Positions 1 to 64,000 of a DNA stretch of 64,000 nt are shown in pieces. The notes below the pieces were generated by a model. That model did no database searches. It was not told where the DNA came from and saw nothing but the letters and a program-made list of their open reading frames with translations. The stretch is from Pseudomonadota bacterium (lineage in GTDB: Bacteria; Pseudomonadota; Alphaproteobacteria; Sphingomonadales; CAKZYD01): positions 4,856 to 68,855 of the forward strand of contig JBCCAR010000018.1 of NCBI GenBank assembly GCA_039814715.1, given 5' to 3'. The position numbers were made by a program, and so were the translations under genes. Each line of letters starts with the position of its first letter. Within the stretch, counting starts at the first letter, position 1.

Positions 1-1557
1 CAAAGCCGCCGCCTGACGGACCTCATGGAAGATGCCGCGACTTGGTTTCAAGCGCGCCTCCGTGACGAAAGTGGCCGCGCAGCCCTTGGCTATGTGCAAA
101 AGCGGGCACTGACGACGCAGACGCTCTCAGCCTTCGCGCTTGGATATGGCCCCGATGGGCGCCAACGGTTGCGCCAGGCGATGACCGCAAAAGGCTGGCG
201 CGATAGCGATTTGATTGAAGCGGGGCTGGTTATTCTGCCTGAGGGGGGAAACGAACCCTATGATCGCTTTCGCGGCCGGCTGATGTTCCCCATTCGTGAT
301 GCCAAAGGGCGCTGCATTGCCTTTGGGGGCAGGGCGCTCTCAGCGGATGCAAAAGCAAAATACTTAAATTCGCCCGAAACGAGCCTCTTTCACAAAGGTC
401 GCACACTTTACAATATCGATAAGGCCCGCAAAGCTGCCTATGATAGCGGCCAGCTTATTGTTGCCGAAGGATATATGGATGTCATCGCTTTGGTACAGGC
501 TGGTTTTTCAGCCGCTGTTGCGCCTCTGGGAACAGCCCTCACGGAAGATCAGATTACGCTGCTATGGCGCATGGTCGATGAGCCTATCTTGTGTTTTGAT
601 GGTGACCGTGCGGGCCGCAAAGCAGCGCAGCGAGGCCTTGAGCGGGCTTTGCCGCTTTTAAAACCTGGAAAATCACTCCGCTTTGCCATGCTGCCGCAAG
701 GCAAAGACCCTGATGACCTGATCCAGGCGGAAGGCAAGGGCGCGATGGCGGCGGTGCTAGAGGCTAGCCAGCCATTATCCGCCTTGCTGTGGGATACGCT
801 AGTTGAAAGCGGGGATACATCGACACCAGAACGCCGTGCTGCGATGCAAAAATCAGCCATGGACATCGCTGGAACCATTGAAGATCAAAGTGTGCGCAGT
901 TTCTACCAAAGCGACCTACGCGCACGGCTGAAGACACTATTTTATGGAGATCGCAATACCGGCTTTTCTGCATCAAGTCGCCGGCCAGGGGGCGGCCGGG
1001 CGTGGGCGCCGCCGCCAAAGGCGAGTTCTTTTTTAAAATCTTCGCCGCTGGCCCAAAGCGATTCGGTCACAAATGTGGGTGAAATCATCGTCCTTACTAC
1101 AATTTTAAACCATCCCAGCTTAGTTGTTAGCCATTTGGAAACGCTAGCAAACCTTAATTGTGCCCGAAAAGACATACATTCTGCCCTCGAATCAGTTTTG
1201 GATGCCGCGCCGACGTTAGAAGGACTTGATTCGCAGACGCAGAAGAACACATTAAGAGAATGCATGCCGACGCGCCTGGTTAGCGAGGTCGATCGCGATA
1301 TATTTGTGCGATCTTTATCCTTCACGCGCCCCGGGGCGGAGCTATGGCAGGCAGAGGCGGGGTTGACACATACCTTGTCAATGCTGCGCCGGGTGACGGA
1401 TTTGGAGGAAGAATGCCGCGTTGCGGAACTTGAAGCCGAAAAGGGCGATATGCGGGCCTTGGAACGATGGAAAGGGCTGCGCGCGCAATTGGCACAACAT
1501 AATAAGGACCTGTCGAATTTTGATCGCGGATTAGAAAATGGCCTGGCTGGCCAATAA
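1..1557 (+). CDS. dnaG: DNA primase DnaG, 5' end truncated by the window edge
   Basis: Frame 1 is open from base 1. Toprim region EGYMDVIAL...[12 protein letters not shown] is present. The N-terminal zinc-finger region is absent, so the gene starts upstream of the window. The dnaG-rpoD order is classical. Confidence 0.9.
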
Positions 1558-1610
1558 ATCGCGCCTTTAAAGATGGCAGAGACAACAAGACGTTAAGGAA
1601 TAAAGCGACG

Positions 1611-3686
1611 ATGGCCACCAAAAAATCTCAGGTGATGCAAGCAGATACAGACGGCGAAGAGGGCGGGGATTCGCCTGTGCTCGATATGTCTGAAGCGGGC
1701 GTGCGCACAATGATCGCCAAGGCCAAAGAGGTCGGCTACATCACATATGATGATTTGAATAAGGCCCTGCCGCAGGACCAGATGTCATCCGATCAGATTG
1801 AAGACATCATGTCCACCATGTCGGAAATGGGCATTAATGTCGTTGAGTCCGCCGAGGACGAGGAAAGCTCGCCCGCAAAGGTGGCCAAAACCAAAACAAC
1901 GAAAAAAACCAAAGCTGAAGCCAAAAGCAAAACCAAAAAAGACGACGATGGCGAAGACGACGAGAGCGAAGATGATCGCCGCGATGAGAAGTTTGAGACC
2001 AGTAAAAAGAGCGATCTAGAACGTACGGATGACCCGGTGCGGATGTATCTGCGCGAAATGGGTACTGTCGAATTGCTCAGCCGGGAAGGCGAGATTGCGA
2101 TCGCCAAGCGCATTGAAGCTGGCCGGGAGACGATGATTGACGGGCTATGCGAAAGCCCAATCACTTTTGATTCCATCATCAGTTGGAGTCAGGCCCTTGC
2201 CAATGGCGAGATGCTGCTGCGCGAAATTATTGATTTAGACGCGACCCTTGGCAAAGAGGTCGCTGCAGCGCAAAGCGTGAAGGAAGAAGAAGAGGCTGCA
2301 GAAGAGAAGACTGAGGGTGAAACTGAAAACGCAGCCGATGAGAATGCTGAAGACGAAGACGGCGAAACCACCGAAAATGACGGTGACAGCGACGATGATG
2401 ACGATGATGATGACGAAAACACCATGTCGCTCGCGGCCATGGAAGAACATCTCACGCCCGATGCGATTGCCAAGTTCGACAAAATTACCGATGTCTACAA
2501 GAAGTACGCGAAGGTTCAGCAAGCGCGCTTAGAAGCTGCTGCCGCCAATAAAAGCCTGCCCACCGCGCAGGAAAACCGGTTTTGGAAACTTAAGCATGAG
2601 CTGACAGAGCTCATCAAAGACATGCATTTCCACAATAACCGCATTGAGCAGATGGTCGATCAGCTTTATGGGCTCAACAAGCGCCTTACCTCACTGAGCG
2701 GGCATTTGCTGCGTTTGGCGGAAAGTAACCGCGTGAATCGGCGCGCATTTCTAGAGCACTATCTCGGCAATGAGTTAGAGCCTGGCTGGAACGAACGGGT
2801 GGCCAAGCTTGGTAAGAACTGGGGCAACTTCATTGATAAAGAAGGTGAACAGGTCACCAATATTCGCGATCAAATTGCCGAGATTGCAGAGAAATCAGGT
2901 CTACGCCTCAACGAATTCCGCCGCATCGTGTCCACCGTGCAAAAAGGCGAACGAGAAGCGCGGATTGCCAAGAAGGAAATGGTCGAAGCCAATCTGCGTT
3001 TGGTGATTTCCATTGCGAAGAAATACACCAATCGCGGCCTGCAATTCCTTGATCTCATTCAGGAAGGCAATATCGGCCTTATGAAGGCGGTGGATAAGTT
3101 CGAATATCGCCGCGGCTATAAATTTTCAACCTATGCCACATGGTGGATTAGGCAGGCGATTACCCGCTCCATCGCGGACCAAGCGCGCACGATCCGTATT
3201 CCGGTGCATATGATTGAGACAATCAATAAGTTGGTGCGTACCTCGCGTCAGATGCTGCACGAGATTGGCCGCGAAGCGACGCCGGAAGAACTGGCCGAAC
3301 GCTTGTCCATGCCACTAGATAAAGTGCGCAAGGTGATGAAGATCGCCAAGGAGCCGATTTCACTGGAAACGCCAATTGGTGACGAAGAAGACAGCCATCT
3401 GGGTGATTTCATCGAGGATAAGAACGCGGTTCTGCCAGTGGACGCGGCCATTCACTCCAACCTGCGCGAAACAACGACGCGGGTTCTGGCATCGCTGACT
3501 GCGCGCGAAGAACGGGTGTTGCGCATGCGCTTCGGCATTGGCATGAATACGGACCACACGCTGGAAGAAGTCGGCCAGCAATTTTCCGTGACGCGCGAGC
3601 GTATCCGCCAGATTGAAGCGAAAGCGCTGCGCAAGCTCAAGCATCCAAGCCGTAGCCGTAAATTGCGTAGCTTTTTGGATACGTAG
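1611..3686 (+). CDS. rpoD: RNA polymerase primary sigma factor RpoD (sigma-70)
   Basis: 691 aa. Region 2 reads [39 protein letters not shown] and region 4.2 reads [27 protein letters not shown]. An acidic non-conserved insert is present. Confidence 0.97.
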
Positions 3687-3700
3687 AGGTTGGCGGCGCC

Positions 3701-3727
3701 AAAAAAATGCTGAATGAAGTTCAGCAT
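3701..3727 (-). terminator. Hairpin plus U-run when read on the minus strand, just downstream of the rpoD stop
   Basis: ATGCTGAA (3707-3714) pairs with TTCAGCAT (3720-3727) around a 5-nt loop. It is preceded on the plus strand by A7, which is T7 on the minus strand. No T-run follows it on the plus strand. Confidence 0.4.
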
Positions 3728-3743
3728 GACGATGGCTGAGAGC

Positions 3744-3914
3744 CCTTCCCCGTCATTGCGAACGCATGTGAGGCAGTCCAGGTTGTTTCGGCCAGAGAGC
3801 TGCTGGATCGCCGCGCTTCGCTCGAGATGACATTTGCGTTCGCCCCTTCCCCGGCCTTGAGCCGGGGTCTAGTCTGTCCCCTTGAGCCGCTGGGTCCCGG
3901 ATCAAGCCCGGGAC
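3744..3914. repeat. Composite of short palindromic intergenic repeats (REP/MITE-like)
   Basis: An imperfect inverted repeat has arms GTCATTGCGAACGC...TCCAGG (from 3752) and CTGGATCGCC...CTCGAGATGAC (to 3831). Two GC hairpins follow: CCCCGGC-cttga-GCCGGGG (3849-3867) and GTCCCGG-atcaagc-CCGGGAC (3894-3914). The words cccttcccc and cttgagcc each occur twice. Confidence 0.6.
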
Positions 3915-3955
3915 TGAGGGCAAGGCAATGGCAGCCCCGTCCCAAAGGTGGATCT

Positions 3956-3986
3956 AAAAAAAAAGACGCCAGATGGCGCCTTTTTT
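3956..3986. terminator. Bidirectional rho-independent terminator downstream of rpmE
   Basis: The sequence is an A9 run, then the GC hairpin GACGCCAGATGGCGCC, then a T6 run. It lies 20 nt past the rpmE stop on the minus strand. Confidence 0.7.
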
Positions 3987-4006
3987 AACGTCGCAACACT
4001 CGCAGG

Positions 4007-4240
4007 CTATTTCTTGGTTTTAAGACCTGAAAGACCGCCAAAGCGTTTGTTGAATTTGGAGACTTGGCCGCCTTGGTCAACGCGGCGTGTGCCGCCGGTC
4101 CAGGCAGGATGGGATGTAGGATCGATATCGAGATTGAGGGTGTCACCTTCCGCGCCGTATGTGGAGCGCGTCTTATACTTGGTGCCATCGGTCATTACGA
4201 CTTCGATCAAGTGATAGTCGGGGTGCGTATCCGCCTTCAT
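4007..4240 (-). CDS. rpmE: 50S ribosomal protein L31
   Basis: 77 aa starting [27 protein letters not shown] and ending [12 protein letters not shown] use the internal ATG at 4238-4240 of the longer ORF 4007..4384. Confidence 0.93.
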
Positions 4241-4443
4241 GATGCATGCCTTCGAGAAATCTGAAAAATGATGCGCGTGCATACAAGAAGCGCGCGGGCT
4301 TTGCAACACACGTCGCCAGAAAAACGGCTTTTCGGCAACCGAAGGGTCAAATTGTGCGCGCGCGGCGACAAGAGGGCTTGCCAATTGAGCCCCTTAGCGC
4401 CATCACCACGGCACGTAAGAACTGGTTTAGGCCTGTATATTCT

Positions 4444-6255
4444 GTGACTGAAAATGCTTCCCCGCCGCCTGCAGCCGAAAAGCTGAGTCAAATTAAGCTG
4501 CTATGGGCGTTTGTTCAGCGCTATCCATGGCGGCTTGTTGGCGCCCTTGCGTCCTTGTTGGTTGCGTCTGTGACGACACTGGCCATCCCCTTAGCGCTGC
4601 GGCAAGTCGTTGACCGCGGCTTCTCCGCCGATCAGCAAAGCGCCATTGATATGGTGTTTTTACTGCTCCTCGGCCTTGCCATGTTGCTGGCCATTTCAAC
4701 CGCCCTTCGCTTTTATTTTGTGACCTGGATTGGCGAGCGCGTTGTCGCAGACATTCGCATCGCGGTACAAAGCCATTTGCTTACGCTCTCACCGGTGTTT
4801 TTTGAAGAAAACCGCCCCAGCGAGATTTCATCGCGGCTGACCACGGACACCACGCTCATTCAATCTGTCGTTGGCTCAACAGCGTCCATCGCACTGCGCA
4901 ATGCAATTACGGGCCTTGGCGGCATTGGGTTGCTCGTATATCTGAGCCCTGCGCTCACGGGCCTGATGGGCATTGTTATTCCGCTGGTTGTCTTTCCCAT
5001 CGTTTTCCTTGGCCGCCGCGTGCGAAAGCTCAGCCGCTCTAGCCAAGACCGTGTCGCTGACATCGGCGCGATGGCTGACGAAGTGCTTGGCGCGTTGCGG
5101 ATCGTCCAATCTTTCACCCAGCAAGATCGCGAGCGCGCCCGCTTTGGCAGTGCCGTTGATGCGGCGTTCGCAATCGCAAAGAGACGTATTCTGGTGCGCT
5201 CGTCTATGACGGCGATCATCATTTTGTTCATTTTCTCAGCGATTGTCTTCGTGTTGTGGCAGGGCGCCCGCGCTGTAATTGCTGGCGATATGACCGGCGG
5301 TACGATTGCAGCGTTTGTTTTAGTGTCTGGCCTTGTTGCTGGCGCGCTCGGCGCGCTAAGTGAGGTTTACGGCGAGTTGATGCGTGCTGCTGGCGCGGCT
5401 GGGCGCTTGTCCGAACTGATGCAAGTTATTCCGGTGATCAAATCACCTGCAAATCCGCTTCCCTTGCCAATGCCAACGCAGGGGGAGATCGTTTTCAGCG
5501 GCGTGTCTTTCAGCTATCCTAGCAAGCCTGATATTCCCGCCTTACACGATGTTAGTTTTCGCATCGCGCCTGGCCAAACCGTCGCAGTCGTTGGGCCGTC
5601 TGGCGCGGGTAAAACCACGCTGTTTCAATTGATACAACGCTTTTATGATGTGCAGAAAGGCCGTATTACCTTTGACGGTGTTGCCATTGATGGCTGCGAC
5701 TTGGACGCTTTGCGTGAGCGCACATCGCTTGTGCCCCAGGAAGGGACCATTTTCGCTGCAACAGCCTATGAGAACATTTTATATGGTCGTCCAAATGCGT
5801 CTGAAGATGATGTTTGGGCCGCCGCGCGCGCTGCGGCGGCGGATGATTTTTTGACCCAGCTGCCCAGCGGCATTCATAGTTACCTCGGCGAAGCAGGCGT
5901 ACGCCTATCCGGCGGGCAGCGCCAGCGCCTTGCCATTGCCCGTGCGTTGCTGCGAGATGCGCCGGTATTGCTGCTGGATGAGGCAACGAGCGCGCTGGAT
6001 GCGAAATCTGAGCGGCTGGTACAGGGCGCACTGGACCGGTTGATGGAGGGGCGTACCACGCTTGTTATCGCGCACCGCTTGGCGACCATTCAGCGGGCCG
6101 ATAACATCTTAGTGTTTGATCACGGCGAACTGGTAGACCAAGGCACCCATGAGGCGCTTCTGGCCCGCGGCGGACTGTATGCCTCCCTCGCTGCCCTGCA
6201 GTTTAATGCTGAAGGCGGCAGCATTGAGGCATCAACTTCGCCGCTGGTTCACTAG
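4444..6255 (+). CDS. ABC transporter, fused permease/ATP-binding (ABCB/MsbA/Atm1-like exporter)
   Basis: Six-helix TMD followed by an NBD with Walker A GPSGAGKTT, signature LSGGQRQRLAIARALL and Walker B LLLDEATSALD. The ORF opens at 4246, but that start is only 6 nt from the rpmE start codon and adds a basic, non-conserved-looking ~66-aa extension. The in-frame GTG at 4444 is the likelier start, though uncertain. Confidence 0.88.
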   Translation: MTENASPPPAAEKLSQIKLLWAFVQRYPWRLVGALASLLVASVTTLAIPLALRQVVDRGFSADQQSAIDMVFLLLLGLAMLLAISTALRFYFVTWIGERVVADIRIAVQSHLLTLSPVFFEENRPSEISSRLTTDTTLIQSVVGSTASIALRNAITGLGGIGLLVYLSPALTGLMGIVIPLVVFPIVFLGRRVRKLSRSSQDRVADIGAMADEVLGALRIVQSFTQQDRERARFGSAVDAAFAIAKRRILVRSSMTAIIILFIFSAIVFVLWQGARAVIAGDMTGGTIAAFVLVSGLVAGALGALSEVYGELMRAAGAAGRLSELMQVIPVIKSPANPLPLPMPTQGEIVFSGVSFSYPSKPDIPALHDVSFRIAPGQTVAVVGPSGAGKTTLFQLIQRFYDVQKGRITFDGVAIDGCDLDALRERTSLVPQEGTIFAATAYENILYGRPNASEDDVWAAARAAAADDFLTQLPSGIHSYLGEAGVRLSGGQRQRLAIARALLRDAPVLLLDEATSALDAKSERLVQGALDRLMEGRTTLVIAHRLATIQRADNILVFDHGELVDQGTHEALLARGGLYASLAALQFNAEGGSIEASTSPLVH

Positions 6256-6294
6256 TCCCGGGCTTTCACGCCAGCCGTTTCTTCGCTCCTGCCC

Positions 6295-6741
6295 TTATGC
6301 CTGGTGAAGCAAATATAGCGCCGCCCCTGCCAAAAAAAGCTGGATCACATTCAAGATCACACTGCTGCGATGAAGCAGGTTAAACCAGGTTTGCGCTTTT
6401 TGATCGCCCGCCAGCATCGCGTCGCGGAAGGTATTGATGCGCGGCAGCAGAACATAGCGTGCTTTTACGCCCAGAACAGCAACCAAGAACATCACTAAGC
6501 TGGCGGTTTGTGCGCCAGGCGATACAGACAGTGCAAGTCCGCCAATGGCAGCAACCAGTGTCAGATAGACATAATACCAAGGGAAGATGGCGCGAATGAA
6601 AGTCGCTGCCGTTTTCGCCTCCAGCGTGCGAAAGACAGTCGGTGCGACGATGACACTAAAGAAAAGGATTGCACCAAAAACTAGCGACGTTGCGCCTAAT
6701 CCCAAAAACCCGGTGATACTCTGCATGTGCTTTGCTTTCAC
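6295..6741 (-). CDS. Small integral membrane protein, DUF4149/TMEM205-like
   Basis: 148 aa with four hydrophobic spans. The N-terminal pattern LFFSVIVAPTVFRTL...FPWYYVY resembles DUF4149. Assigned by eye only. Confidence 0.6.
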   Translation of the reverse strand: MKAKHMQSITGFLGLGATSLVFGAILFFSVIVAPTVFRTLEAKTAATFIRAIFPWYYVYLTLVAAIGGLALSVSPGAQTASLVMFLVAVLGVKARYVLLPRINTFRDAMLAGDQKAQTWFNLLHRSSVILNVIQLFLAGAALYLLHQA

Positions 6742-6807
6742 TACCGCTGCTCGTACATTAAGCAGATAGCGGGCTTTAGAGGGCGAGCAAGGTATGTAGA
6801 CTAACGC

Positions 6808-7218
6808 CTAGCGAAAAATCAGAAATTTCGATGCGCAATAGGCAATGATCATCACCAAGATGTCTGTCGCAAACCGCAGCAATCGCACATCCTGGCTAAA
6901 TAGCGAAAGTATGATCGCATAAGCAGCAACTGTAATGGCCATATTAAAGGCAAGTAGCCCAAGATATTGGCTGAGCTTAACAGCATGCCTGGTGTCATTG
7001 CTCTGCTGGCGAAAGGTGAAATGGTTGTGCATCAGATAGCCGACTGGCGCGCTGGCAAGGCGGCCAATAATGTTGGCAATTTGCGGTAGACTTGGGATCA
7101 GATACGTTGCGCAAAGGAAGAAGGTCAAATAGTCGGCCGTGAAGACAACAATGCCGGATATACCATAGCGTAGGACTTCTAGGAGAAGCGGTGTTTTGCC
7201 CTTCAGCCAGGTTTGCAC
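6808..7218 (-). CDS. GtrA family membrane protein (putative polyprenyl-phosphate-sugar flippase)
   Basis: 136 aa with four TM helices. GtrA-like start LRYGISGIVVFTADYLTFF and C-terminal end YCASKFLIFR. It lies 6 nt downstream of the GT2 gene. Confidence 0.75.
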   Translation of the reverse strand: MQTWLKGKTPLLLEVLRYGISGIVVFTADYLTFFLCATYLIPSLPQIANIIGRLASAPVGYLMHNHFTFRQQSNDTRHAVKLSQYLGLLAFNMAITVAAYAIILSLFSQDVRLLRFATDILVMIIAYCASKFLIFR

Positions 7219-7224
7219 AGCGCG

Positions 7225-8175
7225 CTAGTGCCCGCGTGATTGCAGGGAGCGGCGCGGCTCGTTGGACATGTCATAGGAGAGGAACTGCAAGACCATCTGA
7301 AAGCCTAGAATGATGGGCAGGACAGAAAGCATAACCGTGCCGATGCTCGCATAGGTGCCTGCTTGACTTGCCTTCACCCAAGAAAAACCGCCGAATAAGA
7401 CGCCGATTAACAAGAGTAACGTGCCGAAAAAGAGATTGACGGAAGCGATGGAGAAATCACGTAAAAAGTACGTGTAAACAATGCGCCGGGCAATGGCGCG
7501 CAAATGCTTGCCAAGAAACTCAAACAGCACCTGGCGAACATGCAGATTGCTCGTCTCTTCGCCATAGACCGCACTCATTGGGTAATCTGCGACCACAGCG
7601 CGCATATCGCCAAGCTGGATCAGCATGTCGGTTTCAAAGAAATAGCGCTTGCTCAGCTTCGACATATCAAGCTGTGATAGCGCAGTTTTATGGATGGCGA
7701 CAAATCCATTTGTCGGATCAAAGATAGACCAATACCCGCTTGAGAATTTCGTCATGAAGCTCAGCATGGCATTCCCAAATAACCGGATAGCGGGCATGGT
7801 TTTGACGCTGTAGAAAGAATGGAAACGGTTGCCTTTCGTGTAATCAGCATCGCCATCGACAAGAGGCTGGACCAGGTCTGTAATTAATTTTGGGTCCATT
7901 TGCCCATCGCCATCCACCTTCACCACGATGTCGCAGCCGTCTTTCATGGCTTGCTGCATACCGGTCATAACTGCGCCGCCAACACCTTGATTGACGGTGT
8001 GTCGCAGAGCGACCACGCGCTTGTCGTTGCAGTGTTCTTCAACAAAGGCTCCAGAATTATTGGGGCAGCAATCATCGACCACATAGACTTTATTGACGTC
8101 AGGACCGATGGAGGAGATCACATCTAGGATGAAATCAGTCACCTTATAGCTAGGGATAACAACGGCTATGGTCAT
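7225..8175 (-). CDS. Family 2 glycosyltransferase, GtrB/ArnC/Dpm1-like polyprenyl-phosphate glycosyltransferase
   Basis: The N-terminus IAVVIPSYKV and the motifs VVDDCCPNNSG and VKVDGDGQMDP are GT-A DXD type. Two C-terminal TM helices match GtrB/ArnC architecture. The start is placed at ATG 8173-8175 (MTIAVVIP); the ORF extends to 8217. Confidence 0.85.
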   Translation of the reverse strand: MTIAVVIPSYKVTDFILDVISSIGPDVNKVYVVDDCCPNNSGAFVEEHCNDKRVVALRHTVNQGVGGAVMTGMQQAMKDGCDIVVKVDGDGQMDPKLITDLVQPLVDGDADYTKGNRFHSFYSVKTMPAIRLFGNAMLSFMTKFSSGYWSIFDPTNGFVAIHKTALSQLDMSKLSKRYFFETDMLIQLGDMRAVVADYPMSAVYGEETSNLHVRQVLFEFLGKHLRAIARRIVYTYFLRDFSIASVNLFFGTLLLLIGVLFGGFSWVKASQAGTYASIGTVMLSVLPIILGFQMVLQFLSYDMSNEPRRSLQSRGH

Positions 8176-8282
8176 TGAGTTACATCCATTCGGCCTGTCT
8201 GTGCTGGCCTCAAACACAGCAATAATTTAACCATCATATCATACACAGCAAGGGCGCAAGTGCGACGTCGCTGCGGCGAGAT

Positions 8283-9908
8283 ATGTTGTGTCTCTGTTGG
8301 AAAGAAAACATGTTTTTTCAATCTATATCAAAGCCTACATGGCTCATTGCGATGCTTGTTTTAGCGAGCGTTGCTATCCATGGCGTTAACGTCGATGGGG
8401 ATGTTGGATGGGGGGGAGGCGACTGGGCCACCTATATTTGGGGGGCTGAAAACCTCCTAGGTGCGCGTCCTTGGGGCGAGGCGCCTTATCTCGTGAACCC
8501 ATTTAAAGATGCCGGCGTAACCAAAGTGCCGCCGCTCTATCCTGCCGTCCTCACTTTGCCGGTCAGCATCTTTGGCCGGGATTTTCTGGCGATTGGCCTC
8601 TTCAATGTTGTGCTTTTCGGTCTCGGGCTGGCCACGTTGTTGGTGTTTGCGCGGCATCGTCCACTGGCCGGGGAGCGCATGTCTAACTTTGCGCTCGGCG
8701 CGCTGTGTCTGGCCTATGCCGGAAGCCCTATGCTCTGGCGTTGGAGTGGCGCTCTCTTTTCAGAAAATCTCTTTTTGCCAATCATCTTTCTAGCGTTCAT
8801 CGCCTGGGATCGGTTTGCCAAACGCAGAACGAAGGCCAGTTTACTCCTGGTATTTGTTTTCTGTGCCTTGGCGATTGCAACCCGCGTTGTTGGCATCGCT
8901 CTTATTCCTGCATTAGGCCTCGCTCTACTGGCCCAGGATCGTGCTCTCACACTGAGGGCCGTCGCATTGCCAGCCGCGCTATTGCTCGTAGGCTTGCTCG
9001 TATTTTTATCCTTCGGCGTTTTAGATCAATATCTAACGGTCTTCTCTTCAAACGCAGCCCTAGACAGTGGGGCTGAGCTAACAGCTCCAGACGTACGAAG
9101 TGCCGGCGGAACTGTTACATCGATTTTGGGCGAGTTGCCGTCAAAATTGGCTGACGTTCCTGGCAAGCTCTCTGCCTTCTGGTCGGATCGATTAGGCGGC
9201 GCCTCGCCAGCGATCAAGCTAGGCGCGCGTTTCATCACGCTGCTTGTTCTTTTGCTATCGACCATTGGTTTTATGGTGTCTTTGGTGCGCCGCACGAGCC
9301 TCGCGGAGGGCTTTATGATCGGGTACCTCGCCATGATGCTCATTGTACCCGGCGCGATGAATGGTGCGCGGATGTACGGCCCCATTGGTGCATTGATGAT
9401 GTATTATACTGTCGCCGCGCTGCAGTGGCTCGGCGAACAACAACAGCGCTTTACTCCGGTTCATACGCCTCTGGTTGTTTTCATCGTTTTGCTCTTAGGG
9501 TCCTACGCCTATTTCTTTGCCCAGGAGCGTCCTTCAAATCTAGCCTCACCATATAGTCCATCAGCGCAAACTTTTTTTGAGTTCGTAAAAGACAATACCG
9601 ACGCGAACGACATCTTGGTTGGTCATCGGCCCCGCGGTGTGGGCTTCTTTACCGGCGTGACGTGTATTGAATGGCATACCAAAACGGCTAGCGATGATTT
9701 TGTCATGTGGATGGCGGATTTGGGCGCTGAGTACCTTTACGTGGACCGTTACTCAGCCCCGCTTGAGAAGATCATGAACGAAAAGTCTGGGTCTTTCCGC
9801 GACGCGGCTGATGCCTATATTGCGCCCAACGCACATCGGTTTGACCGCATTTTCGCGAACGACCGATTTGTGATGTATCGCTTCATTTCAAGCCCGGCGT
9901 CTCGCTGA
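8283..9908 (+). CDS. Polytopic membrane protein, GT-C-fold (ArnT/PMT/GtrC-like) glycosyltransferase candidate
   Basis: 541 aa with roughly ten or more hydrophobic spans, then a soluble C-terminal part of about 130 aa. The first loop carries the acidic motif NVDGDVGWGGGDW. It is divergent from the GT2-GtrA genes. The call rests on architecture and context, not on a recognised signature. Confidence 0.55.
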   Translation: MLCLCWKENMFFQSISKPTWLIAMLVLASVAIHGVNVDGDVGWGGGDWATYIWGAENLLGARPWGEAPYLVNPFKDAGVTKVPPLYPAVLTLPVSIFGRDFLAIGLFNVVLFGLGLATLLVFARHRPLAGERMSNFALGALCLAYAGSPMLWRWSGALFSENLFLPIIFLAFIAWDRFAKRRTKASLLLVFVFCALAIATRVVGIALIPALGLALLAQDRALTLRAVALPAALLLVGLLVFLSFGVLDQYLTVFSSNAALDSGAELTAPDVRSAGGTVTSILGELPSKLADVPGKLSAFWSDRLGGASPAIKLGARFITLLVLLLSTIGFMVSLVRRTSLAEGFMIGYLAMMLIVPGAMNGARMYGPIGALMMYYTVAALQWLGEQQQRFTPVHTPLVVFIVLLLGSYAYFFAQERPSNLASPYSPSAQTFFEFVKDNTDANDILVGHRPRGVGFFTGVTCIEWHTKTASDDFVMWMADLGAEYLYVDRYSAPLEKIMNEKSGSFRDAADAYIAPNAHRFDRIFANDRFVMYRFISSPASR

Positions 9909-9933
9909 CGCTGCGATAGCTGCGTTAAATGGA

Positions 9934-10008
9934 TGGTGGGCGGTACTGGGATCGAACCAGTGACCCCTTCGATGTCAACGAAGTGCTCTCCCGCTGAGCT
10001 AACCGCCC
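9934..10008 (-). tRNA. tRNA-Val (anticodon GAC)
   Basis: The reverse complement is GGGCGGTTAGCTCAGCGGGAGAGCACTTCGTTGACATCGAAGGGGTCACTGGTTCGATCCCAGTACCGCCCACCA. This is 75 nt with a full cloverleaf, anticodon loop TTGACAT, T-loop GGTTCGATCC and an encoded CCA. Confidence 0.95.
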
Positions 10009-10199
10009 TTTAGGCCCGTCGTGCCTATAGTGGACGCGGACATACACTGCCCGAATAAGGCATGGCAAGCGCAAAAACGATGCAGCACTAAGCACTGCGA
10101 TTGCGCGGCCCGGTGCGAGTTGTTACACAGCAGGCCATATAGATACTTTGGCAGCCAATTCGCGCGCCTGCTGAGAAGACCTTTAGAAAGATAAGACCC

Positions 10200-10763
10200 A
10201 TGAAAATTGACGGAAATGCCATTCGCCCCGGCAATGTGATCGAGTATGAGGGTGGGCTATGGCGCGCTGTTAAAATCCAGCATACGCAGCCGGGCAAGGG
10301 CGGGGCTTATCTGCAGGTTGAGCTAAAAAACCTGATCGAAGGCACGAAGAAAAATGAGCGCTTTCGGTCCTCGGCAAAAGTCGAAAAAGTCAGGCTGGAT
10401 CAGAAGGATTTTCAGTTTTTATTCGGTGATGGCGATACGTTCACCTTCATGGATCAAGACACCTATGACCAGATTGCTTTGCCTGCTGAAGACGTTGGCG
10501 AACAGGCTGTCTTTCTGCAAGACGGCATGGTGGTGACCATTGAAATGTATGAGGAGAAGCCAATTTCGGTTGCTTTGCCAGAGCATGTTACGTTGGAAAT
10601 AACCGAAACCGAACCCGCCATTAAGGGGCAGACGGTGACCTCTTCCTATAAGCCTGCGATGACAGACATCGGCGTGCGCGTCATGGTCCCGCCGTTTATC
10701 GATCAAGGCACAAAAGTGGTCGTGGCGACGGAAGATTCGACCTATGTAAAGCGCGCGGAATAG
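10200..10763 (+). CDS. efp: Elongation factor P
   Basis: 187 aa beginning [44 protein letters not shown]. Confidence 0.95.
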
Positions 10764-10772
10764 GTCGCTCAG

Positions 10773-11594
10773 ATGCCCTTTCAATCAGCGCTTATTAACG
10801 TCATGACCCAGGCGGCCCGCAAGGCCGCTTGGAATATGACACGTGACTTTGGCGAAGTAGAACAGTTGCAGGTCTCCAAAAAAGGCCCAGCGGACTTTGT
10901 CAGCCAGGCGGATCGGCAAGCCGATGAAATTTTGCGCGAGGAGCTGACGCGTGCTCGCCCTGATTTTGGTATTGTTCTGGAAGAATCAGGTGCAACAAAC
11001 GTGCGTCCAGACGGTCCGCGCTGGATTGTGGACCCCATCGACGGGACCAGCAATTTCCTGCACGGCATTCCCCATTTTGCCATCTCGATTGCCGCCGAAC
11101 AATATGGCGAGATCACCGCTGCGATCGTTTATGAGCCGCTGCAAGACCAGCTTTTCTGGGCGGACAAAGGGCGCGGGTGCTATCTCAATGAGCGCCGCCT
11201 GCGTGTCTCTGGGCGCCGCAAGCTTGACGAATGTTTGTTTGCAACGGGTATCCCTTTCAAAGGGCGCGGGGGTTTCGGCCGTTTTAGTCATATCCTAGAT
11301 GAAGTGATGCCCCAGGTGGCTGGTATCCGACGCTTTGGTGCAGCGTCGCTGGATTTGGCCTATGTGGCCGCTGGCCGCTTTGATGGGTTTTGGGAAGAAG
11401 ATTTAAAGGAGTGGGATATCGCTGCCGGAATGTTCCTGGTGAGAGAAGCCGGCGGCATTGTGACAGATATCCGCGGCTCTGATCAGATGCTGAAGACAGG
11501 CGGCCTTGTCGCCGCCAACAGCGCGATCCATAGTCAACTCCACAAGTTGATTGCGCGGGGCATTAAAGCCCATAGAGATGCCCAAGAGGATTAG
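10773..11594 (+). CDS. suhB: Inositol monophosphatase family protein (SuhB-like)
   Basis: IMPase motifs WIVDPIDGTSNFLHG and WDIAAG are present. 273 aa. Confidence 0.88.
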   Translation: MPFQSALINVMTQAARKAAWNMTRDFGEVEQLQVSKKGPADFVSQADRQADEILREELTRARPDFGIVLEESGATNVRPDGPRWIVDPIDGTSNFLHGIPHFAISIAAEQYGEITAAIVYEPLQDQLFWADKGRGCYLNERRLRVSGRRKLDECLFATGIPFKGRGGFGRFSHILDEVMPQVAGIRRFGAASLDLAYVAAGRFDGFWEEDLKEWDIAAGMFLVREAGGIVTDIRGSDQMLKTGGLVAANSAIHSQLHKLIARGIKAHRDAQED

Positions 11595-11600
11595 CTGTTT

Positions 11601-13145
11601 TTGGGCGAGTATGGCCACCGACTTAAGGGGAGGGAACCAGTGAGCCTTGAAGATCTAGCATTTGAATCCACGTCAAACCTGGCGCGTCATATCGCAAAAG
11701 GCGATGTGACCAGCATGGAGCTTGTTGATCTTTTTGCCGGGCGGCATGATCGTTTCGGAGGCACGGTCAATGCCGTGGTGCAGACTGATTTTGACCGCGC
11801 CCGCACATTGGCTAAAGACGCAGACCAAGCCCTTGCGGATGGCAAAGAAATCGAACCGCTCCACGGCGTGCCCTTCACGATCAAGGAATGCTATGAAGTC
11901 GCTGGCTTCAAAGCGACCGCTGGCGCTCCAGAGCTGGCGGGCCATACCCCAGGAGAAGATGCAGACGCTGTTAAAAACCTGCATCAGGCAGGCGCCATTT
12001 GCATGGGCAAGACGAACGTCCCTTATATGGCATTCGACCTGCAGAGCTTTAATGATGTCTATGGCACTACAAACAATCCCTGGGACGTGACGCGGACATG
12101 CGGCGGCTCGTCCGGCGGGTCGGCGGCAGCGCTTGCTGCTGGTTTAACTGGTGGTGATATCGGCAGCGACATCGGCGGTTCGCTTCGTAATCCAGCCCAT
12201 TACAACGGCATTTATAGCCACAAACCGACGTTCGCTTTGGTGCCAGAATACGGACACATCCCACCAGCGCCGGGCACGGTGTCCCGCACGGACCTCTCTG
12301 TTATGGGGCCCATGGGCCGCAGCGCAGATGATTTAAAACTGCTCCTGGATGTTCTTATGCGCCCCGTTGGCCTCGAGCGTAACAGGCAGATAACGCTGCC
12401 AAAGCCTAGAAAGACACAACTTGAAGACTTCCGGGTTGCGATTTGGCCGGGCCATCACAGCAATCGCCCCTCTCGCGCTATAGCAGAGCGTATGGATGCC
12501 TTGTCGGCTGCTCTAACTGGGAATGTGGAAAAATTCCAGGAAGCCTGGCCGCTTGATGCCAGCTATGAAGAGCTCGTATCGGTTTATGCCAAGCTGTTGC
12601 TTGGCGCAGTGTCTAGCGGAACGCCCGCGCTGCAATTTGCCATTGCGCAGGCTGCAACGCCATTTCTTAGCGTGCTCAAAGCGATTGGCGTTCATAATGA
12701 AAAAGGGGTGACAGGGCAGCTGCTGAGCACCGCCCAATCCCATAAAGCCTGGGCGCTCGCAAATGAGACACGCGCGCGCATGCGCCGCGAGATTGACAGG
12801 TTCTTTGAGCAATTTGACGTGCTGTTAATGCCTGTTATTCCTTGGACTGCGCCAAAGCATGATCATAGCGGTACGATTTTATCGCGCACCGTGATGGTCG
12901 ATGGTAAGAGCAGGCCCTACACAGACGCGCTCGATTATATTGCGCTTGCGACTGCTCTTTATTTGCCGTCTACCGTCGCGCCAATCGGTCTGGCAAGTGA
13001 TGGCCTGCCTGTCGGCGTGCAAATTGTCGGGCCGTATATGCATGATGCGACAACGATTGCCTTTGCCCAGGCACTGGGCGAGGTGATCGGCGGGTATGTG
13101 CCGCCGCCTGATTTTAAAGATGCATCTGCCCCAAAATCGCCTTAG
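11601..13145 (+). CDS. Amidase-signature family enzyme
   Basis: AS signature GGSSGGSAAALAAGLTGGDIGSDIGGSLRNPA, with the catalytic Lys context FTIKECY. The ORF opens at TTG 11601; GTG 11641 (VSLEDL) is an alternative start. Confidence 0.88.
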   Translation: MGEYGHRLKGREPVSLEDLAFESTSNLARHIAKGDVTSMELVDLFAGRHDRFGGTVNAVVQTDFDRARTLAKDADQALADGKEIEPLHGVPFTIKECYEVAGFKATAGAPELAGHTPGEDADAVKNLHQAGAICMGKTNVPYMAFDLQSFNDVYGTTNNPWDVTRTCGGSSGGSAAALAAGLTGGDIGSDIGGSLRNPAHYNGIYSHKPTFALVPEYGHIPPAPGTVSRTDLSVMGPMGRSADDLKLLLDVLMRPVGLERNRQITLPKPRKTQLEDFRVAIWPGHHSNRPSRAIAERMDALSAALTGNVEKFQEAWPLDASYEELVSVYAKLLLGAVSSGTPALQFAIAQAATPFLSVLKAIGVHNEKGVTGQLLSTAQSHKAWALANETRARMRREIDRFFEQFDVLLMPVIPWTAPKHDHSGTILSRTVMVDGKSRPYTDALDYIALATALYLPSTVAPIGLASDGLPVGVQIVGPYMHDATTIAFAQALGEVIGGYVPPPDFKDASAPKSP

Positions 13146-13147
13146 GG

Positions 13148-14329
13148 TTGACCAATCAACGAGCGAGGCGAAGTGACATCAAGCAGGCTGAGGACATGAC
13201 CCGACCACTCAGATTTTTGCTGCCCATGGCAGGTTTTTTGCTGGCTGTGGTCGCAGTTGCCGTGATCTTGTGGCCGCGGCTTGAAGCGGCCTTCCGCAGC
13301 AATCTAGTGATCAATGGCGTGATCGTTTTTGTGCTTGCTGTCGGCTGCCTCTATATCCTCCGGCAGGTCTCCCGCTTACAGCCTGATATAGATTGGATCG
13401 CCTCATATGAAAAAGGCGGGAAAGCCGACGATCAGCCGTCCCCGCCGCTACTTGCGTCCCTTTCCAGTCTGTCGCGGTCGGGTCCGCTGGCGCTGAACCC
13501 GATCTCTCTGCGGTCGCTTGCAGACGGCATTGCTGCCCGCCTCGATGAGCGCCGCGAGCTCTCGCGCTATTTGGTTGCTTTGCTTGTTTTCCTTGGCCTT
13601 TTGGGCACCTTCTGGGGGTTGCTCGGCACGATTTTGGCGATTGGCAACACCATCAATGGGCTTAATGTCGATTCAAGTGACGTCCCTGCGATGTTTGAAG
13701 GCCTTAAGGCAGGCCTGCAAGCGCCGCTCTCTGGCATGGGAACGGCTTTTTCATCCTCGCTGTTCGGCTTAGCCGGTTCGTTGATCTTAGGGTTTTTGGA
13801 CCTGCAGCTGGGCCGGGCGCAAAGCCGGTTTTTCAATGAACTTGAAGACTGGCTGTCCGCTCATGTTATTCCGCTGGAAATTGGCGGCAAAGAGCTTGAT
13901 GGCGTGCAGCCTGCGAGCGGCCCGAGCGCATATATGCGCACGATCATGGCGCAGTCCGCGGATTCGCTGGACGCCATGGAACGGCGCCTGTCGAAAGCCG
14001 ATCAGGAGCGTGACCGCTTGATCCAAACACTTGGCGCTCTGCAATCAACGCTAAGCAGTTTAGAAACCCGCTCTGAGAAACAAGCCGAGGCCTTGCTGCA
14101 GCTCGCGGCCGCCACGCAAAAGACAGCGAATAAGACGGATGATGCAAGCGTACAGGCCCTAAAGGACTTACGCGCAACCGTCGCAGGCTTGGCCGATGCC
14201 CAATCGGCAGGGCGGGCGCAAGTGTCGGACGACATTAATGCAGCGGCGACCCGGCTAGGGCGCACCATTGCCGCCATTTTGGATGACCGGGAACCAGACA
14301 AGCCTGCTGCTCCTGGAAGCGCGCTCTAG
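13148..14329 (+). CDS. MotA/TolQ/ExbB-family ion-channel protein with a C-terminal coiled-coil tail of about 170 aa
   Basis: Four hydrophobic spans. The family motif region is LGLLGTFWGLLGT...LSGMGTAFSSSLFGLAGSLILGFL. The C-terminal part is Ala/Leu/Gln/Arg-rich and reads as helical. The ORF opens at TTG 13148; the first ATG is at 13196 (MTRPLRF). Confidence 0.8.
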   Translation: MTNQRARRSDIKQAEDMTRPLRFLLPMAGFLLAVVAVAVILWPRLEAAFRSNLVINGVIVFVLAVGCLYILRQVSRLQPDIDWIASYEKGGKADDQPSPPLLASLSSLSRSGPLALNPISLRSLADGIAARLDERRELSRYLVALLVFLGLLGTFWGLLGTILAIGNTINGLNVDSSDVPAMFEGLKAGLQAPLSGMGTAFSSSLFGLAGSLILGFLDLQLGRAQSRFFNELEDWLSAHVIPLEIGGKELDGVQPASGPSAYMRTIMAQSADSLDAMERRLSKADQERDRLIQTLGALQSTLSSLETRSEKQAEALLQLAAATQKTANKTDDASVQALKDLRATVAGLADAQSAGRAQVSDDINAAATRLGRTIAAILDDREPDKPAAPGSAL

Positions 14330-15426
14330 TGGCAACGCGGCTCGGACGGCGGGGGCCTCAATCAGGGGCGGATTTGAGCTGGCCAGGCTTTGTGGACGCC
14401 TTGTCCAGTTTGTTGCTGGTTGTCATCTTTGTCCTGCTTATTTTCTTCTTGTCGCAAACGTTTCTATCCGTCGCGCTGTCGGGACGGGACGAAGCCTTGG
14501 CCGCGTTGCGCGCTGATTTAAATGATCTCTCGCGCCAGCTCAGCATGGAGAAAAGCACCTCGTCCTCCTTACGCGACGAGATCACAGCCTTGAGCGCGAG
14601 TTTGTCGACGGCGCTGCAAGACAATGAGGGGCTGAAGACGCAAGTGACAGGTCTATCCAGTCAACTTGAGGAAGCGCAGTCCAACTTGGCGCGGGCTGCG
14701 GAAGATCAAGCATCTGCTCAGGCGCAGATAACGACGCTCACCGTGGATTTAGAAGAGCGCGCAAAGCAGCTCGAGGCAGAGCAGGCGGTAACCTCCGCTG
14801 CCCGTGATGAGATTGCTCTGCTCAACCAAAACCTGTCAGCCCTTCGCCAGCAGATTGCGGCACTAGAACAAAAGCTTGATGCCTCTGAACAGAAAGACAA
14901 ACGACAAGAAGCCGTCATCAAGAACTTAGGAGAGCGTCTCAACGCTGCGCTTGCCAGCAAGGTGGCAGAGCTGTCTGACTATCGCTCTGAGTTCTTTGGG
15001 CGCTTAAAGGCGCTGCTGGGCGCGCGGCCCGATATTACAGTTGAAGGCGATCGTTTCGTTTTCCAGTCTGAACTGCTGTTCGCTTCGGGCTCGGCGAGTT
15101 TGGGCGCGGAAGGCAAACGGCAACTGGCCACCATAGCCGAAACGCTGCTCACCATTGCGAGTACTATTCCTGATGACTTCAACTGGGTTTTGCGCGTGGA
15201 TGGGCATACCGATGTGTTGCCTATCAATACAGTCCAGTTCCCCAGCAATTGGGAATTGTCGCAGGCGCGCGCTCTATCGGTCGTTAAGTTTTTGATCAGC
15301 GAAGGTGTGCCTGCAAAGCGTCTTGCTGCGGCAGGCTTTGGGCCGTATCAGCCCCGCGATAAGCGAAATAGTTGGGAGGCCTACCGCACTAACCGGCGTA
15401 TCGAATTGCGGCTGGACCAGAGCTAG
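14329..15426 (+). CDS. MotB/OmpA-family peptidoglycan-binding protein with a long periplasmic coiled coil
   Basis: The GTG start overlaps the upstream stop (TAGTG). A single TM helix follows a conserved Asp (WPGFVDALSSLLLVVIFVLL). A heptad-rich segment of about 170 aa comes next, then an OmpA-like C-terminus (VLRVDGHTD...WELSQARALSV...NRRIELRL). Confidence 0.82.
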   Translation: MATRLGRRGPQSGADLSWPGFVDALSSLLLVVIFVLLIFFLSQTFLSVALSGRDEALAALRADLNDLSRQLSMEKSTSSSLRDEITALSASLSTALQDNEGLKTQVTGLSSQLEEAQSNLARAAEDQASAQAQITTLTVDLEERAKQLEAEQAVTSAARDEIALLNQNLSALRQQIAALEQKLDASEQKDKRQEAVIKNLGERLNAALASKVAELSDYRSEFFGRLKALLGARPDITVEGDRFVFQSELLFASGSASLGAEGKRQLATIAETLLTIASTIPDDFNWVLRVDGHTDVLPINTVQFPSNWELSQARALSVVKFLISEGVPAKRLAAAGFGPYQPRDKRNSWEAYRTNRRIELRLDQS

Positions 15427-15429
15427 CCT

Positions 15430-16308
15430 ATGCGACCCAAAGCGCACATTGCCGCTGACCTGAGCTTAATTGAAACAGGCAGCTTGGCAAACAAGGCAGC
15501 CACTTTGCTCGACGAGGCTATGCAAGCGCCGCGCGGCAAAGTGCTTGGGCTGACGGGCCCGCCCGGCGTTGGCAAAAGCTCGCTCACGCAAAAGCTCGTG
15601 GAACACTGGGTAGGGCAGGGGCTACGGGTTGCTGTTCTGGCGATTGATCCGTCCTCAAGGCGCTCTGGCGGCGCCCTTTTGGGCGACCGGACGCGAATGA
15701 ACCTCTCCAGTCACGGCGAGCTCGCATTCATTCGCTCTATGGCGGCTGGTCGTCGGCTTGGGGGTCTCAGCGATGCCGCCTTTCCAGCATGCGTTTATTT
15801 GCGTGCGCATTTTGACCGCGTGATTTTAGAGACGGTGGGTGTTGGCCAATCTGAAACAGAAATTACAGCTGTGGCTGACTGTGTTGGCCTGTGCATTCAG
15901 CCGGGCAGCGGCGATAGCTTGCAGTTCATGAAAGCGGGTATAGCTGAAGTGCCAGGCATTGTGTTTGTCACAAAAGCCGACCTTGGCCAACTGGCGCGGC
16001 AAGCTGCGGCGGATGTGGAAGGCGCTTTGTCATTGTCGCGCAATGAAGCATCTCACGCGCAAGTATTGCTCGTGTCGGCCAAAACGGGCGAAGGGCTGGC
16101 AGAGGCGGCGGCTGCGCTTGATGAGACGCTGCACACACCCGCTGGCGCAGTGCTCGCGCAGCAATTTCATGATTATGCCCGTGAAAGCTTGCAAAAGCAG
16201 GCTGGCGCGCTCGCGCTCTCAGCTCCTGGGGCAAGCAAACCCGTTGGATTTAGGGACCTAGCGCAGCTGCTTGGCCGCCTGCGCGTCTCATTGGCTAACG
16301 AACACTAG
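15430..16308 (+). CDS. G3E-family P-loop GTPase, MeaB/ArgK-like
   Basis: Walker A GLTGPPGVGKSSL, then AIDPSSRRSGGALLGDRTRM, Walker B ETVGVGQSE and the NKxD-like motif VTKADL. 292 aa. The ATG lies 3 nt after the upstream stop. Confidence 0.8.
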   Translation: MRPKAHIAADLSLIETGSLANKAATLLDEAMQAPRGKVLGLTGPPGVGKSSLTQKLVEHWVGQGLRVAVLAIDPSSRRSGGALLGDRTRMNLSSHGELAFIRSMAAGRRLGGLSDAAFPACVYLRAHFDRVILETVGVGQSETEITAVADCVGLCIQPGSGDSLQFMKAGIAEVPGIVFVTKADLGQLARQAAADVEGALSLSRNEASHAQVLLVSAKTGEGLAEAAAALDETLHTPAGAVLAQQFHDYARESLQKQAGALALSAPGASKPVGFRDLAQLLGRLRVSLANEH

Positions 16309-16360
16309 GGCTGTAATAACCAGCGCCGCCGCAAACCCAAAGGTGATGAGGAGGCGTTTG

Positions 16361-17194
16361 TCAGACCGCTTCTTTCTTTTTGCCATTGTCTGCTTCTTCT
16401 TGTGATTTGATGACGGTTGCTTCTAGCCAGTCCGGCAGCCAAGGGGTCAGAGACACATCTCCCGCCATAAGCGGTGCTTTTGAAATGTCTTCTACCTTTA
16501 AGTTCGCAAGGGCTTTTTGACCATTGGTCGAGCGCACATCGCCGATCTCGCGTTCGCCGAACTTAATTGGCGTCCCTGGCGGAATGTCTGCCTTAGCTTG
16601 CACCGGAATAAGCCTGCGTCTTACCTTGCCGCGGTAGCGCATGCGCGCTGTTAGCTCTTGGCCGACATAGCACCCCTTCTCAAAATCAACGCCGTTTAGA
16701 AGGTCTGCATTGGTTTCGAGCCACAGGGTCTTGTCCTGCAAGAAATCCGCCGGGCCATCGGGGATGCCATGGGCGAGACGGTGCGAGAGATAAGCGGCGA
16801 TATCCGCCGTTGGCGTTCCATCCAGGCGTCGGCTGCCCATGGCAGGATGCCGGGGGTCTTGCCATGCCTCAGGCGTGTCATCCAGATGAGCGAAGATGGT
16901 GTTGTCACTGTCGCTAATCTCAACCTTGGACCTTAGCTTATACATCATCAATTTGCGCTTGAGCTCTGTTAAATGCACTTCGCTACAATCAAGCAGCAAC
17001 GCGTCATCCACCTCGGTGATGAAAAAATCGTAGAGATACTTGCCCTGCGGTGTTAGCAACCCAGCGTAAAGCCAGCGCTCTGGGGCAATTTTATTCACGT
17101 CATTGGTGATGAGCCCCTGCAGGAAGCTCTTTCGTTCTTCACCAGACAGTATGAGCACGCGGCGATCAATCAATTGAATACAACGATCAGACAT
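16361..17194 (-). CDS. ygfZ: Folate-binding YgfZ/CAF17 family protein (GcvT-like)
   Basis: Motifs FLQGLITNDV, LLTPQGKYLYDF and KGCYVGQELTARMRYRGKVRRRL are present. The start is placed at ATG 17192-17194 (MSDRCIQL). The longer ORF to 17335 would overlap the pyrC start. Confidence 0.85.
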   Translation of the reverse strand: MSDRCIQLIDRRVLILSGEERKSFLQGLITNDVNKIAPERWLYAGLLTPQGKYLYDFFITEVDDALLLDCSEVHLTELKRKLMMYKLRSKVEISDSDNTIFAHLDDTPEAWQDPRHPAMGSRRLDGTPTADIAAYLSHRLAHGIPDGPADFLQDKTLWLETNADLLNGVDFEKGCYVGQELTARMRYRGKVRRRLIPVQAKADIPPGTPIKFGEREIGDVRSTNGQKALANLKVEDISKAPLMAGDVSLTPWLPDWLEATVIKSQEEADNGKKKEAV

Positions 17195-17291
17195 TCTGCG
17201 AGACGTCCCTTCAATTGGCGATATACTAACTGCTATATAGGCGCTGCGTCGGCGCTTTGCCAACCACGCTCTAACTCTTGGAGAAACAATC

Positions 17292-18623
17292 GTGCCCAAT
17301 TTTGACCTTCTTATCAAAGGCGGAACTCTTGCCAATCACATGGGCCAGGGGGAAGGGGATGTTGGCATTGTCGACGGGCGCTTTGCTGCAATCGGCGATT
17401 TGTCGACTGCCAGCGCAGATAAAGTGATCGATGCCAAGGGTCTCCATGTGCTGCCTGGCGTTATCGATACGCAGGTCCATTTTCGAGAACCCGGGATGGA
17501 TCAAAAAGAAGACCTTGCCAGCGGCTCGCGCCAAGCGGTGAAAGGCGGCGTTGTAGCCGTATTTGAAATGCCCAATACAGACCCGCTGACCACCACGCCC
17601 GGGGCCATCAATGATAAACTGACGCGCGCGCAGGGGCGCATGTTCTGCGATCACGCGTTTTATATGGGCGCCACGGCAGAGAATGCGGACCATTTAGCTG
17701 ATATCGAAAATACGCCTGGATGTTGCGGCATTAAGGTCTTCATGGGTGCGTCCACTGGGAACTTGTTGGTGGAAGATGATGCAACCCTTGAGCGGGTGTT
17801 TAAGAGTGGCCGCCGGCGCGTTGCCATCCATGCTGAAGACAACATGCGCATGGATGAGCGCGCGCATCTGCGCGAGACGGGCAGGCCGCATTCGCACCCT
17901 GTTTGGCGCGATGATGAAAGTGCTGTAATGGCGACCAAACGCGCGGTCACGTTGGCGCGCAAAACAGGGCGCCGGGTGCACATTCTCCACATTACGACCC
18001 CGCAGGAGCTAGAGTATCTGAGCCAAAACAAAGACGTCGCTAGCGTTGAATGTACGCCGCAGCACCTCACGCTGGGTGCGCCAGACTGTTATGACCGGCT
18101 TGGCACTTATGCGCAGATGAACCCGCCTATCCGCTCAAATGCGCACCGCGATGGCCTTTGGATCTGGCTTGCTCAAGGCGTTGTGGACGTGATCGGCTCA
18201 GACCACGCGCCCCACTTGAAGGAAGAAAAAGACCGGCCTTACCCTGCCTCTCCATCTGGCATGCCTGGCGTGCAGACTTTGCTTGCCCTATTGCTAGATC
18301 ATCACGCCCAGGGCCGGCTGCCGCTCGCGCATTTGGTAGATCTGACCTCTCATGCCGCCAATCGCTTGTTCAACTTTCAAAACAAGGGCCGCATGGCACT
18401 TGGCTATGATGGGGATATCACGCTGGTTGATTTAAAGAAGCAGTGGACGGTGTCCAGTGATTGGCTAGAAGGCAAATGCGGCTGGAGCCCGTTTGAAGGC
18501 ATGACGCTCACAGGAAAAGCCGTGGGGACAATCATCCGCGGGCAGCAGGTGATGGCAGAGGATACCATCTTAGGAGAGGCGCAGGGCCAGCCAATCGCTT
18601 TTCAGGAAACCATGCGCGGCTAA
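17292..18623 (+). CDS. pyrC: Dihydroorotase (allantoinase-like long form)
   Basis: Cyclic amidohydrolase motifs PGVIDTQVHFREPG, AIHAEDN and GSDHAPH are present. 443 aa with a GTG start. Confidence 0.85.
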   Translation: MPNFDLLIKGGTLANHMGQGEGDVGIVDGRFAAIGDLSTASADKVIDAKGLHVLPGVIDTQVHFREPGMDQKEDLASGSRQAVKGGVVAVFEMPNTDPLTTTPGAINDKLTRAQGRMFCDHAFYMGATAENADHLADIENTPGCCGIKVFMGASTGNLLVEDDATLERVFKSGRRRVAIHAEDNMRMDERAHLRETGRPHSHPVWRDDESAVMATKRAVTLARKTGRRVHILHITTPQELEYLSQNKDVASVECTPQHLTLGAPDCYDRLGTYAQMNPPIRSNAHRDGLWIWLAQGVVDVIGSDHAPHLKEEKDRPYPASPSGMPGVQTLLALLLDHHAQGRLPLAHLVDLTSHAANRLFNFQNKGRMALGYDGDITLVDLKKQWTVSSDWLEGKCGWSPFEGMTLTGKAVGTIIRGQQVMAEDTILGEAQGQPIAFQETMRG

Positions 18624-18895
18624 TGCACCAAGCAGCTGATGGAGTTAGCGGCCAATGTGTCTCTGTCCACATCTTCGCGCGGCACCACCTCGACATGGTC
18701 GATGGGCGGGTTACCGTTTGCCAGCCAATTGCGCAAAATCGCGCGTAGCACTGGGTAATCCGGCGCGAGATCAAACTCTTCTAGCCGCAGCGGGCTTTTG
18801 GATTTGCGCTCGTTCTCAGGCCTAAGAAAAATCTTGGCGCTAATAGGGCGGTACCCTTGTGTCCACAAATCGCTTGGCATATCAGAGCACGACAT
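18620..18895 (-). CDS. Hypothetical small protein
   Basis: A 91-aa ORF in an otherwise empty 410-bp gap. Codon usage looks coding-like by eye. I recognise no motif. Its stop shares 4 nt with the pyrC stop. Confidence 0.35.
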   Translation of the reverse strand: MSCSDMPSDLWTQGYRPISAKIFLRPENERKSKSPLRLEEFDLAPDYPVLRAILRNWLANGNPPIDHVEVVPREDVDRDTLAANSISCLVH

Positions 18896-19032
18896 AGGCG
18901 ATTGTTCCTCACTATGGGCGCGCCAACCAAGCAGCGGGCAGTGCCCGGGTGTATGAAGGTGAGTGTGCGCAAATTGGTCTTAAATCCTGGTAAACAAGGA
19001 CTTACGCGCCACCTTCGGAGCAGCGCGGTGCC

Positions 19033-19665
19033 ATGAACCTTCTGTTTCTTCCTATTGGTGTTCTCATTGGTCTTGCTGTGGCAGCGCCGGTTGGCCCGGT
19101 TAACTTAATATGCATAAATCGCGGACTGGCCTATGGCGCGCTGTCTGCCATGGCGGTCGGCACCGGCGCGGCCTTTGGGGATGCAATTTTTGCTGCACTA
19201 GCGGCCTTCGGCTTTGGGACGTTTACCGAAATGATTGCGGCAAGCCGTGATCCTATTCGGCTCATTGGCGGCATTATAATGATTGCCTTTGCCTATTTTG
19301 TGTGGCGCGCGCAGCCCAGCACGCTCGCGCACAAACAAGATTTCACGCCCGCTTGGCGGCAGTCTATCGCCACTTTTTTTATGACGATCTCAAATCCAGC
19401 AACGCTCATGGGTTTCACGGCTATTTTTGCAGGCACTGGCTTTAAAAACCTAGGCGTTCAGTCGGCGCAGCAGGTTGCCAACTCCGGTGCTTTGGTCGTC
19501 GGCGTATGGCTTGGCTCCATGCTATGGTGGGCAGGCTTGTCACTTGTGGCCGGGCGTTTTAAGCGCAGTATTTCCAACCAGGCGCTCATCCGGATTAATC
19601 ACATCTCGGCCATTGTCCTCGCGCTCTTTGGTCTAGGCGCCATGATCGCTGGGGTGCTTGACTAG
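19033..19665 (+). CDS. LysE/RhtB family amino-acid exporter
   Basis: 210 aa with six TM helices. The N-terminus GLAVAAPVGPVNLICINRGL is typical of LysE-type translocators. Confidence 0.8.
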   Translation: MNLLFLPIGVLIGLAVAAPVGPVNLICINRGLAYGALSAMAVGTGAAFGDAIFAALAAFGFGTFTEMIAASRDPIRLIGGIIMIAFAYFVWRAQPSTLAHKQDFTPAWRQSIATFFMTISNPATLMGFTAIFAGTGFKNLGVQSAQQVANSGALVVGVWLGSMLWWAGLSLVAGRFKRSISNQALIRINHISAIVLALFGLGAMIAGVLD

Positions 19666-19892
19666 CTGGCGGGCTTTAGCAGCGCGTGGCCTGTGTGCAG
19701 CAGCTGCTTGCCAGCATTTTCAAAATTGACGGTGACACGTTCGCCAACAACGGTTTGTACTTGGCCCATACCCCAATCGTCTTGGCCTTCGAGAGTGACC
19801 CAGTCACCGGGCTGAAACCAGCGGGCTGGATTTGGTGTGTTTGCGGAGTTCATCGTGCGTTTTGCGGCCTGGTTATCGAGACTTTGCCTCAT
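19662..19892 (-). CDS. DUF3553 domain protein
   Basis: The motif PGDWVTLEGQDDWGMGQVQTVVGERVTVNFENAGKQLL is SH3-like and characteristic of DUF3553. An alternative start is the ATG at 19853. Confidence 0.7.
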   Translation of the reverse strand: MRQSLDNQAAKRTMNSANTPNPARWFQPGDWVTLEGQDDWGMGQVQTVVGERVTVNFENAGKQLLHTGHALLKPAS

Positions 19893-19993
19893 ATGACCCG
19901 AAATAAATGCAGGACAACGAATTTACTTCACGTTAACGAAGGTAAACGCAAAAGAGCTATGCTCTTTGCCGCCAATTTTAAGGACCGCTCGCT

Positions 19994-20626
19994 ATGTCTC
20001 AAGTGCTTGATACCGATCAGATGGATTTTGCTAGCCAGATGTGCTCGCGGCTCTGTCATGATCTGATCAGCCCCGTTGGCGCGATTGCCAACGGCCTTGA
20101 AATCTTGGCCGATGAAGATGATCCAGACATGCAAAAGCAGGTCATCGATCTGCTCAACCAAAGCGTCCAAGTCACGTCTGCAAAGCTACGGTTTTTCCGC
20201 ATGGCTTTTGGCGCGCCTGGCGGTATGGAAGGTAATGTCGACACGCGCGAAATGCGCTCAGCGGTCAGCGATTTTATGCAAGCCGGGAAGACCTCGTTGA
20301 ATTGGCAGATTTCCGCTAGCCAATTGCCCAAACCGCACGCAAAGTTGATCTTGATTGCGGCAATGATCTGCGGTGATGCGCTTGTGCGCGGCGGGGAGGT
20401 CGCTTTGTCGGGCAGCGCTGAAGGTGGCTTTATGATTGAAGGCGCAGGCGATAAAGTTGTGATAGACGAGCAGATTGTCTCGCTGCTAGACGGCGCGGCT
20501 GTACCAACGCAGCACACTAGCCGCTATGCGCCCTACATCTTATTCGTCAGTTTGCTGAAAAATCTAGCCATACAGCACAGGCTATCCGTCACCGACGAGC
20601 GTATTATCGTCACCATCCAGCCCTAG
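19994..20626 (+). CDS. chpT: Histidine phosphotransferase ChpT
   Basis: The motif SRLCHDLISPVGAIANGLEILADE is the DHp-like His box of ChpT. The C-terminal domain is a degenerate CA-like domain. 210 aa. Confidence 0.85.
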   Translation: MSQVLDTDQMDFASQMCSRLCHDLISPVGAIANGLEILADEDDPDMQKQVIDLLNQSVQVTSAKLRFFRMAFGAPGGMEGNVDTREMRSAVSDFMQAGKTSLNWQISASQLPKPHAKLILIAAMICGDALVRGGEVALSGSAEGGFMIEGAGDKVVIDEQIVSLLDGAAVPTQHTSRYAPYILFVSLLKNLAIQHRLSVTDERIIVTIQP

Positions 20627-20661
20627 CGCGATTGTATTTATCTTGCATTCTATGAGCCTGC

Positions 20662-20677
20662 TTTAGCGGTTCTTAAC
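20662..20677. promoter_or_regulatory. Candidate CtrA box (TTTA-N7-TTAAC) upstream of cheA
   Basis: TTTAGCGGTTCTTAAC has one mismatch to the TTAA-N7-TTAAC consensus. It sits about 100 bp upstream of the cheA ATG in an AT-richer spacer. Confidence 0.3.
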
Positions 20678-20774
20678 CCTTGTCAGCGACAGTTCGCTCT
20701 TCATGCCGCGCAGCCTGCCAGGTTGCTGCCGGTATGGTTGCAACAAGACGCCGAACAACGGGCAAGGGCAAGCA

Positions 20775-23700
20775 ATGGACGATCTGCTAAGCGAATTTTT
20801 GACGGAAACCAACGAAAGCATTGATGTGGTCGATGTAGAATTGGTTCGGCTAGAGCAAAACCCGAATGATAGCGAGGTTTTGGACAATATTTTCCGCTTA
20901 GTGCATACGATCAAAGGGACGTGCGGCTTCTTGGGCCTGCCGCGTCTTGAAGCAGTCGCACACTCGGGCGAAAACGTGCTGGGCAAGTTCCGGGATGGAG
21001 AGTTGTCGGTCACGCCCGGTGCCGTCACGCTGATCCTCGCCTCTCTTGACCGGATTAAAGAGCTTCTCGCTGCCCTGGAAGAAAATGAAGTAGAACCAGA
21101 CGGCGACGATAACGATCTGATCGAACAGCTGGATGCTTGCGCTGAAGGCAAAGGCCCGGCAGCGGAGGCTGCGCCTTCAAGTGTGCCGGAGCCAGGCGCT
21201 GCAAGCGAGCCGGAAGACACAGCCGATCCAGGACTTGGGCGTCCCTTAAAAGCAGGCGAAGTCTCGCTTGATGAGCTGGAAGCTGCTTTTGCCGCTGCGC
21301 CAGGTCCTGACGATATACCTGCGCCCACGGTGAGCGAAACGCAAGCATTGGCAGCTGAGCCAATGACTGATGCATCAGACGTTGACGACGCTGTTCTGCG
21401 CGACTTTGGCGGCTTGGCCGGCGTGATCGGCGCTTATGAAAGCGCGCTTGAAATATTGGTTCAGAGCGGCAAATGCCCAGCGCTGGCAGAGCCGGAAAAA
21501 ATGGCGGCGGTGAGCGACAATCTCGGCCGCCTTACCCTCTCCGCGATGCAGAAAGACGAGGCCAGCACAGCAAACTATGCGCAACTGGTCCAAACCGCGA
21601 TGGTTTGGGATGTGGCAACACTCGCGTCCGTTTCCTCAGGCATGCGCGCGGAGCTCGCTGGCTTTGGGGTGTCGAGCGATGAACTTGATACGGTGCAGGG
21701 CGCACTGGAGAAACAGGCGCATCTCATCGTTCCGCCCGCGCCGAAAGATGATGCAAAAAAAGCTGACGCAGACAAAGGCGGCCAGAAAACCGGCAGCAAC
21801 CAAAGCGTTCGCGTGAATGTGGACTTGCTGGAAGATTTGATGAACTTGGTGAGCGAGCTTGTTTTGACGCGTAATCAGCTCAATCAAATGGTTCGCAGGC
21901 TGGAAGATAGCGAATTTGCCGTCCCACTGCAGCGCTTATCGCAATGCACGACAGAACTGCAAGAGGGGGTTATGAAAACCCGGATGCAGCCAATCGGCAA
22001 TGCATGGTCTAAGTTGCCGCGTATCGTACGTGATCTAAGCCTGGATCTAGATAAAGACATTGAACTGGAAATGCACGGCGCTGAGACCGAGCTTGACCGG
22101 CAAGTGCTGGAGCTCATCAAAGACCCGTTAACGCATATGGTGCGTAACAGCGCTGACCATGGTGTTGAAACGCCGCAAGTGCGTGAGCGGTCAGGCAAGC
22201 CTGCGCAGGGCACAATTAAGCTGGATGCCTATCATGAAGGCGGCCATATCGTCATCACGATTGCCGACGATGGCGCAGGCATCAATGCTGAAAAATTAAG
22301 AGAAAAAGCGCTGGAGAACGGCTTAGCCAGTGAGGCTGAGCTTGATGCTATGAGCGAAAACCAAATTCAGCGTTTTATTTTCCATGCAGGTTTATCCACT
22401 GCGCAAGCTGTCACCAGTGTCTCTGGCCGCGGCGTTGGAATGGACGTTGTGCGCACCAATATCGAGAAAATCGGCGGGACAATCGACATGACGTCGACTG
22501 TCGGGAAGGGCACGACGTTCTTTATCAAAATTCCGCTGACCTTGGCGATTGTCTCTGCGCTTATTGTTGAGTCCCATAAAGAACGATTTGCCATTCCTCA
22601 AATTGCCGTGCTTGAGCTCGTCCACGCTGATAGCAAGGGCGAGAATGCGATTGAGCATATCAACAACACACCGGTGTTCCGCCTGCGCAACCGGTTGCTC
22701 CCATTGGTTCATCTGCGCGATGTACTAGGCTTTGAGCGCCGTGAAGATGAGCGCGAGACGTTTATCGTCGTCACACAGGTTGGCTCCTTCGTGTTCGGCA
22801 TTGTGGTTGATCAGGTCTTCGATACTGAAGAAATCGTCGTGAAACCTGTCGCGCCTGCCCTTGCAAACCTGAACACGTATTCCGGTAATACGATTTTGGG
22901 CGATGGATCGGTGATTATGATCTTGGATCCCAACGGTGTTGCTTCCAAGGTCTCCACAACCAACACGGAAGCAGAACAAGATGGCGCCGATGGTAATGCT
23001 GCCGATGGCCGCCTATCTGACCGTGAGACAATGCTTCTGTTTAAAGCAGGCAACGACACGCCAAAAGCAGTGCCGCTCTCATTGGTGGCAAGGCTTGAAG
23101 AAATCGAAGTTGAGCGCATTGAAAACCGCGACGTACGTCCCACCGTTCAGTATCGCGGTCAACTTATGCCTGTCCTGACGCTGAACGGCGGCAAAGCTCT
23201 TCAAGAGGAAGGCAAACAGCCCATCTTGGTGTTCACAGATGATGAACACTCTATGGGCATTGCCTGTGACGAAATTCTGGACATTGTTGAAACTGATTTG
23301 TCGGTGGAAATCTCTACGCAGCGCGATGGTATTTTAGGCACGTCAGTGATTGCAGAAAAAGTCACTGATATCATCGACGTGGCCTATTATTCTAAGACAG
23401 CATTTAGCGATTGGTTCTCTTCTGACAAAAAGGCCATCGGAACCCAAGCGGCCGGCATGCAGGCCAATGCAAAGGTTCTCGTCGTGGAAGACAGCGCCTT
23501 TTTCCGCAATATGCTGCGTCCTCTGCTCACGGCTGCAGGCTACGCCGTTACGGTCGCGCAGGACGCGGAAGAAGCGCTGGCGATGCGTGAACGTAGCAGA
23601 GACTTTGACCTCATCGTCTCCGACATTGAAATGCCTGGGAAGTCTGGATTTGAACTGGCGTCAGACATTCGTGCCGGTGGCCGCTGGCAGGGCGTGCCGA

Positions 23701-23852
23701 TGATTGCTCTATCTTCCCTAAGTGACGCAAAAGACTTTGAGAAGGGCCGCAAAGCTGGCTTTAACGATTATGTCGTCAAGCTGGATCGCGACGCGCTGCT
23801 GGAGACTATGGTTGAGCAGCTCAATGCCCATGCAGCGCGTAAAGCAGCGTAG
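20775..23852 (+). CDS. cheA: Chemotaxis histidine kinase CheA with a C-terminal receiver domain (CheA-REC hybrid)
   Basis: Hpt domain with LVHTIKGTCGFLG, dimerisation region VRVNVDLLEDLMNLVSELVLTRNQL, HATPase (HMVRNSADHG, DDGAGI, GRGVGMDVV), a CheW-like P5 domain, and REC (VLVVEDS...VSDIEMPG...VVKLD). The start is placed at ATG 20775 (MDDLLSEFL); the ORF opens at 20703. Confidence 0.93.
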   Translation: MDDLLSEFLTETNESIDVVDVELVRLEQNPNDSEVLDNIFRLVHTIKGTCGFLGLPRLEAVAHSGENVLGKFRDGELSVTPGAVTLILASLDRIKELLAALEENEVEPDGDDNDLIEQLDACAEGKGPAAEAAPSSVPEPGAASEPEDTADPGLGRPLKAGEVSLDELEAAFAAAPGPDDIPAPTVSETQALAAEPMTDASDVDDAVLRDFGGLAGVIGAYESALEILVQSGKCPALAEPEKMAAVSDNLGRLTLSAMQKDEASTANYAQLVQTAMVWDVATLASVSSGMRAELAGFGVSSDELDTVQGALEKQAHLIVPPAPKDDAKKADADKGGQKTGSNQSVRVNVDLLEDLMNLVSELVLTRNQLNQMVRRLEDSEFAVPLQRLSQCTTELQEGVMKTRMQPIGNAWSKLPRIVRDLSLDLDKDIELEMHGAETELDRQVLELIKDPLTHMVRNSADHGVETPQVRERSGKPAQGTIKLDAYHEGGHIVITIADDGAGINAEKLREKALENGLASEAELDAMSENQIQRFIFHAGLSTAQAVTSVSGRGVGMDVVRTNIEKIGGTIDMTSTVGKGTTFFIKIPLTLAIVSALIVESHKERFAIPQIAVLELVHADSKGENAIEHINNTPVFRLRNRLLPLVHLRDVLGFERREDERETFIVVTQVGSFVFGIVVDQVFDTEEIVVKPVAPALANLNTYSGNTILGDGSVIMILDPNGVASKVSTTNTEAEQDGADGNAADGRLSDRETMLLFKAGNDTPKAVPLSLVARLEEIEVERIENRDVRPTVQYRGQLMPVLTLNGGKALQEEGKQPILVFTDDEHSMGIACDEILDIVETDLSVEISTQRDGILGTSVIAEKVTDIIDVAYYSKTAFSDWFSSDKKAIGTQAAGMQANAKVLVVEDSAFFRNMLRPLLTAAGYAVTVAQDAEEALAMRERSRDFDLIVSDIEMPGKSGFELASDIRAGGRWQGVPMIALSSLSDAKDFEKGRKAGFNDYVVKLDRDALLETMVEQLNAHAARKAA

Positions 23853-23864
23853 AGGAGGCAGACC

Positions 23865-24329
23865 GTGAGCGATACAATCAACGCATCCCAAGAATTTGTG
23901 ACTTTAAGGCTTGCAGGTCAGCTGCTGGGCATCCCCGTGCTACAAGTTCATGATGTGCTTAAAGCGCAGAATATGACCCCTGTACCGATTGCACCCAGCT
24001 GGGTAGCAGGCCTGATCAATCTGCGCGGACGCATCGTGACGTGCATTGATTTGCGTGCGCGCCTTGGCCTGCCGCCCGCGACGGATGAAGACGAGGTGAC
24101 CGGCATGAGCGTGGTCGTCGAACAAAATGGCGAGCCCTATAGCTTGCTCATTGACCGGGTGGGCGATGTTCTCAAGCTGCCGATCGATGATTATGAGCGC
24201 AATCCGGTGACACTTGAGGCCTCCTGGGCAGAGGTATCAGCAGGCGTTTACCGCCTTGATGGCGAGCTTTTGGTCATTTTAGATGTGGAGCAACTGCTCG
24301 ATTTTGTTTCTGTTGCTGAGGCCGCCTAA
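23865..24329 (+). CDS. cheW: Chemotaxis coupling protein CheW
   Basis: 154 aa with FVTLRLAGQLLGIPVLQVHDVL and GLINLRGRIVTCIDLR. Confidence 0.9.
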   Translation: MSDTINASQEFVTLRLAGQLLGIPVLQVHDVLKAQNMTPVPIAPSWVAGLINLRGRIVTCIDLRARLGLPPATDEDEVTGMSVVVEQNGEPYSLLIDRVGDVLKLPIDDYERNPVTLEASWAEVSAGVYRLDGELLVILDVEQLLDFVSVAEAA

Positions 24330-24350
24330 AGCTGAGCGAGGAGGCGGACA

Positions 24351-24713
24351 ATGCCAACCTGTCTAGTGGTAGATGATTCGAAGATTATTCGCCGGGTCGC
24401 AAAACGCATTTTATCGGAAATGGCCTTTGACGCGCAAGAAGCCAGCGATGGCAGCGAAGCGATGACTTGTTTGGAAAAGAGTCAGCCCGACGTGATTTTA
24501 CTCGATTGGAATATGCCGAAAATGGATGGTCTTGAGTTCTTGCGCCAGCTGCGCAGCCAGGATCGCCGCCAGCCGACGGTTATTTTTTGCACCGCAAACA
24601 ACCAGGTCAAACAGATTGAGCAAGCGCTTGAGGCCGGAGCCGATGACTACATAATGAAGCCTTTTGACCGCGATATTCTAACGTCGAAATTTGAACAAGC
24701 AGGACTTTGTTAA
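24351..24713 (+). CDS. cheY: Single-domain response regulator CheY
   Basis: 120 aa with VVDDS, LLDWNMPKMDG and YIMKPF. Confidence 0.9.
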   Translation: MPTCLVVDDSKIIRRVAKRILSEMAFDAQEASDGSEAMTCLEKSQPDVILLDWNMPKMDGLEFLRQLRSQDRRQPTVIFCTANNQVKQIEQALEAGADDYIMKPFDRDILTSKFEQAGLC

Positions 24714-25837
24714 TGGCGACAGCGCCCACACTCTTGCGCTCCGCAGATGCGGCAGCGATCCAGGTTCTGCTGGTTGATGACAGCGCGGTTATTCGCGGCA
24801 TGCTGCGACGCTGGCTGGAAGAAAGCCCAGCGATCTCTATCGTTGGTACCGCCGCCAATGGTGAAACAGCGATCCACGAAGCCAAGACGTTGCAGCCTGA
24901 TATCATTATTCTCGATATCGAAATGCCGGTGATGGATGGAATTACCGCACTACCAAAACTGAAGGACGTGGCCCAAGGCTGCCATATTATCATGGCGTCC
25001 ACGCTCACGACGCGCAATGCAGACATTAGCTTGCGTGCCATGCGGCTCGGCGCAACGGATTATATCCCAAAGCCGGAAAGCCGCACAGAGATGACGGCCG
25101 GTACCAGCTTTAAAGACGCCATTACCGACAAAGTGATCGCGCTTGGCAACGCGCGGCGCAAGCGCCTGGGTAAGCCGGTTGTAGGTTCAGCTAGGCCTTC
25201 GCCCGCCCCCAATCGGTCCGCTCCAGCGCCAGTCCGGCCGCGTCCACGGCTCGGAGCGGCGATCCCACAGCTCGTTGCCGTTGGCTCCTCGACTGGCGGA
25301 CCGCAAGCGCTGTTCACGCTTCTTGAGGGGCTAAGGCCGAGCTTTCAGCTTCCGATTGTTATTACCCAGCATATGCCTGCAACTTTTACCGCCATTCTGG
25401 CTGGCCATTTATCGAAGGTGAGTGGCCGTGATTGCCAAGAGGCGCAGCACGGCGATATCCTTGAAAAAGGCAAGGTTTATGTTGCGCCAGGTGGCTATCA
25501 TATGCTGGTCAGCGGAACCGCGGCGCGCCCTGTTGTCGAGCTTAGCGATGGCCCTGAAGAGAATTTCTGTAAGCCCGCTGTGGACCCGATGTTTCGCTCT
25601 GTTGCGGATGTCTTTGGCAACCGGGCCCTCGCTGTCATTTTAACGGGCATGGGCTCAGACGGTTGCCAAGGCGCAGGCGTCATGCGCAACACCGGAGCCC
25701 ATGTTTACGTCCAAGACGAAGCGACCAGCACAGTGTGGGGCATGCCTGGCGCTGCCAGCAAAGCCGGTCTTGCCGATCAAACCCTTCCAATTGAACGCAT
25801 GGCTGAGGCCATTATGCGTGCTGCGAAAAGCGAGTAG
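24713..25837 (+). CDS. cheB: Chemotaxis protein-glutamate methylesterase CheB (REC plus esterase)
   Basis: REC motifs VLLVDDS and ILDIEMPVMDG, then an esterase domain with VAVGSSTGGPQAL and ILTGMGSDG. The start is read as TAATG, overlapping the cheY stop; the ORF opens at TTG 24707. Confidence 0.92.
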   Translation: MATAPTLLRSADAAAIQVLLVDDSAVIRGMLRRWLEESPAISIVGTAANGETAIHEAKTLQPDIIILDIEMPVMDGITALPKLKDVAQGCHIIMASTLTTRNADISLRAMRLGATDYIPKPESRTEMTAGTSFKDAITDKVIALGNARRKRLGKPVVGSARPSPAPNRSAPAPVRPRPRLGAAIPQLVAVGSSTGGPQALFTLLEGLRPSFQLPIVITQHMPATFTAILAGHLSKVSGRDCQEAQHGDILEKGKVYVAPGGYHMLVSGTAARPVVELSDGPEENFCKPAVDPMFRSVADVFGNRALAVILTGMGSDGCQGAGVMRNTGAHVYVQDEATSTVWGMPGAASKAGLADQTLPIERMAEAIMRAAKSE

Positions 25838-25842
25838 CCTTT

Positions 25843-26694
25843 ATGCGTGACCAAGACTTTGAGCTTTTCGCTGACCTGCTGAAGCGAACATCGGGCCTCA
25901 GCATAGGGCCAGATAAGCAGTATCTTCTGGAAACCCGGCTGACGCCGCTTGCGCTTAAAAATGGCCTGGCGGGCCTTGACGCGTTGGCTGATGAAGTGCG
26001 CTTTAGAAAACCAGCGCAGCTCATTGATCAAATCGTGGAAGCAATGACGACGAATGAAAGCTTTTTCTTCCGCGACACGACACCGTTTGATATTTTGAAA
26101 GCCCAAATCCTGCCTAAGCTTCATGAAGCCCGCGGTGATAAGAAAAAGCTCAACATCTGGTGCGGTGCAGCCTCGACGGGTCAGGAGCCGTATTCGATTG
26201 CAATGCTTCTGGCAGAAGATCCAGCGCGCTGGGCTGGCTGGGACATTAATATCTTGGCGACCGACATTTCAAAAGACGCCTTAGCGAAAGCCGAAGAGGG
26301 CAGCTACAGCCAATTTGAAGTGCAGCGCGGACTGCCCGTTAATCTCATGCTCAAATATTTTCGCCAAGAGGGTGAGCGCTGGCTTATTTCAGACGATATT
26401 AAGCGCCGCGTCACATTTAAGCCGTTTAATCTCCTGCAATCGCCCAGTGGTCTTGGACGCTTTGATGTCGTCTTTTTGCGCAACGTCTTGATTTATTTTG
26501 ATTCGCCCACCAAAGCCGTCGTGTTCGAAAAAGTACGCAGCGTCATGGAGCGTGATGGTGCCTTGTTCTTAGGGGCTGCTGAGACAGTGCTGGGCGTTAC
26601 CGAACAGTTCCGTTCCATCAAAGGCCTGCGCGGACTTTACGTGCCGACGGAACATGCCCATGAGGCAAGCTTGCGCTTTGCGGCGACGGGTTAA
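25843..26694 (+). CDS. cheR: Chemotaxis protein methyltransferase CheR
   Basis: 283 aa with MTTNESFFFRD, IWCGAASTGQEPYSIAM and VFLRNVLIYFD. Confidence 0.92.
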   Translation: MRDQDFELFADLLKRTSGLSIGPDKQYLLETRLTPLALKNGLAGLDALADEVRFRKPAQLIDQIVEAMTTNESFFFRDTTPFDILKAQILPKLHEARGDKKKLNIWCGAASTGQEPYSIAMLLAEDPARWAGWDINILATDISKDALAKAEEGSYSQFEVQRGLPVNLMLKYFRQEGERWLISDDIKRRVTFKPFNLLQSPSGLGRFDVVFLRNVLIYFDSPTKAVVFEKVRSVMERDGALFLGAAETVLGVTEQFRSIKGLRGLYVPTEHAHEASLRFAATG

Positions 26695-27464
26695 GCCGCG
26701 CGCAGCGTCACCCAGACAGGAGTGTGATCTGAGGATTTTTCCTTGCCGCGGGCCGCACGGTCAATACCGCCGCTTTCGAGCAAGTCAGCGGCTTGCGGGC
26801 TCATCATGATGTGATCAATGCGAATGCCGTGGTCTTTTTGCCAAGCGCCGCGCTGATAGTCCCAAAATGTATACGCTTCGCCCTCGGGCTGGATAGCGCG
26901 TATGGCATCTGTAAAGCCGAGATGCTCAAAGCGGCGGAAAATCTGGCGGGTTTCTGAACGAAACAGAGCATCATCAACCCAGGCCGCAGGGTCATAAGCA
27001 TCGATCGCTTGGGGGATAACATTGTAATCGCCAGCGAAAATAGCTGGGCCTTCCTGCGCTAATTTCGCTTCCGCAAAGGCGTGAAAGCGCTCCATCCAGC
27101 CCAATTTGTAATCATATTTCGGACCAGGGCAGGGATTGCCATTTGGTAGGTAGAGGCACGCGATAAAAACCCCCGCAATGTCGGCATAGATGAAGCGCGC
27201 TTGTTCATCCTCATCATCGCCGGGCAGCCCGCGCCCGACATTGTCCATCGGCAGTTTCGACAGCAGAGCCACACCATTGAAGGATTTTTGGCCATGCGTT
27301 TCCACATGATAGCCCAGCGCTTCGATCTCTAGGCGCGGGAAGTTGTCATCAATGCTTTTGATTTCTTGCAGGCATGCAACATCAGGGGCGCTCTCTTCCA
27401 GCCATTCTAAAAGCCGGGGCAAACGCGCTTTAATGCCATTGATGTTAAAGGTCGCGAGCTTCAC
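26691..27464 (-). CDS. xthA: Exodeoxyribonuclease III
   Basis: MKLATFNINGIKARL, DVACLQEIK and the C-terminal SDHTPVWV are present. 257 aa. Confidence 0.93.
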   Translation of the reverse strand: MKLATFNINGIKARLPRLLEWLEESAPDVACLQEIKSIDDNFPRLEIEALGYHVETHGQKSFNGVALLSKLPMDNVGRGLPGDDEDEQARFIYADIAGVFIACLYLPNGNPCPGPKYDYKLGWMERFHAFAEAKLAQEGPAIFAGDYNVIPQAIDAYDPAAWVDDALFRSETRQIFRRFEHLGFTDAIRAIQPEGEAYTFWDYQRGAWQKDHGIRIDHIMMSPQAADLLESGGIDRAARGKEKSSDHTPVWVTLRAA

Positions 27465-27467
27465 GCC

Positions 27468-27812
27468 TTATACGGAGAAAGACGTGCCGCAACCGCAAGA
27501 AGACTGCGCGTTGGGATTTTTCACTTGGAAGGCTGCGCCAACCAAGTCTTCGACAAAATCAAGCTCAGCGCCCGTCACATAGAGCAAGCTCATATCGTCG
27601 ACGAGAACTTTAACGCCGTCTCGTTCAATCACAATGTCGCCGTCGCCGACAGTCTCGTCAAAGGCGAAGGTATATTGAAACCCTGAACACCCACCGCCGG
27701 TCACGCCCAGACGCAGCTTGAGGTCGTGATTGCCTTGTTGCTCAATCAGCTCGGCAATGCGCCGTGCGGCGCTTTGGGAAACGGACATGGGGGCTGAAGC
27801 GGTATTCATCAC
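27468..27812 (-). CDS. erpA: Iron-sulfur cluster insertion protein (ErpA/IscA/HesB family)
   Basis: GGGCSGFQY and the C-terminal CGCGTSFSV are present. 114 aa. Confidence 0.9.
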   Translation of the reverse strand: MMNTASAPMSVSQSAARRIAELIEQQGNHDLKLRLGVTGGGCSGFQYTFAFDETVGDGDIVIERDGVKVLVDDMSLLYVTGAELDFVEDLVGAAFQVKNPNAQSSCGCGTSFSV

Positions 27813-27934
27813 AATTAACCTTTACCCGCGCGGTTTTTCGCTCGAATTCGTTGCCTCTTAGAGATAAGCAGTAACCGGGCTGAGTCAACGCCCGAAACCA
27901 GGCCTAGCCTAGATGGGCTTTATAGTGAGTTAGC

Positions 27935-29122
27935 ATGGCGCCATTTTGTGTGTTTGAGCCAAGTCTTGTTTTGGCGCCCTATGCCTGTGACCCTTCGCAG
28001 TCACGTGGCCGTTTATTTGATGAACCTGCCAGCCGTACGCGCAACGGTTTCGCGCGCGACCGCGATAGGGTGCTGCATTCAACAGGGTGGCGCCGGCTAA
28101 AGCACAAAACGCAGGTCTTCATTTATCATGAAGGGGACCATTACCGCACGCGCTTAACCCACTCACTCGAGGTTGCCCAAATTGCGCGCTCTATCGCCCG
28201 TGCGCTTGGACTATCTGAGGATCTGGCTGAAGCCATTGCCTTATCGCACGATCTCGGCCACCCGCCCTTTGGTCATGCGGGCGAGGACGCACTGGACCAC
28301 GCGGTCACGGACTATGGCGGCTTTGATCATAATGCGCAGGCGCTTCGTTTGGTCACGAAACTCGAGCAGCGCTATGCGAGCTTTGATGGACTAAACTTAA
28401 CCTGGGAGACCTTGGAAGGTTTGGTGAAGCACAATGGTCCAATGGTGGGCGATGCGGTACCGCTTCCGATTAGGCGTTTCGACGAACAATTCGCGCTCAA
28501 CTTGAACGAACATGCGAGCTTAGAAGCGCAGGTCGCCGCGTTGGCGGACGATATCGCCTATAACGCGCATGATATAGATGACGGTCTGCGGGCCCGCCTG
28601 TTTACGCTTGAGGATTTGAGCCAAATACCGCTGGTGGCGACCATCGCTGATGAGGTTGCCCAGCGCTACGGACATATTGAACCACACCGCCAGGTGCATG
28701 AAATCGTCCGCCGGGTGATCAACGTGTTTGTAGAAGACGTGCTGTTGACCACGCGGCAGAACTTGATTGAGCTCGCCCCCCAAAGTGCAAGCGATGTGCG
28801 CCAGGCGGGCAGGCAGATTGTTGCGTTAAGTGAGGACGTGCGGCGCGATGAAATGGACCTAAAGCAGTTTCTGCGCAGCCGGATGTATAGCCACCACCGG
28901 GTCAAACAAATGACCCAGCAAGCCCAGCGCATCGTGCGCGCATTGTTTTCAGCCTTCATGGAGCGGCCACAGTCCATGCCGCCAGACTGGGCCAGCGTTG
29001 CAGAAGCGGGCAATACCATGGTATGCGCCCGCGCAGTTGCTGATTTTGTTGCGGGTATGACCGATCGCTATGCCATCAGTCAGTATCATCGGCACGTAGG
29101 GCCTTTGGCACTCGATCTTTAA
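27935..29122 (+). CDS. dgt: dGTP triphosphohydrolase-like HD-domain protein
   Basis: RTRLTHSLEVAQI and SHDLGHPPFGHAGE are present. 395 aa. Confidence 0.88.
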   Translation: MAPFCVFEPSLVLAPYACDPSQSRGRLFDEPASRTRNGFARDRDRVLHSTGWRRLKHKTQVFIYHEGDHYRTRLTHSLEVAQIARSIARALGLSEDLAEAIALSHDLGHPPFGHAGEDALDHAVTDYGGFDHNAQALRLVTKLEQRYASFDGLNLTWETLEGLVKHNGPMVGDAVPLPIRRFDEQFALNLNEHASLEAQVAALADDIAYNAHDIDDGLRARLFTLEDLSQIPLVATIADEVAQRYGHIEPHRQVHEIVRRVINVFVEDVLLTTRQNLIELAPQSASDVRQAGRQIVALSEDVRRDEMDLKQFLRSRMYSHHRVKQMTQQAQRIVRALFSAFMERPQSMPPDWASVAEAGNTMVCARAVADFVAGMTDRYAISQYHRHVGPLALDL

Positions 29123-29164
29123 AGGCATCTGCGGCGGCGCTACGTTTTTTGACGGACATAACCG

Positions 29165-30907
29165 ATGGATATTTTTGCAAATTTGCAAGCAAAGCTGACG
29201 CAAGACGTCAAAGCCCTGATTGCTGATGGGGCCCTTCCGCAAGAGGCGAGCAAGGCCGCTGAGGGGCTCATCCTGGAGCCGCCGCGCGATCCAAGCCATG
29301 GTGATATGGCCACCCCGGCGGCCTTGATGCTCGCAAAACCAGCCAAAGCAAAGCCGCGTGACATCGCCCAGCTTTTACAAGCCAAACTGCTGGAATGGCC
29401 TGAGGTGGCAAGCGTTGAGATCGCTGGGCCTGGATTTTTAAACCTGCGCCTAGCGCCAGCTTTTGTGCGTGATTTAATCCCCAACGTGCTAGCGTCGGGC
29501 ACAGATTATGGGCGCCAGCCAAGTGTCGGCACTAAAGTGAATGTTGAATATGTCAGCACCAACCCCACTGGGCCCATCCACATGGGCCACTGCCGCGGCG
29601 CCGTCTTTGGCGATGCACTGTCGGCGTTGCTCGAATTTGCTGGCTATGATGTGCTGCGGGAATACTACATCAACGATGCAGGCTCTCAGATCGACACGCT
29701 GGCGCGCTCTGCCCACCTGCGTTACCGCGAGGCGCTAGGGGAGGATATTGGGGAAATTCCAGAAGGGCTCTATCCTGGCGACTACCTCGTACCAGTGGGA
29801 AAAATGCTGGCGGATAAGCATGGCAGCCAGTTTAAAGACTTGCCGGAAGCAGACTGGCTCGATTTCTTTAAGCGCAAATCCTCTGGCGCGATGATGGAGA
29901 TGATCCGTGATGATCTCGCCCTGCTGGGCATTCATCACGCATGCTTTTTTTCAGAGCGCACGCTGCACGAAAACGGCGGGATTGATCAAGCGATCGAAAC
30001 TCTACGCGCAAAGGGCCATATCTACGAAGGCGTCTTAGAGCCGCCCAAGGGCAAAAAGCCGGACGACTGGGAGCCCCGCCCGCAAACCTTGTTTCGGGCA
30101 ACAGCCTTTGGTGATGATGTCGACCGTGCGCTCAAGAAATCAGATGGCAGCTACACGTATTTCGCGGCCGACATTGCCTATCACTTTGACAAGATCAATC
30201 GCGGCTATTCGGACATGATCGACGTTTGGGGCGCCGACCATAGTGGCTACATCAAACGTATGCAGGCGTCGATTGAAGCCATCGCGGATGGCGAGGCCTC
30301 ATTGGACGTGAAGATATGCCAAATGGTGCGCCTCTTTCGCGCGGGTGAACCGGTTAAAATGTCTAAGCGGTCTGGTAGCTTCGTCACATTGTCTGAAGTG
30401 ATTGATGAGGTCGGTAAAGATGTTGTTCGCTTCATGATGCTGACCCGTAAAAACGATGCGCAGCTGGATTTTGATTTTGCGAAAGTGCTGGAGCAGTCGA
30501 AAGATAATCCAGTGTTCTATGTGCAATATGCCCATGCCCGAATTTGCTCCGCTATGAAGCGGGCGCAGGAAGCCATTGGCAGTTTCGATATCGCCAAGGC
30601 TGACCTTTCTCTCCTGGCGGATGAGACCGAACACATGCTGCTGATGACGTTAGCGCAGTGGCCTCGCCAGGTGCGTGCTGCGGCAAGCGCGCACGAACCG
30701 CACAGGATTGCTTTCTTCTTACAAGAGCTTGCGTCGCAGCTACACAGTCACTGGAACAAGGGAAATGACACCCCGGCGTTGCGCTTTATCGTGGATGATA
30801 ATAAAACGCTTACCATAGCGAGGGTAGCATTGCTGGCGAGTGTAAAGAATGTGCTGGCATCTGGCCTGAACGTCCTGGGCGTTACACCAGTGGAGGAAAT
30901 GCGCTGA
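29165..30907 (+). CDS. argS: Arginine--tRNA ligase
   Basis: The class I HIGH variant [15 protein letters not shown], a KMSK-like MSKRSG and a C-terminal DALR anticodon-binding region are present. 580 aa. Confidence 0.95.
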
Positions 30908-30908
30908 C

Positions 30909-31790
30909 ATGACCAATGACACCCTTCGGAAGCAAATGGGCCTTGGCAATGCGCCAGGCGGGGTGGACGATGATGATGGCGGTTTGCCATGGCTAGAACC
31001 AGCCCCTGATCCTGACCGAGGCACATTGTCCTTCAAGTCGCTTGCCATCATCGGAACGATTTTCTTGTTGGTGTTTATTGCGTTCCTAGCGATCTTTTAT
31101 AATCGTATCGCTGGATCTGGCGCGGCCGGTGGCAGTGCGCCTGGCGGCACGCCAACGCTTATTGCTGCGCCCATCGGCGACTTTAAAGTCACGCCCGAAC
31201 AAGCTGCGCGCGGCGGTGTGCCAGGGCAGAGCGGGCCTTCTGATGGGCCGCGTTTTGCTGAAGGGTCTGAACAGCCTGCCTTGGGCGTTGAACGGCTGGA
31301 CGAGGCGCTGAGGAAAACCGAGGGCGGTGTTGCTGTTGATCTCGGCAGTCCCGATGAGCCGCTCATTGGCTACGCCCGGCCCCTTGAGAAACGTCCGTCT
31401 AAGCCTGAGGTGGCTGATGTAAAAGACAAAGGTGAAGAGACCGCGGCAAAGGTGGCGGTGAGCGCGCCCAAACCGGCCGCACCTGAGCCCGTCGCCGAAA
31501 CACCAAAAGCCCCGGCCGCGCCCGTTAAAACAGCGTCAGCTGGCAATTTCCTCTTGCAGCTTGGCGCATTTTCTACCCGCGATAGCGCTCTGAACGGCTG
31601 GAAGCAGTATTCTAAGACCTATCCTGGGTCGCTGGCTGGTTTGGAACCGGATTTGCAGTCTTTTGAAAATGCAGCTGGTAAAACGCTCTATCGTTTGCGT
31701 GCTGCTGGCTTGCCGACGCGCGGCGCAGCGGATGAACGCTGCGCAGCTTTGAAAGCGGCGAAGCAAGCCTGCTTTGTGGTCGCGAGATAG
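30909..31790 (+). CDS. SPOR domain-containing membrane protein
   Basis: One TM helix, a Pro/Ala-rich linker and a C-terminal SPOR domain (FLLQLGAFSTRDSALNGW...YRLRAAGL). Standard position after argS in Alphaproteobacteria. Confidence 0.8.
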   Translation: MTNDTLRKQMGLGNAPGGVDDDDGGLPWLEPAPDPDRGTLSFKSLAIIGTIFLLVFIAFLAIFYNRIAGSGAAGGSAPGGTPTLIAAPIGDFKVTPEQAARGGVPGQSGPSDGPRFAEGSEQPALGVERLDEALRKTEGGVAVDLGSPDEPLIGYARPLEKRPSKPEVADVKDKGEETAAKVAVSAPKPAAPEPVAETPKAPAAPVKTASAGNFLLQLGAFSTRDSALNGWKQYSKTYPGSLAGLEPDLQSFENAAGKTLYRLRAAGLPTRGAADERCAALKAAKQACFVVAR

Positions 31791-31802
31791 GCGCGCCAAG
31801 GT

Positions 31803-32819
31803 TTGCCCAAGGCGGTCTTCTTCGGGCTCAGTGGTCTTGCTTTAACGCCGCAGGAACAGGCTTTTTTTCGTGCTGTTCGTCCCGCAGGTTACATCCTCTT
31901 CGCCCGTAATATTGAATCGCGGGCGCAGGTGCGAGACTTAACCTCATCGCTAAACGCATTGGCGCACGTCGACCCTTTGCCGATCTTGATTGATCAAGAA
32001 GGAGGGAGGGTGCGCCGCCTACGCCCACCGCTCGCCTTAGAGCATCCTCCGGTCTTGCCCCTGGGTCAGCTGTATGACCGCGATCCTGCTGCAGCATGCG
32101 AAGCGGCAAGGCTTCATGGCGCTGCCATTGGCGCAGAGCTTTTCGTGCTTGGCATTACGGTGGATTGCCTGCCAGTCCTTGACCTGTTGTTTGAGGAAAC
32201 GCACGCCATCATTGGCGACCGTGCCTTTAGCCGCGATCCCGCTGTCGTGGCGGCTCTGGGAAAGGCCGTCATGGAGGGGCTTGGAGAGAGCAGCGTTGTT
32301 CCGGTCATAAAGCATATCCCTGGGCATGGCCGCGCGAAAGCCGATAGCCACTTGGAATTGCCAGTGGTCGATGCGCCAATTGACGCCCTGTCGGATACCG
32401 ATTTTGCGCCCTTTGCCGCGCTTTCTAGCGCGCCAATGGCGATGACGGCGCATATTCTCTACAGCGCGCTTGACCCTAACGCCTGTGCGACGCATAGCCC
32501 AGGCATCGTCGGGGATATCATTCGCAAACAGATTGGCTTTGATGGATTGTTGATGACGGATGACCTCTCCATGAAGGCCCTTGGCGGGGACATGGGCGAA
32601 CGCGCCCAGCGGTCAATAGACGCGGGCTGCGATATCATTCTGCACTGCAATGGCGACATGGCCGAAATGGAAGCGGTCGCCGAGGCGGCGCCAACGCTCG
32701 CGGGCCAGCCGCTTGAACGCTTAAGCGGCGCGATGGCCTGGCCCCAACGCGGAGAGAACGCCCCGGATGTTGCAGCCTGCGTGGCCAAACGCGATAGCCT
32801 TTTGGGCGGGCTAGCATAG
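31803..32819 (+). CDS. nagZ: Beta-N-acetylhexosaminidase NagZ (GH3)
   Basis: IDQEGGRVRRL, KHIPGHGRAKADSH and LLMTDDLSMKAL are present. TTG start. Confidence 0.9.
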   Translation: MPKAVFFGLSGLALTPQEQAFFRAVRPAGYILFARNIESRAQVRDLTSSLNALAHVDPLPILIDQEGGRVRRLRPPLALEHPPVLPLGQLYDRDPAAACEAARLHGAAIGAELFVLGITVDCLPVLDLLFEETHAIIGDRAFSRDPAVVAALGKAVMEGLGESSVVPVIKHIPGHGRAKADSHLELPVVDAPIDALSDTDFAPFAALSSAPMAMTAHILYSALDPNACATHSPGIVGDIIRKQIGFDGLLMTDDLSMKALGGDMGERAQRSIDAGCDIILHCNGDMAEMEAVAEAAPTLAGQPLERLSGAMAWPQRGENAPDVAACVAKRDSLLGGLA

Positions 32820-33490
32820 TGGATATGCTTGTCAATGCCCTCATCTGGGCGCCGCCGCTGCTGATGGCGATTACATTTCATGAAGCAGCGCACGGGTTTG
32901 CGGCCTATCGCTACGGCGATGACACGGCAAAGCAACGCGGGCGCTTAACGCTCAACCCCATCGCTCATATTGACCCGTTCGGGACGGTCCTGCTGCCGCT
33001 TATGTTGCTGCTGCTGCCCGGTGGATTTATTTTCGGCTATGCCAAGCCTGTTCCTGTAAACACGGCAGCACTCAATGATCCGCGCTGGGATATGGCGAAA
33101 GTTGCCGTCGCCGGTCCAGCCATGAACTTCGTTCTCGCCTTAGGCTCCGTCTTGCTCATTCCCGTCGTGGGTTTGCTGCCTGACATGACCCAGGTGATCC
33201 TCATGAAGATGATAGAAATATCCATATTTTTTAATATTTTGCTGGGTGTTTTTAATTTACTGCCTATGCCGCCTCTTGATGGTGGGCGGGTCCTGGCTGC
33301 AGTGCTGCCGGCCTCTGCAGCGCCCATGTTGCAGCGTTTAGAGCGGCTTGGGTTTTTCATCGTGATCGGTTTGTTTTTCTTAGCGCCCATGGTCCTGGCT
33401 GAGGTCGGCATTCGGGTCGATCCATTCGGCGCTGTTGTTTTAAGGCCTGCCATTTGGCTGTCACAAACGCTCATGGCGCTGGTTGCGTGA
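32819..33490 (+). CDS. Site-2 protease family (M50) membrane metalloprotease
   Basis: HEAAHG zinc motif within a TM helix, plus NLLPMPPLDGG. 223 aa. Confidence 0.85.
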   Translation: MDMLVNALIWAPPLLMAITFHEAAHGFAAYRYGDDTAKQRGRLTLNPIAHIDPFGTVLLPLMLLLLPGGFIFGYAKPVPVNTAALNDPRWDMAKVAVAGPAMNFVLALGSVLLIPVVGLLPDMTQVILMKMIEISIFFNILLGVFNLLPMPPLDGGRVLAAVLPASAAPMLQRLERLGFFIVIGLFFLAPMVLAEVGIRVDPFGAVVLRPAIWLSQTLMALVA

Positions 33491-33500
33491 TGGCTGCTAG

Positions 33501-34307
33501 GTGCCTAAGCTAAAGTCCATGAATGATACTACCGTCATTTCCCTGCAAACCGCGCGCTCAGATGAGCCGGTTTTGCACTTGGATTTGGATGGCTTTGAAG
33601 GCCCCATCGACGTTCTGTTAATGCTTGCGCGCGCGCAAAAGGTGGATCTGCGGGAGGTCTCCATTCTGGCGCTCGTAGAACAATACCTCTCCTTCATCCA
33701 ATCCGCCGCCGATATGCGCCTTGAGCTGGCTGCGGAATACATGGTCATGGCCGCTTGGCTGACCTACTTAAAGACGCGCCTTCTGCTGCCCAAAGAAGAC
33801 GACGATGAGGAGCCAAGCGCCGAAGAACTCGCTTTGCGCCTGCAATTGCAGCTGCAGCGCCTGGAAGCGATGCGCAATGTGGGGCTTCAGTTGGTTGCGC
33901 GCGATCAGCTTGGCAGGGATGTGCTCACCCGAGGCATGCCTGAAGGTCTCAAACGAATCAAAAAGACGCGCTATGATGCAACGCTCTACGAACTGCTCAA
34001 GGCCTATGCGCAGTTTCGCACGCGCGGGCAGGATGCCCCGTTTACCCCTGAACGGCCTGCCGTTTTGAGGCTTGAAGAGGCTTTCGAACGCCTATCTGCG
34101 CTTATGGGCGTGGCTGTAGAATGGACACGCCTAGAGGCCTTCATGCCCGAGCTGGGTGAAGGGAAGGGCTCGCGCGCGAGCCATCTAGCGAGCACGTTTG
34201 CGGCGAGTTTAGAGCTTGTGAAACAAGGGGGCGCAAATCTGCAGCAATCGGCTGCATTCGGGCCAGTTTTCCTTAAGTCTGCGGCTGCGAAGGATGCGGG
34301 CGAGTGA
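33501..34307 (+). CDS. scpA: Segregation and condensation protein A
   Basis: LDGFEGPIDVLLMLARAQKVDL and the AAEYMVMAAWLTYLKTRLLLP kleisin N-terminal pattern are present. Confidence 0.9.
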   Translation: MPKLKSMNDTTVISLQTARSDEPVLHLDLDGFEGPIDVLLMLARAQKVDLREVSILALVEQYLSFIQSAADMRLELAAEYMVMAAWLTYLKTRLLLPKEDDDEEPSAEELALRLQLQLQRLEAMRNVGLQLVARDQLGRDVLTRGMPEGLKRIKKTRYDATLYELLKAYAQFRTRGQDAPFTPERPAVLRLEEAFERLSALMGVAVEWTRLEAFMPELGEGKGSRASHLASTFAASLELVKQGGANLQQSAAFGPVFLKSAAAKDAGE

Positions 34308-34987
34308 GCGATGATCTGGGCATGGAGGAGGCCGGTGCTTCTTCGTCAGAAGCCGCTTTAGATTTGGCAGGCCAGCGGCGCATGGTTGAGGCGGTTTTGT
34401 TTGCTGCGCAAAGGCCGTTGACCCTGGATGAGATAATATCGCGCTTGCCAGGAGAGCCTGATGCCGCGCGTTTGCTCGTCGATCTTCAAGATGAGTTCTC
34501 CACACGTGGATTTTGCTTGGTCGAGCGCGGCGGGCGCTGGCAGTTTCAAACCGCAAGCGATCTTTCGTTTCTGTTGCAGGAAGAGATGGACCAAACGCGG
34601 CGGCTCTCGCGCGCAGCCGTCGAGACCCTCGCCATCATTGCTTACCACCAGCCCGTCACACGCAGTGAGATTGAGGACCTGCGCGGTGTGAGCTTGTCGC
34701 GCGGGACGCTGGATGTCTTGCTAGAAGCGGAGTGGATTAGGCCGCGCGGGCGAAAGCAAGTGCCCGGGCGCCCCGTGCTCTATGCGACGTCAGAGCACTT
34801 TTTAGCGCATTTCGGCCTCGAAGCCCTTGATGATTTGCCGGGACTGGCTGAGCTGCGTGCGGCCGGCTTGCTTGACCCTGTGGATGATGTGCTGGCGCGG
34901 ATGCTCGATGCGACGACCTCGCAGCCATCGGATGAAGCAGAAAGTGCTGCTGCTGAAGAAAATGAAGACCCGACATCGCAGCCTTAA
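34304..34987 (+). CDS. scpB: Segregation and condensation protein B
   Basis: VEAVLFAAQRPLTLDEI and LSRAAVETLAIIAYHQPVTRSEIEDLRGV are present. The start overlaps the scpA stop by 4 nt. Confidence 0.9.
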   Translation: MSDDLGMEEAGASSSEAALDLAGQRRMVEAVLFAAQRPLTLDEIISRLPGEPDAARLLVDLQDEFSTRGFCLVERGGRWQFQTASDLSFLLQEEMDQTRRLSRAAVETLAIIAYHQPVTRSEIEDLRGVSLSRGTLDVLLEAEWIRPRGRKQVPGRPVLYATSEHFLAHFGLEALDDLPGLAELRAAGLLDPVDDVLARMLDATTSQPSDEAESAAAEENEDPTSQP

Positions 34988-35066
34988 GGGCCATTGCCGC
35001 ATTGCGCGCGCACCTGCTTTTTGTCATAAGCTAGCCATACAACGTTGAAAAAGGAGTGTCGTCACC

Positions 35067-35303
35067 ATGGGTTTACCTGGATGGGGACAAATTTTACTGG
35101 TCGTCTTGTTGGTCGTGATTTTGTTCGGTCGCGGCAAGATTTCCGACTTGATGGGCGATGTTGCTAAAGGCATCCGAAGCTTCAAAGATGGTCTGAAAGA
35201 TGAGCCTGAAGCGCTTGAGGTAGATGACGAAAAACCGGAAGAGATAGCAAGCAGCGCAACTGCAAAGCCTGTTTCAAAGCCTGCAAAAGAAGAAGTCTCT
35301 TAA
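35067..35303 (+). CDS. tatA: Twin-arginine translocase subunit TatA
   Basis: 78 aa starting [40 protein letters not shown]. Confidence 0.92.
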
Positions 35304-35342
35304 GCGGCAGCGTTGGCTGCTGCGCGCTGAAAGTCCTGCGCT

Positions 35343-35645
35343 GTGTTTGATCTTGGTATGAGCGAGATGGCTGTTTTAGGTGTCGTTGCGCTGGTCGTTG
35401 TTGGCCCGCGCGACCTTCCTAAACTCGCGCGCTCGGTTGGCCAAATGTATGGGAAAATGCGTTCGCTTGCTGGGGATTTCCGCGGCGCTCTTGACCAGAT
35501 TGCCCGCGAGGCTGAGCTGGAAGAATTGAGCCAAAAAGCCAAAGCGGCGCGCAATTTTGACGCTGGTAAAGCTGTCGAGAAATTCGTCACAGACACGGAT
35601 AGCCCGCCCGGCAAGTCAACTGATGCGCCGCCAGGTGCCCCCTAG
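35343..35645 (+). CDS. tatB: Twin-arginine translocase subunit TatB
   Basis: MFDLGMSEMAVLGVVALVVVGPRDLPKLARSVG is present. GTG start. Confidence 0.88.
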   Translation: MFDLGMSEMAVLGVVALVVVGPRDLPKLARSVGQMYGKMRSLAGDFRGALDQIAREAELEELSQKAKAARNFDAGKAVEKFVTDTDSPPGKSTDAPPGAP

Positions 35646-35648
35646 GCC

Positions 35649-36692
35649 ATGTTCACTGATATTGACGACACCCAAGCGCCGCTAATTGACCATTTGATCG
35701 AATTAAGGCGCCGGCTGATTTATGCGCTGGTAGGTCTGGTGATTGCCTGTCTTCTAGGGTTTTTGGTTGCAGAACCCGTCTATAATTTCCTGATTGCGCC
35801 ACTTGAGAATACCTATGCCAGCTGGCGCGCGTCTGAGATGGCGGATTTGCTGGAGGAAAATCCAGCGTTGACCCAGGAGGAGCTTGACGAGCAAGTTCCA
35901 AACTTTGAACTGGTTAATCTCAATGTGATCGAGCCATTCATCACCAAGTTAAAGCTGTCGCTTGCCATTGGCTTTTCGCTGTCTTTCCCGCTCGTTGCTG
36001 GCCAGCTGTATGCGTTCGTTGCACCTGGGCTTTATCGGCAAGAAAAGAAGGCCTTGCTGCCGTTTCTGGCCGCTACACCGGTGCTATTTATAGCGGGCGC
36101 GGGATTGGTGTATTACGTGGTCATGCCGCTCGCTTGGCGGTTCTTGCTGGATGTGGGGCAGGGATTTGGCTCCGTCTTGCAGCAAACCATGGCCAGCTAT
36201 TTGTCCATCGTCATTCAAATGATTTTGGCATTCGGCATTAGCTTTCAGCTGCCCGTCATTTTGGTTTTGCTTGGCAAAGTCGGCATTGTCTCCTCAGCTG
36301 GCCTCGCGCGGTTCCGCAAATATGCTGTCGTTGGGATTTTTGCGTTTGCCGCACTGGTCACCCCGCCGGACTTCATTTCCCAGGTGATTTTGGGGCTGCC
36401 TATGATGGCGCTGTATGAGCTGTCTATCTGGGGTGTGCGTATGGTTGAGCGCTCAGACCCGGCAGCTGATGATGAGGGTGATGACACGCCGCCGCCGCCG
36501 CCGCCACCAGAACCGGACCCTTTCCCAGACCCAATGCCGCGCGAAGATACGCCGCCTGAAGGCCCATCCCCAGCCACGCCTCCAGCCGCGCCGAAAGCCA
36601 GCCGCGATTTTTCAGGCTTGAAAGATCGCATGGCTGGGGCCTACAAGCGCACGCCTAAAAAACCAAAACCAAAGCGGCCGCCAAAACGCTAA
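35649..36692 (+). CDS. tatC: Twin-arginine translocase subunit TatC with an extended Pro-rich, basic C-terminal tail
   Basis: TatC core with [11 protein letters not shown], six TM helices and [12 protein letters not shown] tail of about 85 aa follows, containing [15 protein letters not shown] and ending [11 protein letters not shown]. Confidence 0.92.
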
Positions 36693-36724
36693 GCGGGACG
36701 CTCCAAGCTCTAAGAGTACCCCAT

Positions 36725-38002
36725 ATGCTTGATCTTAAAGCGCTGCGCGAAAGCCCTGAAGCCATCGATGCTGGCCTTGCAAGGCGTGCGATAGAGCCCG
36801 TCTCGGCAAATATATTGGCGCTCGACGCTGAGCACCGCGATACCCTGCAGCGCCTTCAAGATATGCAGGCCCAGCGCAACACCGCGTCAAAAAGCATCGG
36901 CAAAGCGAAGGCGGGCGGCGATGAAAAGACCGCCCAGGCGCTCATGGCGCAAGTCGCTGAGATCAAGCAGGCGATGCCGGAGCTCGAGGCCGCAGCAAAA
37001 AGCCAATTTGAGGCGATCCAGGCCCGCCTTGCATCGCTTCCAAATATTCCTTTTGATAATGTTCCCCTTGGCAAAAGCGAAGAGGATAATGTCGAGCTGC
37101 GGCGCTGGGGTTCCCCTAGAGAATTTGCCTTTGCGCCCGCCGAGCATGATGACGTGGGCGCGCCGCTTGGTATGGATTTTGAAGCCGCAGCGCGTATGTC
37201 CGGCGCGCGCTTTGTCGTGTTGCGCGGCGAGGTGGCGCGTCTTGAACGTGCGCTCGGGCAATTCATGCTGGACCATCAAACGCGCGAATTCGGCTATGAA
37301 GAAGTCGCACCGCCGGTGCTTGTCTGGGACAAGGCGCTGTTCGGCACGAGCCAGCTTCCGAAGTTTTCGCAGGACCTGTTTCAGACCACCGCTAATCATT
37401 GGCTCATTCCCACGGCGGAAGTCGCGCTCACCAACATTGTGCGCGAAGATATTTTGGACTCACGGCAATTGCCGCTGCGCTTCACCGCGCTTACGCCGTG
37501 CTTCCGGTCCGAAGCTGGGGCCGCGGGCCGCGATACCAAAGGCATGATCCGCCAGCATCAATTTAACAAGGTGGAGCTTGTCTCCATTACTGCGCCCGAT
37601 AAGTCAGACGCTGAGCATGAACGCATGACGCAGGCGGCAGAGTCCGTTTTAAAGGCGTTAGAGCTGCCATTTCGTACCATGCTGCTCTGCACCGGGGATA
37701 TGGGCTTTTCCGCCCGCCGGTCTTTTGATTTAGAAGTCTGGCTACCTGGACAAAAGGCATACCGCGAAATCTCGTCTTGTTCCACGTGCGGCGATTTTCA
37801 GGCGCGGCGCATGAATACGCGGATGCGCGTGCCTGGCGAAAAGCAGACCCAGTTTGTCCACACGCTGAATGGCTCGGGCCTTGCGGTTGGCCGGGCATTG
37901 GTGGCGGTGCTGGAGAACTATCAAAATGAAGATGGCAGCGTTGCTGTCCCCGCCGTCTTGCAACCTTATCTGGGCGGCCAAACCACACTGGAGCGTCCTT
38001 AA
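36725..38002 (+). CDS. serS: Serine--tRNA ligase
   Basis: N-terminal coiled-coil arm, then class II motifs [25 protein letters not shown] and [21 protein letters not shown]. Confidence 0.95.
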
Positions 38003-38778
38003 TGCGTATTCTGGTTACCAACGACGACGGCGTCCATGCGCCAGGGCTTGAGATACTCGAGAGTATCGCAGGCGAGCTGAGTGACGATGTGTGGGTTGTG
38101 GCGCCTGAAGCAGAACAATCCGGTGCTGGCCATTCGCTAACGCTGAACCAGCCTTTGCGTTATGTAAAAGCCGCGCCGCGGCGCTATGCGGTGCGCGGCA
38201 CGCCGACAGATTGCGTGATGATGGCGCTCAATCACATCGTCAAAGACGAGCGGCCCGATTTGATTTTATCAGGCGTTAATCGCGGCGCCAATTTGGGTGA
38301 AGATGTCACCTATTCAGGCACAATCGCAGCGGCGATGGAAGGAACATTGGCCGGCGTTCCCTCCATTGCTCTGAGCCAGGCAGTGAATGTGGAAGAGCGG
38401 CGCATTGATTGGGCCCCATCGCAAAAATATGGCGCGCAAATTATCCGAACGCTATTAGACGAAGGTTGGCCTGACACAGTGCTGATGAACGTGAATTTCC
38501 CATCCATGGGAGCAGAGAGTGTCAAAGGCATTGAAGTCACCCACCAAGGACAGCGCGATGTCACCGATATGCGCATTGATGCGCGCACAGACATGCGCGG
38601 TTTGCCCTATTATTGGTTTGGGCTCAGCAGAGCGCTTGGCGCACAGCCGGAAGATAGCGATCTTCAAGTGGTTCGCGATGGCTACATCTCGGTGACGCCG
38701 CTCCATCTCAATTTGACTCACGAACCAACCCGGCAGAGGCTGGAGGAAACGGTGTCGCAAAAGTTTGACCATGCCTGA
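38002..38778 (+). CDS. surE: 5'/3'-nucleotidase SurE
   Basis: [16 protein letters not shown] and SGVNRGANLGEDVTYSGT are present. The TAATG start overlaps the serS stop. Confidence 0.93.
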   Translation: MRILVTNDDGVHAPGLEILESIAGELSDDVWVVAPEAEQSGAGHSLTLNQPLRYVKAAPRRYAVRGTPTDCVMMALNHIVKDERPDLILSGVNRGANLGEDVTYSGTIAAAMEGTLAGVPSIALSQAVNVEERRIDWAPSQKYGAQIIRTLLDEGWPDTVLMNVNFPSMGAESVKGIEVTHQGQRDVTDMRIDARTDMRGLPYYWFGLSRALGAQPEDSDLQVVRDGYISVTPLHLNLTHEPTRQRLEETVSQKFDHA

Positions 38779-39418
38779 TCGCCAGACCGCCGTAGAGCAG
38801 CTTCTTGACGGCCTGCGCGCTGGCGGCGTGAGCGATGCTGCTGTGCTGGATGTGATGGCGAAGATGCCCCGCGACCAGTTTGTTGATGATACTATGGCGG
38901 ACTATGCCTGGGACAATCTGGCGCTGCCGATTTCAGATGGCCAAACCATCAGTCAGCCGCTGATGGTGGGCCTGATGACCCAGGCGCTTGAGGTCGAGGC
39001 AGGAGATAAGGTTTTAGAGATCGGCACCGGCTCAGGATATCAGTGCGCAATCCTCTCCCGGCTTGCCCGCCGCGTTTTCAGCGTGGAACGTTATAAGAAC
39101 CTGCACGATGCTGCTGAAAAACGTTTCGAAGCGTTGCGTTTACGCAACATCGTTTGCCGGCTCGACAATGGCTGGCGCGGATGGCCTGAACAAGCGCCGT
39201 TTAACAAAATAATGGTGACGGCCGCTGCAGCGGAGCTTCCCCACATGTTGTGGGAGCAATTGGCCGAAGGTGGACATATGGTGTTGCCAATTGGTCCCGA
39301 AAATGGACCGCAAGATGTGGTGCGAATTACGAAGAGCGATGGCAAAATGCGAAAGCAAACCGTGACCCCGGCCAAATTTGTGCCAATGGTGGATGACGAG
39401 CCTGTAAAGCCCCGCTAA
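38765..39418 (+). CDS. pcm: Protein-L-isoaspartate O-methyltransferase
   Basis: QTISQPLMV and the SAM motif VLEIGTGSGYQCAILS are present. 217 aa. Confidence 0.92.
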   Translation: MTMPDRQTAVEQLLDGLRAGGVSDAAVLDVMAKMPRDQFVDDTMADYAWDNLALPISDGQTISQPLMVGLMTQALEVEAGDKVLEIGTGSGYQCAILSRLARRVFSVERYKNLHDAAEKRFEALRLRNIVCRLDNGWRGWPEQAPFNKIMVTAAAAELPHMLWEQLAEGGHMVLPIGPENGPQDVVRITKSDGKMRKQTVTPAKFVPMVDDEPVKPR

Positions 39419-39490
39419 AGCCTTGAGTCCAAAAGGCGAATCTCAATGCCCGCGCTAGACAGGGATTCCGCTAAAATTTAATATTGCCCG

Positions 39491-40543
39491 ATGACTGGTC
39501 GATCAAACATCGCTGTGCTTGTGTGGTTTGCAAGTTTCTGCCTGGCCCTTGGGGCCTGCGCATCGCCGCGTACGGGTGTGTCTGATTACCGCAACATATC
39601 GCCGCGCTGGCAAATTTCTAACAGCCCGCTGCCCATCCCGTCTCCAAAAGCAAAACCCAAAGTCTACCGCGCCAGCGCGCCTGCCTCACGCGGCGGCGCT
39701 ACTTGGGTACCCGCATCAACATCATCTGCCTCAGGCTACAGGGTGCGCGCTGGAGATACGGTTTATGGTTTGGCGCGGCGCTTCAATGTGCCTGCCAGTC
39801 AGATCATCAAGGCCAACGGCTTGTCAAAGCCATATCATTTAAACCAGGGGCAACGCATTGCGCTGTCGCAATCGCCGCCTGCGCGGCCTAAGGTTTCCGC
39901 CCAGCAGCCTAAGCCGCGTGTCGTTAAGGCGTCCGCAAAGCCTAGGGCGAAGACATATACCGTCCGGCGCGGTGATGGGCTTTATGCGATCGCCCGCGCT
40001 AAAGGAGTTCCTGCAAGCCAGCTTATACGAGCAAATAAGCTGCGAAAGCCTTATGGGCTGCGTAAAGGGCAGGTGTTGGTCATTCCGGCGTTAGCTCAAG
40101 GCCAACATGCCAAGCCAGTGCGCGTCTCGCCGCATGCAGGGAGGGCGACGTTTATTTGGCCAGCGGCTGGCAAAGTGGTGTCGCGTTATGGCGTGAAAGC
40201 CGATGGGCTGCGCAATGATGGCATTAACATCGCTGCAGGTGCAGGCGATCCTGTCTATGCCGCTGCGAGCGGTGAAGTCATTTACGCAGGCGACCGGCTG
40301 CGCGCCTTCGGCAATTTGATTCTCGTGCGGCATGCCAGCGGTATGGTCAGCGCGTATGCCCATGTGGCAAAATTAATGGTCGTGGAGGGCCAGCAGGTGC
40401 GCCAAGGGGTGCAGATAGCGACAGTGGGGAAAACAGGCCTGGTAAAGACGCCGCAGCTGCACTTTGAGCTGCGCCGCGATAGCCAAGCGATCGACCCCAT
40501 ACGCTATCTCGGCCGTTTACAAATGGCGTCTGCGGGGCGCTAA
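39491..40543 (+). CDS. nlpD: LysM-domain M23 peptidase lipoprotein (NlpD-like)
   Basis: Lipobox LALGAC, two LysM repeats (YRVRAGDTVYGLARRF and YTVRRGDGLYAIAR), and an M23 domain (GINIAAGAGDPVYAA...LILVRHASG...PQLHFELRRD). Confidence 0.88.
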   Translation: MTGRSNIAVLVWFASFCLALGACASPRTGVSDYRNISPRWQISNSPLPIPSPKAKPKVYRASAPASRGGATWVPASTSSASGYRVRAGDTVYGLARRFNVPASQIIKANGLSKPYHLNQGQRIALSQSPPARPKVSAQQPKPRVVKASAKPRAKTYTVRRGDGLYAIARAKGVPASQLIRANKLRKPYGLRKGQVLVIPALAQGQHAKPVRVSPHAGRATFIWPAAGKVVSRYGVKADGLRNDGINIAAGAGDPVYAAASGEVIYAGDRLRAFGNLILVRHASGMVSAYAHVAKLMVVEGQQVRQGVQIATVGKTGLVKTPQLHFELRRDSQAIDPIRYLGRLQMASAGR

Positions 40544-41412
40544 AGCGCTATCATTCGTGCATGGGCGCCGGCCCAATCTTGAATAAACTGCCAAGCCACC
40601 CGGCCAGAGCGGGCGCCGCGTGTGACCGACCATGCCTTTGCTGCCTCTTCCAAGCCCTCTTCAGGCAAGCCAAAGCGCTGCGCATAGGTGTTGACCATGT
40701 CGAGATACAATCGCTGGCCGACGGAATGAAACCCCAGCCAAAGGCCGAAGCGATCTGAAAGCGATACCGCTTCTTCAACGGCCTCAGCGGGATTGATCGC
40801 GCTAGAACGCTCATTTTCCATCATATCACGCGGCATGAGATGGCGGCGATTGGAAGTGGCGTATAGCAAGACATTGGCAGGGCGCCCCGCAAGGCCGCCT
40901 TCAAGCACGGCCTTGAGCGATTTGTAGCTGCTATCATGCGCATCAAAGGAGAGGTCATCACAAAAAAGCAGCAGCTGCCGCGGTATGTCTTTGACCAAAG
41001 TAATCAGCGCAGGAAGTGTTTCAATATCTTCGCGGTGAATCTCAACCAGCGCCGGGCGCGGCGCCGGAAGGCTTGCATGAATAGCTTTGACAAGGGAGCT
41101 TTTCCCCGTGCCGCGTGCGCCCCATAATAGGGCGTTGTTCGCTGGTAAACCTGCTGCGAAGCGCTTTGTGTTTTCAAGCAATGTGGCTTTGGCTTGATCA
41201 ATGCCCAGTAATAGCTCTAGCGGCATCGCAGACACTGTCTCTAACGCGTCTACGCTGCCTGTGTTTGCCTGCCAGACATAGGCGTCTGCGCGCGTAAAAT
41301 CCGGCTTTTCCGGCACGATAGGCGATAAACGTTCCACTGCTAGGGCAATTCGCTCTAGCAATGTGCGGGCAGGGGGCTTATCTGCCATCCTAAACACCTT
41401 GTCCTGTGTCAT
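40540..41412 (-). CDS. DUF815 family AAA-type ATPase
   Basis: Walker A LLWGARGTGKSSLVKAI and Walker B LLLFCDDLSF are present. The start is uncertain; ATGs at 41442, 41412 and 41388 are candidates. The full ORF to 41616 would overlap yajC and is rejected. Confidence 0.75.
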   Translation of the reverse strand: MTQDKVFRMADKPPARTLLERIALAVERLSPIVPEKPDFTRADAYVWQANTGSVDALETVSAMPLELLLGIDQAKATLLENTKRFAAGLPANNALLWGARGTGKSSLVKAIHASLPAPRPALVEIHREDIETLPALITLVKDIPRQLLLFCDDLSFDAHDSSYKSLKAVLEGGLAGRPANVLLYATSNRRHLMPRDMMENERSSAINPAEAVEEAVSLSDRFGLWLGFHSVGQRLYLDMVNTYAQRFGLPEEGLEEAAKAWSVTRGARSGRVAWQFIQDWAGAHARMIAL

Positions 41413-41469
41413 TGCGGTCTTGCCGCTTTCATAGTGCGACATGGTTAAGAAGGCCAGAGAAGGAAATAA

Positions 41470-41805
41470 GTGATGTTCATTGATCCCGCATATGCGCAAA
41501 CCGATGTCGGCGGAATGTCTGCCATATTGGCAAGCCCAATCACCATGATTGTGCTGATGTTCATCATTTTCTATTTCCTCTTGATCCGGCCGCAGCAGAA
41601 GCGCCTTAAAGATCATCAGGCCATGATTGGGGGTATTCGCCGCGGGGATGTTGTTGTCACGGCTGGCGGACTGATTGGCAAGGTGTCAAAAGTGAATGAT
41701 GATGATCTGGATATTGACTTGTCGGACGGCGTTCGGGTGAAGGCTGTGAAATCCACCATTTCTGACGTGCGCTCAAAAACTGAGCCTGCAAACGATAGCA
41801 AATAA
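41470..41805 (+). CDS. yajC: Preprotein translocase subunit YajC
   Basis: FYFLLIRPQQKRLKDHQAMIGGIRRGDVVVTAGGLIGKV is present. 111 aa. Confidence 0.92.
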   Translation: MMFIDPAYAQTDVGGMSAILASPITMIVLMFIIFYFLLIRPQQKRLKDHQAMIGGIRRGDVVVTAGGLIGKVSKVNDDDLDIDLSDGVRVKAVKSTISDVRSKTEPANDSK

Positions 41806-41853
41806 ATCAGCGCTAGCCTCTTACCGCTCAAAGCCTGAAAGCGACCTGCCTCT

Positions 41854-43470
41854 ATGCTTGATTTCCCGCGTTGGAAAATAGTGCTGATTACCGGCATTTG
41901 CCTTTTGGGCCTCCTTTTCGCCTTGCCCAATGTCCTGCCGCAACTCACTCGCGATCAGCTGCCTGGGTGGATGCCAGCAAACACGGTGAACTTGGGGCTA
42001 GATCTGCAAGGCGGTTCTCACTTTCTCTTGGAAGTGGACAGCGCGTCCGTCTTGAAAGAGCAGGTCGAAAACTTTGGCGATACGATCCGGTCAGCCATGC
42101 GCGATGCACGCACACCGCAAGGGCGGCGCATTGGCTATGCGAATTTCACAGCGACAGACTTGGGCGTCCAATTCGATTTGCGCGATCCCACCCAGCGCGA
42201 TGTCGTCCGTAAAGTCCTAAATGCTGCGATCTCGCCGGTGGGGGATGGCCCTCTCGGCCCTGGTCAGCCGAATTTTGAGTTTGATATCGCGGAAACGGGC
42301 GAGGTCACGGCGACGTTGAGCGAAGCAGCTGTTTCGGCCCGCAAAAAACAAGTGGTTGGCCAATCAATCGAAGTGATCCGCCGCCGCGTGGATGAACTCG
42401 GCACGCGCGAACCCACTATCCAAGGCCAGGGCGAAGACCGCATCGTCGTCCAGCTACCAGGTCTTCAAGACCCAGAGGAAGCCAAACGTATCTTTACGCA
42501 AACCGCGCGGCTCACCTTTCATTTGGTTGATGTGTCAGTCGACCAGGCGGATATCGGGCGTGGACGTATACCGCCGGGAACGGAGGTGTTGCCCTTTGTG
42601 GAAACCCCCGATCAAAAGATCGCTATCCGCCGCAGAGCCATGATCACTGGCGATCAATTAACGAACGCCACCGCCAATTTCAGTCAAAACCAATGGGTCG
42701 TGAATATCGATTTTGATTCAGGCGGCGGGCGCACCTTTGCAAAGGTCACGACAGAGAACGTTGACCGGCCCTTCGCGATCGTCCTCGACAATGAAGTCAT
42801 TTCCGCGCCCAACATCAATGAGCCCATCTTAGGCGGCTCTGCGCAAATTTCTGGGAGCTTTAATGCTGAAAGCGCATCGCAGCTTGCCTTGCTCCTGCGC
42901 GCTGGTGCTTTGCCAGCAGATTTAACTGTGTTGGAAGAGCGCACTGTCGGCCCGGACATGGGCGCGGAATCCGTAAACGCAGGTAAATTGGCAGGCATCA
43001 TTGGTCTTGTTGCAGTGGTTGTCTTCATGGTTATGGTCTACGGCCGCTTTGGCTTTGTCGCTGATATAGCGTTGCTTGCGAATATCGTTCTGCTGCTCGC
43101 GGCGATGTCGGGCCTGCAAGCAACGCTTACCTTGCCAGGGATTGCTGGCATCGTGCTTACAGTTGGTATGGCAGTGGATGCGAACGTGCTTGTCTTCGAG
43201 CGCATTCGTGAAGAACTGCGGGTGGGGCGAAAGCCGGTGCAAGCCGTGGACGCCGGCTATCGCAATGCTATGAGTACGATTTTTGATGCCAACATCACGA
43301 CGCTGCTCGCGGCGCTGTTGATGTTCCAGTTTGGCTCAGGGCCAGTGAAGGGGTTCGCCGTCACTTTGGCGATCGGTATCATTACCTCAGTGTTTAGCGC
43401 GATCATGGTCACGCGGATGATCTTAACCCTTTGGCTGCGCCGTTCGCGGCCCAAGACGCTGACGCTTTAG
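41854..43470 (+). CDS. secD: Protein translocase subunit SecD
   Basis: 538 aa with LGLDLQGGSHFLLEVD and the C-terminal six-TM RND-like domain ending GFAVTLAIGIITSVFSAIMVTR. Confidence 0.95.
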   Translation: MLDFPRWKIVLITGICLLGLLFALPNVLPQLTRDQLPGWMPANTVNLGLDLQGGSHFLLEVDSASVLKEQVENFGDTIRSAMRDARTPQGRRIGYANFTATDLGVQFDLRDPTQRDVVRKVLNAAISPVGDGPLGPGQPNFEFDIAETGEVTATLSEAAVSARKKQVVGQSIEVIRRRVDELGTREPTIQGQGEDRIVVQLPGLQDPEEAKRIFTQTARLTFHLVDVSVDQADIGRGRIPPGTEVLPFVETPDQKIAIRRRAMITGDQLTNATANFSQNQWVVNIDFDSGGGRTFAKVTTENVDRPFAIVLDNEVISAPNINEPILGGSAQISGSFNAESASQLALLLRAGALPADLTVLEERTVGPDMGAESVNAGKLAGIIGLVAVVVFMVMVYGRFGFVADIALLANIVLLLAAMSGLQATLTLPGIAGIVLTVGMAVDANVLVFERIREELRVGRKPVQAVDAGYRNAMSTIFDANITTLLAALLMFQFGSGPVKGFAVTLAIGIITSVFSAIMVTRMILTLWLRRSRPKTLTL

Positions 43471-43488
43471 CGCGGGAAGGCAAGGAAG

Positions 43489-44418
43489 ATGTTATTAAGG
43501 CTGGTCCCTGAAAAAACCGCCATTCCCTTCATGGCCTTTCGCAAAATTGCGATGGTTTTATCGGTTATCCTGATCATTGCCTCTGGCGCATACACGTATT
43601 TGCATGGCCTAAATTTCGGTATTGATTTTCGCGGCGGTGTGACGATTGAGGTCAAAACCGATGGCCCCGCCGACGTAGAGGGCATTCGCGCCGCTGTCTC
43701 TGGCCTCGGTCTTGGCGATGTCGCCGCCCAGGAGTTTGGTGCACCTGATGATGTCTTGATCCGCATCGAACGCCAAGCAGAGGGCAGTCAACAAGCTGCC
43801 ATCAATTCGGTCTTATCGGCCCTGACAGAAAAATTTGGCGATACCTATGACGTGCGGCGCACGGAAGTGGTCGGCCCGAAAGTCTCTGGCGAGCTTGTGC
43901 AAAAGGGCATCACTGCCGTGCTGCTCGCGGTCGGCGCCATCATGATCTACATTTGGTTTCGTTTTGAATGGCAATTTGGACTGGGGGCCGTTGTGTCCTT
44001 GATCCACGATGTGGCGCTCACGATTGGCTTCTTCTCGATCACGGGCCTTGAATTTAACCTCTCCATCGTTGCCGCCATTCTCACCATCGTGGGCTACTCG
44101 CTCAATGATACCGTCGTTGTTTTCGACCGTATTCGTGAGAACCTGCGCAAATACCGCAAGCCGAGAATTCTTGAAATCATTGATCAATCGCTCAATGAAA
44201 CACTGGCGCGCACGTTGATGACGTCTGTCACGACATTGCTTGCCTTGCTGGCACTGTTTTTCTTGGGCGGCGAGGTTATTCGTGGGTTTACCGCAGCCAT
44301 GATCTGGGGCGTCGTGATCGGAACGTACTCTTCCATCTTTGTGGCATCCCCGGTCCTCAACGCGCTCAATGTCAGCCGCGAAGCATTTATCCCGCAGGAA
44401 GCCAATGCGCGCCCTTAA
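43489..44418 (+). CDS. secF: Protein translocase subunit SecF
   Basis: 309 aa with GIDFRGGVTIEV and YSLNDTVVVFDRIRENL. Confidence 0.95.
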   Translation: MLLRLVPEKTAIPFMAFRKIAMVLSVILIIASGAYTYLHGLNFGIDFRGGVTIEVKTDGPADVEGIRAAVSGLGLGDVAAQEFGAPDDVLIRIERQAEGSQQAAINSVLSALTEKFGDTYDVRRTEVVGPKVSGELVQKGITAVLLAVGAIMIYIWFRFEWQFGLGAVVSLIHDVALTIGFFSITGLEFNLSIVAAILTIVGYSLNDTVVVFDRIRENLRKYRKPRILEIIDQSLNETLARTLMTSVTTLLALLALFFLGGEVIRGFTAAMIWGVVIGTYSSIFVASPVLNALNVSREAFIPQEANARP

Positions 44419-44442
44419 GCGGGGCCAAAAGGCGCACCTGCC

Positions 44443-44823
44443 ATGCAGCTAACGAAGAACGACCCCGGGGATAAGTTTTTGATCAGCGGTTATAGCGACA
44501 CGGGGTTCCGCGTCGCTGGCAAGGTGCAAGACGGCGCCGTGCTGGTCTCAAGCGTCTATGCAGAGCCAGCGCCCATTGACGTCTTCGAAGCGATTGATGA
44601 CAGCGCCGCTGACACGATTGCGGCCCTTCTCGGGCCGCTGGATGTGTTGCTCATCGGGACCGGGAAATCGATGAAAGTGTTACCATCGGCAGTGCGCGCT
44701 GCGTTTGAGCGCTGCGGCGTTCCAGTGGACGTGATGGATACGGGCGCAGCTGCGCGAACTTACAATGTACTGGTCATGGAAGATCGGCGCGCAGCTTGCC
44801 TTTTGTTTCCCAGTGGCGCTTGA
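44443..44823 (+). CDS. Mth938-like (DUF498) protein, homologue of the mitochondrial complex I assembly factor NDUFAF3
   Basis: 126 aa with LISGYSDTGFRVAGKVQDGAVLV, LLIGTGKSM and TGAAARTYNVLVMEDRRAACLL. Confidence 0.75.
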   Translation: MQLTKNDPGDKFLISGYSDTGFRVAGKVQDGAVLVSSVYAEPAPIDVFEAIDDSAADTIAALLGPLDVLLIGTGKSMKVLPSAVRAAFERCGVPVDVMDTGAAARTYNVLVMEDRRAACLLFPSGA

Positions 44824-45652
44824 TCCTATAACCAGCAGCTGCGCGCAGCAGCTGCGCACTCTCGATCATAGTGCATATATTGGCTGCCTCTTTGCCGATC
44901 CGCGCGATCAGCCAGCCTTGATTGCCTTGCAGGCCTATAATGGTGAGCTAGCCCGCATAAGAGAGAGCGTGAGCGAACCTATGCTCGGTGAAATCCGTCT
45001 TACGTGGTGGCGCGAAGCCCTGGAAGGAGCGGAAGTGGGAAACGTGCGTGAACATCCCGTAGTGAAGGCCCTTGCGCCGCATATTCAAAATGGCGCTCTT
45101 GGTTCGGACGCTCTGCTGTCAATGATCGATGCGCGCCAGCAAGATTTGTATGAAGAAGGGCCAAAAGATCGCCGCAGCGTCAGCGACTATGCTGCAAGCA
45201 CGGGCGGCGCACTCTATAGCTTAGCCATTGCAGCAAGCGGCGGTGATGTACAGGCGCAGGCACGTGCAGGCATTGTTGGTGCGGCTGCGACCTTGGTTGG
45301 TATTGTCCGCTCTGTTGCCTTTCACGCACAGATGCGGCGCTCGCACATGCCAGAAGATGTCCTGCAAGACATGGGTTTGCAGCGCGACGCGGTCTTCCAA
45401 GGGCAATTCACCGCAGACCTGAAGATGTATCTGCAAGAGGCTGGAAATGAAGCGTTAGAAAGCCTAACCCAAGGCCTGAGAAGCGATTGGTCCGCGCGCC
45501 ATAGGCGGGCGCTTGCGCCTTTGGTTTTTGCCGCCAGAACGGCCAAAGCCTTAGCGCGGAATGGGTTTGATCCAGAAAAACCAACCAATAGCGCATCTTT
45601 ACCCGGCACCATCTTACGGACCTGGTGGTTTGTATGGACTGGCAGAGTTTAA
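44813..45652 (+). CDS. Squalene/phytoene synthase family protein, NDUFAF6-like
   Basis: LQAYNGELARIRESVSEPMLGEIRLTWWREAL is typical of the trans-IPPS head-to-head fold family. The ORF opens at 44765. The GTG at 44813 is the likelier start; it overlaps the upstream gene by 11 nt. Confidence 0.7.
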   Translation: MALDPITSSCAQQLRTLDHSAYIGCLFADPRDQPALIALQAYNGELARIRESVSEPMLGEIRLTWWREALEGAEVGNVREHPVVKALAPHIQNGALGSDALLSMIDARQQDLYEEGPKDRRSVSDYAASTGGALYSLAIAASGGDVQAQARAGIVGAAATLVGIVRSVAFHAQMRRSHMPEDVLQDMGLQRDAVFQGQFTADLKMYLQEAGNEALESLTQGLRSDWSARHRRALAPLVFAARTAKALARNGFDPEKPTNSASLPGTILRTWWFVWTGRV

Positions 45653-45814
45653 ATTGCAGAAGCTTTAAAAAAACACGTCTGAGGCATTGCTTTTCAAGTA
45701 AAAATCCGCTTCGATGCGGCTGCAGTCTTGGGGAGCCTCGCCGCCTGGTAGAGGAGCCAGATGTCTAAGACATGGCGTAACTTGAAAAAACCGACAGCGG
45801 GAGCAGACCGTCTC

Positions 45815-46222
45815 ATGAGCTATAGCATCAACGATATTGAGGGTATTGGCCCAGCATTGGCCGAAAAATTAAAAGTCGCTGGCATTCGTACAACGGGCGC
45901 TTTGCTGGAGCGGGCCGCGACGCCTAAAGGCCGCAAAGAAGTCGCCGCGGAAAGTGGGATCGGCGAAAAGCAAATTTTGAAATTCGCGAATATGGCGGAC
46001 CTCATGCGGATTAAAGGCGTTGGGGAAGAGTATTCAGAGCTTTTGGAAGCGGCTGGCGTCGACACAGTCAAAGAGCTCCGCAATCGCCGCCCAGACAATC
46101 TGACGGCCAAAATGGCGGAAGTAAACGCAACCAAAAAGTTGGTGCGCAGCTTACCATCTGAAAAAGTGGTTGAGGGCTGGGTCGCGCAGGCCAAAGAGCT
46201 TGACCCTGTGATGAGTTACTAA
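45815..46222 (+). CDS. DUF4332 domain protein (helix-hairpin-helix repeats)
   Basis: MSYSINDIEGIGPALAEKLKVAGIRTTGALL and MRIKGVGEEYSELLEAAGVDTVKEL are present. The start is placed at ATG 45815; the ORF opens at 45761. Confidence 0.7.
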   Translation: MSYSINDIEGIGPALAEKLKVAGIRTTGALLERAATPKGRKEVAAESGIGEKQILKFANMADLMRIKGVGEEYSELLEAAGVDTVKELRNRRPDNLTAKMAEVNATKKLVRSLPSEKVVEGWVAQAKELDPVMSY

Positions 46223-46250
46223 GCTAGTCCCAAGGCGAACAAGACTATCA

Positions 46251-46284
46251 AGCATGCCCTGCGCGATTGGGCATGCTTTTTTTA
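46251..46284 (+). terminator. Rho-independent terminator of the DUF4332 gene
   Basis: AGCATGCCC (46251-46259) pairs with GGGCATGCT (46269-46277) around a 9-nt loop, followed by a T7 run. It overlaps the trmFO stop codon on the other strand. Confidence 0.8.
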
Positions 46285-47622
46285 TTCCGCAGCTACGGCC
46301 TCCGCTCCAAGCCATGGCTCTAGCGCTTCTAACGCGCGTTTGCTCATGGCGGGTTTGCGCTCTTTCTTCTTGGTGCGCTGGGCGAGCGGCGGAAAGAGGC
46401 CGAAATTCACATTCATGGGCTGGAAGCTGTCTGGCATCGCGCCGCCGGTAATGTGATGGAGCAGCGCGCCCATCGCCGTTTCCCGCGGCGGCGCGATTAA
46501 CGCTTCGCCAAGGGCTTCAGCGGCTGCAAAGCGGCCAGCGAGCAATCCAATGGCTGCTGATTCCACATAGCCTTCAACGCCCGTAATTTGCCCAGCAAAG
46601 CGCACGCGCGGATCAGCCTTCAGCCGTAATTTATCATCAAGCACCTTAGGTGAATTGATAAAGGTGTTGCGGTGCAGGCCGCCGAGCCGGGCAAAACGCG
46701 CATTTTCAAGCCCAGGGATCATCCGCAAAACGTCTGCTTGGGCGCCATATTTCAACTTCGTTTGAAAACCGACAATATTATAAAGCGTGCCCAGCTTGTT
46801 ATCTTGCCGCAGCTGAACCACCGCATGGGGCCGGTCATCGCTATGGGGGTTGCTGAGGCCAACAGGTTTCATCGGTCCAAAGCGAAGCGTTTCAGGCCCG
46901 CGCGATGCCATGATTTCAATGGGCATGCAGCCTTCAAAATAGGGTGTATTTTCTTCCCACTCTTTGAAGTCGGTCTTATCGCCATCCAACAAGGCGTTGA
47001 TAAAGGCTGTATACTCCGCTTCGCTCATGGGGCAGTTGATATAGTCTTTCCCATCCCCGCCATCGGTGGATTTGTCATAGCGCGACTGGAACCAAGCCTT
47101 TGAAAAATCGATGCTGTCCTTATAGACGATTGGCGCAATGGCATCGAAAAAGGCGAGGGCATCTTCGCCAGTCTGGTCCTGAATGGCAGCGCCCAGGCGC
47201 TCAAGCGTTAGTGGCCCTGTAGCAATAATAACGCGCTCCCACTTGAGTGGCGGCCATGTCTCAAGTGGCTCTCGTACGAGCGTAATGCGCGGATGTGTTT
47301 CTATGGCGTTTTGAACGCCTCGAGAAAAGACGTCTCGGTCCACGGCCATAGCCCCGCCCGCTGGTACGCGCGCCTCTTCCCCTGCCGTCATTATGAGGGA
47401 CTGGGCCCGGCGCATTTCTTCATGCAGCAACCCAACTGCGTTGTTCATCGCATCATCGCTGCGGAACGAATTTGAACAGACGAGTTCAGCCAGCCCATCC
47501 GTTTGATGTGCAGCGGTTTGTTCCTTTGGGCGCATCTCATAGAGCGTCACGTCTACCCCGCGCTGCGCTGCTTGCCAGGCCGCCTCACAGCCCGCGAGCC
47601 CGCCTCCAACGATGTTAATCAT
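46282..47622 (-). CDS. trmFO: Methylenetetrahydrofolate--tRNA-(uracil54-C5)-methyltransferase TrmFO
   Basis: [23 protein letters not shown] and [11 protein letters not shown] are present. 446 aa. Confidence 0.95.
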
Positions 47623-47861
47623 AGTTGATCTCCTTGCCCCACGAGCTACGCAAAGGGCAAGGTCACGTCAAGAAGCGCGCTATTCAGAACATTCGATTAT
47701 CGCAGGCAGCAGGTGCGTTGTGGCTGTGTTTAAGCAGTAGCAAATCGCGAACGATGGTTGATTCACTATTCAACTCACGCCGCCAACCTGAATCGCTCCA
47801 CCAGGAGCAGTCTTGGAACAGGCACCCCCCTTTTAATGAGGGCGCCTGTTGGTTTCAGACC

Positions 47862-48641
47862 CTAGGCAGCTGTCCCCAGGTAGCCTAGTTGTGCGGCTTT
47901 GAAGATCGTTTGCGAGCGGTTGACTGTGTTCAGCTTTTCGCCAGCATTTTTGATGTGGAAGCGGATGGTGGCGTGGCTGCGCGAGAGGATCATGGAGATC
48001 TCTCGGTCGGTCTTGCCGACGGCAGCCCAGCGCAAACACTCAACTTCGCGTTTTGTCAGCTGGCAATCCGATGGGACGAGCGAGCGGCCGCGGGTTGCTT
48101 TGACATAGCCGGTGATGAAGCGGTGCGCTAGGACTTGAAGGTCGTCAGCGTGCTGGCCAAAATCATCAGACAGGTCTTCGCGGTTGTCGCGCGGCGCAAG
48201 CGACATGGCGCCAATTTGACCTAGCGGTAAATGCACAGGCACAATGATGCCCGAGCGAATGCCGGAGCGTTTTTCAAAGTCAGAGACGTCAATTTCATCC
48301 AAGAATGGATTGGGTTGACGCGGGTAGAACCCTTCAACATTGCACCAGAAGGGCTCGTTCTCGTAGCGGCACGCGCGCGGCACTGGGCTGGTAAGAGCGA
48401 GGCGGGAATTCTTCCACCATTGTTCGCTTTCATCCGTCCAGCCAAAGACTGTCTCAGCGAGGATGTTCCCATCCTGGTCTTTCATTGGAATTTTGGAGGC
48501 AATGTTATCGCAGGCAGCGATGCGATAGCCGCCAATCGCCTCTGCCATATCGCGCAGCTGGACGGCTGCTGGCAAAACATCCTCTACAGTTTGAATTGCA
48601 AATTCATAGTGATCGGCAACGATTCCCATAAAGCTCCCCAC
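47862..48641 (-). CDS. LuxR family transcriptional regulator with an N-terminal autoinducer-binding-like domain (solo; no luxI in window)
   Basis: The C-terminal HTH reads LTKREVECLRWAAVGKTDREISMILSRSHATIRFHIKNAGEKL. The N-terminal domain of about 180 aa has LuxR/TraR-receptor size and pattern (PFWC..., IIVPVH). Confidence 0.82.
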   Translation of the reverse strand: MGSFMGIVADHYEFAIQTVEDVLPAAVQLRDMAEAIGGYRIAACDNIASKIPMKDQDGNILAETVFGWTDESEQWWKNSRLALTSPVPRACRYENEPFWCNVEGFYPRQPNPFLDEIDVSDFEKRSGIRSGIIVPVHLPLGQIGAMSLAPRDNREDLSDDFGQHADDLQVLAHRFITGYVKATRGRSLVPSDCQLTKREVECLRWAAVGKTDREISMILSRSHATIRFHIKNAGEKLNTVNRSQTIFKAAQLGYLGTAA

Positions 48642-48896
48642 GGATAAGAGTTGACCGGTCTTGCAAGAAAAGGCGGGTGCTTCGCTTTTACGAATGTCAT
48701 GGCCTGGTCATGCAAGGTGAATGCGCGAGCCAACACGCCTGAGAACAGATAGCTCAGCAAAGTGGGGGCTAACGAATTCGAGAGCATGGCTATCACGGGT
48801 TGAGGAAAAAAACAAACAGTCCAGCATGTTTCTTGTGCGGCGCAGCAAAATTCGGTGTCTGCGCGGCGTTTTTGCGGGCGGACTTTTCGCCTATCT

Positions 48897-48915
48897 TTCT
48901 AGAGTAGTTCTAGAG
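48897..48915. promoter_or_regulatory. Twin TCTAGA palindromes (TTCTAGAG direct repeat, 11-bp phase) in the luxR/operon divergent spacer
   Basis: The sequence is TTCTAGAGtagTTCTAGAG. The TCTAGA hexamers are at 48898-48903 and 48909-48914, one helical turn apart. The site lies about 210 bp upstream of the Rieske gene and about 255 bp upstream of luxR. Confidence 0.3.
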
Positions 48916-49126
48916 CGCCAACTTGTGGCCTGAATGGGTTGATTTTTCAGTGGCTTTCCAGAGTTGGCTGGGCCTTTTGCCTCGTTCTTTACTGCTGCAG
49001 TGCACAATCATACGAGGCGTCGTTTTTTGCAGGCAGCATGAAAAGCCATCACTTTGATTCGGTTGTCAGGTGTGTGCTGCCTGGTTGATATGGTGGGGTG
49101 AAACGACTGGGAGCGCCGCGCGCTGT

Positions 49127-49471
49127 ATGACGACCCTTTTGAAACTATGCGATTTGGCTGATCTGCCTGACAAGCGCGCTGTGGTGCACGGTGCAGAAGA
49201 GATAGCGGTCGCACTGTGCAGGGTGGGTGACCGCGTTTATGGATTTGAGGCGCGTTGCTCGCATGCTTTGAAGCCATTGGACGGCGCGCGTGCGCGCGGC
49301 GGTAGTTTGATGTGCCCGCATCATGGCGCGCGATTTGATCTTGCCACAGGCAAGCATCTGGCAGCGCCTGCAGTGCGCGGCATAAAGGCTTATGAAATTC
49401 GCATTGAAAACGAAGAGGTGTTTGTTGTGATGTCTGCGAAAGGTCAGCCGTTGGGGGGAGAGGATGCTTGA
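49127..49471 (+). CDS. Rieske [2Fe-2S] ferredoxin-type protein
   Basis: 114 aa with the Rieske ligand motifs CSHA and CPHHG (CxH...CxxH). The start is placed at ATG 49127; the ORF opens at 49070. Confidence 0.82.
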   Translation: MTTLLKLCDLADLPDKRAVVHGAEEIAVALCRVGDRVYGFEARCSHALKPLDGARARGGSLMCPHHGARFDLATGKHLAAPAVRGIKAYEIRIENEEVFVVMSAKGQPLGGEDA

Positions 49472-50228
49472 GGGCAAACGCGCACTTGTGACTGGGGCCG
49501 GCTCTGGCCTGGGTCAAGCCATTGCATCGCACTTTGCAGCGCTTGGTGCGTTCGTGATTGGGAGTGATGTTGACGCGCAAGGCCTCAAAGAAACACAGGA
49601 TTTGGCCGCAGCCGGTCATTTTGAAGGCATTCATCATGACGTGACCCAGCCAGATGATTGGCAGAAGGTGATAGGCGCCGCCTTTGAGAGCGGCTCTTGC
49701 GATATCTTGGTGAATAACGCCGGGGTGGCGGATTTGACATCCTTCAGCAACATGACTTTAGAGCGCTTTCAGCGCAGCTGCGCCGTCAATCTTCTAGGGC
49801 CTTTTGCTGGATCGAAACTATTCATTGAGGCCGCGCGCAAGGCGTTTAGTGAAAAGCCAGCTTATGCGTCGATCATCAACATAACCTCTATCGTCGTCGA
49901 GCGGATGATCCCCGGCGCTTGCGCTTATGGAACCTCTAAAGCTGCGCTGAAAAATCTCACAAAGGCACTGGCAGTGGAGATGGGGCGAAAGGGAGATTTT
50001 ATTCGCGTCAACGCTGTCGCGCCTGGGCCCGTGCGTACGTCGATGACGGAAGGCGCTGCTGATGTTCCTTGGGATGAGCGCGACCATAGTTTTCTTAATT
50101 TGATCCCGCTGCAGCGTTACGGCGAAAAAGAAGACGTTGCAAAAGCCGCAGCGTACCTCGCTTCAGATGCTTCTAAATTTACAACTGGCGCCACCATTCA
50201 CGTGAGCGGCGGGTGGAGCGATCTATGA
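49464..50228 (+). CDS. Short-chain dehydrogenase/reductase (SDR)
   Basis: The cofactor motif TGAGSGLG, NNAG and the catalytic YGTSK are present. 254 aa. It overlaps the upstream gene by 8 nt. Confidence 0.88.
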   Translation: MLEGKRALVTGAGSGLGQAIASHFAALGAFVIGSDVDAQGLKETQDLAAAGHFEGIHHDVTQPDDWQKVIGAAFESGSCDILVNNAGVADLTSFSNMTLERFQRSCAVNLLGPFAGSKLFIEAARKAFSEKPAYASIINITSIVVERMIPGACAYGTSKAALKNLTKALAVEMGRKGDFIRVNAVAPGPVRTSMTEGAADVPWDERDHSFLNLIPLQRYGEKEDVAKAAAYLASDASKFTTGATIHVSGGWSDL

Positions 50229-50998
50229 CCAATGTGCGTAAACTAGAGGGTATGATTGCCTTGGTGACCGGCGCGACATCCGGCATTGGCCGGGAAATTG
50301 CGTGTCTCTTTGCCCGTCACGGCGCGACGATCATTGCCACCGGGCGCAATCGCGAGCAGGGTCAAAAAACTTGCGACATGATTGCTGCGGAGGGCGGCCA
50401 AGCGGTCTTCTTCCGTCAGGATATTACGAGCGAAAACGACTGGCAGGACCTGTTTGAGTTTATTGAAGAAAAAACGGGGGTGCTAGACATCGCTGTCTAT
50501 AATGCTGGCGCGTTTTTCTCGCGATCGCTGCCCGATACGTCAATTGAGGATTTTAACTGGCTGTGGTCTGTGAATGTCGATGCAACATTTCTCGGCATCA
50601 AGCACGCCTTGGCGCATATGCGAAGGCACAAAAGCGCCGGCAGCATCATGACCATGTCGTCGCTTGCGGGATTGATTGGACTGGATGATTGCACGGCCTA
50701 TTGCGCTTCAAAAGCAGCGGTGACCCAGCTTGCAAAAGCTGCCGCGGCAGAAGGCGCGCGCTATGATCCGCCCATCCGCGTGAACTCAATCAATCCAGGC
50801 GTTATCTGGACGGAAATGATTACCGGCGAATACGGCGAATCTGATGAAGTGCGCGCATTTGCGATGGATGGCAATGCGCTGCAAACGGTTGGGGAAGCAA
50901 TCGATATTGCAGAAGCTGCGCTCCATTTAGCCAGCAGCGACAGCAGCTATACAACAGGGACTGCCTTCGTGGTCGATGGCGGCCGCGGTGTGGATTGA
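50225..50998 (+). CDS. Short-chain dehydrogenase/reductase (SDR)
   Basis: TGATSGIG, NAG and the catalytic YCASK are present. The ATG 50225 overlaps the upstream stop; the ORF opens at 50213. Confidence 0.88.
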   Translation: MTNVRKLEGMIALVTGATSGIGREIACLFARHGATIIATGRNREQGQKTCDMIAAEGGQAVFFRQDITSENDWQDLFEFIEEKTGVLDIAVYNAGAFFSRSLPDTSIEDFNWLWSVNVDATFLGIKHALAHMRRHKSAGSIMTMSSLAGLIGLDDCTAYCASKAAVTQLAKAAAAEGARYDPPIRVNSINPGVIWTEMITGEYGESDEVRAFAMDGNALQTVGEAIDIAEAALHLASSDSSYTTGTAFVVDGGRGVD

Positions 50999-51010
50999 GG
51001 ACATAAGACC

Positions 51011-52036
51011 ATGAGCAATAAACGTGTTTTGCTAAAGCAGCGGCCCAGCGGCCAGCCTGCCCAAGCTGATTTCGAGTGGGTGGAGCAACCCCTGCCAGAG
51101 CCTGGCGATGGCCAGCTGCTGATCCGCAACATCTATTGCTCGCTTGACCCCGCCATACGTGGCTGGATGGATGATGCGGAAAGCTATTTCCCGCCCATTG
51201 GCATAGGCGAGCCTATCCGTTGCACGACGATCGCGCAGGTGGCTAAGTCCAACCACTCTGACTTTTCTGAAGGCGATTATGTTGTCGCGCTAACAGGCGT
51301 TGAAGAATATTCCGTTGCCGATGCAGGTGGCTTCACGAACAGAGTTGATCCTTCCATCGTGCCAGCGCTGACAAACTATCTCTCTGTGCTTGGCGCAGTT
51401 GGTCTGACGGCTTATTTTGGATTGCTAGACGTAGGGCAACCGAAGCCAGGGGAGACAGTTCTGGTCTCTGGCGCTGCTGGCGCGGTCGGCTCCCTTGTTG
51501 GGCAGATTGCAAAACTTCGGGGTTGCCGCGCTGTTGGCATTGCCGGGGGGCAGGCGAAGTGCGAGCGGCTTGTGCAAGACTACGGCTTTGACGCAGCCGT
51601 AGATTATCGCGGAAAAGACCTCGCGGCTCTAACGGCCGATATCGCTGCAGCCTGCCCAGGCGGCGTGGACGTTTATTTCGATAATGTAGGCGGCGGTATC
51701 CTGGATGCGGCGCTGGCCAATATCAACGACAATGCCCGCATCCCCATGTGCGGCATGATTAGCCAATATAATGCGACCGAGCCGGTCCCAGGGCCGACGA
51801 ACCTCTGGCAGCTCATAGCGAAAACAGCGGACATGAAGGGCTTCCTCATTCGAGATTTTGTGCCGCAATTTCCGCAAGGGATTGAGCAAATGGCTGCCTG
51901 GATCTCAGAGGATAAGCTGGTGTTTAAAGAGCATGTCGATCAGGGCATCGAGAACTTTCTGGTGTCCTTCAATAAGCTTTTCTCAGGCGATCACAATGGC
52001 AAGCTAGTGCTGCAGATCGCGCCAGAAACCCTGTGA
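51011..52036 (+). CDS. NADP-dependent medium-chain oxidoreductase (zinc-independent MDR, alkenal/enone reductase-like)
   Basis: The cofactor motif VLVSGAAGAVGSLVGQIAKLRG and the C-terminus GKLVLQI resemble the PTGR/CurA/YncB subgroup. 341 aa. Confidence 0.8.
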   Translation: MSNKRVLLKQRPSGQPAQADFEWVEQPLPEPGDGQLLIRNIYCSLDPAIRGWMDDAESYFPPIGIGEPIRCTTIAQVAKSNHSDFSEGDYVVALTGVEEYSVADAGGFTNRVDPSIVPALTNYLSVLGAVGLTAYFGLLDVGQPKPGETVLVSGAAGAVGSLVGQIAKLRGCRAVGIAGGQAKCERLVQDYGFDAAVDYRGKDLAALTADIAAACPGGVDVYFDNVGGGILDAALANINDNARIPMCGMISQYNATEPVPGPTNLWQLIAKTADMKGFLIRDFVPQFPQGIEQMAAWISEDKLVFKEHVDQGIENFLVSFNKLFSGDHNGKLVLQIAPETL

Positions 52037-52842
52037 TGCCCATCAAAACTCTTTTGGTGACCAAGGGTCATCCATTTGAGAAAGGACCATTTTTTAAGTG
52101 GATTGATGGCGTGGAGGGCCTCGATGTGACGCATATTGAGCACCCGGCCGCTGAGAGCTTTATTGGTGCAGGCCTGGGCGCGCCTTATGATCTCTGGCTG
52201 ATGTACGATATGCCAGGATATGACTTTAAATCCACCGGCGGTGTTGATTTTATAGACCCAAATCAAGGCTTTAAATACGCTATTTCACATCGCCTGCAAG
52301 CGCAGAAGAAACCCATTTTGTTTCTGCATCATGCGCTTGCGGGATGGCCGACATGGCCAACCTACGGCGAGATTGTTGGTGGGCGTTTCTTGTACCGCGC
52401 AGGCGATGTACGCGGCGCTCGCAAGCTCGATAGCGGCTACCGCCATGACGTCACCTACCAAGTCACGCTCGCGGAGCATGCGGTTTGTGACGGGGTTTCA
52501 CCCTTTAAAGTTCAAGACGAACTCTATCTTGCTGAAGTGTTCGAAGAGGACGTCTTGCCTATTGCCTGGTCGGACTATGACTTTACAGGGGAGAATTTTT
52601 ATTCAGCCTCTCGCGCGGTCGATGGAGAAATGTTCTCAAATGATGGCTGGGATCATCCTCCAGGCAGCAATGTCGTTGCTTGGCTAAACGCCTATGAGCA
52701 AGCACCGATCGGCTATTTACAAATGGGCGATGGGCCCACTGCTTATGCCAATCGCGGTGTGACACGGTTGCTTTCAAATATGGTACACTGGCTGGTAAGC
52801 CAAGACGCAGCCCATTGGGCGAAGGAGTGGCAAAGTGCCTGA
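52033..52842 (+). CDS. ThuA-domain protein (class I glutamine-amidotransferase-like fold)
   Basis: TLLVTKGHPFE and PILFLHHALAGWPTWPTYGEIVGGRF match the ThuA pattern as I remember it. The start overlaps the upstream stop. Confidence 0.55.
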   Translation: MMPIKTLLVTKGHPFEKGPFFKWIDGVEGLDVTHIEHPAAESFIGAGLGAPYDLWLMYDMPGYDFKSTGGVDFIDPNQGFKYAISHRLQAQKKPILFLHHALAGWPTWPTYGEIVGGRFLYRAGDVRGARKLDSGYRHDVTYQVTLAEHAVCDGVSPFKVQDELYLAEVFEEDVLPIAWSDYDFTGENFYSASRAVDGEMFSNDGWDHPPGSNVVAWLNAYEQAPIGYLQMGDGPTAYANRGVTRLLSNMVHWLVSQDAAHWAKEWQSA

Positions 52843-53581
52843 AACCACGCGGGATTTAACCGGCAAAGTCGCTATTGTTACTGGCGCTGCTAGCGGGATT
52901 GGCCGAGCAGCTGCGATACAATTCGCCAAAGACGGCGCGCAAGTGCTCGCAGTCGACATCAATGACTGTGACCTCGGTGCTGCAGCGAATATGCGCGCGC
53001 TCAAGCAAGATGTTAGCTTTGAAGGTGCCGACGATGCGATTCAAGACGCAGCGCTGGAGGCCTTCGGGCGGATCGACATTTTGGTAAACAATGCGGGCGT
53101 GTGTTTGACCGCGCCCTTCGAGACCCATAGCGAGGATGTTTGGCGCAAAACCATGGCGATCAATGTGGATGCTTGCTTTGCGTTGAGCCGCGCTTGTTTG
53201 CCTGCGCTCAAAGCCGCTGGGGCAGGGCGTATCATCAATATTGGCTCCATCATGTCAGATTACGGCGCGGCGGATATGGCGGCCTATGCCACATCAAAAC
53301 ATGCTGTTGCGGGTTTGACGAAGTCTATGGCCAATGAGCTGGGGCAATTTGGCATTACGGTGAACTACATTCAGCCAGGCGCAATCCGTACAGGCATTAC
53401 CGTTCCCACATTTGAAAATGTAGCTGGGTTTGAGGACTATTGGATTGAGCGCGCGCCCGTTGGCCGCATTGGTGAGCCAGAAGACGTCACACCGCTCATC
53501 AGCTTTCTTGCGAGCGAAGAATCGCGCTTCATTACTGGCCAAGGCATCTTGGTTGATGGCGGTGCCACCAGCCACCCCTAG
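52835..53581 (+). CDS. Short-chain dehydrogenase/reductase (SDR, FabG-like)
   Basis: TGAASGIG, NNAG and the catalytic YATSK are present. GTG start overlapping the upstream gene by 8 nt. Confidence 0.88.
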   Translation: MPETTRDLTGKVAIVTGAASGIGRAAAIQFAKDGAQVLAVDINDCDLGAAANMRALKQDVSFEGADDAIQDAALEAFGRIDILVNNAGVCLTAPFETHSEDVWRKTMAINVDACFALSRACLPALKAAGAGRIINIGSIMSDYGAADMAAYATSKHAVAGLTKSMANELGQFGITVNYIQPGAIRTGITVPTFENVAGFEDYWIERAPVGRIGEPEDVTPLISFLASEESRFITGQGILVDGGATSHP

Positions 53582-53596
53582 AAACAGGAGAGCAAT

Positions 53597-53968
53597 ATGA
53601 CGCCCATTGAAACAGTTGAAATGTTCATTGATGCCTGGAACCGGATGGCCTGGGGCCGTGTGACGGAAATGGTGTCGGCCGATTGTGTGTATCACAACAT
53701 CCCGATGCAGCCCGTTACTGGTCCAGAGGGCGTACGCTCTGTGATTGAAAGTCTGGGCGACATTAAAGGCGTGGACTGGGAAATCTTAAACATAGCGGAA
53801 AACGGCAATGTGGTGCTCACCGAACGTATTGACCGGTTTGCCATGGGCAGCGGCGCACATATTGAAATTCCAGTCATGGGAACCTTTGAAGTGGAAGAGG
53901 GCGAGATCACCGCTTGGCGTGACTATTTTGATCTTGGCCAACTGACGGCGCAGATGCAGGCTGGCTAA
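53597..53968 (+). CDS. Limonene-1,2-epoxide hydrolase family protein (NTF2/SnoaL-like fold)
   Basis: 123 aa. VYHNIPMQPVTG, VLTERIDRF and GEITAWRDYFD follow the LEH family pattern. Confidence 0.72.
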   Translation: MTPIETVEMFIDAWNRMAWGRVTEMVSADCVYHNIPMQPVTGPEGVRSVIESLGDIKGVDWEILNIAENGNVVLTERIDRFAMGSGAHIEIPVMGTFEVEEGEITAWRDYFDLGQLTAQMQAG

Positions 53969-54047
53969 GCCCCTTAGTTTGAGCAGTCTCTTTGCTGCAC
54001 GCAAATGCGTAGTTTGGTAGCAGTGACGAAATCGCCTGGAGGGCGCC

Positions 54048-55289
54048 ATGACCAAACCGCTGTCAGAGTATAATTTCTTCGATCCTGCTTTGATTGAAGA
54101 CCCGTTTGAATTTTATCAGGCTGCAATGGCGCAGGCCCCGATATATCAGATCCCAGGCACCAATTTTTTCTTGGTGACGAAATACGATATCGTCGCCAAA
54201 GCCCTGAAACGTCATGATGTGTTTTCAAACAACTTCGGCGCGATGCTGGCAGGGAGTAACGCGGAAGATCCAGACGTGAAGGCGATTTTGGATGAAGGCT
54301 GGCCCCAGGCGGACACGCTGCTTACCAATGATCCGCCAAGCCACACGCGCTTTCGCAAGCTCGTCAATCTTGCTTTCAGCCAAAAGCGCGTCAACCAAAT
54401 GGAGGAGTATATTCGCTCCATCGCTAATGAGCTAATCGACCAATTCATTGACGACGGCGAATGCGATTTTATGCAGGCGCTGGCCATCCCCCAGCCTGTC
54501 GCGGTCATCGCCGAACAATTGGGGGCCGACCGCTCTGAAGCGGCAACGTTTAAACGTTGGACAGATGCTTTCGCAGACCGGATTGCTGGCAATTACGGAA
54601 AAGAGCGCGAAATCGAATGCGCCAAAGACGTCGTGGAATTTCAAAAATACATGTTTGAAAAACTGCAAGAGCGTAAAAACAAGCCGCAAGATGATCTCCT
54701 GACTGACCTTGTCCAGGCCCGCATAGATGGAGAGCAGCCACTCACGGACGCTGAGCTTCTCTCCATTGTGCAGCAGCTTATGGTCGCTGGCAATGAAACG
54801 ACAACGAACACCATGGCTGGCGGCTTGCTGCAGTTAATCCAAAACCCCGAGCAAATGGCCAAAGTGCGCGCAGAGCGCAAGCTCATTCCAAACATGGTGG
54901 AAGAAGTGCTGCGGCTTGAATCAGCTACGTCTGGCATGTGGCGTGTTGTGAAAGAAGATACTGAGCTGGAAGGGGTCAGTGTCCCGGCTGGTTCCATGCT
55001 GCACTTGCGCTATGCGGCGGCGAACCGTGATCCTGATAAGTTTGAAAATCCAAATGATTTTAAAGTTGATCGGAAAAATGCCAACAAGCAGATGGCTTTT
55101 GGTCAAGGCATTCATGTGTGCGTCGGGCAGATGCTTTCACGCAAAGAGCTGTGCATTGCCTATGACATCATCTTCGATCGCTTGAATAATATTCAGCTCG
55201 CCGAAGGGAAAAACGATCTCAAGCACATGCCCAATGTGATGCTTCGCGGCCTGAAAGAACTGCACATCACCTTTGACAAGGCTGCGTAA
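54048..55289 (+). CDS. Cytochrome P450 monooxygenase
   Basis: The heme-thiolate loop FGQGIHVCVGQMLSR, the I-helix VAGNETTTN and the K-helix EEVLRLES (ExxR) are present. 413 aa. Confidence 0.93.
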   Translation: MTKPLSEYNFFDPALIEDPFEFYQAAMAQAPIYQIPGTNFFLVTKYDIVAKALKRHDVFSNNFGAMLAGSNAEDPDVKAILDEGWPQADTLLTNDPPSHTRFRKLVNLAFSQKRVNQMEEYIRSIANELIDQFIDDGECDFMQALAIPQPVAVIAEQLGADRSEAATFKRWTDAFADRIAGNYGKEREIECAKDVVEFQKYMFEKLQERKNKPQDDLLTDLVQARIDGEQPLTDAELLSIVQQLMVAGNETTTNTMAGGLLQLIQNPEQMAKVRAERKLIPNMVEEVLRLESATSGMWRVVKEDTELEGVSVPAGSMLHLRYAAANRDPDKFENPNDFKVDRKNANKQMAFGQGIHVCVGQMLSRKELCIAYDIIFDRLNNIQLAEGKNDLKHMPNVMLRGLKELHITFDKAA

Positions 55290-55331
55290 TCGCTCCATCC
55301 TGGCCCCATAACATCACAAAAGGGGGCTACT

Positions 55332-55826
55332 ATGGGTTTGTTTGATTTCGTTCGCGACGCTGGGGAAAATTTGCTGAAGAAGGTTGGTGTCGGGGATGAC
55401 CCGGACACCGGTGATGTAATCGCCAAAATCCAAGAGCATGGCTTAGTGGTCAAAGGCCTGTCGGTGCGCGTTGCCGGTGATGTGGCGATGGTTGGCGGCG
55501 AGGTCGCTGATCAAGAAACGCGCGAGAAGGTCATTCTCGTGGTCGGCAATGTCAAAGGCATTGCCGCGGTCGATGATCAATTGTCGATTGTGCTTCCCGA
55601 GCTACCAGAGGTGCCCGCCCCAGAGACAGCGCCAGCGCCTGAGCCTGAGGCCGCTGTCTTCTACACAGTTGTGCGCGGGGATACGCTTGGTAAAATTGCC
55701 AAGGCGCATTATGGCAATGCCATGAAGTATCCGGTGATTTTTGAAGCGAATAAGCCGATGCTCACGGACCCAGACCGCATTTATCCTGGTCAGGTCCTGC
55801 GCATTCCGCCGCTGGCCGTTAGCTAA
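55332..55826 (+). CDS. BON plus LysM domain protein (YgaU/LysM peptidoglycan-binding type)
   Basis: A BON-like region (VAGDVAMVGGEVADQETREKVILVVGNVKGIAAVDDQL), a Pro/Glu linker and a C-terminal LysM (YTVVRGDTLGKIAKAHYG...IYPGQVLRIP). Confidence 0.82.
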   Translation: MGLFDFVRDAGENLLKKVGVGDDPDTGDVIAKIQEHGLVVKGLSVRVAGDVAMVGGEVADQETREKVILVVGNVKGIAAVDDQLSIVLPELPEVPAPETAPAPEPEAAVFYTVVRGDTLGKIAKAHYGNAMKYPVIFEANKPMLTDPDRIYPGQVLRIPPLAVS

Positions 55827-58085
55827 CTAGCGCCGCCGTCGGCCAAGCCGCACATTTTTTGGCCGTCCTTGCTGCGGCCTTGAATTAGGGCGTTTGCGTT
55901 TTGAAGGTCCGTCTAAAAAGCGGTGTTTGGGCTTTGTTAAAATACTCACACGCACCCCGCCGGAGACGGGGGCGGCTTCTTCAATGCGCGCACGCACCTC
56001 ATCGCCCAGCCTGTAGGCCCAGCCTGACCGCTCGCCCACCAGTGCTTGGCGCGTTTCATCATAGACCATGTATTCGTCCGATAGGCGCGCGGCAGGCGCG
56101 AAGGCATCTGCGCCCATATCGCCAACGCGCAGGAATAGCCCAGCTTTGGCAATCCCCGTGATGCGGGCCTCAAAATGCTCACCTTGATGATCAGCAAAAT
56201 AGGCTGCGAGATAGCGGTCCATGGAATCGCGCTCAGCGGCCATCGCGCGCCGTTCAGTGACGGAGATATGGTCGGCCGTGTCGTCCAGCTTTTGCAGTTC
56301 CCACTCCTCTAGCCCGCCTTCGCCCAGCTTGTAAGCGGCGATCAAGGCCCGGTGGACGACGAGGTCCGCATAGCGGCGGATGGGGGAGGTGAAATGCGCG
56401 TAGCGGCCAAGGGCCAAGCCAAAATGGCCCATATTTTCAGGCGTATAGCGCGCTTGCATCTGCGTGCGCAGCACCATATCCGACACGCCAATCATATCCT
56501 CGCGCTCTTTTGACATTTCAAGCACGCGGTTAAAGACCTGGGGCCGCACGACTTGGCCGCGTGCCAGCTTATAGTCAAAGCCATCAAGGAAGCTGCGCAG
56601 CGTCTCCATCTTATCCATGGAAGGCTCTTCATGGACGCGGTAAATCAGCGGCTGGGCTTTTTTCTCTAGCGCTTCCGCCGCTGCAACATTCGCGGCAATC
56701 ATCATGTCTTCCACGACGCGGTGGGCTGTCAGCCTGTCTCTCAAACGCACATCAGAAACCTTGCCATCTGGCCCGAGCAGGATTTTCTTTTCCGGCAAGT
56801 CCAGCGCAAGCGGGCCGCGCTTGTCGCGGGCAGAGGCAATGGCGTTATAGCATTCCAGCAGTGGCCGTAAAACACTATGGATCAAGGGTTTGGTTGCATC
56901 ATCTAAGTCGCCATCAAAGGCTGCTTGGGCTTGCTCATAGCTAATATTGGCTGCGACTTTGATGAGTGCGCGGCTAAAGCGATGGCTCTTCAGCCGCCCA
57001 AGGGCATCAAAATACAAATGCACCGCAAGGCTCGCCCGGTCTTCGCCTTCTTTCAGGCTGCACAGGCCGTTTGATAGCGCTTCGGGCAGCATCGGCACCA
57101 CGCGGTCAGGGAAGTAGCAGCTGTTGCCGCGCTTGCGTGCCTCCTTATCCAGCGCAGATCCGGGACGCACAAACTCAGCGACATCCGCAATGGCCACGAT
57201 CGCATGAAATCCGCCTTCGATATTAGGGTGCGGCGCGGCCCAAATGGCATCATCATGATCACGCGCATCGGCGGGGTCGATGGTGATCAGCGGTACATCA
57301 CGCAGGTCTTCGCGCGCGCCCAGCGGCGGCATCACGGCTGTTTCAGCTAGCTGCACAACCTCGCTGGGGAAGTCGTTGGGGATATCATGCTGGTGGATGG
57401 CAATGAGGCTCACATTGCGCGGGCCCAGTACATCGCCGAGCCGCTCTAAGACCTTTCCTACCTTTGCGCCGCGCTGGCTTGAGCGCAGCACTTCCGCGCG
57501 GACCAATTCCCCATCTTCCGCGCCTTTGTCGTCGCCGGAGGCTACCAGCAGAAAATCGCTTCGACCTTTCTCTACTGACTCAATGAAGCCGCCTTCGCCG
57601 TCATGGCGATAGACGCCCACCATCGCCCGCGGCGGGGCGTCCAGCTTTTTAATGATCTGGCCGCGATAGCCTTTGTCGCCCGCTGGGCGCAGCCGGGCCA
57701 GGACCTTATCGCCTGCCGCAAGCGAAGAAGGGCGCTGGCGCGATTGGCGTCCCCCTTTTTTAAAGTCCTCCAGCCGCACACGCGGCCCATCGCCATCGCC
57801 CTTCCAGGCTTCCGCAAAGCCAAAGGCGCTGCCGCTCTCGCTGATGCCCGTCACATAAACAATAGAGACATTGGGCATTTGCCCGGCCAGTTCATAGCCC
57901 TTGCCTGGCCCGCGCGCGATCATGCCCCGCGCCACCATCTCACGCAGCAGCGTCTTCAAAGCGACACGGTCTTCACCCTTAATGCCAAAGGCATTGGCCA
58001 GGTCACGGCGAGTCACCTTGCTGTCAGCATTTTCTATATAAGAAACAATGTCTTCCGCGAGCGGGAAGGGCGTATCTGTCGTCAT
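55827..58085 (-). CDS. rnr: Ribonuclease R
   Basis: 752 aa. The RNB domain carries ITIDPADARDHDDAIW and HFGLALGRYAHFTSPIRRYADLVVHR. A C-terminal S1 domain and a basic tail follow. Confidence 0.94.
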   Translation of the reverse strand: MTTDTPFPLAEDIVSYIENADSKVTRRDLANAFGIKGEDRVALKTLLREMVARGMIARGPGKGYELAGQMPNVSIVYVTGISESGSAFGFAEAWKGDGDGPRVRLEDFKKGGRQSRQRPSSLAAGDKVLARLRPAGDKGYRGQIIKKLDAPPRAMVGVYRHDGEGGFIESVEKGRSDFLLVASGDDKGAEDGELVRAEVLRSSQRGAKVGKVLERLGDVLGPRNVSLIAIHQHDIPNDFPSEVVQLAETAVMPPLGAREDLRDVPLITIDPADARDHDDAIWAAPHPNIEGGFHAIVAIADVAEFVRPGSALDKEARKRGNSCYFPDRVVPMLPEALSNGLCSLKEGEDRASLAVHLYFDALGRLKSHRFSRALIKVAANISYEQAQAAFDGDLDDATKPLIHSVLRPLLECYNAIASARDKRGPLALDLPEKKILLGPDGKVSDVRLRDRLTAHRVVEDMMIAANVAAAEALEKKAQPLIYRVHEEPSMDKMETLRSFLDGFDYKLARGQVVRPQVFNRVLEMSKEREDMIGVSDMVLRTQMQARYTPENMGHFGLALGRYAHFTSPIRRYADLVVHRALIAAYKLGEGGLEEWELQKLDDTADHISVTERRAMAAERDSMDRYLAAYFADHQGEHFEARITGIAKAGLFLRVGDMGADAFAPAARLSDEYMVYDETRQALVGERSGWAYRLGDEVRARIEEAAPVSGGVRVSILTKPKHRFLDGPSKRKRPNSRPQQGRPKNVRLGRRRR

Positions 58086-58207
58086 GGCGAGACGTTAGCG
58101 CGTTTAGATGGCCCTTGTCGAAAAGGATTTGTTCGCATGGTATAAAAAATAGAACGTACCACGCTGCATAGTGCACGTGTGAGCCGCTCACTCACAGCAG
58201 CGCATGC

Positions 58208-58231
58208 AAAAACAGGGGCGCAAGGCCCCTG
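58208..58231 (-). terminator. Rho-independent terminator after the first sorting-signal protein gene
   Basis: Read on the minus strand: CAGGGGC-cttgc-GCCCCTG followed by TTTTT. It lies about 30 nt past the stop at 58260. Confidence 0.7.
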
Positions 58232-58259
58232 TGTTCGAAATTCCTAACATGTCTCTGGA

Positions 58260-58955
58260 TCAGCCTGCGGATGGCATGCCCAGCGCTTTACGGATTGACC
58301 TGCGGCGCAGGGCGCCCGCGCCGAGGAGCGCAGAGCCGAACAGAATGCCTGCAGCTGGGACGGGTACGGCGGAAACAGTGAGCTCAAAGGTGCCTGCATT
58401 AGGATCGTTATCGCCTTCCCAAAAAGCAATCTCGTACAGGCCTGCCTCCAAAGAGGAGAACAGAACAGTGCCGCTTTCTAGGGTGTCGTTGAAAACGCTA
58501 TTTGGATCAGAGTCAAAGTTGTCGCCGATGCGTTGGCAATTCTGGGCACCGCCGCCGGAGGCCACGTTGGCGCAATTTACAGAGAGGTTGGCTGCATTCG
58601 CCGTTACAATCGTACGGTCGGGTGTGGTCACATCGGTTCCACTAATATTCGCGCCATTCGGCAGTCGGAACAAACCAAAGCCAGAGGAGCCGTCTTCATT
58701 GCCAGCGCTTGTATAGTCAGCGAGGGTTAGCGAGAACTGCGGTGTTAAAACTTCAAAACGGATCGTGCCTGAGGCGACATTCCCACTTTGCGTATCAAAC
58801 GTGGCCTTCAGGGTATTGCCACCACTACCAATATCACTGAAAACAGCTTGGTTCTGGGTGAAATGGTAACTGTCGAACGTCGCTGCCTGGGAAGATCCAA
58901 TGAGGCACATCGCTGCCACACTAGACATCAAGGCGATAGAAAGAGACTTGCTCAT
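58260..58955 (-). CDS. Secreted protein with a VPLPA/PEP-CTERM-like C-terminal sorting signal (paralogue 1)
   Basis: Signal peptide MSKSLSIALMSSVAAMCLIGSSQA. The body is Gly/Asn/Ser/Thr-rich and probably beta-rich. The C-terminus reads VPVPAAGILFGSALLGAGALRRRSIRKALGMPSAG. Confidence 0.75.
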   Translation of the reverse strand: MSKSLSIALMSSVAAMCLIGSSQAATFDSYHFTQNQAVFSDIGSGGNTLKATFDTQSGNVASGTIRFEVLTPQFSLTLADYTSAGNEDGSSGFGLFRLPNGANISGTDVTTPDRTIVTANAANLSVNCANVASGGGAQNCQRIGDNFDSDPNSVFNDTLESGTVLFSSLEAGLYEIAFWEGDNDPNAGTFELTVSAVPVPAAGILFGSALLGAGALRRRSIRKALGMPSAG

Positions 58956-59173
58956 AGATAAATACCCTTACGCAACATAAACAAAAGAGGCGCTAAAACA
59001 CTCGCGCTTGCCGAGTAGTGAGCAAATTGAGTGCCAAGACGGCTAAGGGTTTGAATTATCGGGAGTTTAAGACTGGCGCGCGCTGATTTTTTGCTAAGCT
59101 GTTAAAGATACCGACAGTCCTGGGTTGCGCCGGTTATCGTTCATGGCCTGCATTGCGGGTATAGACGAGACAC

Positions 59174-59200
59174 AAAAAAAGGGGCCGAGGCCCCTTTTTT
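59174..59200. terminator. Bidirectional rho-independent terminator after the second sorting-signal protein gene
   Basis: A7, then GGGGCC-ga-GGCCCC, then T6. It lies 23 nt past the stop at 59223. Confidence 0.8.
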
Positions 59201-59222
59201 CAAACTGTTTGCCAATGAAGGA

Positions 59223-59828
59223 CTAGGCAGCGGTCGGCATACCCAGTGTTTTTTGGATCGACCGGCGACGAAGGAACGCCGCGCCAAATAGAGCAGAGCC
59301 GAAAAGAATGCCAGCTGCCGGTATCGGCACCTCTGACAACGTAAACTGTATCAAAGCGGTCTGCGGAGTGTTATTTTGATCGTCTATTTCTAACACATAA
59401 TCACCTGGGGCCAGGTTTGAGAACAAAATGGTGCCTGGCTGCGGCCCATTGGCGTTAGAACCTTCAGGTCGCAAAACAAAACATCCAAGGTTGGTACTCG
59501 TAATTCGACCTGAGCAATTTTGAGTGGAAATATCAACTGGTGGTGGCGCCCCAGTATTTGTTGAGTACAAACCGGCTAGAGAGCCCCCAGACGTGCTACT
59601 ATCGCCATAAGTTGAAAACGTAAGCTTAGTCGCCACTGTCGTTGAAAAAGACCAAAAAAGCTCGCCCGGAAAAGTAAAAGTTGCTGGAGATTCCAAAATA
59701 TCTCCAGGTCCCGCACTCGTGGCAGTCGCCGGTAACGTTGTCGAACCATTTATCGTCGCCGCGTTTGCAGCACCGAGCACTGATGACATACAAAAAACTG
59801 CACCAGCAATAAAACTAGAAAAATTCAT
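59223..59828 (-). CDS. Secreted protein with a VPLPA/PEP-CTERM-like C-terminal sorting signal (paralogue 2)
   Basis: The start at ATG 59826-59828 has GGAGG 6 nt upstream. Signal peptide MNFSSFIAGAVFCMSSVLGAANA. The C-terminus reads VPIPAAGILFGSALFGAAFLRRRSIQKTLGMPTAA. It shares the GT(I/V)LFS.L..G.Y block with paralogue 1. Confidence 0.75.
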   Translation of the reverse strand: MNFSSFIAGAVFCMSSVLGAANAATINGSTTLPATATSAGPGDILESPATFTFPGELFWSFSTTVATKLTFSTYGDSSTSGGSLAGLYSTNTGAPPPVDISTQNCSGRITSTNLGCFVLRPEGSNANGPQPGTILFSNLAPGDYVLEIDDQNNTPQTALIQFTLSEVPIPAAGILFGSALFGAAFLRRRSIQKTLGMPTAA

Positions 59829-60049
59829 TAAAACCTCCAAATGCAGGATTGATCACAATATAAAGCTGCTCGTACTGCAAGACAGTATTTTCGTGTAGGC
59901 AAGCAAAACCCATGCCAAACTCACAATGCGCTGTTTTGGCACACTTTTTTTGCAAGTGCGAAATCGCGTTAACCATGGGTTGTAAAAAAGTCCGACAATT
60001 CACTTTGGTTCGCTTCTAAAGTGTATGACGGTTTGTTCCTCTAAAAGGA

Positions 60050-62635
60050 CTAGGCTTTGGACGCTGCAGCCTTCTTTGCGCGCGGTTTTTTGGCCGCTGG
60101 CTTTTTCTTTGCGGCCGGTTTTTTCTTGCCGCCTTTTTCTGCTTTTGCAGCAATGAGCTCCAGCGCGCGCTCTAAGGTGAGGGCGTCTGGGTCATCGTCT
60201 TTCAGCAGGCTGGCGTTGATCTTGCCGTGCTTGACATAGGGGCCGTAGCGGCCCTTGAGCAATTGGATGGCGCCGCCATCGGGGTGGTCGCCCATTTCTT
60301 TTAAGACCGAAGGCCCTGCGCGGCCAGCGGATTTGGCATCAGCAAGGAGGGCGACGGCGCGGTTGAGGCCGACGGTGAGCACTTCTTCGGTGGAGGTGAG
60401 CTTTGCGGTCTTGCCATCATGCGAGAGGTAGGGGCCGTAACGCCCTATTGTGGCAAAGATTTCTTTGCCAGTTTCCGGGTGGTCGCCCACCGTGCGCGGC
60501 AGGCTTAACAGGTTGAGCGCGCCTGCTAGGTCGATGGTGGCCGCGTCCATATCCTTCGGGATGGATGCGCGTTTGGGCTTTATTTTCTTGTCTTCGCCTT
60601 GCTCGCCTAGCTGCACAAATGGTCCAAAGCGGCCAGAGCGCGCGGTCACATCAAGCTGGGTTTCTGGGTCTTGGCCAAGCAAGCGCGGCTCGTTGCTCAG
60701 ACCTGCCTTGTCAACGTCTGCATCGGCGCTGAATTGGCGGGTGAAGTTACACTCTGGGTAATTGGAGCAGCCAACAAACGCGCCATAGCGGCCGATTTTT
60801 AAAGATAGCTCTCCGGTATCGCACGCCGGGCAAGCGCGGGCAGGTTTACCTTCTTCAGCAGGCTGGAACAAATAGGGACCAAGATAGTCGTTTAGCGCGT
60901 CTAAGATAGCCGTTGTGCGCTGCGCCAAAACTTCCTCTGTTTTGGGCTTAAAATCCTGCCAGAAGGCGCGCAGTACTTCTTTCCAATCGGCTTCGCCGGC
61001 CGAGACCTTGTCGAGCTGCTCTTCTAAGTCTGCAGTGAAGCTGTATTCGACGTAGCGATCAAAAAATTTCTCTAGGAAGGCGGTGACCAAGCGGCCTTTG
61101 TCTTCGGGAAAGAAGCGGTTCTTGTCCATGAGGACATATTGCCGGTCGCGCAGGGTTTGAAGCGTGGAGGCATAAGTCGAGGGGCGGCCAATGCCCAGCT
61201 CTTCAAGCTTTTTCACAAGCGAGGCTTCGGAATAGCGCGGCGGCGGCTCTGTGAAGTGCTGGTTGGCGTTCACTTTATCGACTTGCGGGCGCATGCCTTT
61301 TTGCATGGCGGGCAAGCGGCCGTCATCGTCATCCTTGCTGTCGTCTTTGCCTTCCAGATACAGCTGCATGAAGCCAGGGAAGGCGATGACTTGGCCCGAC
61401 GCACGCACGGCGTGTTTGCCGTCTGCGCTGAGGAAATCAGCGGTGGTGCGCTCTAAGATGGCTGTCGCCATTTGGCTGGCGATGGCACGGTCCCAGATCA
61501 GCTTGTAGAGCTTCTTTTGATCGTCATTGAGGTAGCTGGCCACGTCCTTGGGATGGCGGGCAAAATCGGTGGGGCGCACAGCTTCGTGCGCTTCTTGAGC
61601 GTTCTTCGCTTTGGTTGCATAAAAACGCGGCTTTTCGGGCAAATAGTCCTGGCCAAAGCGCGCGCCAATAGCGCTGCGGGCGGACGCGATGGCTTCATTG
61701 GCCATTTGGACGCCGTCCGTCCTCATATAGGTGATAAGGCCGGAGGTCTCGCCGCCGATAGAGACACCTTCATAGAGCTTCTGCGCCACTTGCATGGTGC
61801 GGCTGGCGGAAAAGCCGAGCTTGCGAGACGCTTCCTGCTGCAAGGTGGACGTGGTGAATGGCGGCGCTGGATTGCGCTTCACGGGCTTGGCTTCGAGGCT
61901 ATCCAGCGTGAAGCTCGCTGCTTCAATCGCTGCGCGCGCGGCGACAGCGCTGGTTTCATTTTCGAGCGTGAATTTGCTGACTTTTTTCCCGTCCAGTTGC
62001 GTCAGGCGCGCCTGAAACGCCTCGCCCTTATCGGTCTTCGCGTCGACCAAGACGGACCAATATTCGCGCGGCTCAAAGGCCTCGATTTCCATCTCGCGGT
62101 CCACAATGATGCGCAAGGCGACAGACTGCACCCGGCCAGCAGAGCGCGCACTAGGCAGTTTGCGCCATAGAACAGGAGACAAGGTGAAGCCCACTAGATA
62201 ATCGAGCGCGCGGCGCGCCAAATAGGCGTCAATAAGCTCATTATTGAGGTCGCGCGGCTGCGCCATTGCCGTTTGGACGGCTGATTTCGTGATTTCGTTA
62301 AAGACCACGCGTTTGACCGGCTTGTCTTTGAGTGCCTTCTTTTTCTTTAAGACCTCCAAGACATGCCAGGAGATGGCTTCGCCTTCGCGGTCCGGGTCCG
62401 TCGCGAGGATGAGTTGGTCCGCGCCTTTCATGGCTGCGGCGATTTCATTGAGGCGTTTGCTGCTATCACGGTCAACGGCCCAGGACATGGAAAAATCGTC
62501 CTCTGGAACCACCGAGCCATCTTTGGCCGGCAAGTCGCGTACATGGCCATAGCTTGCCAGTACGGTGAAATCTTTGCCTAGATATTTGTTGATGGTTTTT
62601 GCCTTGGCAGGCGATTCGACGATAACAACGTCCAT
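60050..62635 (-). CDS. topA: DNA topoisomerase I
   Basis: 861 aa. Toprim start MDVVIVESPAKAKTINKYLG, active-site region ITYMRTDG, C-terminal zinc-ribbon repeats (CPACDTG, CSNYPEC) and a Lys-rich tail. Confidence 0.96.
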   Translation of the reverse strand: MDVVIVESPAKAKTINKYLGKDFTVLASYGHVRDLPAKDGSVVPEDDFSMSWAVDRDSSKRLNEIAAAMKGADQLILATDPDREGEAISWHVLEVLKKKKALKDKPVKRVVFNEITKSAVQTAMAQPRDLNNELIDAYLARRALDYLVGFTLSPVLWRKLPSARSAGRVQSVALRIIVDREMEIEAFEPREYWSVLVDAKTDKGEAFQARLTQLDGKKVSKFTLENETSAVAARAAIEAASFTLDSLEAKPVKRNPAPPFTTSTLQQEASRKLGFSASRTMQVAQKLYEGVSIGGETSGLITYMRTDGVQMANEAIASARSAIGARFGQDYLPEKPRFYATKAKNAQEAHEAVRPTDFARHPKDVASYLNDDQKKLYKLIWDRAIASQMATAILERTTADFLSADGKHAVRASGQVIAFPGFMQLYLEGKDDSKDDDDGRLPAMQKGMRPQVDKVNANQHFTEPPPRYSEASLVKKLEELGIGRPSTYASTLQTLRDRQYVLMDKNRFFPEDKGRLVTAFLEKFFDRYVEYSFTADLEEQLDKVSAGEADWKEVLRAFWQDFKPKTEEVLAQRTTAILDALNDYLGPYLFQPAEEGKPARACPACDTGELSLKIGRYGAFVGCSNYPECNFTRQFSADADVDKAGLSNEPRLLGQDPETQLDVTARSGRFGPFVQLGEQGEDKKIKPKRASIPKDMDAATIDLAGALNLLSLPRTVGDHPETGKEIFATIGRYGPYLSHDGKTAKLTSTEEVLTVGLNRAVALLADAKSAGRAGPSVLKEMGDHPDGGAIQLLKGRYGPYVKHGKINASLLKDDDPDALTLERALELIAAKAEKGGKKKPAAKKKPAAKKPRAKKAAASKA

Positions 62636-62761
62636 AAACTGTGGCTCAACAACGATTTTTCAGGGGCGCGGGGAACCGCGCTGCGTTTCCGGCAGTGCGG
62701 GACTTCTAGCCATGGGGAGGGGCCGGGCGCAACCCTTTGCACGCGTTCGCGGCAAATTTGC

Positions 62762-63862
62762 TCACATCATGCCCTCCGCGCTTAAGGCCAAACGCCCGCC
62801 TGCATGGCGCTCTAGTCTGCCCGCAAGTTCTAGCTCCATGACCGCTGCCGCGAAGACATCACCGGTGAGCTGCGCGCTGCGCATCACCTCATCTGCGTGA
62901 ACGGGAACAGTGCTAAGGGCGTCTAGAATGGCTTGCCGTGCGGCGTCGTCTGGCTCTGCAGATGTTGGTGCGCCGCGGAAGGGTACGTTTGGCACATAGA
63001 CATCGCCGATCATGGGGCCAATGCCTTCTAAAACATCCTCCGCGCCGCGGATCAGTGTTGCGCCTTCGCGGATGAGGTGGTTGCCGCCGGAGGCTCTGGG
63101 GTCAAGCGGGTTGCCAGGGACAGCGAACACATGGCGGCCTTGTTCTCCGGCCAGTCTTGCAGTGATGAGAGAGCCTGATTTCTTGGCTGCCTCGACAACG
63201 ATCACCCCTAAGGCGAGACCGCTGACAATGCGGTTGCGCCGCGGGAAGAGATGCGCCGTTGGCTGCGCGCCCCATGGCATTTCAGAAAGGATGCCGCCGC
63301 GCTCAGCGATTTCCCAATAAAGGGTTTCATTTTCTTTAGGATAAATCCGGTCGATGCCGCCAGCGACGACGGCGATTGTGCCACTATTCAGGCTTCCCTG
63401 ATGGGCAGCGGTATCAATGCCGCGGGCAAGGCCAGAGGAAATGACAACTCCCTCTTTGCCTAAATCTGCTGCAAGCGTTGTTGCCAGTTTGCGCCCAATT
63501 GTCGAGGCGTTGCGCGCGCCAACCATGGCGACTGCAGGGCCTTTTAAAAGCTCAGCTGAGCCACGCAGTGTAAGGACTGCGGGTGCATCAGGCAGGACTG
63601 CCAGTTGGCTGGGATAGTCGCCTTGGCCTAGGATTAGAAGCTGGCAACCACCTTTCTCTATCTCTTTAAGTTCTGCCTCCACAATTGAGCTGCCTGGCGG
63701 TACAGGCGGCTTCCCGCCGGCACGCTGGGCGAGGTCTGGCAGCGCGTCTAATGCTGCTGAAGGTGAGCCGAAGCGCGCGATAAGGCCCTTATAAGTGACT
63801 GGCCCAACGCGCGGTGTGCGCGCAAGTGTTAGCGCAGAGAAAGCGTCAGCGCTGGCTTGCAT
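62762..63862 (-). CDS. dprA: DNA-processing protein DprA
   Basis: VMVGARNAST, SGLARGIDTAAHQGSL, the GG...YP motif and the C-terminal DprA winged-helix-like region are present. 366 aa. Confidence 0.9.
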   Translation of the reverse strand: MQASADAFSALTLARTPRVGPVTYKGLIARFGSPSAALDALPDLAQRAGGKPPVPPGSSIVEAELKEIEKGGCQLLILGQGDYPSQLAVLPDAPAVLTLRGSAELLKGPAVAMVGARNASTIGRKLATTLAADLGKEGVVISSGLARGIDTAAHQGSLNSGTIAVVAGGIDRIYPKENETLYWEIAERGGILSEMPWGAQPTAHLFPRRNRIVSGLALGVIVVEAAKKSGSLITARLAGEQGRHVFAVPGNPLDPRASGGNHLIREGATLIRGAEDVLEGIGPMIGDVYVPNVPFRGAPTSAEPDDAARQAILDALSTVPVHADEVMRSAQLTGDVFAAAVMELELAGRLERHAGGRLALSAEGMM

Positions 63863-63867
63863 GAGGC

Positions 63868-64000
63868 TTATGGCTCCGTTTTCTTAGCGCCAACTTTTGG
63901 TTCAGTTCCCGCGCGCAACCTGGAGATGTTTTCACGGTGCTTAAAGAAAATCAACGCGCTTAAGACTGCGATGGCCAAGGCGAGCCTTGTTTGCCCAATG
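63868..64000 (-). CDS. plsY: Glycerol-3-phosphate acyltransferase PlsY, C-terminal fragment (gene continues beyond the window end)
   Basis: My hand translation of the minus strand gives [43 protein letters not shown]. The HRxNIxRLxxGTEPK motif is the PlsY C-terminus. The plsY-dprA-topA order is common. Confidence 0.7.
   Translation of the reverse strand, partial: [43 protein letters not shown]

What the first reader, a model, noticed from the sequence alone, without database searches (positions are those of the whole stretch)
13148..15426. Orphan MotA/MotB-type stator pair in which both subunits carry long coiled-coil extensions
The 393-aa product has MotA/TolQ/ExbB hallmarks: four hydrophobic spans, with GLLGTFWGLLGT and SGMGTAFSSSLFGLAGSL in the last two. 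A tail of about 170 aa rich in Ala/Leu/Gln/Glu/Arg follows and reads as coiled coil. The next gene starts on the first gene's stop codon (TAGTG) and encodes a 365-aa MotB/ExbD-like partner. That partner has a short N-terminus and one TM helix headed by the conserved acidic residue (WPGFVDALSSLLLVVIF). It then has a heptad-rich Ser/Leu/Gln/Ala/Glu segment of about 170 aa and an OmpA/MotB peptidoglycan-binding domain (VLRVDGHTD...NRRIELRL). No flagellar, Tol-Pal, TonB, gliding or Zorya ZorC/ZorD-type genes are in the window. The neighbours are efp, suhB, an amidase and a G3E GTPase. About 170 helical residues would span roughly 25 nm, far longer than a classical MotB linker. The pair reads like an uncharacterised 5:2-type ion-driven motor whose driven partner or output is unknown.
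Basis: partly seen in the sequence, partly recalled or inferred. Interest (0 to 1): 0.8.

Follow-up and report, generated by a model that had tools for sequence, protein, structure and literature searches.

The report
Conserved non-flagellar ZorAB-like envelope motor
These two overlapping genes encode a membrane ion-driven motor pair, wrongly labelled "flagellar MotA", that is inherited as a core gene pair across Alphaproteobacteria. It is tied to the cell wall by a rigid coiled-coil rod, and what it drives is still unknown.

Summary
Gene A runs 13148/13196..14329 and its true product is probably 377 aa from the ATG at 13196. Gene B runs 14329..15426 and starts on A's stop codon (TAGTG).

- **A:** four hydrophobic helices, and a TM3/TM4 core that matches ZorA profiles specifically. 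E. coli MotA, ExbB and TolQ controls do not match those profiles.
- **B:** one TM helix with an invariant Asp23, a proline-free helix of about 180 residues, and a canonical OmpA-type peptidoglycan-binding domain.
- **B's rod:** across 172 relatives its length ranges from 151 to 463 residues and changes in whole heptads (p about 2e-15). It is therefore a continuous coiled coil with a conserved register.
- **A's tail:** a constant two-helix module of about 120 aa on a flexible linker. It is not a long continuous coil.

The pair is not an orphan. A and B are adjacent in 77 of 80 related loci, usually after efp-suhB. In 54 of 80 loci a third gene, X, sits just upstream and encodes a Pro-rich, Pal-like OmpA protein. 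X is missing in this window. The family was not found on phage contigs or on true plasmids.

Flagellum-less Komagataeibacter hansenii carries an ortholog, published as "motAB". Overexpressing it gives elongated, chained cells.

My best reading is a housekeeping, wall-anchored 5:2 motor related to ZorAB. It is neither a flagellar stator nor a Zorya defence system, and its output is unknown.

The parts
13196..14329 (+). Gene A: ZorA-like subunit of the MotA/ExbB/TolQ superfamily. 377 aa from the ATG at 13196; the mechanical ORF starts at a TTG at 13148.
   Evidence: 100% identical to the NCBI protein P0001 (377 aa), and homologues align from MTRP. PADLOC ZorA3 1.1e-13 and ZorA1 4e-10. Pfam PF01618 scores 19.8 bits, below the 22.9 cut-off. 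Foldseek best hits are ExbB, TolQ, ZorA and PomA.
13214..13360 (+). A TM1 (residues 7-25) and TM2 (residues 37-55): an N-terminal hairpin. This gives a 4-TM, N-in topology like MotA, whereas ZorA has 3 TM helices.
   Evidence: Hydropathy peaks of 2.79 and 2.69. AlphaFold2 helices 4-24 and 37-72. ZorA's 3-TM topology is taken from PMC11946911.
13559..13810 (+). A TM3, periplasmic loop and TM4 (residues 122-205): the putative ion-pathway core. It holds the invariant GLLGTFWGL (Thr138) and GMGTAFSSSLFGL (Ser186-188).
   Evidence: Invariant columns. This is the only stretch matched by the ZorA profiles and by PF01618. hhalign pairs GLLGTFWG with TolQ and ExbB GLFGTVWG.
13865..13927 (+). A flexible linker (residues 224-244), rich in Gly, Pro and Ser, and rich in indels across the family.
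   Evidence: pLDDT below 50 at residues 230-241. The alignment columns are variable. The tail length shows no heptad quantisation.
13928..14287 (+). A cytoplasmic tail module: helix 245-311 and helix 316-364, separated by a variable loop. A conserved motif (L.RTIAA) lies near the C-terminus.
   Evidence: AlphaFold2 helices. Hydrophobic periods of 3.5 and 3.65, above 95% of shuffles on the alignment profile. R356, T357 and A360 are nearly invariant. The distance from the EDW motif to the RTIAA motif is mostly 136-152 residues in 306 sequences.
14329..15426 (+). Gene B: MotB/ZorB-like axle subunit of the PRK09039 'peptidoglycan-binding protein' family. Its GTG overlaps A's stop codon (TAGTG).
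   Evidence: NCBIfam NF006543 scores 416.8 bits, above the 305 cut-off. Adjacent to A in 77 of 80 loci.
14380..14466 (+). B transmembrane helix (residues 18-46) carrying the invariant Asp23 (codon 14395-14397) within WPGFVDAL.
   Evidence: Invariant W18, P19, G20, F21, V22, D23, A24 and L25. A single hydropathy peak of 2.95. No Pfam MotB_plug hit in residues 1-60.
14476..15018 (+). B periplasmic coiled-coil rod (residues 50-230, about 27 nm if straight). The N-proximal half is variable. The C-proximal part, about 90 aa, is conserved (...LG.RLN.ALA.KV.EL..YRSEFFGRL).
   Evidence: One AlphaFold2 helix from 21 to 230, with pLDDT of about 90 over residues 90-160. No prolines. Period 3.5. The distance from WPG to YRSEFF ranges from 151 to 463 residues, and 29 of the 53 distinct values are congruent to 4 mod 7 (chi-square 81, p 2e-15).
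15034..15420 (+). B OmpA/MotB-type peptidoglycan-binding domain (residues 236-364).
   Evidence: Pfam OmpA 2.3e-15, 57 bits against a 27.2 cut-off. PDB sequence matches to the periplasmic domains of MotS, MotB, TssL and PomB. Invariant D291, G292, H293, T294, D295, N307, W308, L310, S311, R314 and A315.
10200..11594 (+). efp and suhB: the conserved upstream synteny anchors of the family.
   Evidence: tblastn finds suhB in 50 of 80 loci and efp in 43 of 80 loci, upstream of A on the same strand. The same order holds in Azospirillum, K. hansenii and S. meliloti.
11601..13145 (+). Amidase gene. It sits where gene X lies in most relatives and is a lineage-specific insertion, not part of the module.
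   Evidence: Pfam Amidase 4e-91. A homologue is present in only 2 of 80 loci. An HMM built from X finds nothing in the window except a weak hit to B's own OmpA domain.
15430..16308 (+). MeaB/ArgK-like G3E GTPase gene, 3 nt after B. Lineage-specific neighbour, not part of the module.
   Evidence: Pfam MeaB 1e-58. Found in 1 of 80 loci, only in the close relative L001.

Best explanation
A and B form a two-gene version, lacking X, of a vertically inherited module. The module is found mainly in Alphaproteobacteria and more commonly has three genes, X-A-B. It encodes a non-flagellar, non-defence 5:2-type ion-driven motor from the ZorA-like branch of the MotA/ExbB/TolQ superfamily.

**Proposed working.**
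- Two B chains form the axle. Their TM helices carry Asp23. They continue into a rigid, parallel, heptad-registered coiled-coil rod. The rod is about 27 nm here and 20 to 66 nm across the family.
- The rod ends in a dimeric OmpA-type domain that fixes the axle to peptidoglycan.
- Five A chains surround the axle. Protons pass between B-Asp23 and A-Thr138/Ser186-188. This flow turns the A ring around the anchored B dimer.
- The motion, or its stalling, is passed to five cytoplasmic two-helix tail modules. These hang on flexible linkers and carry a conserved C-terminal motif that probably binds a partner not yet identified.
- In most relatives a secreted or lipoprotein X, with a Pro-rich spacer and an OmpA-like domain, probably adds a second wall or outer-membrane attachment. 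X resembles Pal.

**Likely role.** The role is most likely housekeeping at the cell envelope, possibly in division or cell separation.

**Shown here.**
- The gene pair, its domain anatomy and its invariant residues.
- Co-conservation and synteny of A and B.
- Specific profile similarity of A's core to ZorA.
- Heptad quantisation of B's rod.
- No member found on phage contigs or true plasmids.
- Presence of the pair in a flagellum-less species.

**Inferred.**
- The 5:2 stoichiometry.
- The ion type.
- Rotation of the A ring.
- Which subunit moves.
- The output and the cellular role.
For: **Anatomy.**

**Profile similarity.** A's core matches ZorA profiles (PADLOC 1e-13 to 4e-10; NCBIfam ZorA_4 6e-5). 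No NCBIfam MotA, TolQ or ExbB model hits A at E<=1. The control shows E. coli MotA and ExbB with no ZorA hit and TolQ at only 2.5e-3.

**Fold.** The model matches ExbB, TolQ, ZorA, PomA and MotA chains.

**B family.** B passes the NF006543 cut-off.

**Co-conservation.**
- A and B are adjacent in 77 of 80 loci, and tightly coupled.
- efp and suhB lie upstream in 43 and 50 of 80 loci.
- The same order holds in Azospirillum, K. hansenii and S. meliloti.
- X lies upstream in 54 of 80 loci. X matches Pfam OmpA and has a lipobox or signal peptide.

**Family size.** 417 clusters at 50% identity at E<=1e-30.

**Not mobile.** No relative among 2.9 million viral contigs. The only 5 'plasmid' hits are 3.5-4.6 Mb replicons that I read as chromosomes.

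**Rod.** Heptad quantisation with p 2e-15 for B, against a uniform distribution for A's tail.

**Ortholog.** The K. hansenii protein P0521 is 40% identical to A (E 1e-59). That strain lacks flagellum and pilus genes. Overexpressing motAB there gives elongated or chained cells and wider colony spreading (PMC6315621, PMC6570709).
Against: - No experiment shows ion conduction, stoichiometry or rotation for any member of the family.
- Pfam PF01618 is below its gathering score.
- The PDB sequence search with the A profile finds only coiled-coil noise.
- Foldseek TM-scores are modest (about 0.5), and the A model's tail has pLDDT of 52-71.
- A flexible linker of about 20 residues between TM4 and the tail would transmit torque poorly.
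- B rods of 36 to 66 nm cannot stand perpendicular in a periplasm of 20 to 30 nm (that width is from my own knowledge). The geometry of wall anchoring is therefore unclear.
- The only functional data are overexpression phenotypes. The polar GFP foci could be aggregates, and a C-terminal GFP on B would sit in the periplasm (my inference).
- X is absent from the window, so a partner may be missing or encoded elsewhere.
Confidence: 0.6

Rival explanations
1. A second, Tol-Pal-like force-transducing system. A acts like TolQ. B fuses a TolR-like Asp axle to a TolA-like long helical arm. X acts like Pal. The system would use the proton-motive force to tether or pull the wall and outer membrane during constriction or cell separation.
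For: - A shares the TolQ/ExbB GTxWG motif, and its best fold hits are ExbB and TolQ.
- X has a lipobox or signal peptide, a Pro-rich spacer and an OmpA-like domain.
- Overexpression in K. hansenii gives chains and filaments, which the authors compare with overexpression of tolQ and tolR (PMC6570709 and PMC6315621).
Against: - No NCBIfam TolQ or TolR model hits at E<=1.
- B ends in a MotB-type wall-binding domain, not in a TolA domain III or a TolR-type domain.
- S. meliloti has this pair as well as a canonical TolQ (SMc03958).
- X is missing from the window and from 26 of 80 loci.
- No protein of the size of the S. meliloti A (368 aa) or B (342 aa) appears in the Rgs/Tol pull-down tables held as text.
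Confidence: 0.2
2. A Zorya-like anti-phage sensor: a ZorAB motor whose effectors are unlinked or not yet recognised.
For: - The best profile hits for A are ZorA3, ZorA1 and ZorA_4. ZorB3 also hits B, at 8e-20.
- Like ZorA, A has a C-terminal cytoplasmic helical tail (PMC11946911).
Against: - NCBIfam ZorA scores are 16 to 22 bits, against cut-offs of 100 to 700.
- The tail is about 120 aa on a flexible linker, against about 500 aa continuous with the motor in ZorA.
- A has 4 TM helices against 3 in ZorA, and no beta-hairpin is modelled in its cytoplasmic loop, unlike ZorA's membrane-proximal domain.
- No ZorC-G-like gene recurs among the conserved neighbour clusters of the 80 loci. None was seen among the roughly 30 largest window ORFs scanned.
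- The pair has conserved core-genome synteny across many named alphaproteobacterial groups.
- It was not found on viral contigs or true plasmids.
Confidence: 0.07
3. A passive structural tether between the inner membrane and the cell wall, or a periplasmic spacer, that has lost motor activity.
For: - B has a long rigid rod and a wall-binding domain.
- B's length varies widely.
- A's cytoplasmic loop is short, and no driven partner is known.
Against: B-Asp23 and the A Thr/Ser-bearing motifs are invariant in the 20-sequence alignments, whose members are 39-83% (A) and 51-83% (B) identical to the window proteins. The WPG..D anchor recurs in all 172 B sequences measured. That is the pattern expected for a working ion pathway rather than a scaffold.
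Confidence: 0.08
4. A genuine flagellar stator (MotAB), as the public annotation says.
For: - Public names are 'flagellar motor protein MotA' and 'chemotaxis protein MotB'.
- A has a 4-TM topology.
- B's wall-binding domain is closest to MotS and MotD.
- A che cluster lies 5 kb away.
Against: - No MotA NCBIfam model hits A.
- hhalign against E. coli MotA gives probability 9.6%.
- The cytoplasmic loop is about 65 aa, so there is no room for a torque-generating domain.
- There is no MotB plug.
- The pair is never next to flagellar genes in the 80 loci.
- The pair is present and conserved in K. hansenii, which has no flagellum or pilus genes (PMC6315621).
Confidence: 0.03

Closest known systems
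ZorAB, the motor of the Zorya anti-phage system (cryo-EM structures 8QYD-type and 8VVN; PMC11946911, PMC11890865)
   Same: - A's TM3/TM4 core matches ZorA profiles specifically.
- The B-like partner has a TM Asp and a dimeric OmpA-type wall-binding domain.
- Neither has a MotB plug.
- In both, the A subunit carries a C-terminal helical cytoplasmic tail.
   Different: - The tail is about 120 aa in two helices on a flexible linker. In ZorA it is about 500 aa forming a 70-nm pentameric bundle continuous with the motor.
- A has 4 TM helices against 3 in ZorA.
- No beta-hairpin is modelled in A's cytoplasmic loop, unlike ZorA's membrane-proximal domain. The Ca2+ site was not examined.
- B has a coiled-coil rod of 20 to 66 nm that ZorB lacks.
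- There are no ZorC, D, E, F or G genes nearby.
- The pair has core syntenic inheritance rather than a defence-island distribution.
Komagataeibacter (Novacetimonas) hansenii ATCC 23769 'MotA/MotB' (Jacek et al. 2018, PMC6315621; 2019, PMC6570709)
   Same: - It is the same family. P0521 (348 aa, accession EFG85642.1) is 40% identical to A over the full length (E 1e-59).
- Its 321-aa partner has the same WPGYVD helix, coiled coil, YRSEFFGRL motif and OmpA layout.
- It has the same efp-suhB synteny.
   Different: - The K. hansenii locus has X, and a shorter B rod.
- The published work covers only overexpression and GFP tagging. It treats the proteins as MotAB-like proton pumps of unknown role.
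- The ZorA-likeness, the coiled-coil rod and X were not described there.
Flagellar stators MotAB and PomAB
   Same: - A has a 4-TM, N-in topology.
- B has an Asp in its TM helix and a MotB-type wall-binding domain preceded by a helix (NCBIfam MotD 1.5e-29, covering B residues 185-362).
   Different: - There is no torque-generating cytoplasmic domain.
- There is no plug.
- No MotA model hits A.
- The genes are not in a flagellar context.
- The pair is present in non-flagellated species.
TolQ-TolR-TolA-Pal and ExbB-ExbD-TonB
   Same: - A carries the GTxWG motif in its pore helix, and its best Foldseek matches are ExbB and TolQ.
- The long helical periplasmic arm of B recalls TolA domain II.
- X recalls Pal (lipoprotein plus OmpA-like domain) and the Pro-rich spacer of TonB.
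   Different: - The arm is fused to the Asp-bearing axle rather than carried on a separate protein bound to the outside of the A ring.
- B's C-terminal domain binds the wall rather than an outer-membrane partner.
- There is no TolR/ExbD-type periplasmic domain.
GldLM and PorLM, the type 9 secretion and gliding motor
   Same: It is a 5:2 motor whose dimeric B-like subunit carries a long periplasmic rod. It sets a precedent for output on the periplasmic side.
   Different: - The GldM rod is built from globular domains and reaches an outer-membrane track.
- Here the rod is a plain coiled coil ending in a wall-anchoring domain.
- No sequence similarity was detected.

Membership tests
MotA/ExbB/TolQ 5:2-motor superfamily (A subunit) | Pfam PF01618 match at or above the gathering score | tested here: not met
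   16.7 bits for the whole protein and 19.8 bits for the core alone, against a cut-off of 22.9. The alignment covers the pore helices (residues 125-187).
MotA/ExbB/TolQ 5:2-motor superfamily (A subunit) | Fold of the last two TM helices and the overall chain resembles solved A subunits | tested here: met
   Foldseek against PDB: ExbB 5sv0 at E 7e-4 with probability 1.0 and TM-score about 0.5 on the target. TolQ, ZorA 8vvn, PomA and MotA follow.
MotA/ExbB/TolQ 5:2-motor superfamily (A subunit) | Conserved polar residue (Thr) in the pore helix motif G(L/F)(L/F)GT.WG | tested here: met
   GLLGTFWGL is invariant in the family. hhalign pairs it with GLFGTVWG of TolQ and ExbB.
MotA/ExbB/TolQ 5:2-motor superfamily (pair) | Adjacent, co-conserved B gene encoding one TM helix with an essential acidic residue | tested here: met
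   Asp23 is invariant. A and B are adjacent in 77 of 80 loci, and the start and stop codons overlap in the window.
MotA/ExbB/TolQ 5:2-motor superfamily (pair) | A5B2 stoichiometry and ion-driven rotation | not testable with these tools
   No multimer modelling and no experiment was available.
Zorya ZorAB | ZorA and ZorB models at curated score | tested here: not met
   NCBIfam ZorA_4 scores 22.2 bits (cut-off 500) and ZorA_2 scores 16.5 bits (cut-off 100). PADLOC ZorA3 at 1e-13 covers only residues 138-223.
Zorya ZorAB | Linked effector genes (ZorC and ZorD, ZorE, or ZorF and ZorG) | tested here: not met
   None was seen among the roughly 30 largest window ORFs scanned. The conserved neighbours in 80 loci are efp, suhB, X and an ABC exporter only.
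Zorya ZorAB | Long (about 500 aa) pentameric tail continuous with the motor | tested here: not met
   About 120 helical residues in two helices follow a low-confidence linker. The length is not heptad-quantised.
Zorya ZorAB | Patchy distribution associated with defence islands or mobile elements | tested here: not met
   Conserved synteny across many named alphaproteobacterial groups. No relative on viral contigs. Only mega-replicon 'plasmid' records that I read as chromosomes.
Flagellar stator MotAB/PomAB | MotA-type cytoplasmic torque-generating domain between TM2 and TM3, and a match to a MotA model | tested here: not met
   The loop is about 65 aa. No NCBIfam MotA hit at E<=1. hhalign against E. 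coli MotA gives probability 9.6%.
Flagellar stator MotAB/PomAB | MotB plug (PF13677) after the TM helix | tested here: not met
   No Pfam hit in B residues 1-60 at E<=10.
Flagellar stator MotAB/PomAB | Occurrence tied to flagella | tested here: not met
   An ortholog is present in K. hansenii ATCC 23769. That strain is reported to have no flagellum or pilus genes (PMC6315621).
NCBIfam NF006543 (PRK09039.1-2) 'peptidoglycan-binding protein' (B) | Full-length match above the curated cut-off | tested here: met
   416.8 bits against a cut-off of 305, covering residues 5-364 of B and positions 3-349 of the 350-position profile.
OmpA/MotB peptidoglycan-binding domain (B, C-terminus) | PF00691 above the cut-off, with the conserved wall-contact residues | tested here: met
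   57.1 bits against a cut-off of 27.2. The TD...N..LS..RA motif is invariant. Actual binding was not tested.
Tol-Pal / Ton | Matches to TolQ/ExbB and TolR/ExbD family models, and a TolR/ExbD periplasmic domain | tested here: not met
   No such NCBIfam or Pfam hit for A or B. Only the short pore motif aligns.

The most novel reading that the evidence does not exclude
The pair, with X in most lineages, is a housekeeping sister lineage of the Zorya motor. On this reading it is a wall-anchored, proton-driven rotary device present in much of the Alphaproteobacteria. It would report or act on the state of the cell envelope at poles or division sites through a cytoplasmic tail module. The heptad-locked B rod would serve as a torsionally rigid shaft or lever whose register with the ion-binding Asp is functionally required. 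This would be a new functional class of 5:2 motor. It would also hint at the cellular machine from which the phage-sensing ZorAB was recruited.
Probability: 0.3. Interest if true: 0.85.

Novelty: new variant of a known kind. Interest (0 to 1): 0.66.

Why it matters
Six kinds of 5:2 ion-driven motor have known outputs: flagellar stators, Ton, Tol, gliding Agl, type 9 GldLM and Zorya. This family is large: 417 clusters at 50% identity at E<=1e-30, and more than 583 species genomes. It sits in the core genome, including in tractable organisms such as S. meliloti, Azospirillum and Komagataeibacter. It is systematically mis-annotated as "flagellar motor protein MotA", and its output is unknown.

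Its core is closest to ZorA. It may therefore show what a ZorAB-type motor does outside immunity, and how envelope events are passed to the cytoplasm.

The heptad quantisation of B's rod gives a direct experiment. Inserting 7 residues should be tolerated, while inserting 3 or 4 should not if the rod's register matters.

There is also a practical side. Overexpression changes cell chaining and the architecture of cellulose pellicles in Komagataeibacter. The annotation of thousands of genomes should be corrected.

Tried and rejected
**Literature leads that gave nothing.**
1. S. meliloti Rgs polar-growth proteins as possible members: unrelated proteins. No protein of 368 or 342 aa appears in their pull-down tables.
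2. Search for PRK09039: irrelevant hits.
3. Searches for ZorAB-like, orphan or MotA-like pairs in Alphaproteobacteria: nothing on this family. The MotAB evolution paper (PMC12505986) does not treat it, and it excludes ZorAB from its tree.

**Searches with no usable signal.**
4. PDB sequence search with the A profile: coiled-coil noise only.
5. Promoter and terminator scan of 9800-16600: no more sites than in shuffled sequence.

**Tools or records not available.**
7. P0001 is not on record in the contig index.

**Ideas rejected on the evidence.**
8. The amidase and the MeaB-like GTPase as operon partners. They are present in only 2 and 1 of 80 loci.
9. The CheA-W-Y-B-R cluster as a functional link. 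It is not conserved near the pair.
10. B's coil as an antiparallel hairpin. AlphaFold2 gives one continuous helix with high confidence through the midpoint. Length changes come in whole heptads with a conserved register.
11. A's tail as a continuous ZorA-like bundle. It has a flexible linker, a variable inter-helix loop and no heptad quantisation.

Full report
**1. Observation**

The two ORFs are present as described. Gene A runs 13148..14329 from a TTG, giving 393 aa. All homologues, and the identical NCBI protein P0001 (377 aa), start at the ATG at 13196 with MTRPLRF. The real product is therefore most likely 377 aa. Gene B runs 14329..15426 (365 aa), and its GTG overlaps A's TAG.

- A has four hydrophobic spans and B has one.
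- In A, GLLGTFWGL and GMGTAFSSSLFGL are invariant in 20 homologues that are 39-80% identical to it.
- In B, WPGFVDAL with Asp23 is invariant, as is the OmpA wall-contact motif.
- Each protein has more than 8000 database homologues.

**2. Family assignment**

*Subunit A.*
- It scores just below the Pfam MotA_ExbB gathering score: 16.7 bits whole and 19.8 bits for the core, against 22.9.
- No NCBIfam MotA, TolQ or ExbB model hits it at E<=1. The only motor models that do are ZorA subfamilies, far below their cut-offs.
- PADLOC ZorA3 and ZorA1 models hit residues 138-223 at 1e-13 to 4e-10.
- As a control, E. coli MotA and ExbB give no ZorA hit and TolQ gives only 2.5e-3. The ZorA-likeness of the pore core is therefore specific.
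- hhalign against E. coli TolQ and ExbB aligns only the GTxWG pore motif. Against MotA the probability is 9.6%.
- The AlphaFold2 model has pLDDT 76. It matches ExbB, TolQ, ZorA, PomA and MotA chains with TM-scores around 0.5. This confirms the superfamily but does not discriminate within it.

*Subunit B.*
- It is a full-length member of NCBIfam NF006543 (PRK09039.1-2, "peptidoglycan-binding protein"), at 417 bits against a cut-off of 305.
- It has a Pfam OmpA domain. The closest solved relatives are the periplasmic domains of MotS, MotB, TssL and PomB.
- It has no MotB plug.

**3. Anatomy of the extensions**

*B's rod.*
- AlphaFold2 models B as a single helix from residue 21 to 230, followed by the OmpA fold. 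pLDDT is about 90 over residues 90-160.
- Residues 50-230 contain no proline.
- The hydrophobic period is 3.5.
- I measured the distance between the TM anchor WPG(F/Y/W)xD and the motif (Y/F)R(S/T)(E/D)FF in 172 non-identical relatives. It ranges from 151 to 463 residues.
- Of the 53 distinct distances, 29 are congruent to 4 mod 7. Most of the rest fall in classes offset by 3 or 4, that is 0 and 1 mod 7. Chi-square is 81 and p is 2e-15.
- The rod is therefore a continuous heptad coiled coil. It grows and shrinks by whole heptads, or by canonical stutters, and it keeps its register between the Asp helix and the conserved segment next to the wall-binding domain.
- If straight, it would be about 27 nm here and about 20 to 66 nm across the family. 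That is too long in many species to stand upright in the periplasm. The periplasm width is from my own knowledge.

*A's tail.*
- The distance from the pore core to the EDW motif is invariant: 37 residues in 306 of 306 sequences.
- The tail is nearly constant in size, mostly 136-152 residues between anchors. Its length shows no mod-7 pattern (p 0.97).
- AlphaFold2 shows a low-confidence, indel-rich linker at 224-244, then helices 245-311 and 316-364 separated by a variable loop.
- A therefore carries a compact two-helix module on a flexible linker, not a long continuous coil.

**4. Distribution and context**

They are mostly Alphaproteobacteria: Azospirillum, Rhodospirillaceae, Kiloniellales, Kordiimonas, Acetobacteraceae, Dongia, Defluviicoccus, Thalassobaculum and Hyphomicrobiales. 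A few are Gamma- or Betaproteobacteria.
- A and B are adjacent in 77 of 80 loci. The three exceptions are short loci of 2-6 kb. Intergenic gaps are -4 to about +50 nt in nearly all loci where both ORFs were resolved.
- suhB lies upstream in 50 of 80 loci and efp in 43 of 80. An ABC exporter lies convergent downstream in many of the 24 loci that carry it.
- The amidase (2 of 80) and the MeaB-like GTPase (1 of 80) that flank the pair in the window are lineage-specific.
- In 54 of 80 loci a third gene, X, lies directly upstream of A on the same strand. X has a signal peptide or lipobox, a long Pro/Ala-rich spacer and a C-terminal Pfam OmpA domain. X is absent from the window.
- The same efp-suhB-(X)-A-B order is seen in Azospirillum and K. 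hansenii. In S. meliloti the order is suhB-A-B without X, and efp is not in the region retrieved.
- No relative was found on 2.9 million viral contigs. The only five "plasmid" hits are 3.5-4.6 Mb Sinorhizobium and Shinella replicons that I read as chromosomes.
- The A core alone recovers 417 clusters at 50% identity at E<=1e-30.
- The window itself is housekeeping: dnaG, rpoD, efp, suhB, argS, tatC, serS, secD and topA. A CheA-W-Y-B-R cluster lies at about 20-26.7 kb but is not conserved near the pair.

**5. Prior knowledge**

No paper in the held library describes the family as such. One member has been handled experimentally.

- The "motA" (348 aa) and "motB" (321 aa) of flagellum-less Komagataeibacter hansenii ATCC 23769 are orthologs. 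P0521 (accession EFG85642.1) is 40% identical to A at E 1e-59. It has the same synteny, including X, and the same B layout.
- Overexpression gave elongated or chained cells, about threefold wider colony spreading and looser cellulose. C-terminal GFP fusions formed polar foci (PMC6315621, PMC6570709).
- The authors state that the strain has no flagellum or pilus genes and that the driven partner is unknown.
- These are overexpression data only. Polar foci can be aggregates, and GFP at B's C-terminus would be periplasmic (my inference).

**6. Mechanism**

Best supported is an A5B2-type ion-driven motor. The B dimer is fixed to peptidoglycan through a register-locked coiled-coil rod. The A ring turns around it by ion flow through Asp23 and Thr138/Ser186-188. 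The tail modules couple to an unidentified cytoplasmic partner, and X adds a second wall or outer-membrane attachment in most lineages.

Stoichiometry, ion, rotation and output are all inferred. The role is probably housekeeping at the envelope, and a link to division or separation is only hinted at.

Rival readings and my estimates:

| Reading | Confidence |
|---|---|
| Tol-Pal-like force transducer | 0.2 |
| Passive tether | 0.08 |
| Zorya-like defence sensor | 0.07 |
| Flagellar stator | 0.03 |

**7. Verdict**

Its core interpretation holds: an uncharacterised 5:2-type motor with unknown output. Four corrections apply.

1. The pair is not an orphan.
2. It is ZorA-like rather than MotA-like.
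3. Only B carries a long true coiled coil.
4. One ortholog has been superficially studied.

It is a new variant of a known kind of machine. It is widespread, mis-annotated and experimentally accessible.

Noticed in passing
L074 4853-5959, L081 7163-7948, L086 6246-6986, and 54 of 80 related loci directly upstream of A. Absent from the window.: A third conserved gene, X. It has a signal peptide or lipobox (Azospirillum: ...LAVTAC), a long Pro/Ala-rich spacer and a C-terminal OmpA-like domain (ARRLSLSRALAVR..L...GV.STRIDVRALG). The layout resembles Pal and TonB. In the window an amidase gene occupies this position.
   Followed up: partly
window 14476-15018, and B homologues in loci L001-L080 and proteins P0121-P0240: The length of B's coiled coil varies threefold (151-463 residues between anchors) but in steps of 7 residues: 186, 193, 200, 207, 214, 221, 228, 235 and so on. 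Minor classes are offset by 3 or 4. This is a phase-locked rod whose purpose is unexplained.
   Followed up: yes
window 19994-26694: A chemosensory cluster: a ChpT-like histidine phosphotransferase, a CheA-CheY hybrid (1049 aa), CheW, CheY, CheB and CheR, 5 kb downstream of the pair. It is not conserved near the pair in related loci.
   Followed up: partly
window 4246-6255 (+), against L011 8411-10147 (-) and L087 9056-10870 (-): The ABC exporter (ABC_membrane plus ABC_tran) lies convergent just downstream of B in many of the 24 related loci that carry it, including S. meliloti. In the window it lies 7 kb upstream on the + strand. The window's lineage has rearranged the locus and also gained the amidase and the MeaB-like GTPase.
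   Followed up: partly
A homologues P0021, P0024, P0050, P0057, P0065, P0066, P0073, P0094 and P0105 (alignment A1, columns 420-517): A subset of A proteins, of which only two carry a source name (Emcibacter sp., Emcibacteraceae), carries an extra low-complexity C-terminal extension. It ends in a conserved basic motif: (D/N)Y.MP.(P/V).PK..KKP, then 0-8 variable residues, then L(T/R)A(K/R)(K/R)(D/E)(D/E)(D). The window protein lacks it. Its function is unknown.
   Followed up: no
window 13148-13198: The longest ORF of A starts at a TTG 3 nt after the amidase stop. Homologues and the NCBI call start at the ATG at 13196. This leaves a 50-nt spacer and weakens the impression of tight coupling between the amidase and A.
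   Followed up: yes
PLSDB records CP090106.1, NZ_CP069303.1, NZ_CP104131.1, NZ_CP104127.1 and NZ_CP104135.1: Records of 3.5-4.6 Mb in the plasmid collection look like Sinorhizobium and Shinella chromosomes rather than plasmids. CP090106.1 is titled pSymB. The CP090106.1 region I retrieved carries core genes (rpmE, purE, suhB). 'Plasmid' hits for core genes in this collection should be read with care.
   Followed up: partly
window 30909-31790 and 39491-40543: A SPOR-domain protein gene followed by nagZ, and an M23/LysM peptidase gene, lie 15-25 kb downstream. These are cell-wall and division genes on the same chromosomal stretch. No conserved linkage to the pair was seen.
   Followed up: no

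Follow-up and report, generated by a model that had tools for sequence, protein, structure and literature searches.

Class I P450 catabolic operons for terpenoids, such as those of P450cam (camDCAB), P450terp, P450cin and CYP111 (linalool), perform the first oxidation steps on a hydrophobic growth substrate. In Rhodococcus erythropolis DCL14, limonene and carveol are degraded through P450 hydroxylation, an SDR and an enone reductase, and through an epoxide, a limonene-1,2-epoxide hydrolase (LEH) and a diol dehydrogenase; the genes include limA (LEH), limC (SDR dehydrogenase) and a gene for carvone reductase. Prostaglandins are inactivated by the SDR 15-PGDH (15-hydroxyprostaglandin dehydrogenase) and then by the MDR PTGR. 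Among LuxR solos there is precedent for ligands that are made by neighbouring genes, and Photorhabdus has the non-AHL signalling pairs PluR/PpyS and PauR/DarABC. ThuB is a nicotinamide-dependent oxidoreductase. A review passage names ThuA and ThuB together as the genes for degradation within thuEFGKAB, and the reference list of this review gives the founding paper under a title on the formation of 3-keto derivatives (PMC6683767). In Rhodococcus, dibenzofuran-catabolic genes are reportedly under the control of a LuxR solo (Fu et al. 2025, as cited in PMC13273656).

Here we describe a locus in a 64-kb stretch of sphingomonadal DNA (the window, by which we mean the whole stretch analysed) that encodes an operon whose most likely role is to oxidise an oily compound, terpene-, steroid- or lipid-like, that the cell takes up. 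As in the class I terpenoid operons, a soluble bacterial P450, an iron-sulfur carrier and alcohol dehydrogenases appear to be co-transcribed. However, the carrier is of the Rieske type and not a Cys4 [2Fe-2S] ferredoxin, a reductase gene is absent, the regulator is of the LuxR type instead of the TetR or AraC type, and no solved P450 shares more than about one third of its residues with this one (by inspection; the best solved relative is 8yhn, 210 bits). With the DCL14 pathway the locus shares an LEH-family hydrolase with the same catalytic residues, SDR alcohol/diol dehydrogenases, and probably a logic that leads from an alkene via an epoxide or allylic alcohol to a diol or enone and on to a saturated ketone, the double bond of the enone being reduced in DCL14 and presumably also here. 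It differs in that a Baeyer-Villiger monooxygenase and a lactone hydrolase are absent from the cluster and the relatives examined, in the use of a P450 as the oxygenase, in the extra genes for a ThuA-like protein and a Rieske ferredoxin, in the LuxR-type regulator, and in the low identity of its LEH to DCL14-type chains (62 bits).

Results

Organization of the operon

A first-pass annotation had proposed a coupled redox operon of eight genes. Indeed, eight ORFs are present on the plus strand between positions 49127 and 55289 (Table 1), in the order Rieske ferredoxin, SDR 1, SDR 2, MDR, ThuA-like protein, SDR 3, LEH-family protein and P450, and Pfam searches bore out the proposed domains. The junctions recomputed to exactly the distances that had been given (−8, −4, +12, −4, −8, +15 and +79 nt), and this tight coupling upholds the idea of a single transcript. 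Shine-Dalgarno-like purine runs precede most start codons, and in pattern scans internal promoter-like or terminator-like sites were no more frequent than in shuffled sequence. Because homologues with 48 to 86% identity to each of the eight genes keep the same order on five other contigs, the ORFs are, by this conservation, genuine genes and not chance ORFs. The CCCCTTAGTTTGAGCAGTCTC block in the LEH-P450 spacer is kept in six loci; a conserved secondary structure was not predicted for this spacer.

The neighbours of the operon in the window are housekeeping genes and not a catabolic island, and no ferredoxin reductase, transporter, ring-cleaving oxygenase, Baeyer-Villiger monooxygenase or CoA ligase gene was found beside it. 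The eight genes by themselves cannot suffice to mineralise any compound, and the lack of such companions counts against the reading that we prefer. The earlier impression that they do not represent a named pathway was confirmed, in that searches for curated equivalogs, close solved relatives and papers yielded no assignment of the gene set to a characterised pathway.

Table 1. Features of the locus, with positions in the window.
Feature	Position	Strand	Properties
LuxR-type regulator	47862–48629	−	255 aa; Autoind_bind and GerE (Pfam); divergent from the operon
Divergent control region	48630–49126		497 bp; two tra-box-like dyads and a conserved AAAAACAAAC block
tra-box-like dyad, site 1	48833–48847		consensus TTGTGC-N3-GCACAA
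tra-box-like dyad, site 2	48993–49007		consensus as for site 1
Rieske-type [2Fe-2S] ferredoxin	49127–49471	+	114 aa; CSH...CPHH; PF00355, 46 bits
SDR 1, classical	49464–50228	+	TGxxxGxG, YGTSK; orthologues 50–65% identical
SDR 2, classical	50225–50998	+	YCASK; orthologues 70–76% identical
MDR, alkenal/enone double-bond-reductase type	51011–52036	+	ADH_N_2 (PF16884, 120 bits) and ADH_zinc_N; AAGAVG NADPH motif
ThuA-like protein, subfamily 'ThuA1'	52033–52842	+	start overlaps the MDR stop codon
SDR 3, classical	52835–53581	+	YATSK; orthologues 72–75% identical
LEH-family protein	53597–53968	+	123 aa; PF07858, 92 bits
LEH-P450 spacer	53969–54047	+	79 nt; block of about 21 nt (CCCCTTAGTTTGAGCAGTCTC) right after the LEH stop codon
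Cytochrome P450	54048–55289	+	413 aa; last gene of the conserved unit; PF00067, 121 bits

Predicted enzymes

The P450 contains the I-helix motif AGNETT, the ExxR motif EVLR and the heme loop FGQGIHVCVGQ; the latter had already been pointed out, as had WRDYFD in the LEH-family protein, and both are present. More than 120 database clusters are at least 55% identical to this P450, and every one is named just 'cytochrome P450'. The LEH motifs VYHNIP, TERIDRF and WRDYFD align to the same motifs in the chains of the best solved relatives (5aif, 5aih and 5aii; E ~1e-27), which were deposited as limonene-1,2-epoxide hydrolase. By sequence, all catalytic residues are in place and the enzyme appears catalytically intact. 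The three SDRs match adh_short_C2 (191–203 bits). An Asp after beta-2 suggests that SDR 1 and SDR 3 use NAD(H), while a TGRN motif suggests NADP(H) for SDR 2. An NCBIfam equivalog at cut-off was not found for SDR 1, nor a solved relative at E ≤ 1e-45 for SDR 2 and SDR 3. The MDR scores below cut-off against both the CurA model (377 bits, cut-off 440) and TIGR02825 (196 bits). Among solved structures 4b7c matches it best (383 bits), and plant double-bond/pulegone reductases and prostaglandin reductases come next, with the PTGR1 and PTGR2 structures matching at 175–210 bits. The MDR of the eicosanoid inactivation pair (prostaglandin reductase/LTB4 12-hydroxydehydrogenase) belongs to the same ADH_N_2 family, and the MDR described here is likewise paired with SDRs that could make its enone substrate; however, it belongs to a bacterial operon that also encodes a P450, an LEH and a ThuA-like protein, and the likeness does not imply a similar substrate.

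Conservation within the cluster is lowest for the Rieske ferredoxin gene (48–55% identity), and the NCBIfam models closest to its product, those of HcaC-type dioxygenase ferredoxins, all score below cut-off. L030, L033 and L059 have orthologous P450s but no such ferredoxin, which is also found beside acyl-CoA dehydrogenases (ACADs) without a P450. The Rieske ferredoxin and the P450 thus need not occur together, which counts against the reading that we prefer.

The ThuA-domain protein is present as annotated, with a marginal match to PF06283 (34.5 bits, cut-off 33.4) that covers only the C-terminal two thirds; an NCBIfam match was not found. Its AF2 model (pLDDT 96) has a class I glutamine-amidotransferase-like fold with no conserved Cys and is best matched by 4e5v, 'ThuA-like' (TM 0.64, 14% identity), and the ThuA1 subfamily has invariant His, Asp, Glu, Trp and Tyr residues. 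Within 10 kb of ThuA1, the MDR was encountered in 42 of 80 loci (in 22 of the 80 within 300 bp), a P450 in 39 and a Rieske ferredoxin in 17. The protein had been thought unusual in its context, but it is not an oddity in such an operon, because in hundreds of species ThuA1 proteins are habitually encoded next to P450s, SDRs and MDRs of this type. On pNL2 of N. aromaticivorans an MDR-ThuA pair overlapping by 1 nt lies between two TonB receptors, and on a Rhodococcus plasmid a ThuA1 homologue is found among an RHO alpha subunit, MaoC, OB-fold plus thiolase, a CoA transferase and ACADs. The rhizobial and Agrobacterium ThuA of trehalose utilisation has the same fold and, marginally, the same Pfam family, and like it the ThuA-like protein adjoins, and probably works with, a nicotinamide-dependent oxidoreductase. 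In contrast to thuEFGKAB, a ThuB-type Gfo/Idh/MocA partner and a sugar ABC transporter are absent, and the company consists of lipid and hydrocarbon-type catabolic genes.

A P450 reductase gene is absent from every cluster version seen. It is conceivable that the MDR and the ThuA-like protein, perhaps with the Rieske ferredoxin, replace the missing ferredoxin reductase as an unconventional NADPH-driven electron supply for the P450, with the ThuA-like protein as redox mediator. The above co-occurrence counts and the pairing of ThuA with ThuB in the cited review passage would fit this idea, which we nonetheless regard as highly improbable: about half of the ThuA1 loci have no P450 within 10 kb, MDR-ThuA pairs occur alone with TonB receptors and SDRs, a flavin or metal-cluster motif was not identified, and the MDR is of a bona fide substrate double-bond-reductase type.

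The locus in related bacteria

The gene set is co-localised and not scattered: the same order with the same divergent luxR gene is found on five other contigs (L002, L006, L007, L093 and L094; L006 and L096 are one ERZ1740067 contig that was reached in two databases and counted once), and a closely similar one in cultured Sphingomonadales. The right flank after the P450 gene differs among these contigs and the window. Because the order is constant while the flanks differ, the LuxR-type gene and the eight genes are a conserved unit. A 1100-aa TonB-dependent receptor is inserted beside LuxR in L093, L094 and L006, and a glutathione transferase (GST) directly follows the P450 in L093 and L094. 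In a cultured Sandarakinorhabdus (L086), the divergent LuxR is followed by Rieske-SDR-SDR-MDR-SDR-LEH-P450 and then ACAD-SDR-ThuA2-ACAD, and L088 adds Rieske oxygenase alpha subunits, a CoA ligase and TonB receptors. The more distant versions, including the cultured Sandarakinorhabdus and a Sphingosinicellaceae isolate, add PimCD-like ACADs as well as a second ThuA subfamily, a CoA ligase and Rieske oxygenases. The cultured carriers are Sandarakinorhabdus sp. DWP1-3-1 and Sphingosinicellaceae bacterium M-36.

The operon might serve detoxification and not growth. Reactive electrophilic lipids from the environment (epoxides and alpha,beta-unsaturated aldehydes or ketones such as the oxylipins of algae or plants) would then be neutralised as the enzymes hydrolyse epoxides, reduce or oxidise carbonyl groups and saturate double bonds, with the LuxR-type protein sensing the toxin. 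The GST genes, the apparently intact LEH and the inclusion of alkenal and 15-oxoprostaglandin reductases in the MDR family are consistent with such a role, as are the housekeeping surroundings and the lack of a transporter, CoA ligase and cleavage enzyme in the window version. However, detoxification alone needs no P450 that creates epoxides or alcohols, and relatives tie the same genes to assimilation functions (CoA ligase, PimCD-like ACADs, thiolase and Rieske oxygenases). We consider this explanation unlikely.

The LuxR-type regulator and its control region

An alignment of nine orthologues places the start of the LuxR-type gene at ATG 48629, giving a protein of 255 aa instead of the 259-aa ORF that starts with GTG. 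Orthologues of 58–89% identity adjoin the cluster in L002, L006, L007, L093, L094, L013, L086 and L088. For relatives of 55–89% identity, cluster-family genes flank luxR in 29 of 50 metagenomic loci of at least 8 kb, and in 20 of 28 of at least 15 kb. The remaining 21 of the 50 have no nearby cluster homologue, which counts against the preferred reading; in L107, the sole cluster-less locus inspected, LuxR adjoins cytochrome c554-like and HbpS-like genes. The earlier description of a LuxR solo beside the operon is right as to adjacency, and no LuxI-like protein was found among the ORFs of suitable length in the 64-kb window, but the gene is more than a neighbour, since it travels with and belongs to the conserved unit.

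Compared with TraR, all five aligned orthologues show D70S, Y53E and Y61W (the TraR and LasR reference sequences for this comparison were entered by hand). The key AHL-binding Asp is thus replaced in an invariant manner, and the ligand pocket is, judging from these substitutions, non-canonical and remodelled. Non-AHL LuxR solos (the plant-associated OryR/PipR type and Photorhabdus PluR/PauR) likewise combine Autoind_bind and GerE with substitutions at AHL-contact positions, are tightly linked to the genes that they presumably regulate and have no LuxI nearby, and with them we list the Rhodococcus dibenzofuran solo as given in PMC13273656. The protein described here differs from such solos in its substitution pattern and in its P450/SDR/MDR/ThuA neighbours.

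The control region was examined by a four-locus alignment and pattern searches, and dyad positions were compared across eight loci. The conserved AAAAACAAAC block lies immediately upstream of the first dyad. Site 1 is located 190–210 bp from the luxR start in 6 of the 8 loci, and in five of the loci examined site 2 is located 89–135 bp from the first operon gene. Dyads of this type are not above chance over the whole window (7 found, 5.1 expected), a point against the preferred reading, and the evidence for the two sites is therefore their positional conservation only.

A LuxR with a non-AHL pocket that remains linked to enzyme genes across 58–89% identity, the lack of LuxI in the window and the precedent of solos with locally made ligands could point to a biosynthetic operon that tailors an endogenous lipid or isoprenoid into a signal for the adjacent receptor, as a non-AHL cell-cell signalling pair. 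Yet no enzyme that would build a scaffold, be it a ketosynthase, terpene synthase, NRPS/PKS or acyltransferase, is encoded in the cluster, its eight proteins are without exception redox or hydrolytic tailoring types as are typical of degradation, and relatives add uptake (TonB receptor) and beta-oxidation-type genes; we judge this proposal improbable. Both catabolism and signalling-lipid tailoring had been offered at the outset. Because relatives carry a TonB receptor, GST, CoA ligase, PimCD-like ACADs and Rieske oxygenases, their context speaks more for the catabolism or detoxification of a compound taken up from outside than for the tailoring of a signal that the cell makes itself.

Discussion

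On balance, we lean towards the reading that the LuxR-type gene and the eight genes are a substrate-inducible unit for the first, oxidoreductive part of a pathway by which a hydrophobic compound from outside the cell is catabolised or detoxified. Counted in favour were the gene content and coupling, the conserved order, the intact LEH residues, the grouping of the MDR with double-bond reductases, the invariant D70S pocket change, the positional constancy of the dyads, the extra genes of L086 and L088, the TonB receptor and GST insertions, the Rhodococcus plasmid, the pNL2 pair and the LuxR-anchored locus counts, as well as the precedents of limonene and carveol degradation in DCL14 and of prostaglandin inactivation.

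The substrate of this pathway would have C=C or allylic alcohol functions; terpenoid, alicyclic and steroid-like compounds and oxidised lipids are all candidates. Following the chemistry of the respective families, from which all steps are deduced, the compound would be epoxidised or hydroxylated by the P450, possibly with electrons that pass via the Rieske ferredoxin from a reductase encoded elsewhere, and the LEH-family enzyme would open the epoxide to a vicinal diol. The two NAD-type SDRs would then turn secondary or allylic alcohols into ketones or enones by oxidation, while the NADP-type SDR may work reductively, and the MDR would saturate the conjugated double bond with NADPH. The ThuA-like protein, being translationally coupled to the MDR, may act with it or on its substrate or product. 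Downstream steps (CoA activation, PimCD-like acyl-CoA dehydrogenase and the second ThuA subfamily) would be those encoded beside the cluster in relatives and not in the window. We propose that the substrate or an intermediate, and not an acyl-homoserine lactone, is the ligand of the LuxR-type protein, which would act on the two dyads of the divergent promoter region. The main interest of the operon is that it may lead to a breakdown pathway not yet described, and also to the ligand of a non-classical LuxR receptor.

A conserved unit of a LuxR-type gene and a divergent operon

The eight plus-strand open reading frames claimed by the first-pass annotation were all present with the Pfam families it had assigned, and its gene junctions of −8, −4, +12, −4, −8, +15 and +79 nt proved exact on recomputation. 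Inspection of the sequence revealed purine-rich Shine-Dalgarno-like runs 5' of most starts. A pattern scan of the operon region gave no excess of internal promoter- or terminator-like sites over shuffled sequence, on which ground a division of the operon by such elements was rejected.

With the ThuA-like protein as anchor, the arrangement of a minus-strand LuxR gene next to Rieske-SDR-SDR-MDR-ThuA-SDR-LEH-P450 was found in the same order on five other contigs. These are a 1.28-Mb JGI contig (L002), a Sphingomonadales MAG contig (L006, also matched in the metagenome collection as L096), a Pseudomonadota MAG (L007) and two Logan assemblies (L093 and L094). Identity to the window across the five contigs amounts to 80–89% for LuxR, 81–86% for the LEH, 76–78% for the MDR, 72–78% for the P450, 64–70% for the ThuA-like protein and only 48–55% for the Rieske protein. 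The left neighbour, a trmFO-like gene, is usually common to the loci; the right neighbour varies (LysM/RNase R in the window, ligA elsewhere), and the conserved unit therefore ends at the P450 gene. The LuxR gene is part of this unit. A TonB-dependent receptor of about 1100 aa is encoded between the trmFO-like gene and LuxR in L093, L094 and L006, and a glutathione S-transferase (GST) gene follows the P450 gene after 5 nt in L093 and L094; neither gene accompanies the cluster in the window. In L006, the closest relative from the genome collection, the P450 orthologue has an in-frame TAG at codon 104, where the window has Lys, and shares 78% identity over the remainder of the gene; either the gene is a pseudogene or the TAG stems from an error in assembly or sequencing.

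The spacer between the LEH and P450 genes contains a block of about 21 nt directly 3' of the LEH stop codon (CCCCayATATTCGgyAGTCyC; CCCCTTAGTTTGAGCAGTCTC in the window), which is kept in six loci, while the remainder of the spacer is not conserved. RNAalifold predicted no conserved pairing within this block, which might act as an internal promoter or as a site of processing or protein binding. The 497-bp leader and the spacers had no Rfam match at E ≤ 1, and with this blank and no conserved fold in the spacer block, a riboswitch or other known RNA in these regions was rejected.

The flanks of the operon are housekeeping genes. Upstream lie secD, secF, an SQS_PSY-family gene, a DUF4332 gene and a gene for a 446-aa GIDA-family FAD protein, which we take to be trmFO-like from its Pfam family and length; downstream lie genes for a LysM/BON protein and RNase R (our reading of a 752-aa translation), topA and dprA. 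GC3 is modestly lower in the operon (0.52–0.60) than in the flanks (0.60–0.67), and the sole tRNA gene of the window is far from the cluster. Given this modest dip, the distant tRNA gene and the housekeeping character of the annotated neighbours, a horizontal-transfer signature was rejected. Between the RNase R gene and topA, a stretch with a GC content of 0.50, compared with 0.55–0.60 in the adjoining stretches, contains three open reading frames for which no Pfam matches were obtained, and it might represent a small foreign or orphan insertion. The SQS_PSY gene is located about 3.5 kb upstream of LuxR, between secF/DUF498 and DUF4332. It has a counterpart of 44% identity in L096 and, as judged by tblastn, none in L002; L006, which is the same contig as L096, begins inside the DUF4332 gene. 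No link between the SQS_PSY gene and the operon was established.

Coordinates of features in the window and in loci of other genomes or metagenomes that carry homologues of window genes
Sequence	Feature	Positions	Strand
Window	Sole tRNA gene	9934-10008	
Window	SQS_PSY (squalene/phytoene-synthase family) gene	44765-45652	
Window	LuxR-type gene (255 aa)	47862-48629	-
Window	Divergent control region	48630-49126	
Window	Invariant block upstream of dyad site 1	48800-48832	
Window	Dyad site 1	48833-48847	
Window	Dyad site 2	48993-49007	
Window	Eight-gene operon	49127-55289	+
Window	Conserved block in LEH-P450 spacer	53969-53990	
Window	Low-GC stretch	58001-60000	
Window	Open reading frame in low-GC stretch	58204-58716	+
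Window	Open reading frame in low-GC stretch	58260-58955	-
Window	Open reading frame in low-GC stretch	59223-59840	-
L004/L005	ThuA1 homologue and following genes	9797-11164	
L006	P450 orthologue with in-frame TAG	12182-13423	
L013	ThuA2 module	12181-16890	
L086	ThuA2 module	11236-15100	
L086	c554-like/HbpS-like module	15194-21239	
L088	ThuA2 module	11236-15065	
L107	LuxR relative with c554-like and HbpS-like genes	6415-9767	-

Predicted enzymes of the operon

None of the eight operon proteins reached the curated cut-off of an NCBIfam equivalog. The Rieske [2Fe-2S] protein (114 aa; PF00355, 46 bits; ligand motifs CSH and CPHH) scored 58–62 bits against the HcaC models of NCBIfam, which have cut-offs of 113–150, and no oxygenase alpha subunit or reductase that could partner it is encoded in the window. 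It is the obvious electron carrier, yet its co-occurrence with the P450 across loci gives no support for a tie between the two, and a function as dedicated P450 partner was rejected. Each of the three SDRs has the TGxxxGxG cofactor motif and the YxxxK catalytic motif (PF13561, 191–203 bits), and no cut-off of a specific SDR equivalog was reached by any of them. According to the rules for classical SDRs, NAD would be the preferred cofactor of SDR1 and SDR3, and NADP that of SDR2; solved structures matching SDR2 or SDR3 at 1e-45 were not found. The MDR has an ADH_N_2 N-terminal domain, and its closest NCBIfam model is curcumin reductase. Its score of 377 bits against the CurA model NF058644 is below the cut-off of 440; the protein belongs to the wider ADH_N_2 group of double-bond reductases and is not a CurA equivalog. 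The best solved relative is the Pseudomonas oxidoreductase 4b7c (383 bits), followed by plant double-bond and pulegone reductases and by prostaglandin reductases.

The LEH (PF07858, 92 bits versus a cut-off of 24) aligned end to end with 5aif, 5aih and 5aii, three chains deposited as limonene-1,2-epoxide hydrolase, and its residues Y32, N34, R77, D79 and D109 match the corresponding residues of these chains. The Tyr/Asn pair and the Arg/Asp/Asp residues are kept within the motifs VYHNIP, TERIDRF and WRDYFD; the catalytic set of Re-LEH consists of the triad D101, R99 and D132 and the pair Y53/N55. The P450 (PF00067, 121 bits versus a cut-off of 22.8) has the heme loop FGQGIHVCVGQ, the ExxR sequence EVLR and the I-helix sequence AGNETT. 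Its nearest solved relative is 8yhn (210 bits, identity about one third), and no NCBIfam P450 equivalog came near its cut-off. The P450 subfamily is populous, with more than 120 database clusters at ≥55% identity that are all labelled just 'cytochrome P450' and that include members from Sandarakinorhabdus, Parasphingopyxis and Polymorphobacter. A P450 on a Nostoc plasmid has 51% identity to that of the window; its context is uninformative because it is solitary there. The enzymes of the operon other than the ThuA-like protein look catalytically competent.

The ThuA-like protein and its gene company

The ThuA-like protein matched PF06283 with 34.5 bits (cut-off 33.4) over residues 95–253 only. 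Its family comprises 958 protein-database clusters at E ≤ 0.001, with more than 573 matches in species-representative genomes. Across 28 sequences of 46–70% identity, 46 positions are invariant, including six His (H13, H99, H100, H138, H149 and H208), five Asp/Glu (among them D59, D133 and E163) and five Trp. No Cys is invariant, which excludes a thiol enzyme of the glutamine-amidotransferase type. The AlphaFold model (pLDDT 96) matched best the fold of 4e5v, a structural-genomics 'ThuA-like' entry (TM 0.64, 14% identity), and next other class I amidotransferase-like folds.

A ThuA-domain protein had initially been judged unusual in a context of this kind. The neighbours of the subfamily to which it belongs (ThuA1) invert this judgement: in the best 80 of more than 573 genome loci, such a context is the usual one. 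An ADH_N_2-type MDR gene was found within 300 bp of the ThuA1 gene in 22 of these 80 loci, within 3 kb in 35 and within 10 kb in 42; the corresponding numbers are 12, 26 and 39 for a P450 and 0, 10 and 17 for a Rieske ferredoxin, all of them minima as many loci are incomplete. The MDR stop codon and the ThuA start codon overlap by 1 base in Novosphingobium aromaticivorans pNL2 (DSM 12444, SARO_RS18225-18230) and in N. humi, where the pair adjoins genes for TonB receptors, SDRs, NTF2-like proteins and a Rieske protein. On a Rhodococcus megaplasmid, the ThuA1 homologue is located among genes for a Rieske oxygenase, VOC, MaoC, OB-fold and thiolase, CoA-transferase and acyl-CoA dehydrogenase (ACAD) proteins. 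The best clue to the role of ThuA1 is that its translational coupling to the MDR is conserved, and no description of this pairing was found in open-access text or curated HMM libraries. A canonical trehalose ThuA of the thuEFGKAB type was rejected because ThuB (Gfo/Idh/MocA) and a sugar ABC transporter are missing, neither being present in the window cluster, in the labelled contexts of its relatives or in three plasmid contexts of ThuA1 homologues. On the Azotimanducaceae contigs L004/L005, the genes after a ThuA1 homologue encode an SDR, a carotenoid or stilbene cleavage oxygenase of the RPE65 family and a P450, which hints at apocarotenoid- or stilbene-type substrates among those handled by the ThuA1 neighbourhood.

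More distant versions of the cluster involve a second subfamily, ThuA2. The cultured Sandarakinorhabdus sp. DWP1-3-1 (L086; GCA_049896705.1, contig JAFCUV010000002.1) has LuxR (64%) next to Rieske-SDR-SDR-MDR-SDR-LEH-P450 (59%), and ACAD-SDR-ThuA2-ACAD after the P450. The cultured Sphingosinicellaceae bacterium M-36 (L013; JBEUDS010000003.1) has LuxR (69%) next to SDR-SDR-MDR-ThuA-SDR-LEH-ACAD, with ACAD and ThuA2 genes nearby and with neither a Rieske protein nor a P450. The idea that ACAD is a non-orthologous P450 replacement in L013, with co-loss of the Rieske protein, was rejected, since L086, L087, L088, L033 and L059 have this ACAD after the P450; L013 is simply without a P450. Further genes in L088 are those for three Rieske-oxygenase alpha subunits, a fatty-acyl-CoA-ligase-type protein and TonB receptors. 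In L086, L088, L013 and many of the loci L003–L083, ThuA2 (about 245 aa) travels with an SDR and a PimC/PimD-like ACAD pair, the two ACADs resembling the small and large subunits of pimeloyl-CoA dehydrogenase with scores below the cut-offs. ThuA2 and the window ThuA did not match in a tblastn screen (E ≤ 1e-6, at least half of the query covered), and the two subfamilies occur together in more than 20 of the best 80 genome loci. The ThuA2/PimCD-like ACAD/SDR module is not in the window.

The LuxR-type regulator and its control region

The regulator combines PF03472 (Autoind_bind, 43 bits) with PF00196 (GerE, 53 bits), and its C-terminal half alone aligns confidently with QscR, SdiA, RhlR and LasR. 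TraR contacts its AHL through W57, Y61, D70, P71, W85 and G113, and also Y53. In 5/5 aligned orthologues, the TraR positions D70, Y53 and Y61 are occupied by Ser, Glu and Trp, respectively, and G113 corresponds to Gly or Ala, in an alignment with TraR and LasR that has low identity in the N-terminal half. In this alignment, the positions D70, Y53 and Y61, which contact the AHL in canonical receptors, are replaced. No Autoind_synth match indicative of a LuxI-type synthase was detected among the open reading frames of 126–227 aa in the 64-kb window or among the neighbours. Because of the D70S replacement and the lack of LuxI in the window, classical AHL quorum sensing was rejected.

The 497-bp divergent region holds two dyads resembling TTGTGC-N3-GCACAA, of which L007 has a perfect copy. 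The dyad is located 190–210 bp from the luxR start in 6/8 loci examined and 89–135 bp from the first operon gene in 5/8. The argument rests on this conserved position because the count of dyads across the window is not above chance; the likeness to the tra box of TraR is a lead only. An invariant block, AAAAACAAAC, precedes dyad site 1 by about 20 bp in 4/4 aligned intergenic regions.

A metagenome scan anchored on LuxR yielded more than 492 relatives, of which the best 80 (55–89% identity) were examined. At least one cluster-family homologue was present in the flank of 45 of these 80 loci, of 29 of the 50 loci of at least 8 kb and of 20 of the 28 loci of at least 15 kb, and the commonest partners were the two ACADs, ThuA2, SDRs, P450, MDR and the Rieske protein. 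We found no description of this LuxR clade in open-access text or curated HMM libraries. L107, a locus with a LuxR relative of about 62% identity, has no cluster homologues (no P450/ThuA cluster) in the flanks; here, LuxR is divergent from two genes whose products are a cytochrome c554-like protein of about 460 aa and an HbpS-like protein of 653 aa. This module recurs directly after the cluster of Sandarakinorhabdus (L086), where it additionally encodes a protein of 614 aa and one of 1352 aa with faint matches to multiheme cytochrome c and weak matches to LVIVD repeats. This module may be a second regulon partner of the LuxR clade.

Proposed pathway and its implications

Based on family chemistry, the P450 would epoxidize the substrate or hydroxylate it at an allylic position, the LEH would hydrolyze the epoxide to a diol, the SDRs would oxidize the product to a ketone or enone, and the MDR would saturate the conjugated double bond; the step sequence P450, LEH, SDR, MDR fits such chemistry. 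The same logic of alkene oxidation to a diol or enone with subsequent saturation is known from limonene/carveol degradation in Rhodococcus, and the same SDR-plus-MDR logic from prostaglandin inactivation. Unlike the window operon, which has no LimB, the Rhodococcus limABC system has the Baeyer-Villiger monooxygenase LimB with an LEH and a diol dehydrogenase, and no flavin monooxygenase domain was found in the eight proteins or in the domain-labelled cluster genes of relatives.

The eight genes of the window are only the front end of a pathway; genes for a P450 reductase, a transporter and all later steps must lie elsewhere or may be missing altogether. For this reason, a pure detoxification role of the operon stays plausible. 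In the relatives, the accompanying genes encode a TonB receptor, GST, CoA ligase, PimCD-like ACAD, Rieske oxygenases and a thiolase with an OB-fold protein, a company that suggests that an exogenous hydrophobic compound is taken up and assimilated rather than a signal synthesized; the lack of a scaffold-forming enzyme agrees with this. Such relatives were found in cultured Sphingomonadales, on Rhodococcus plasmids, in MAGs of several proteobacterial lineages and in metagenomes, Tara Oceans contigs among them.

Each protein family in the operon is individually known. LuxR solos with non-AHL pockets that control adjacent genes are also known, and a Rhodococcus LuxR solo reportedly regulates dibenzofuran catabolism. 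The first-pass annotation did not recognize a named pathway in the cluster, and no description of the gene set was found in open-access text or curated HMM libraries. We rate the operon as a regulated oxidative operon for hydrophobic substrates, a kind that is already known. As a lead it is conserved, widespread and experimentally tractable, with nothing mechanistically surprising as yet.

A more far-reaching reading, to which we give distinctly less than an even chance, is that the LuxR-type receptor serves specifically to sense a hydrophobic metabolite other than an AHL and marks, together with the two ThuA-like subfamilies, the PimCD-like ACAD, the enone reductase and the P450, a widespread and undescribed catabolic pathway for an abundant natural compound, in which ThuA-like proteins would have a catalytic function outside sugar metabolism and would form one unit with the double-bond reductase. 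Should this be wrong, the locus is one more accessory redox operon. If it is true, the LuxR ligand is to be expected among the substrates or intermediates of the neighbouring enzymes. As cultured carriers exist, the ligand of a non-AHL LuxR solo, a long-standing gap, would thereby become concretely testable. For the ThuA-like family, which was named for trehalose use and for which no established chemistry was found in the literature searched, the habitual translational coupling to an enone reductase would represent a new biological context. The uncharacterized neighbourhood, present in hundreds of species genomes, would then likely be a missing turnover route for some common hydrophobic natural product.

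Follow-up and report, generated by a model that had tools for sequence, protein, structure and literature searches.

Tandem genes for secreted proteins of the PEP-CTERM class with a predicted sigma-54 module and a conserved C-terminal tail

Exosortase systems occur widely among environmental and biofilm-forming bacteria, but their biochemistry is little understood, including how the enzyme recognizes its substrates and what becomes of the cleaved anchor. Our literature search found nothing relevant on XrtD and VPLPA, and no biochemical proof of an exosortase cleaving a VPLPA-type signal. In the PEP-CTERM/EpsH (XrtA) system with PrsK-PrsR-PrsT, the majority of PEP-CTERM genes lie dispersed, each in an operon of its own under a sigma-54 promoter (Haft et al. 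2006, PMC1569441). Their upstream module consists of a 17-nt motif 1 ending in TTTACA, a spacer of 62.8 ± 10.6 nt, and the sigma-54 motif (motif 2), which lies 71 ± 38 nt from the start codon (PMC1569441), and in 13% of the PEP-CTERM proteins the domain is followed by at least 10 residues (Haft et al. 2006, PMC1569441).

We analyzed a 64-kb stretch of DNA (the window) that carries two neighboring genes, here g1 and g2, for small secreted proteins whose C-termini resemble the signals of such systems. The PepA proteins of Zoogloea and Aquincola (NF033554; PMC9850573), PEP-CTERM proteins associated with flocculation, are likewise small and secreted, and their genes likewise have their own RpoN promoter and terminator; for Aquincola pepA, RpoN dependence was shown experimentally (PMC9850573). 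PepA differs in having a VPEP motif and no tail, and its gene adjoins EPS/exosortase-system genes, whereas g1 and g2 lie between the housekeeping genes topA and rnr. The LPXTG/sortase system is comparable in its tripartite signal (motif, helix, basic cluster) and in directing many substrates to one processing enzyme (PMC1569441), but its sequence and enzyme are unrelated, it serves Gram-positive cell-wall anchoring, and it lacks a conserved segment past the basic cluster.

The g1 and g2 genes, their products, and their upstream module

The features of both genes are collected in Table 1. The g2 start was assigned to an ATG with GGAGG 8 nt 5' of it, although the open reading frame extends to a TTG at 59840. 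The products are identical to the NCBI MAG proteins AAF221_09500 (g1) and AAF221_09505 (g2), both of which PGAP calls hypothetical. When the two were compared by BLASTP, the last 71 residues formed the single significant segment (55% identity, E = 8e-24); this marks g1 and g2 as paralogues whose bodies have diverged and whose C-terminus is common to both, in agreement with the initial annotation, which had described tandem secreted paralogues with near-identical ends. The signal peptides that it noted are also predicted here, as Sec signal peptides, since by eye the N-termini show an AxA site (SSQA/AT and ANA/AT) and a hydrophobic core, and the bodies that it called Gly/Asn/Ser/Thr-rich contain 41% (g1) and 44% (g2) of these residues. 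With 30 to 34% Ser, Thr, and Asn, at most 3% Lys and Arg, and about 1% Cys, the bodies have the Ser/Thr/Asn-rich, basic- and Cys-poor composition that follows the signal peptide in PEP-CTERM proteins.

Table 1. Positions in the window of the features of g1 and g2
Feature	Coordinates	Strand	Description
g1 CDS	58260-58955	minus	231 aa: signal peptide, jelly-roll-type body (predicted), sorting signal, tail
g1 enhancer-like motif 1	59100-59116	minus	TGTCGGTATCTTTAACA; 63-nt spacer to promoter, equal to g2
g1 predicted sigma-54 -24/-12 promoter	59021-59036	minus	TGGCACTCAATTTGCT; 65 nt 5' of ATG
g1 sorting signal	58299-58367	minus	residues 197-219: VPVPAAG, hydrophobic helix, RRR; TIGR03370 match of 18.8 bits, sub-threshold
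g1 tail	58263-58298	minus	residues 220-231: SIRKALGMPSAG; outside all models
g1 intrinsic terminator	58212-58232	minus	hairpin ACAGGGGC/GCCCCUGU, then U5
g2 CDS	59223-59828	minus	201 aa: signal peptide, jelly-roll-type body (predicted), sorting signal, tail
g2 enhancer-like motif 1	59981-59997	minus	TGTCGGACTTTTTTACA, 17 nt with TTTACA at its end; predicted site for a PrsR-type activator
g2 predicted sigma-54 -24/-12 promoter	59902-59917	minus	TGGCATGGGTTTTGCT; 63 nt past motif 1, 73 nt 5' of ATG
g2 sorting signal	59262-59330	minus	residues 167-189: VPIPAAG, hydrophobic helix, RRR; TIGR03370 match of 15.7 bits, sub-threshold
g2 tail	59226-59261	minus	residues 190-201: SIQKTLGMPTAA; outside all models
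g2 intrinsic terminator	~59174-59201	minus	GGGGCC/GGCCCC hairpin between A-tract and U-tract; -20.4 kcal/mol, z = -3.3

The bodies share the block GT(V/I)LFS.L..G.Y that had been pointed out before (residues 162-174 of g1), and Gly172 and Tyr174 of g1 are invariant among the aligned orthologues. The resemblance to a pre-peptidase C-terminal (PPC) beta-sandwich that had been read from this block was not borne out, and we rejected a PPC domain: no Pfam PPC match was obtained at E ≤ 10, and the AlphaFold model of g1, a structure prediction that had been called for (pLDDT 81, pTM 0.73), is a jelly-roll sandwich larger than PPC. Comparison of this model with the PDB by Foldseek gave weak matches to jelly rolls of the CBM6/16/32/61 and Eph-LBD types (best E 2.2e-3). 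Residues 118-220 of g1 matched floc_PepA (NF033554; 1.1e-9, 38.5 bits) and g2 scored 14.4 bits; with the cut-off at 80, neither is an equivalog, and both would be, by sequence, distant homologues at most. The bodies also weakly match the EDSAP-1 PEP-CTERM family.

Motif 1 is 17 nt long (TGTCGG...TT(T/A)ACA) and ends in TTTACA or TTAACA in the two genes. The pattern TGTCGG-N8-ACA occurs three times in the 64 kb (0.22 expected), and two of the three matches are upstream of g1 and g2; the exact pattern TGGCAY-N5-TTGCW occurs twice in the window (0.46 expected), both times on the coding strand before these genes. Motif 1 is kept in the related loci L006, L017, L020, and L024, and the sigma-54 motif is invariant across four aligned orthologous upstream regions. 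The composite of both motifs precedes 10 tail-bearing genes at six loci (the window, L006, L015, L017, L020, and L024); the rest of the scanned loci did not contain it. No sigma-70 promoters were found. A plus-strand TGGCAC...TTGCA at 59937-59954 was rejected as a sigma-54 site, the GG-GC spacing being 14 rather than 12 and the strand wrong. Each gene has its own intrinsic terminator, as had been proposed, and the A-tract/hairpin/U-tract form of that of g2 suggests that it could act bidirectionally. A riboswitch or small RNA in the intergenic regions was rejected, as the single Rfam match there was at chance level (RF02066, E = 0.77, on the g2 terminator). Both genes show the whole arrangement described for the PEP-CTERM regulon, namely motif 1, a spacer of about 63 nt, a sigma-54 motif about 71 nt from the start, and a single-gene operon, with the large upstream regions typical of the EpsH system. 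Further points in common with that system are the signal peptide and Ser/Thr/Asn-rich body, the presence of several copies, and an association with EPS loci among relatives.

The C-terminal sorting signal and the neighborhoods of relatives

The C-terminal sequences of g1 and g2, VPVPAAGILFGSALLGAGALRRRSIRKALGMPSAG and VPIPAAGILFGSALFGAAFLRRRSIQKTLGMPTAA, show the tripartite VPLPA layout of VP-x-PA, a hydrophobic helix of about 14 to 20 residues, and an Arg/Lys cluster. VPLPA-CTERM (TIGR03370) was the top-scoring sorting-domain model for both proteins, which supports the class suggested in the initial annotation, but no curated cut-off was reached. The scores of g1 and g2 were 18.8 and 15.7 bits on TIGR03370 (cut-off 25.35), 13.2 and 9.2 on TIGR02595 (cut-off 16), and 9.6 and 11.2 on PF07589 (cut-off 20.7); the two proteins are under every curated CTERM cut-off and therefore formally fall outside the class by HMM. 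Two tail-bearing relatives just pass, P0178 with 25.7 bits on TIGR03370 and P0142 with 16.9 on TIGR02595. The motif VP(V/I)PA lacks the near-invariant Pro-Glu-Pro of the EpsH system, and the signals depart from typical VPLPA-CTERM in having PAAG-(I/V/L)-LF rather than PAA-x-W-LF and in carrying a conserved tail of 9 to 12 residues beyond the 25-position model. The 11 to 12 residues that remain C-terminal of the HMM match place g1 and g2 outside the 87% majority of PEP-CTERM proteins but inside the reported range (PMC1569441).

No other open reading frame of the 64-kb window carries this type of signal. Searches of the window revealed no exosortase (tblastn with two exosortases) and no PrsK/R/T or EPS genes; the sole 8-TM candidate, an open reading frame at 8283-9908, was rejected as an exosortase and is a PMT_2 glycosyltransferase. 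This absence had been remarked upon before, correctly as to the fact, but it does not stand out, since scattered sigma-54 single-gene operons are usual for PEP-CTERM genes (PMC1569441) and relatives of g1 and g2 occur in EPS/XrtD contexts; a window free of exosortases is thus expected rather than anomalous. A gene pair or triplet occupies the same topA-rnr slot in L006, L015/16, L017, L020, and L007. Relatives with a GLP tail are encoded directly 5' of a Poly_export gene in PEP-CTERM-type EPS loci (L018/19, L023, and L024), and the chain-length determinant of L018 scores above the TIGR03007 cut-off. One same-tail relative is 2 kb from an exosortase that scores as the VPLPA-CTERM-specific XrtD; the exosortase of L023 reached 479 bits on TIGR04152 (XrtD, cut-off 400), and XrtD adjoins tail-bearing relatives in L002, L003, and L023. 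HMM scores aside, the regulatory module, the terminators, and the EPS/XrtD context of the relatives place g1 and g2 in the PEP-CTERM/exosortase system. Apart from the tail, the two genes are a well-behaved and ordinary example of a known system.

A conserved tail beyond the basic cluster

The initial annotation had singled out a conserved extension after the Arg cluster as foreign to the canonical signal, and this observation was upheld and extended. The consensus RR[RKS]x-Φ-xxx-Φ-G-Φ-P, followed by one to three residues, was found in 22 sequences, drawn from no fewer than eight distinct loci; the sequences align without gaps (alignment A5), the Gly and Pro are invariant, and the tail is 9 to 12 residues long throughout. 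No NCBIfam or Pfam model covers it. In the tail, pS was 0.72 and pN 0.27 (pN/pS 0.38), with saturated synonymous sites, and between g1 and g2 there were 4.5/7 synonymous and 2.5/20 non-synonymous differences. The tail is under purifying selection, and the sorting signal is under stronger constraint (pN/pS 0.17). The same tail recurs in orthologous loci that are 72 to 77% identical at the nucleotide level, and also in EPS loci that are unrelated. In the g1 model, the helix at residues 201-225 runs through RRR into the tail and persists to Leu225, where the G-M-P of the tail terminates it. The tail goes together with the PAAG-Φ-LF form of the signal: tails of at least eight residues followed 41 of 56 PAAG[ILVM] signals versus 18 of 213 PAAxW signals, in a sample biased by the queries and by shared ancestry. 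Among typical VPLPA-CTERM members of a metagenome sample, six or fewer residues followed the basic cluster in 81 of 95 domains and the tail in none of the 95. The collection of tail-bearing proteins that had been recommended also showed that the tail is not universal to the signal. P0132, the closest full-length homologue, is tail-less, as are the close homologues P0134 and P0135, which means that some relatives can do without the tail, and L018 encodes three neighboring VPLPA-type proteins without it. We conclude that the tail-bearing proteins are a rare subclass of the VPLPA/PEP-CTERM signal class with a previously undescribed tail. The tail and the PAAG-Φ-LF subclass are new here, the VPLPA/PEP-CTERM signal and the type of sigma-54 module being already known.

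A search with a 47-column tail profile yielded short fragments only, and little was gained from it. The search for representatives was run with the full 251 columns of P0003, not with the C-terminus alone; because of this full-length query, large multi-repeat proteins were matched via a generic L..G.Y...V strand motif, and these were left out of the analysis. Proteins of this signal class can also end in several tails unrelated to this one, including xGAFxRAS, acidic tails ending in AA or AV, and others.

The most likely role of the tail is that of a cytoplasmic docking or retention element for the sorting or EPS-export machinery. The signal could also be assigned correctly and the tail have no specific function, being an inherited helix extension and cap kept by descent under weak structural constraint. 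We judge this unlikely, though of all alternatives it deserves the most attention. The fixed length and spacing, the invariance of Gly and Pro in 22 sequences whose bodies cannot be aligned, the saturation of synonymous sites, and the co-variation with a distinct form of the membrane-proximal signal all speak against an idle tail, even if its higher pN/pS compared with the signal, the existence of tail-less homologues, the diversity of unrelated tails in this class, and the 13% of PEP-CTERM proteins with 10 or more residues past the domain (Haft et al. 2006) would suit one.

Proposed sorting pathway and its alternatives

In the reading that we favor, to which we assign a probability of roughly 75%, g1 and g2 encode exosortase-system cargo from PEP-CTERM-type single-gene operons, and the products are sorted by an exosortase with the tail in the role given above. 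Each gene would comprise a site for a PrsR-like activator of the NtrC family, a sigma-54 promoter, the coding region of a small secreted protein with a jelly-roll body, and its own intrinsic terminator. After export via Sec, the C-terminal helix would anchor the protein in the inner membrane, with VPxPAAG on the periplasmic side and the Arg cluster and tail in the cytoplasm. A VPLPA-CTERM-specific exosortase of the XrtD type, presumably encoded elsewhere in the genome, would cut at VPxPA, and the body might then be released or transferred to the exopolysaccharide matrix or the cell surface, as has been proposed for PepA-like floc proteins. The tail would prolong the membrane helix by about two turns into the cytoplasm, with a Gly-Φ-Pro cap at its end, and together with PAAG-Φ-LF in place of PAA-x-W-LF it would define a rare subclass of signals. 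A cytoplasmic segment that is conserved and co-varies with the membrane-proximal helix would be a mutable handle on XrtD-type substrate selection, and also on cargo retention and the physical coupling of protein sorting to polysaccharide export. A subclass-specific model would mend the annotation of proteins such as g1 and g2, which are under every cut-off and called hypothetical while a few other members just pass one.

Under a cut-and-discard scheme, conservation of the discarded segment is not obviously expected.

A bolder reading, which we regard as doubtful, is that the tail and the PAAG-Φ-LF helix form a second, cytoplasmic recognition determinant. The resulting two-part signal would choose one cargo family for a distinct fate, for example coupling to the polysaccharide export/autokinase complex, or retention instead of release. 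That family would head XrtD-type EPS export operons, the topA-rnr genes would be its dispersed copies, and the unrelated but equally conserved tails that other lineages have at the same locus position (xGAFxRAS and others) would be lineage-specific equivalents.

Somewhat less probable still, in our view, is that g1 and g2 are uncleaved type I inner-membrane proteins whose cytoplasmic tail contacts the EPS machinery, for example a tyrosine autokinase, with the periplasmic jelly roll serving as a glycan-binding module coupled to export. Purifying selection on a cytoplasmic tail is simpler to understand if the tail is retained, and in three lineages a gene with one of three different tails is found directly 5' of Poly_export, chain-length determinant, or autokinase genes; the sub-threshold HMM scores and the weakly CBM-like fold of the body fit as well. 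The VPxPA-helix-RRR arrangement and the XrtD neighborhood are, however, typical of exosortase substrates, the upstream module has the form published for PEP-CTERM cargo genes, and some close homologues lack the tail. A recent gene conversion or duplication, instead of selection, as the source of the C-terminal identity of g1 and g2, which tandem paralogues alike only in their last 71 residues might suggest, is effectively refuted because synonymous sites are saturated (14/21.7 differences in the signal, with the tail values given above), and the same tail is present in the diverged orthologous loci and in unrelated EPS loci.

The tandem genes and their fit to sorting-signal models

The two ORFs proposed in the initial annotation, g1 and g2, were located on the minus strand between rnr and topA, each with its own intrinsic terminator as had been claimed, and their products are identical to the MAG proteins AAF221_09500 and AAF221_09505, annotated "hypothetical" by NCBI. 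The N-termini look like Sec signal peptides when read from the sequence, and the bodies were confirmed to be rich in Gly, Asn, Ser, and Thr (41-44% in sum) with Lys and Arg nearly absent. BLASTP of g1 against g2 yielded one significant segment, the last 71 residues (55% identity, E=8e-24), and the shared C-terminus reads VP(V/I)PAAGILFGSAL(L/F)GA..(L)RRRSI(R/Q)K(A/T)LGMP(S/T)A. No further ORF with such a C-terminus was found across the 64-kb window.

Coordinates of g1, g2, and other features of the window
Feature	Position	Strand	Remark
ABC exporter	4246-6255		membrane and ATPase domains fused
GT2 glycosyltransferase	7225-8217	minus	
PMT_2-type glycosyltransferase	8283-9908		divergent, 8-TM
LuxR-family regulator	47862-48641	minus	autoinducer-binding domain (PF03472 + GerE)
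BON + LysM domain protein	55332-55826	plus	adjoins rnr, convergent with it
rnr	55827-58085		one flank of the pair
ORF antisense to g1	58204-58716	plus	170 aa
g1 CDS	58260-58955	minus	231 aa
g2 CDS	59223-59828	minus	201 aa; GGAGG 8 nt 5' of ATG
spacer with A-rich segment	59918-59980	minus	between g2 motif 1 and sigma-54 promoter
topA	60050-62635		other flank; dprA past topA

The top NCBIfam sorting-domain model was TIGR03370 (VPLPA-CTERM), with 18.8 and 15.7 bits for g1 and g2, respectively (cut-off 25.35); TIGR02595 (PEP-CTERM; cut-off 16) gave 13.2 and 9.2 bits, and Pfam PF07589 gave 9.6 and 11.2 bits (cut-off 20.7). The suggested PEP-CTERM-like class, VPLPA variant, is thus the best available match but misses all curated cut-offs, and family membership does not follow from the HMM alone. 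All of these matches end at the Arg cluster (residue 219 in g1, 189 in g2), and the 11-12 C-terminal residues are covered by no NCBIfam or Pfam model. Two tail-bearing homologues passed: P0178, with 25.7 bits on TIGR03370, and P0142, a partial sequence, on TIGR02595. The bodies of g1 and g2 weakly resemble the PEP-CTERM cargo families floc_PepA (1.1e-9) and EDSAP-1 (3.6e-5), respectively, both far under the NCBIfam cut-offs.

An AlphaFold2 model of g1 from a 36-sequence alignment (pLDDT 81, pTM 0.73) predicted a body folded as a beta-sandwich and one helix, residues 201-225, which passes RRR, continues into the tail, and stops at G-M-P. The proposed resemblance to PPC-like beta-sandwiches was not upheld: Pfam gave no PPC match, and Foldseek against the PDB returned only weak jelly-roll matches (best E 2.2e-3, TM at most 0.5), namely CBM6/16/32/61, a hyaluronan-binding module, and Eph ligand-binding domains. 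A matrix protein that binds glycans would fit these results, which establish nothing firm.

The upstream regulatory module

Alignment of the g2 upstream region with the orthologous regions of three other loci revealed an invariant TTGGCA(C/T)-N5-TTTGC. Only two sites of the 64-kb window match the sigma-54 consensus TGGCAY-N5-TTGCW exactly, versus 0.46 expected; both are on the minus strand, one 73 nt before the g2 and the other 65 nt before the g1 start codon. A 17-nt motif precedes each promoter at a 63-nt spacer (TGTCGGTATCTTTAACA for g1, TGTCGGACTTTTTTACA for g2); TGTCGG-N8-ACA occurs 3 times in the window versus 0.22 expected. This arrangement is the cis-regulatory module described for proteobacterial PEP-CTERM genes, in which a 17-nt motif 1 with the 3' end TTTACA is followed by a sigma-54 -24/-12 motif 2 at 62.8+-10.6 nt, with 71+-38 nt to the start codon (Haft et al., PMC1569441). 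Most of those genes stand alone in their operons and have large upstream regions, and the phylogenetic profile of the module agrees with PrsR, PrsK, and PrsT (PMC1569441). For Aquincola pepA, which has its own terminator, RpoN dependence was shown experimentally (PMC9850573). The composite module lies 5' of 10 tail-bearing genes at six distinct loci (the window, L006, L015, L017, L020, and L024) and was absent from the remainder of the scanned loci. We conclude that regulation settles the class of g1 and g2: they are sigma-54-controlled cargo genes of a VPLPA/PEP-CTERM exosortase system, and as new members they escape the existing models.

A DNA-bending or IHF-type site is usual between an enhancer and a sigma-54 promoter. 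The A-rich GCACTTGCAAAAAAAGTGTGCCAAAAC upstream of g2, partly conserved in L006, could be such a site.

Loci of tail-bearing relatives

The pair is a conserved lineage feature. L006, from the same sample (topA 77% nucleotide identity), has the order topA, two such genes, rnr; the topA-rnr slot holds two genes in L015/L016 and L020 and three in L017, and the rnr-proximal gene of a pair is visible in L007. Antisense ORFs are an annotation trap in this family; in L006 the gene caller chose the antisense equivalent (1550-2389, minus) over the real gene (1529-2176, plus).

Other tail-bearing proteins are encoded directly 5' of Poly_export genes within PEP-CTERM-type exopolysaccharide (EPS) loci, at L018/L019 (P0178), L023 (P0158), and L024 (P0182/P0295). 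At L018 the chain-length determinant scores above the cut-off of TIGR03007, a model labelled "XrtA system", and an exosortase-EpsI fusion 2 kb upstream at L023 scores 479 bits on TIGR04152 (VPLPA-CTERM-specific exosortase XrtD; cut-off 400). Because tail-bearing relatives lie beside EPS and XrtD genes, the cognate exosortase, absent from the 64-kb window, would be expected elsewhere in the genome and to be XrtD-type. Less probably, g1 and g2 would be uncleaved membrane proteins whose tail touches the EPS machinery.

Distribution and conservation of the tail

When 1.84 billion cluster representatives were searched exhaustively, 460 matched at E<=1e-3. Among the best 150, a ranking biased to the query's tail, 132 small proteins had a recognisable signal: 22 carried the g1/g2 kind of tail (GLP-type), 18 xGAFxRAS, 19 an acidic ...AA/AV end, and 12 other long tails, and 61 had <=6 residues past the basic run. 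In a less biased sample, JGI contigs, short ends were found in 81/95 VPxPAA domains and GLP-type tails in 0/95. Tails accompanied 41/56 PAAG-[ILVM]-LF versus 18/213 PAA-x-W-LF signals, a non-independent, query-shaped sample. Not all such signals of a genome carry the tail: it is missing from three VPLPA-type neighbours at L018, and also from P0132, the closest full-length homologue. A literature search found no published description of it.

The 22 GLP-type tails align without gaps. Their pattern, in which G and P never vary, is RR[RKS]x[ILMV]xxx[LFVY]G[LMI]P followed by 1-3 residues. Uncorrected pS/pN values for 11 genes from six loci were 0.79/0.54, 0.65/0.11, and 0.72/0.27 for the last 20 body codons, the signal, and the tail, respectively. 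Between g1 and g2, 4.5/7 synonymous and 2.5/20 non-synonymous tail sites differ; tail identity is therefore kept by selection on the peptide. The same counts rule out recent conversion and a nucleotide-level element as its source. The conservation beyond the Arg cluster asserted earlier thus stands, and the function it was said to imply is an inference. We conclude that the tail, which is rare and maintained by selection, extends the signal on its cytoplasmic side, where it may serve for docking or retention; less probably, it would be a structural cap only.

Low-GC gammaproteobacterial XrtD loci encode proteins at the same locus position with a GRRKKK...xGAF(T/A)RAS tail, and in a Parvularculaceae MAG the tail at this position is different again. 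In the gammaproteobacterial XrtD loci L002 (9284-10600), L003 (4422-5752), L009 (9410-10757), L010, and L011, Poly_export is preceded by two small genes of the VPVPAA type; the first ends ...ATSRRKKNS with no long conserved tail, and the second, adjoining Poly_export, has the GRRKKK...xGAF(T/A)RAS tail in every case, so tail-bearing and tail-less signals coexist side by side. Some xGAFxRAS-tail proteins have a DVUA0089-family body (NF038127; P0006 and P0010, metagenomic, 103-113 bits, above cut-off), so one tail type is attached to unrelated bodies.

Elsewhere in the window, the LuxR-family regulator, beside which no LuxI-like gene was noticed, may be a quorum-sensing "solo". The exporter and the two glycosyltransferases (4246-9908) form a small cluster related to glycans rather than an EPS/exosortase locus.
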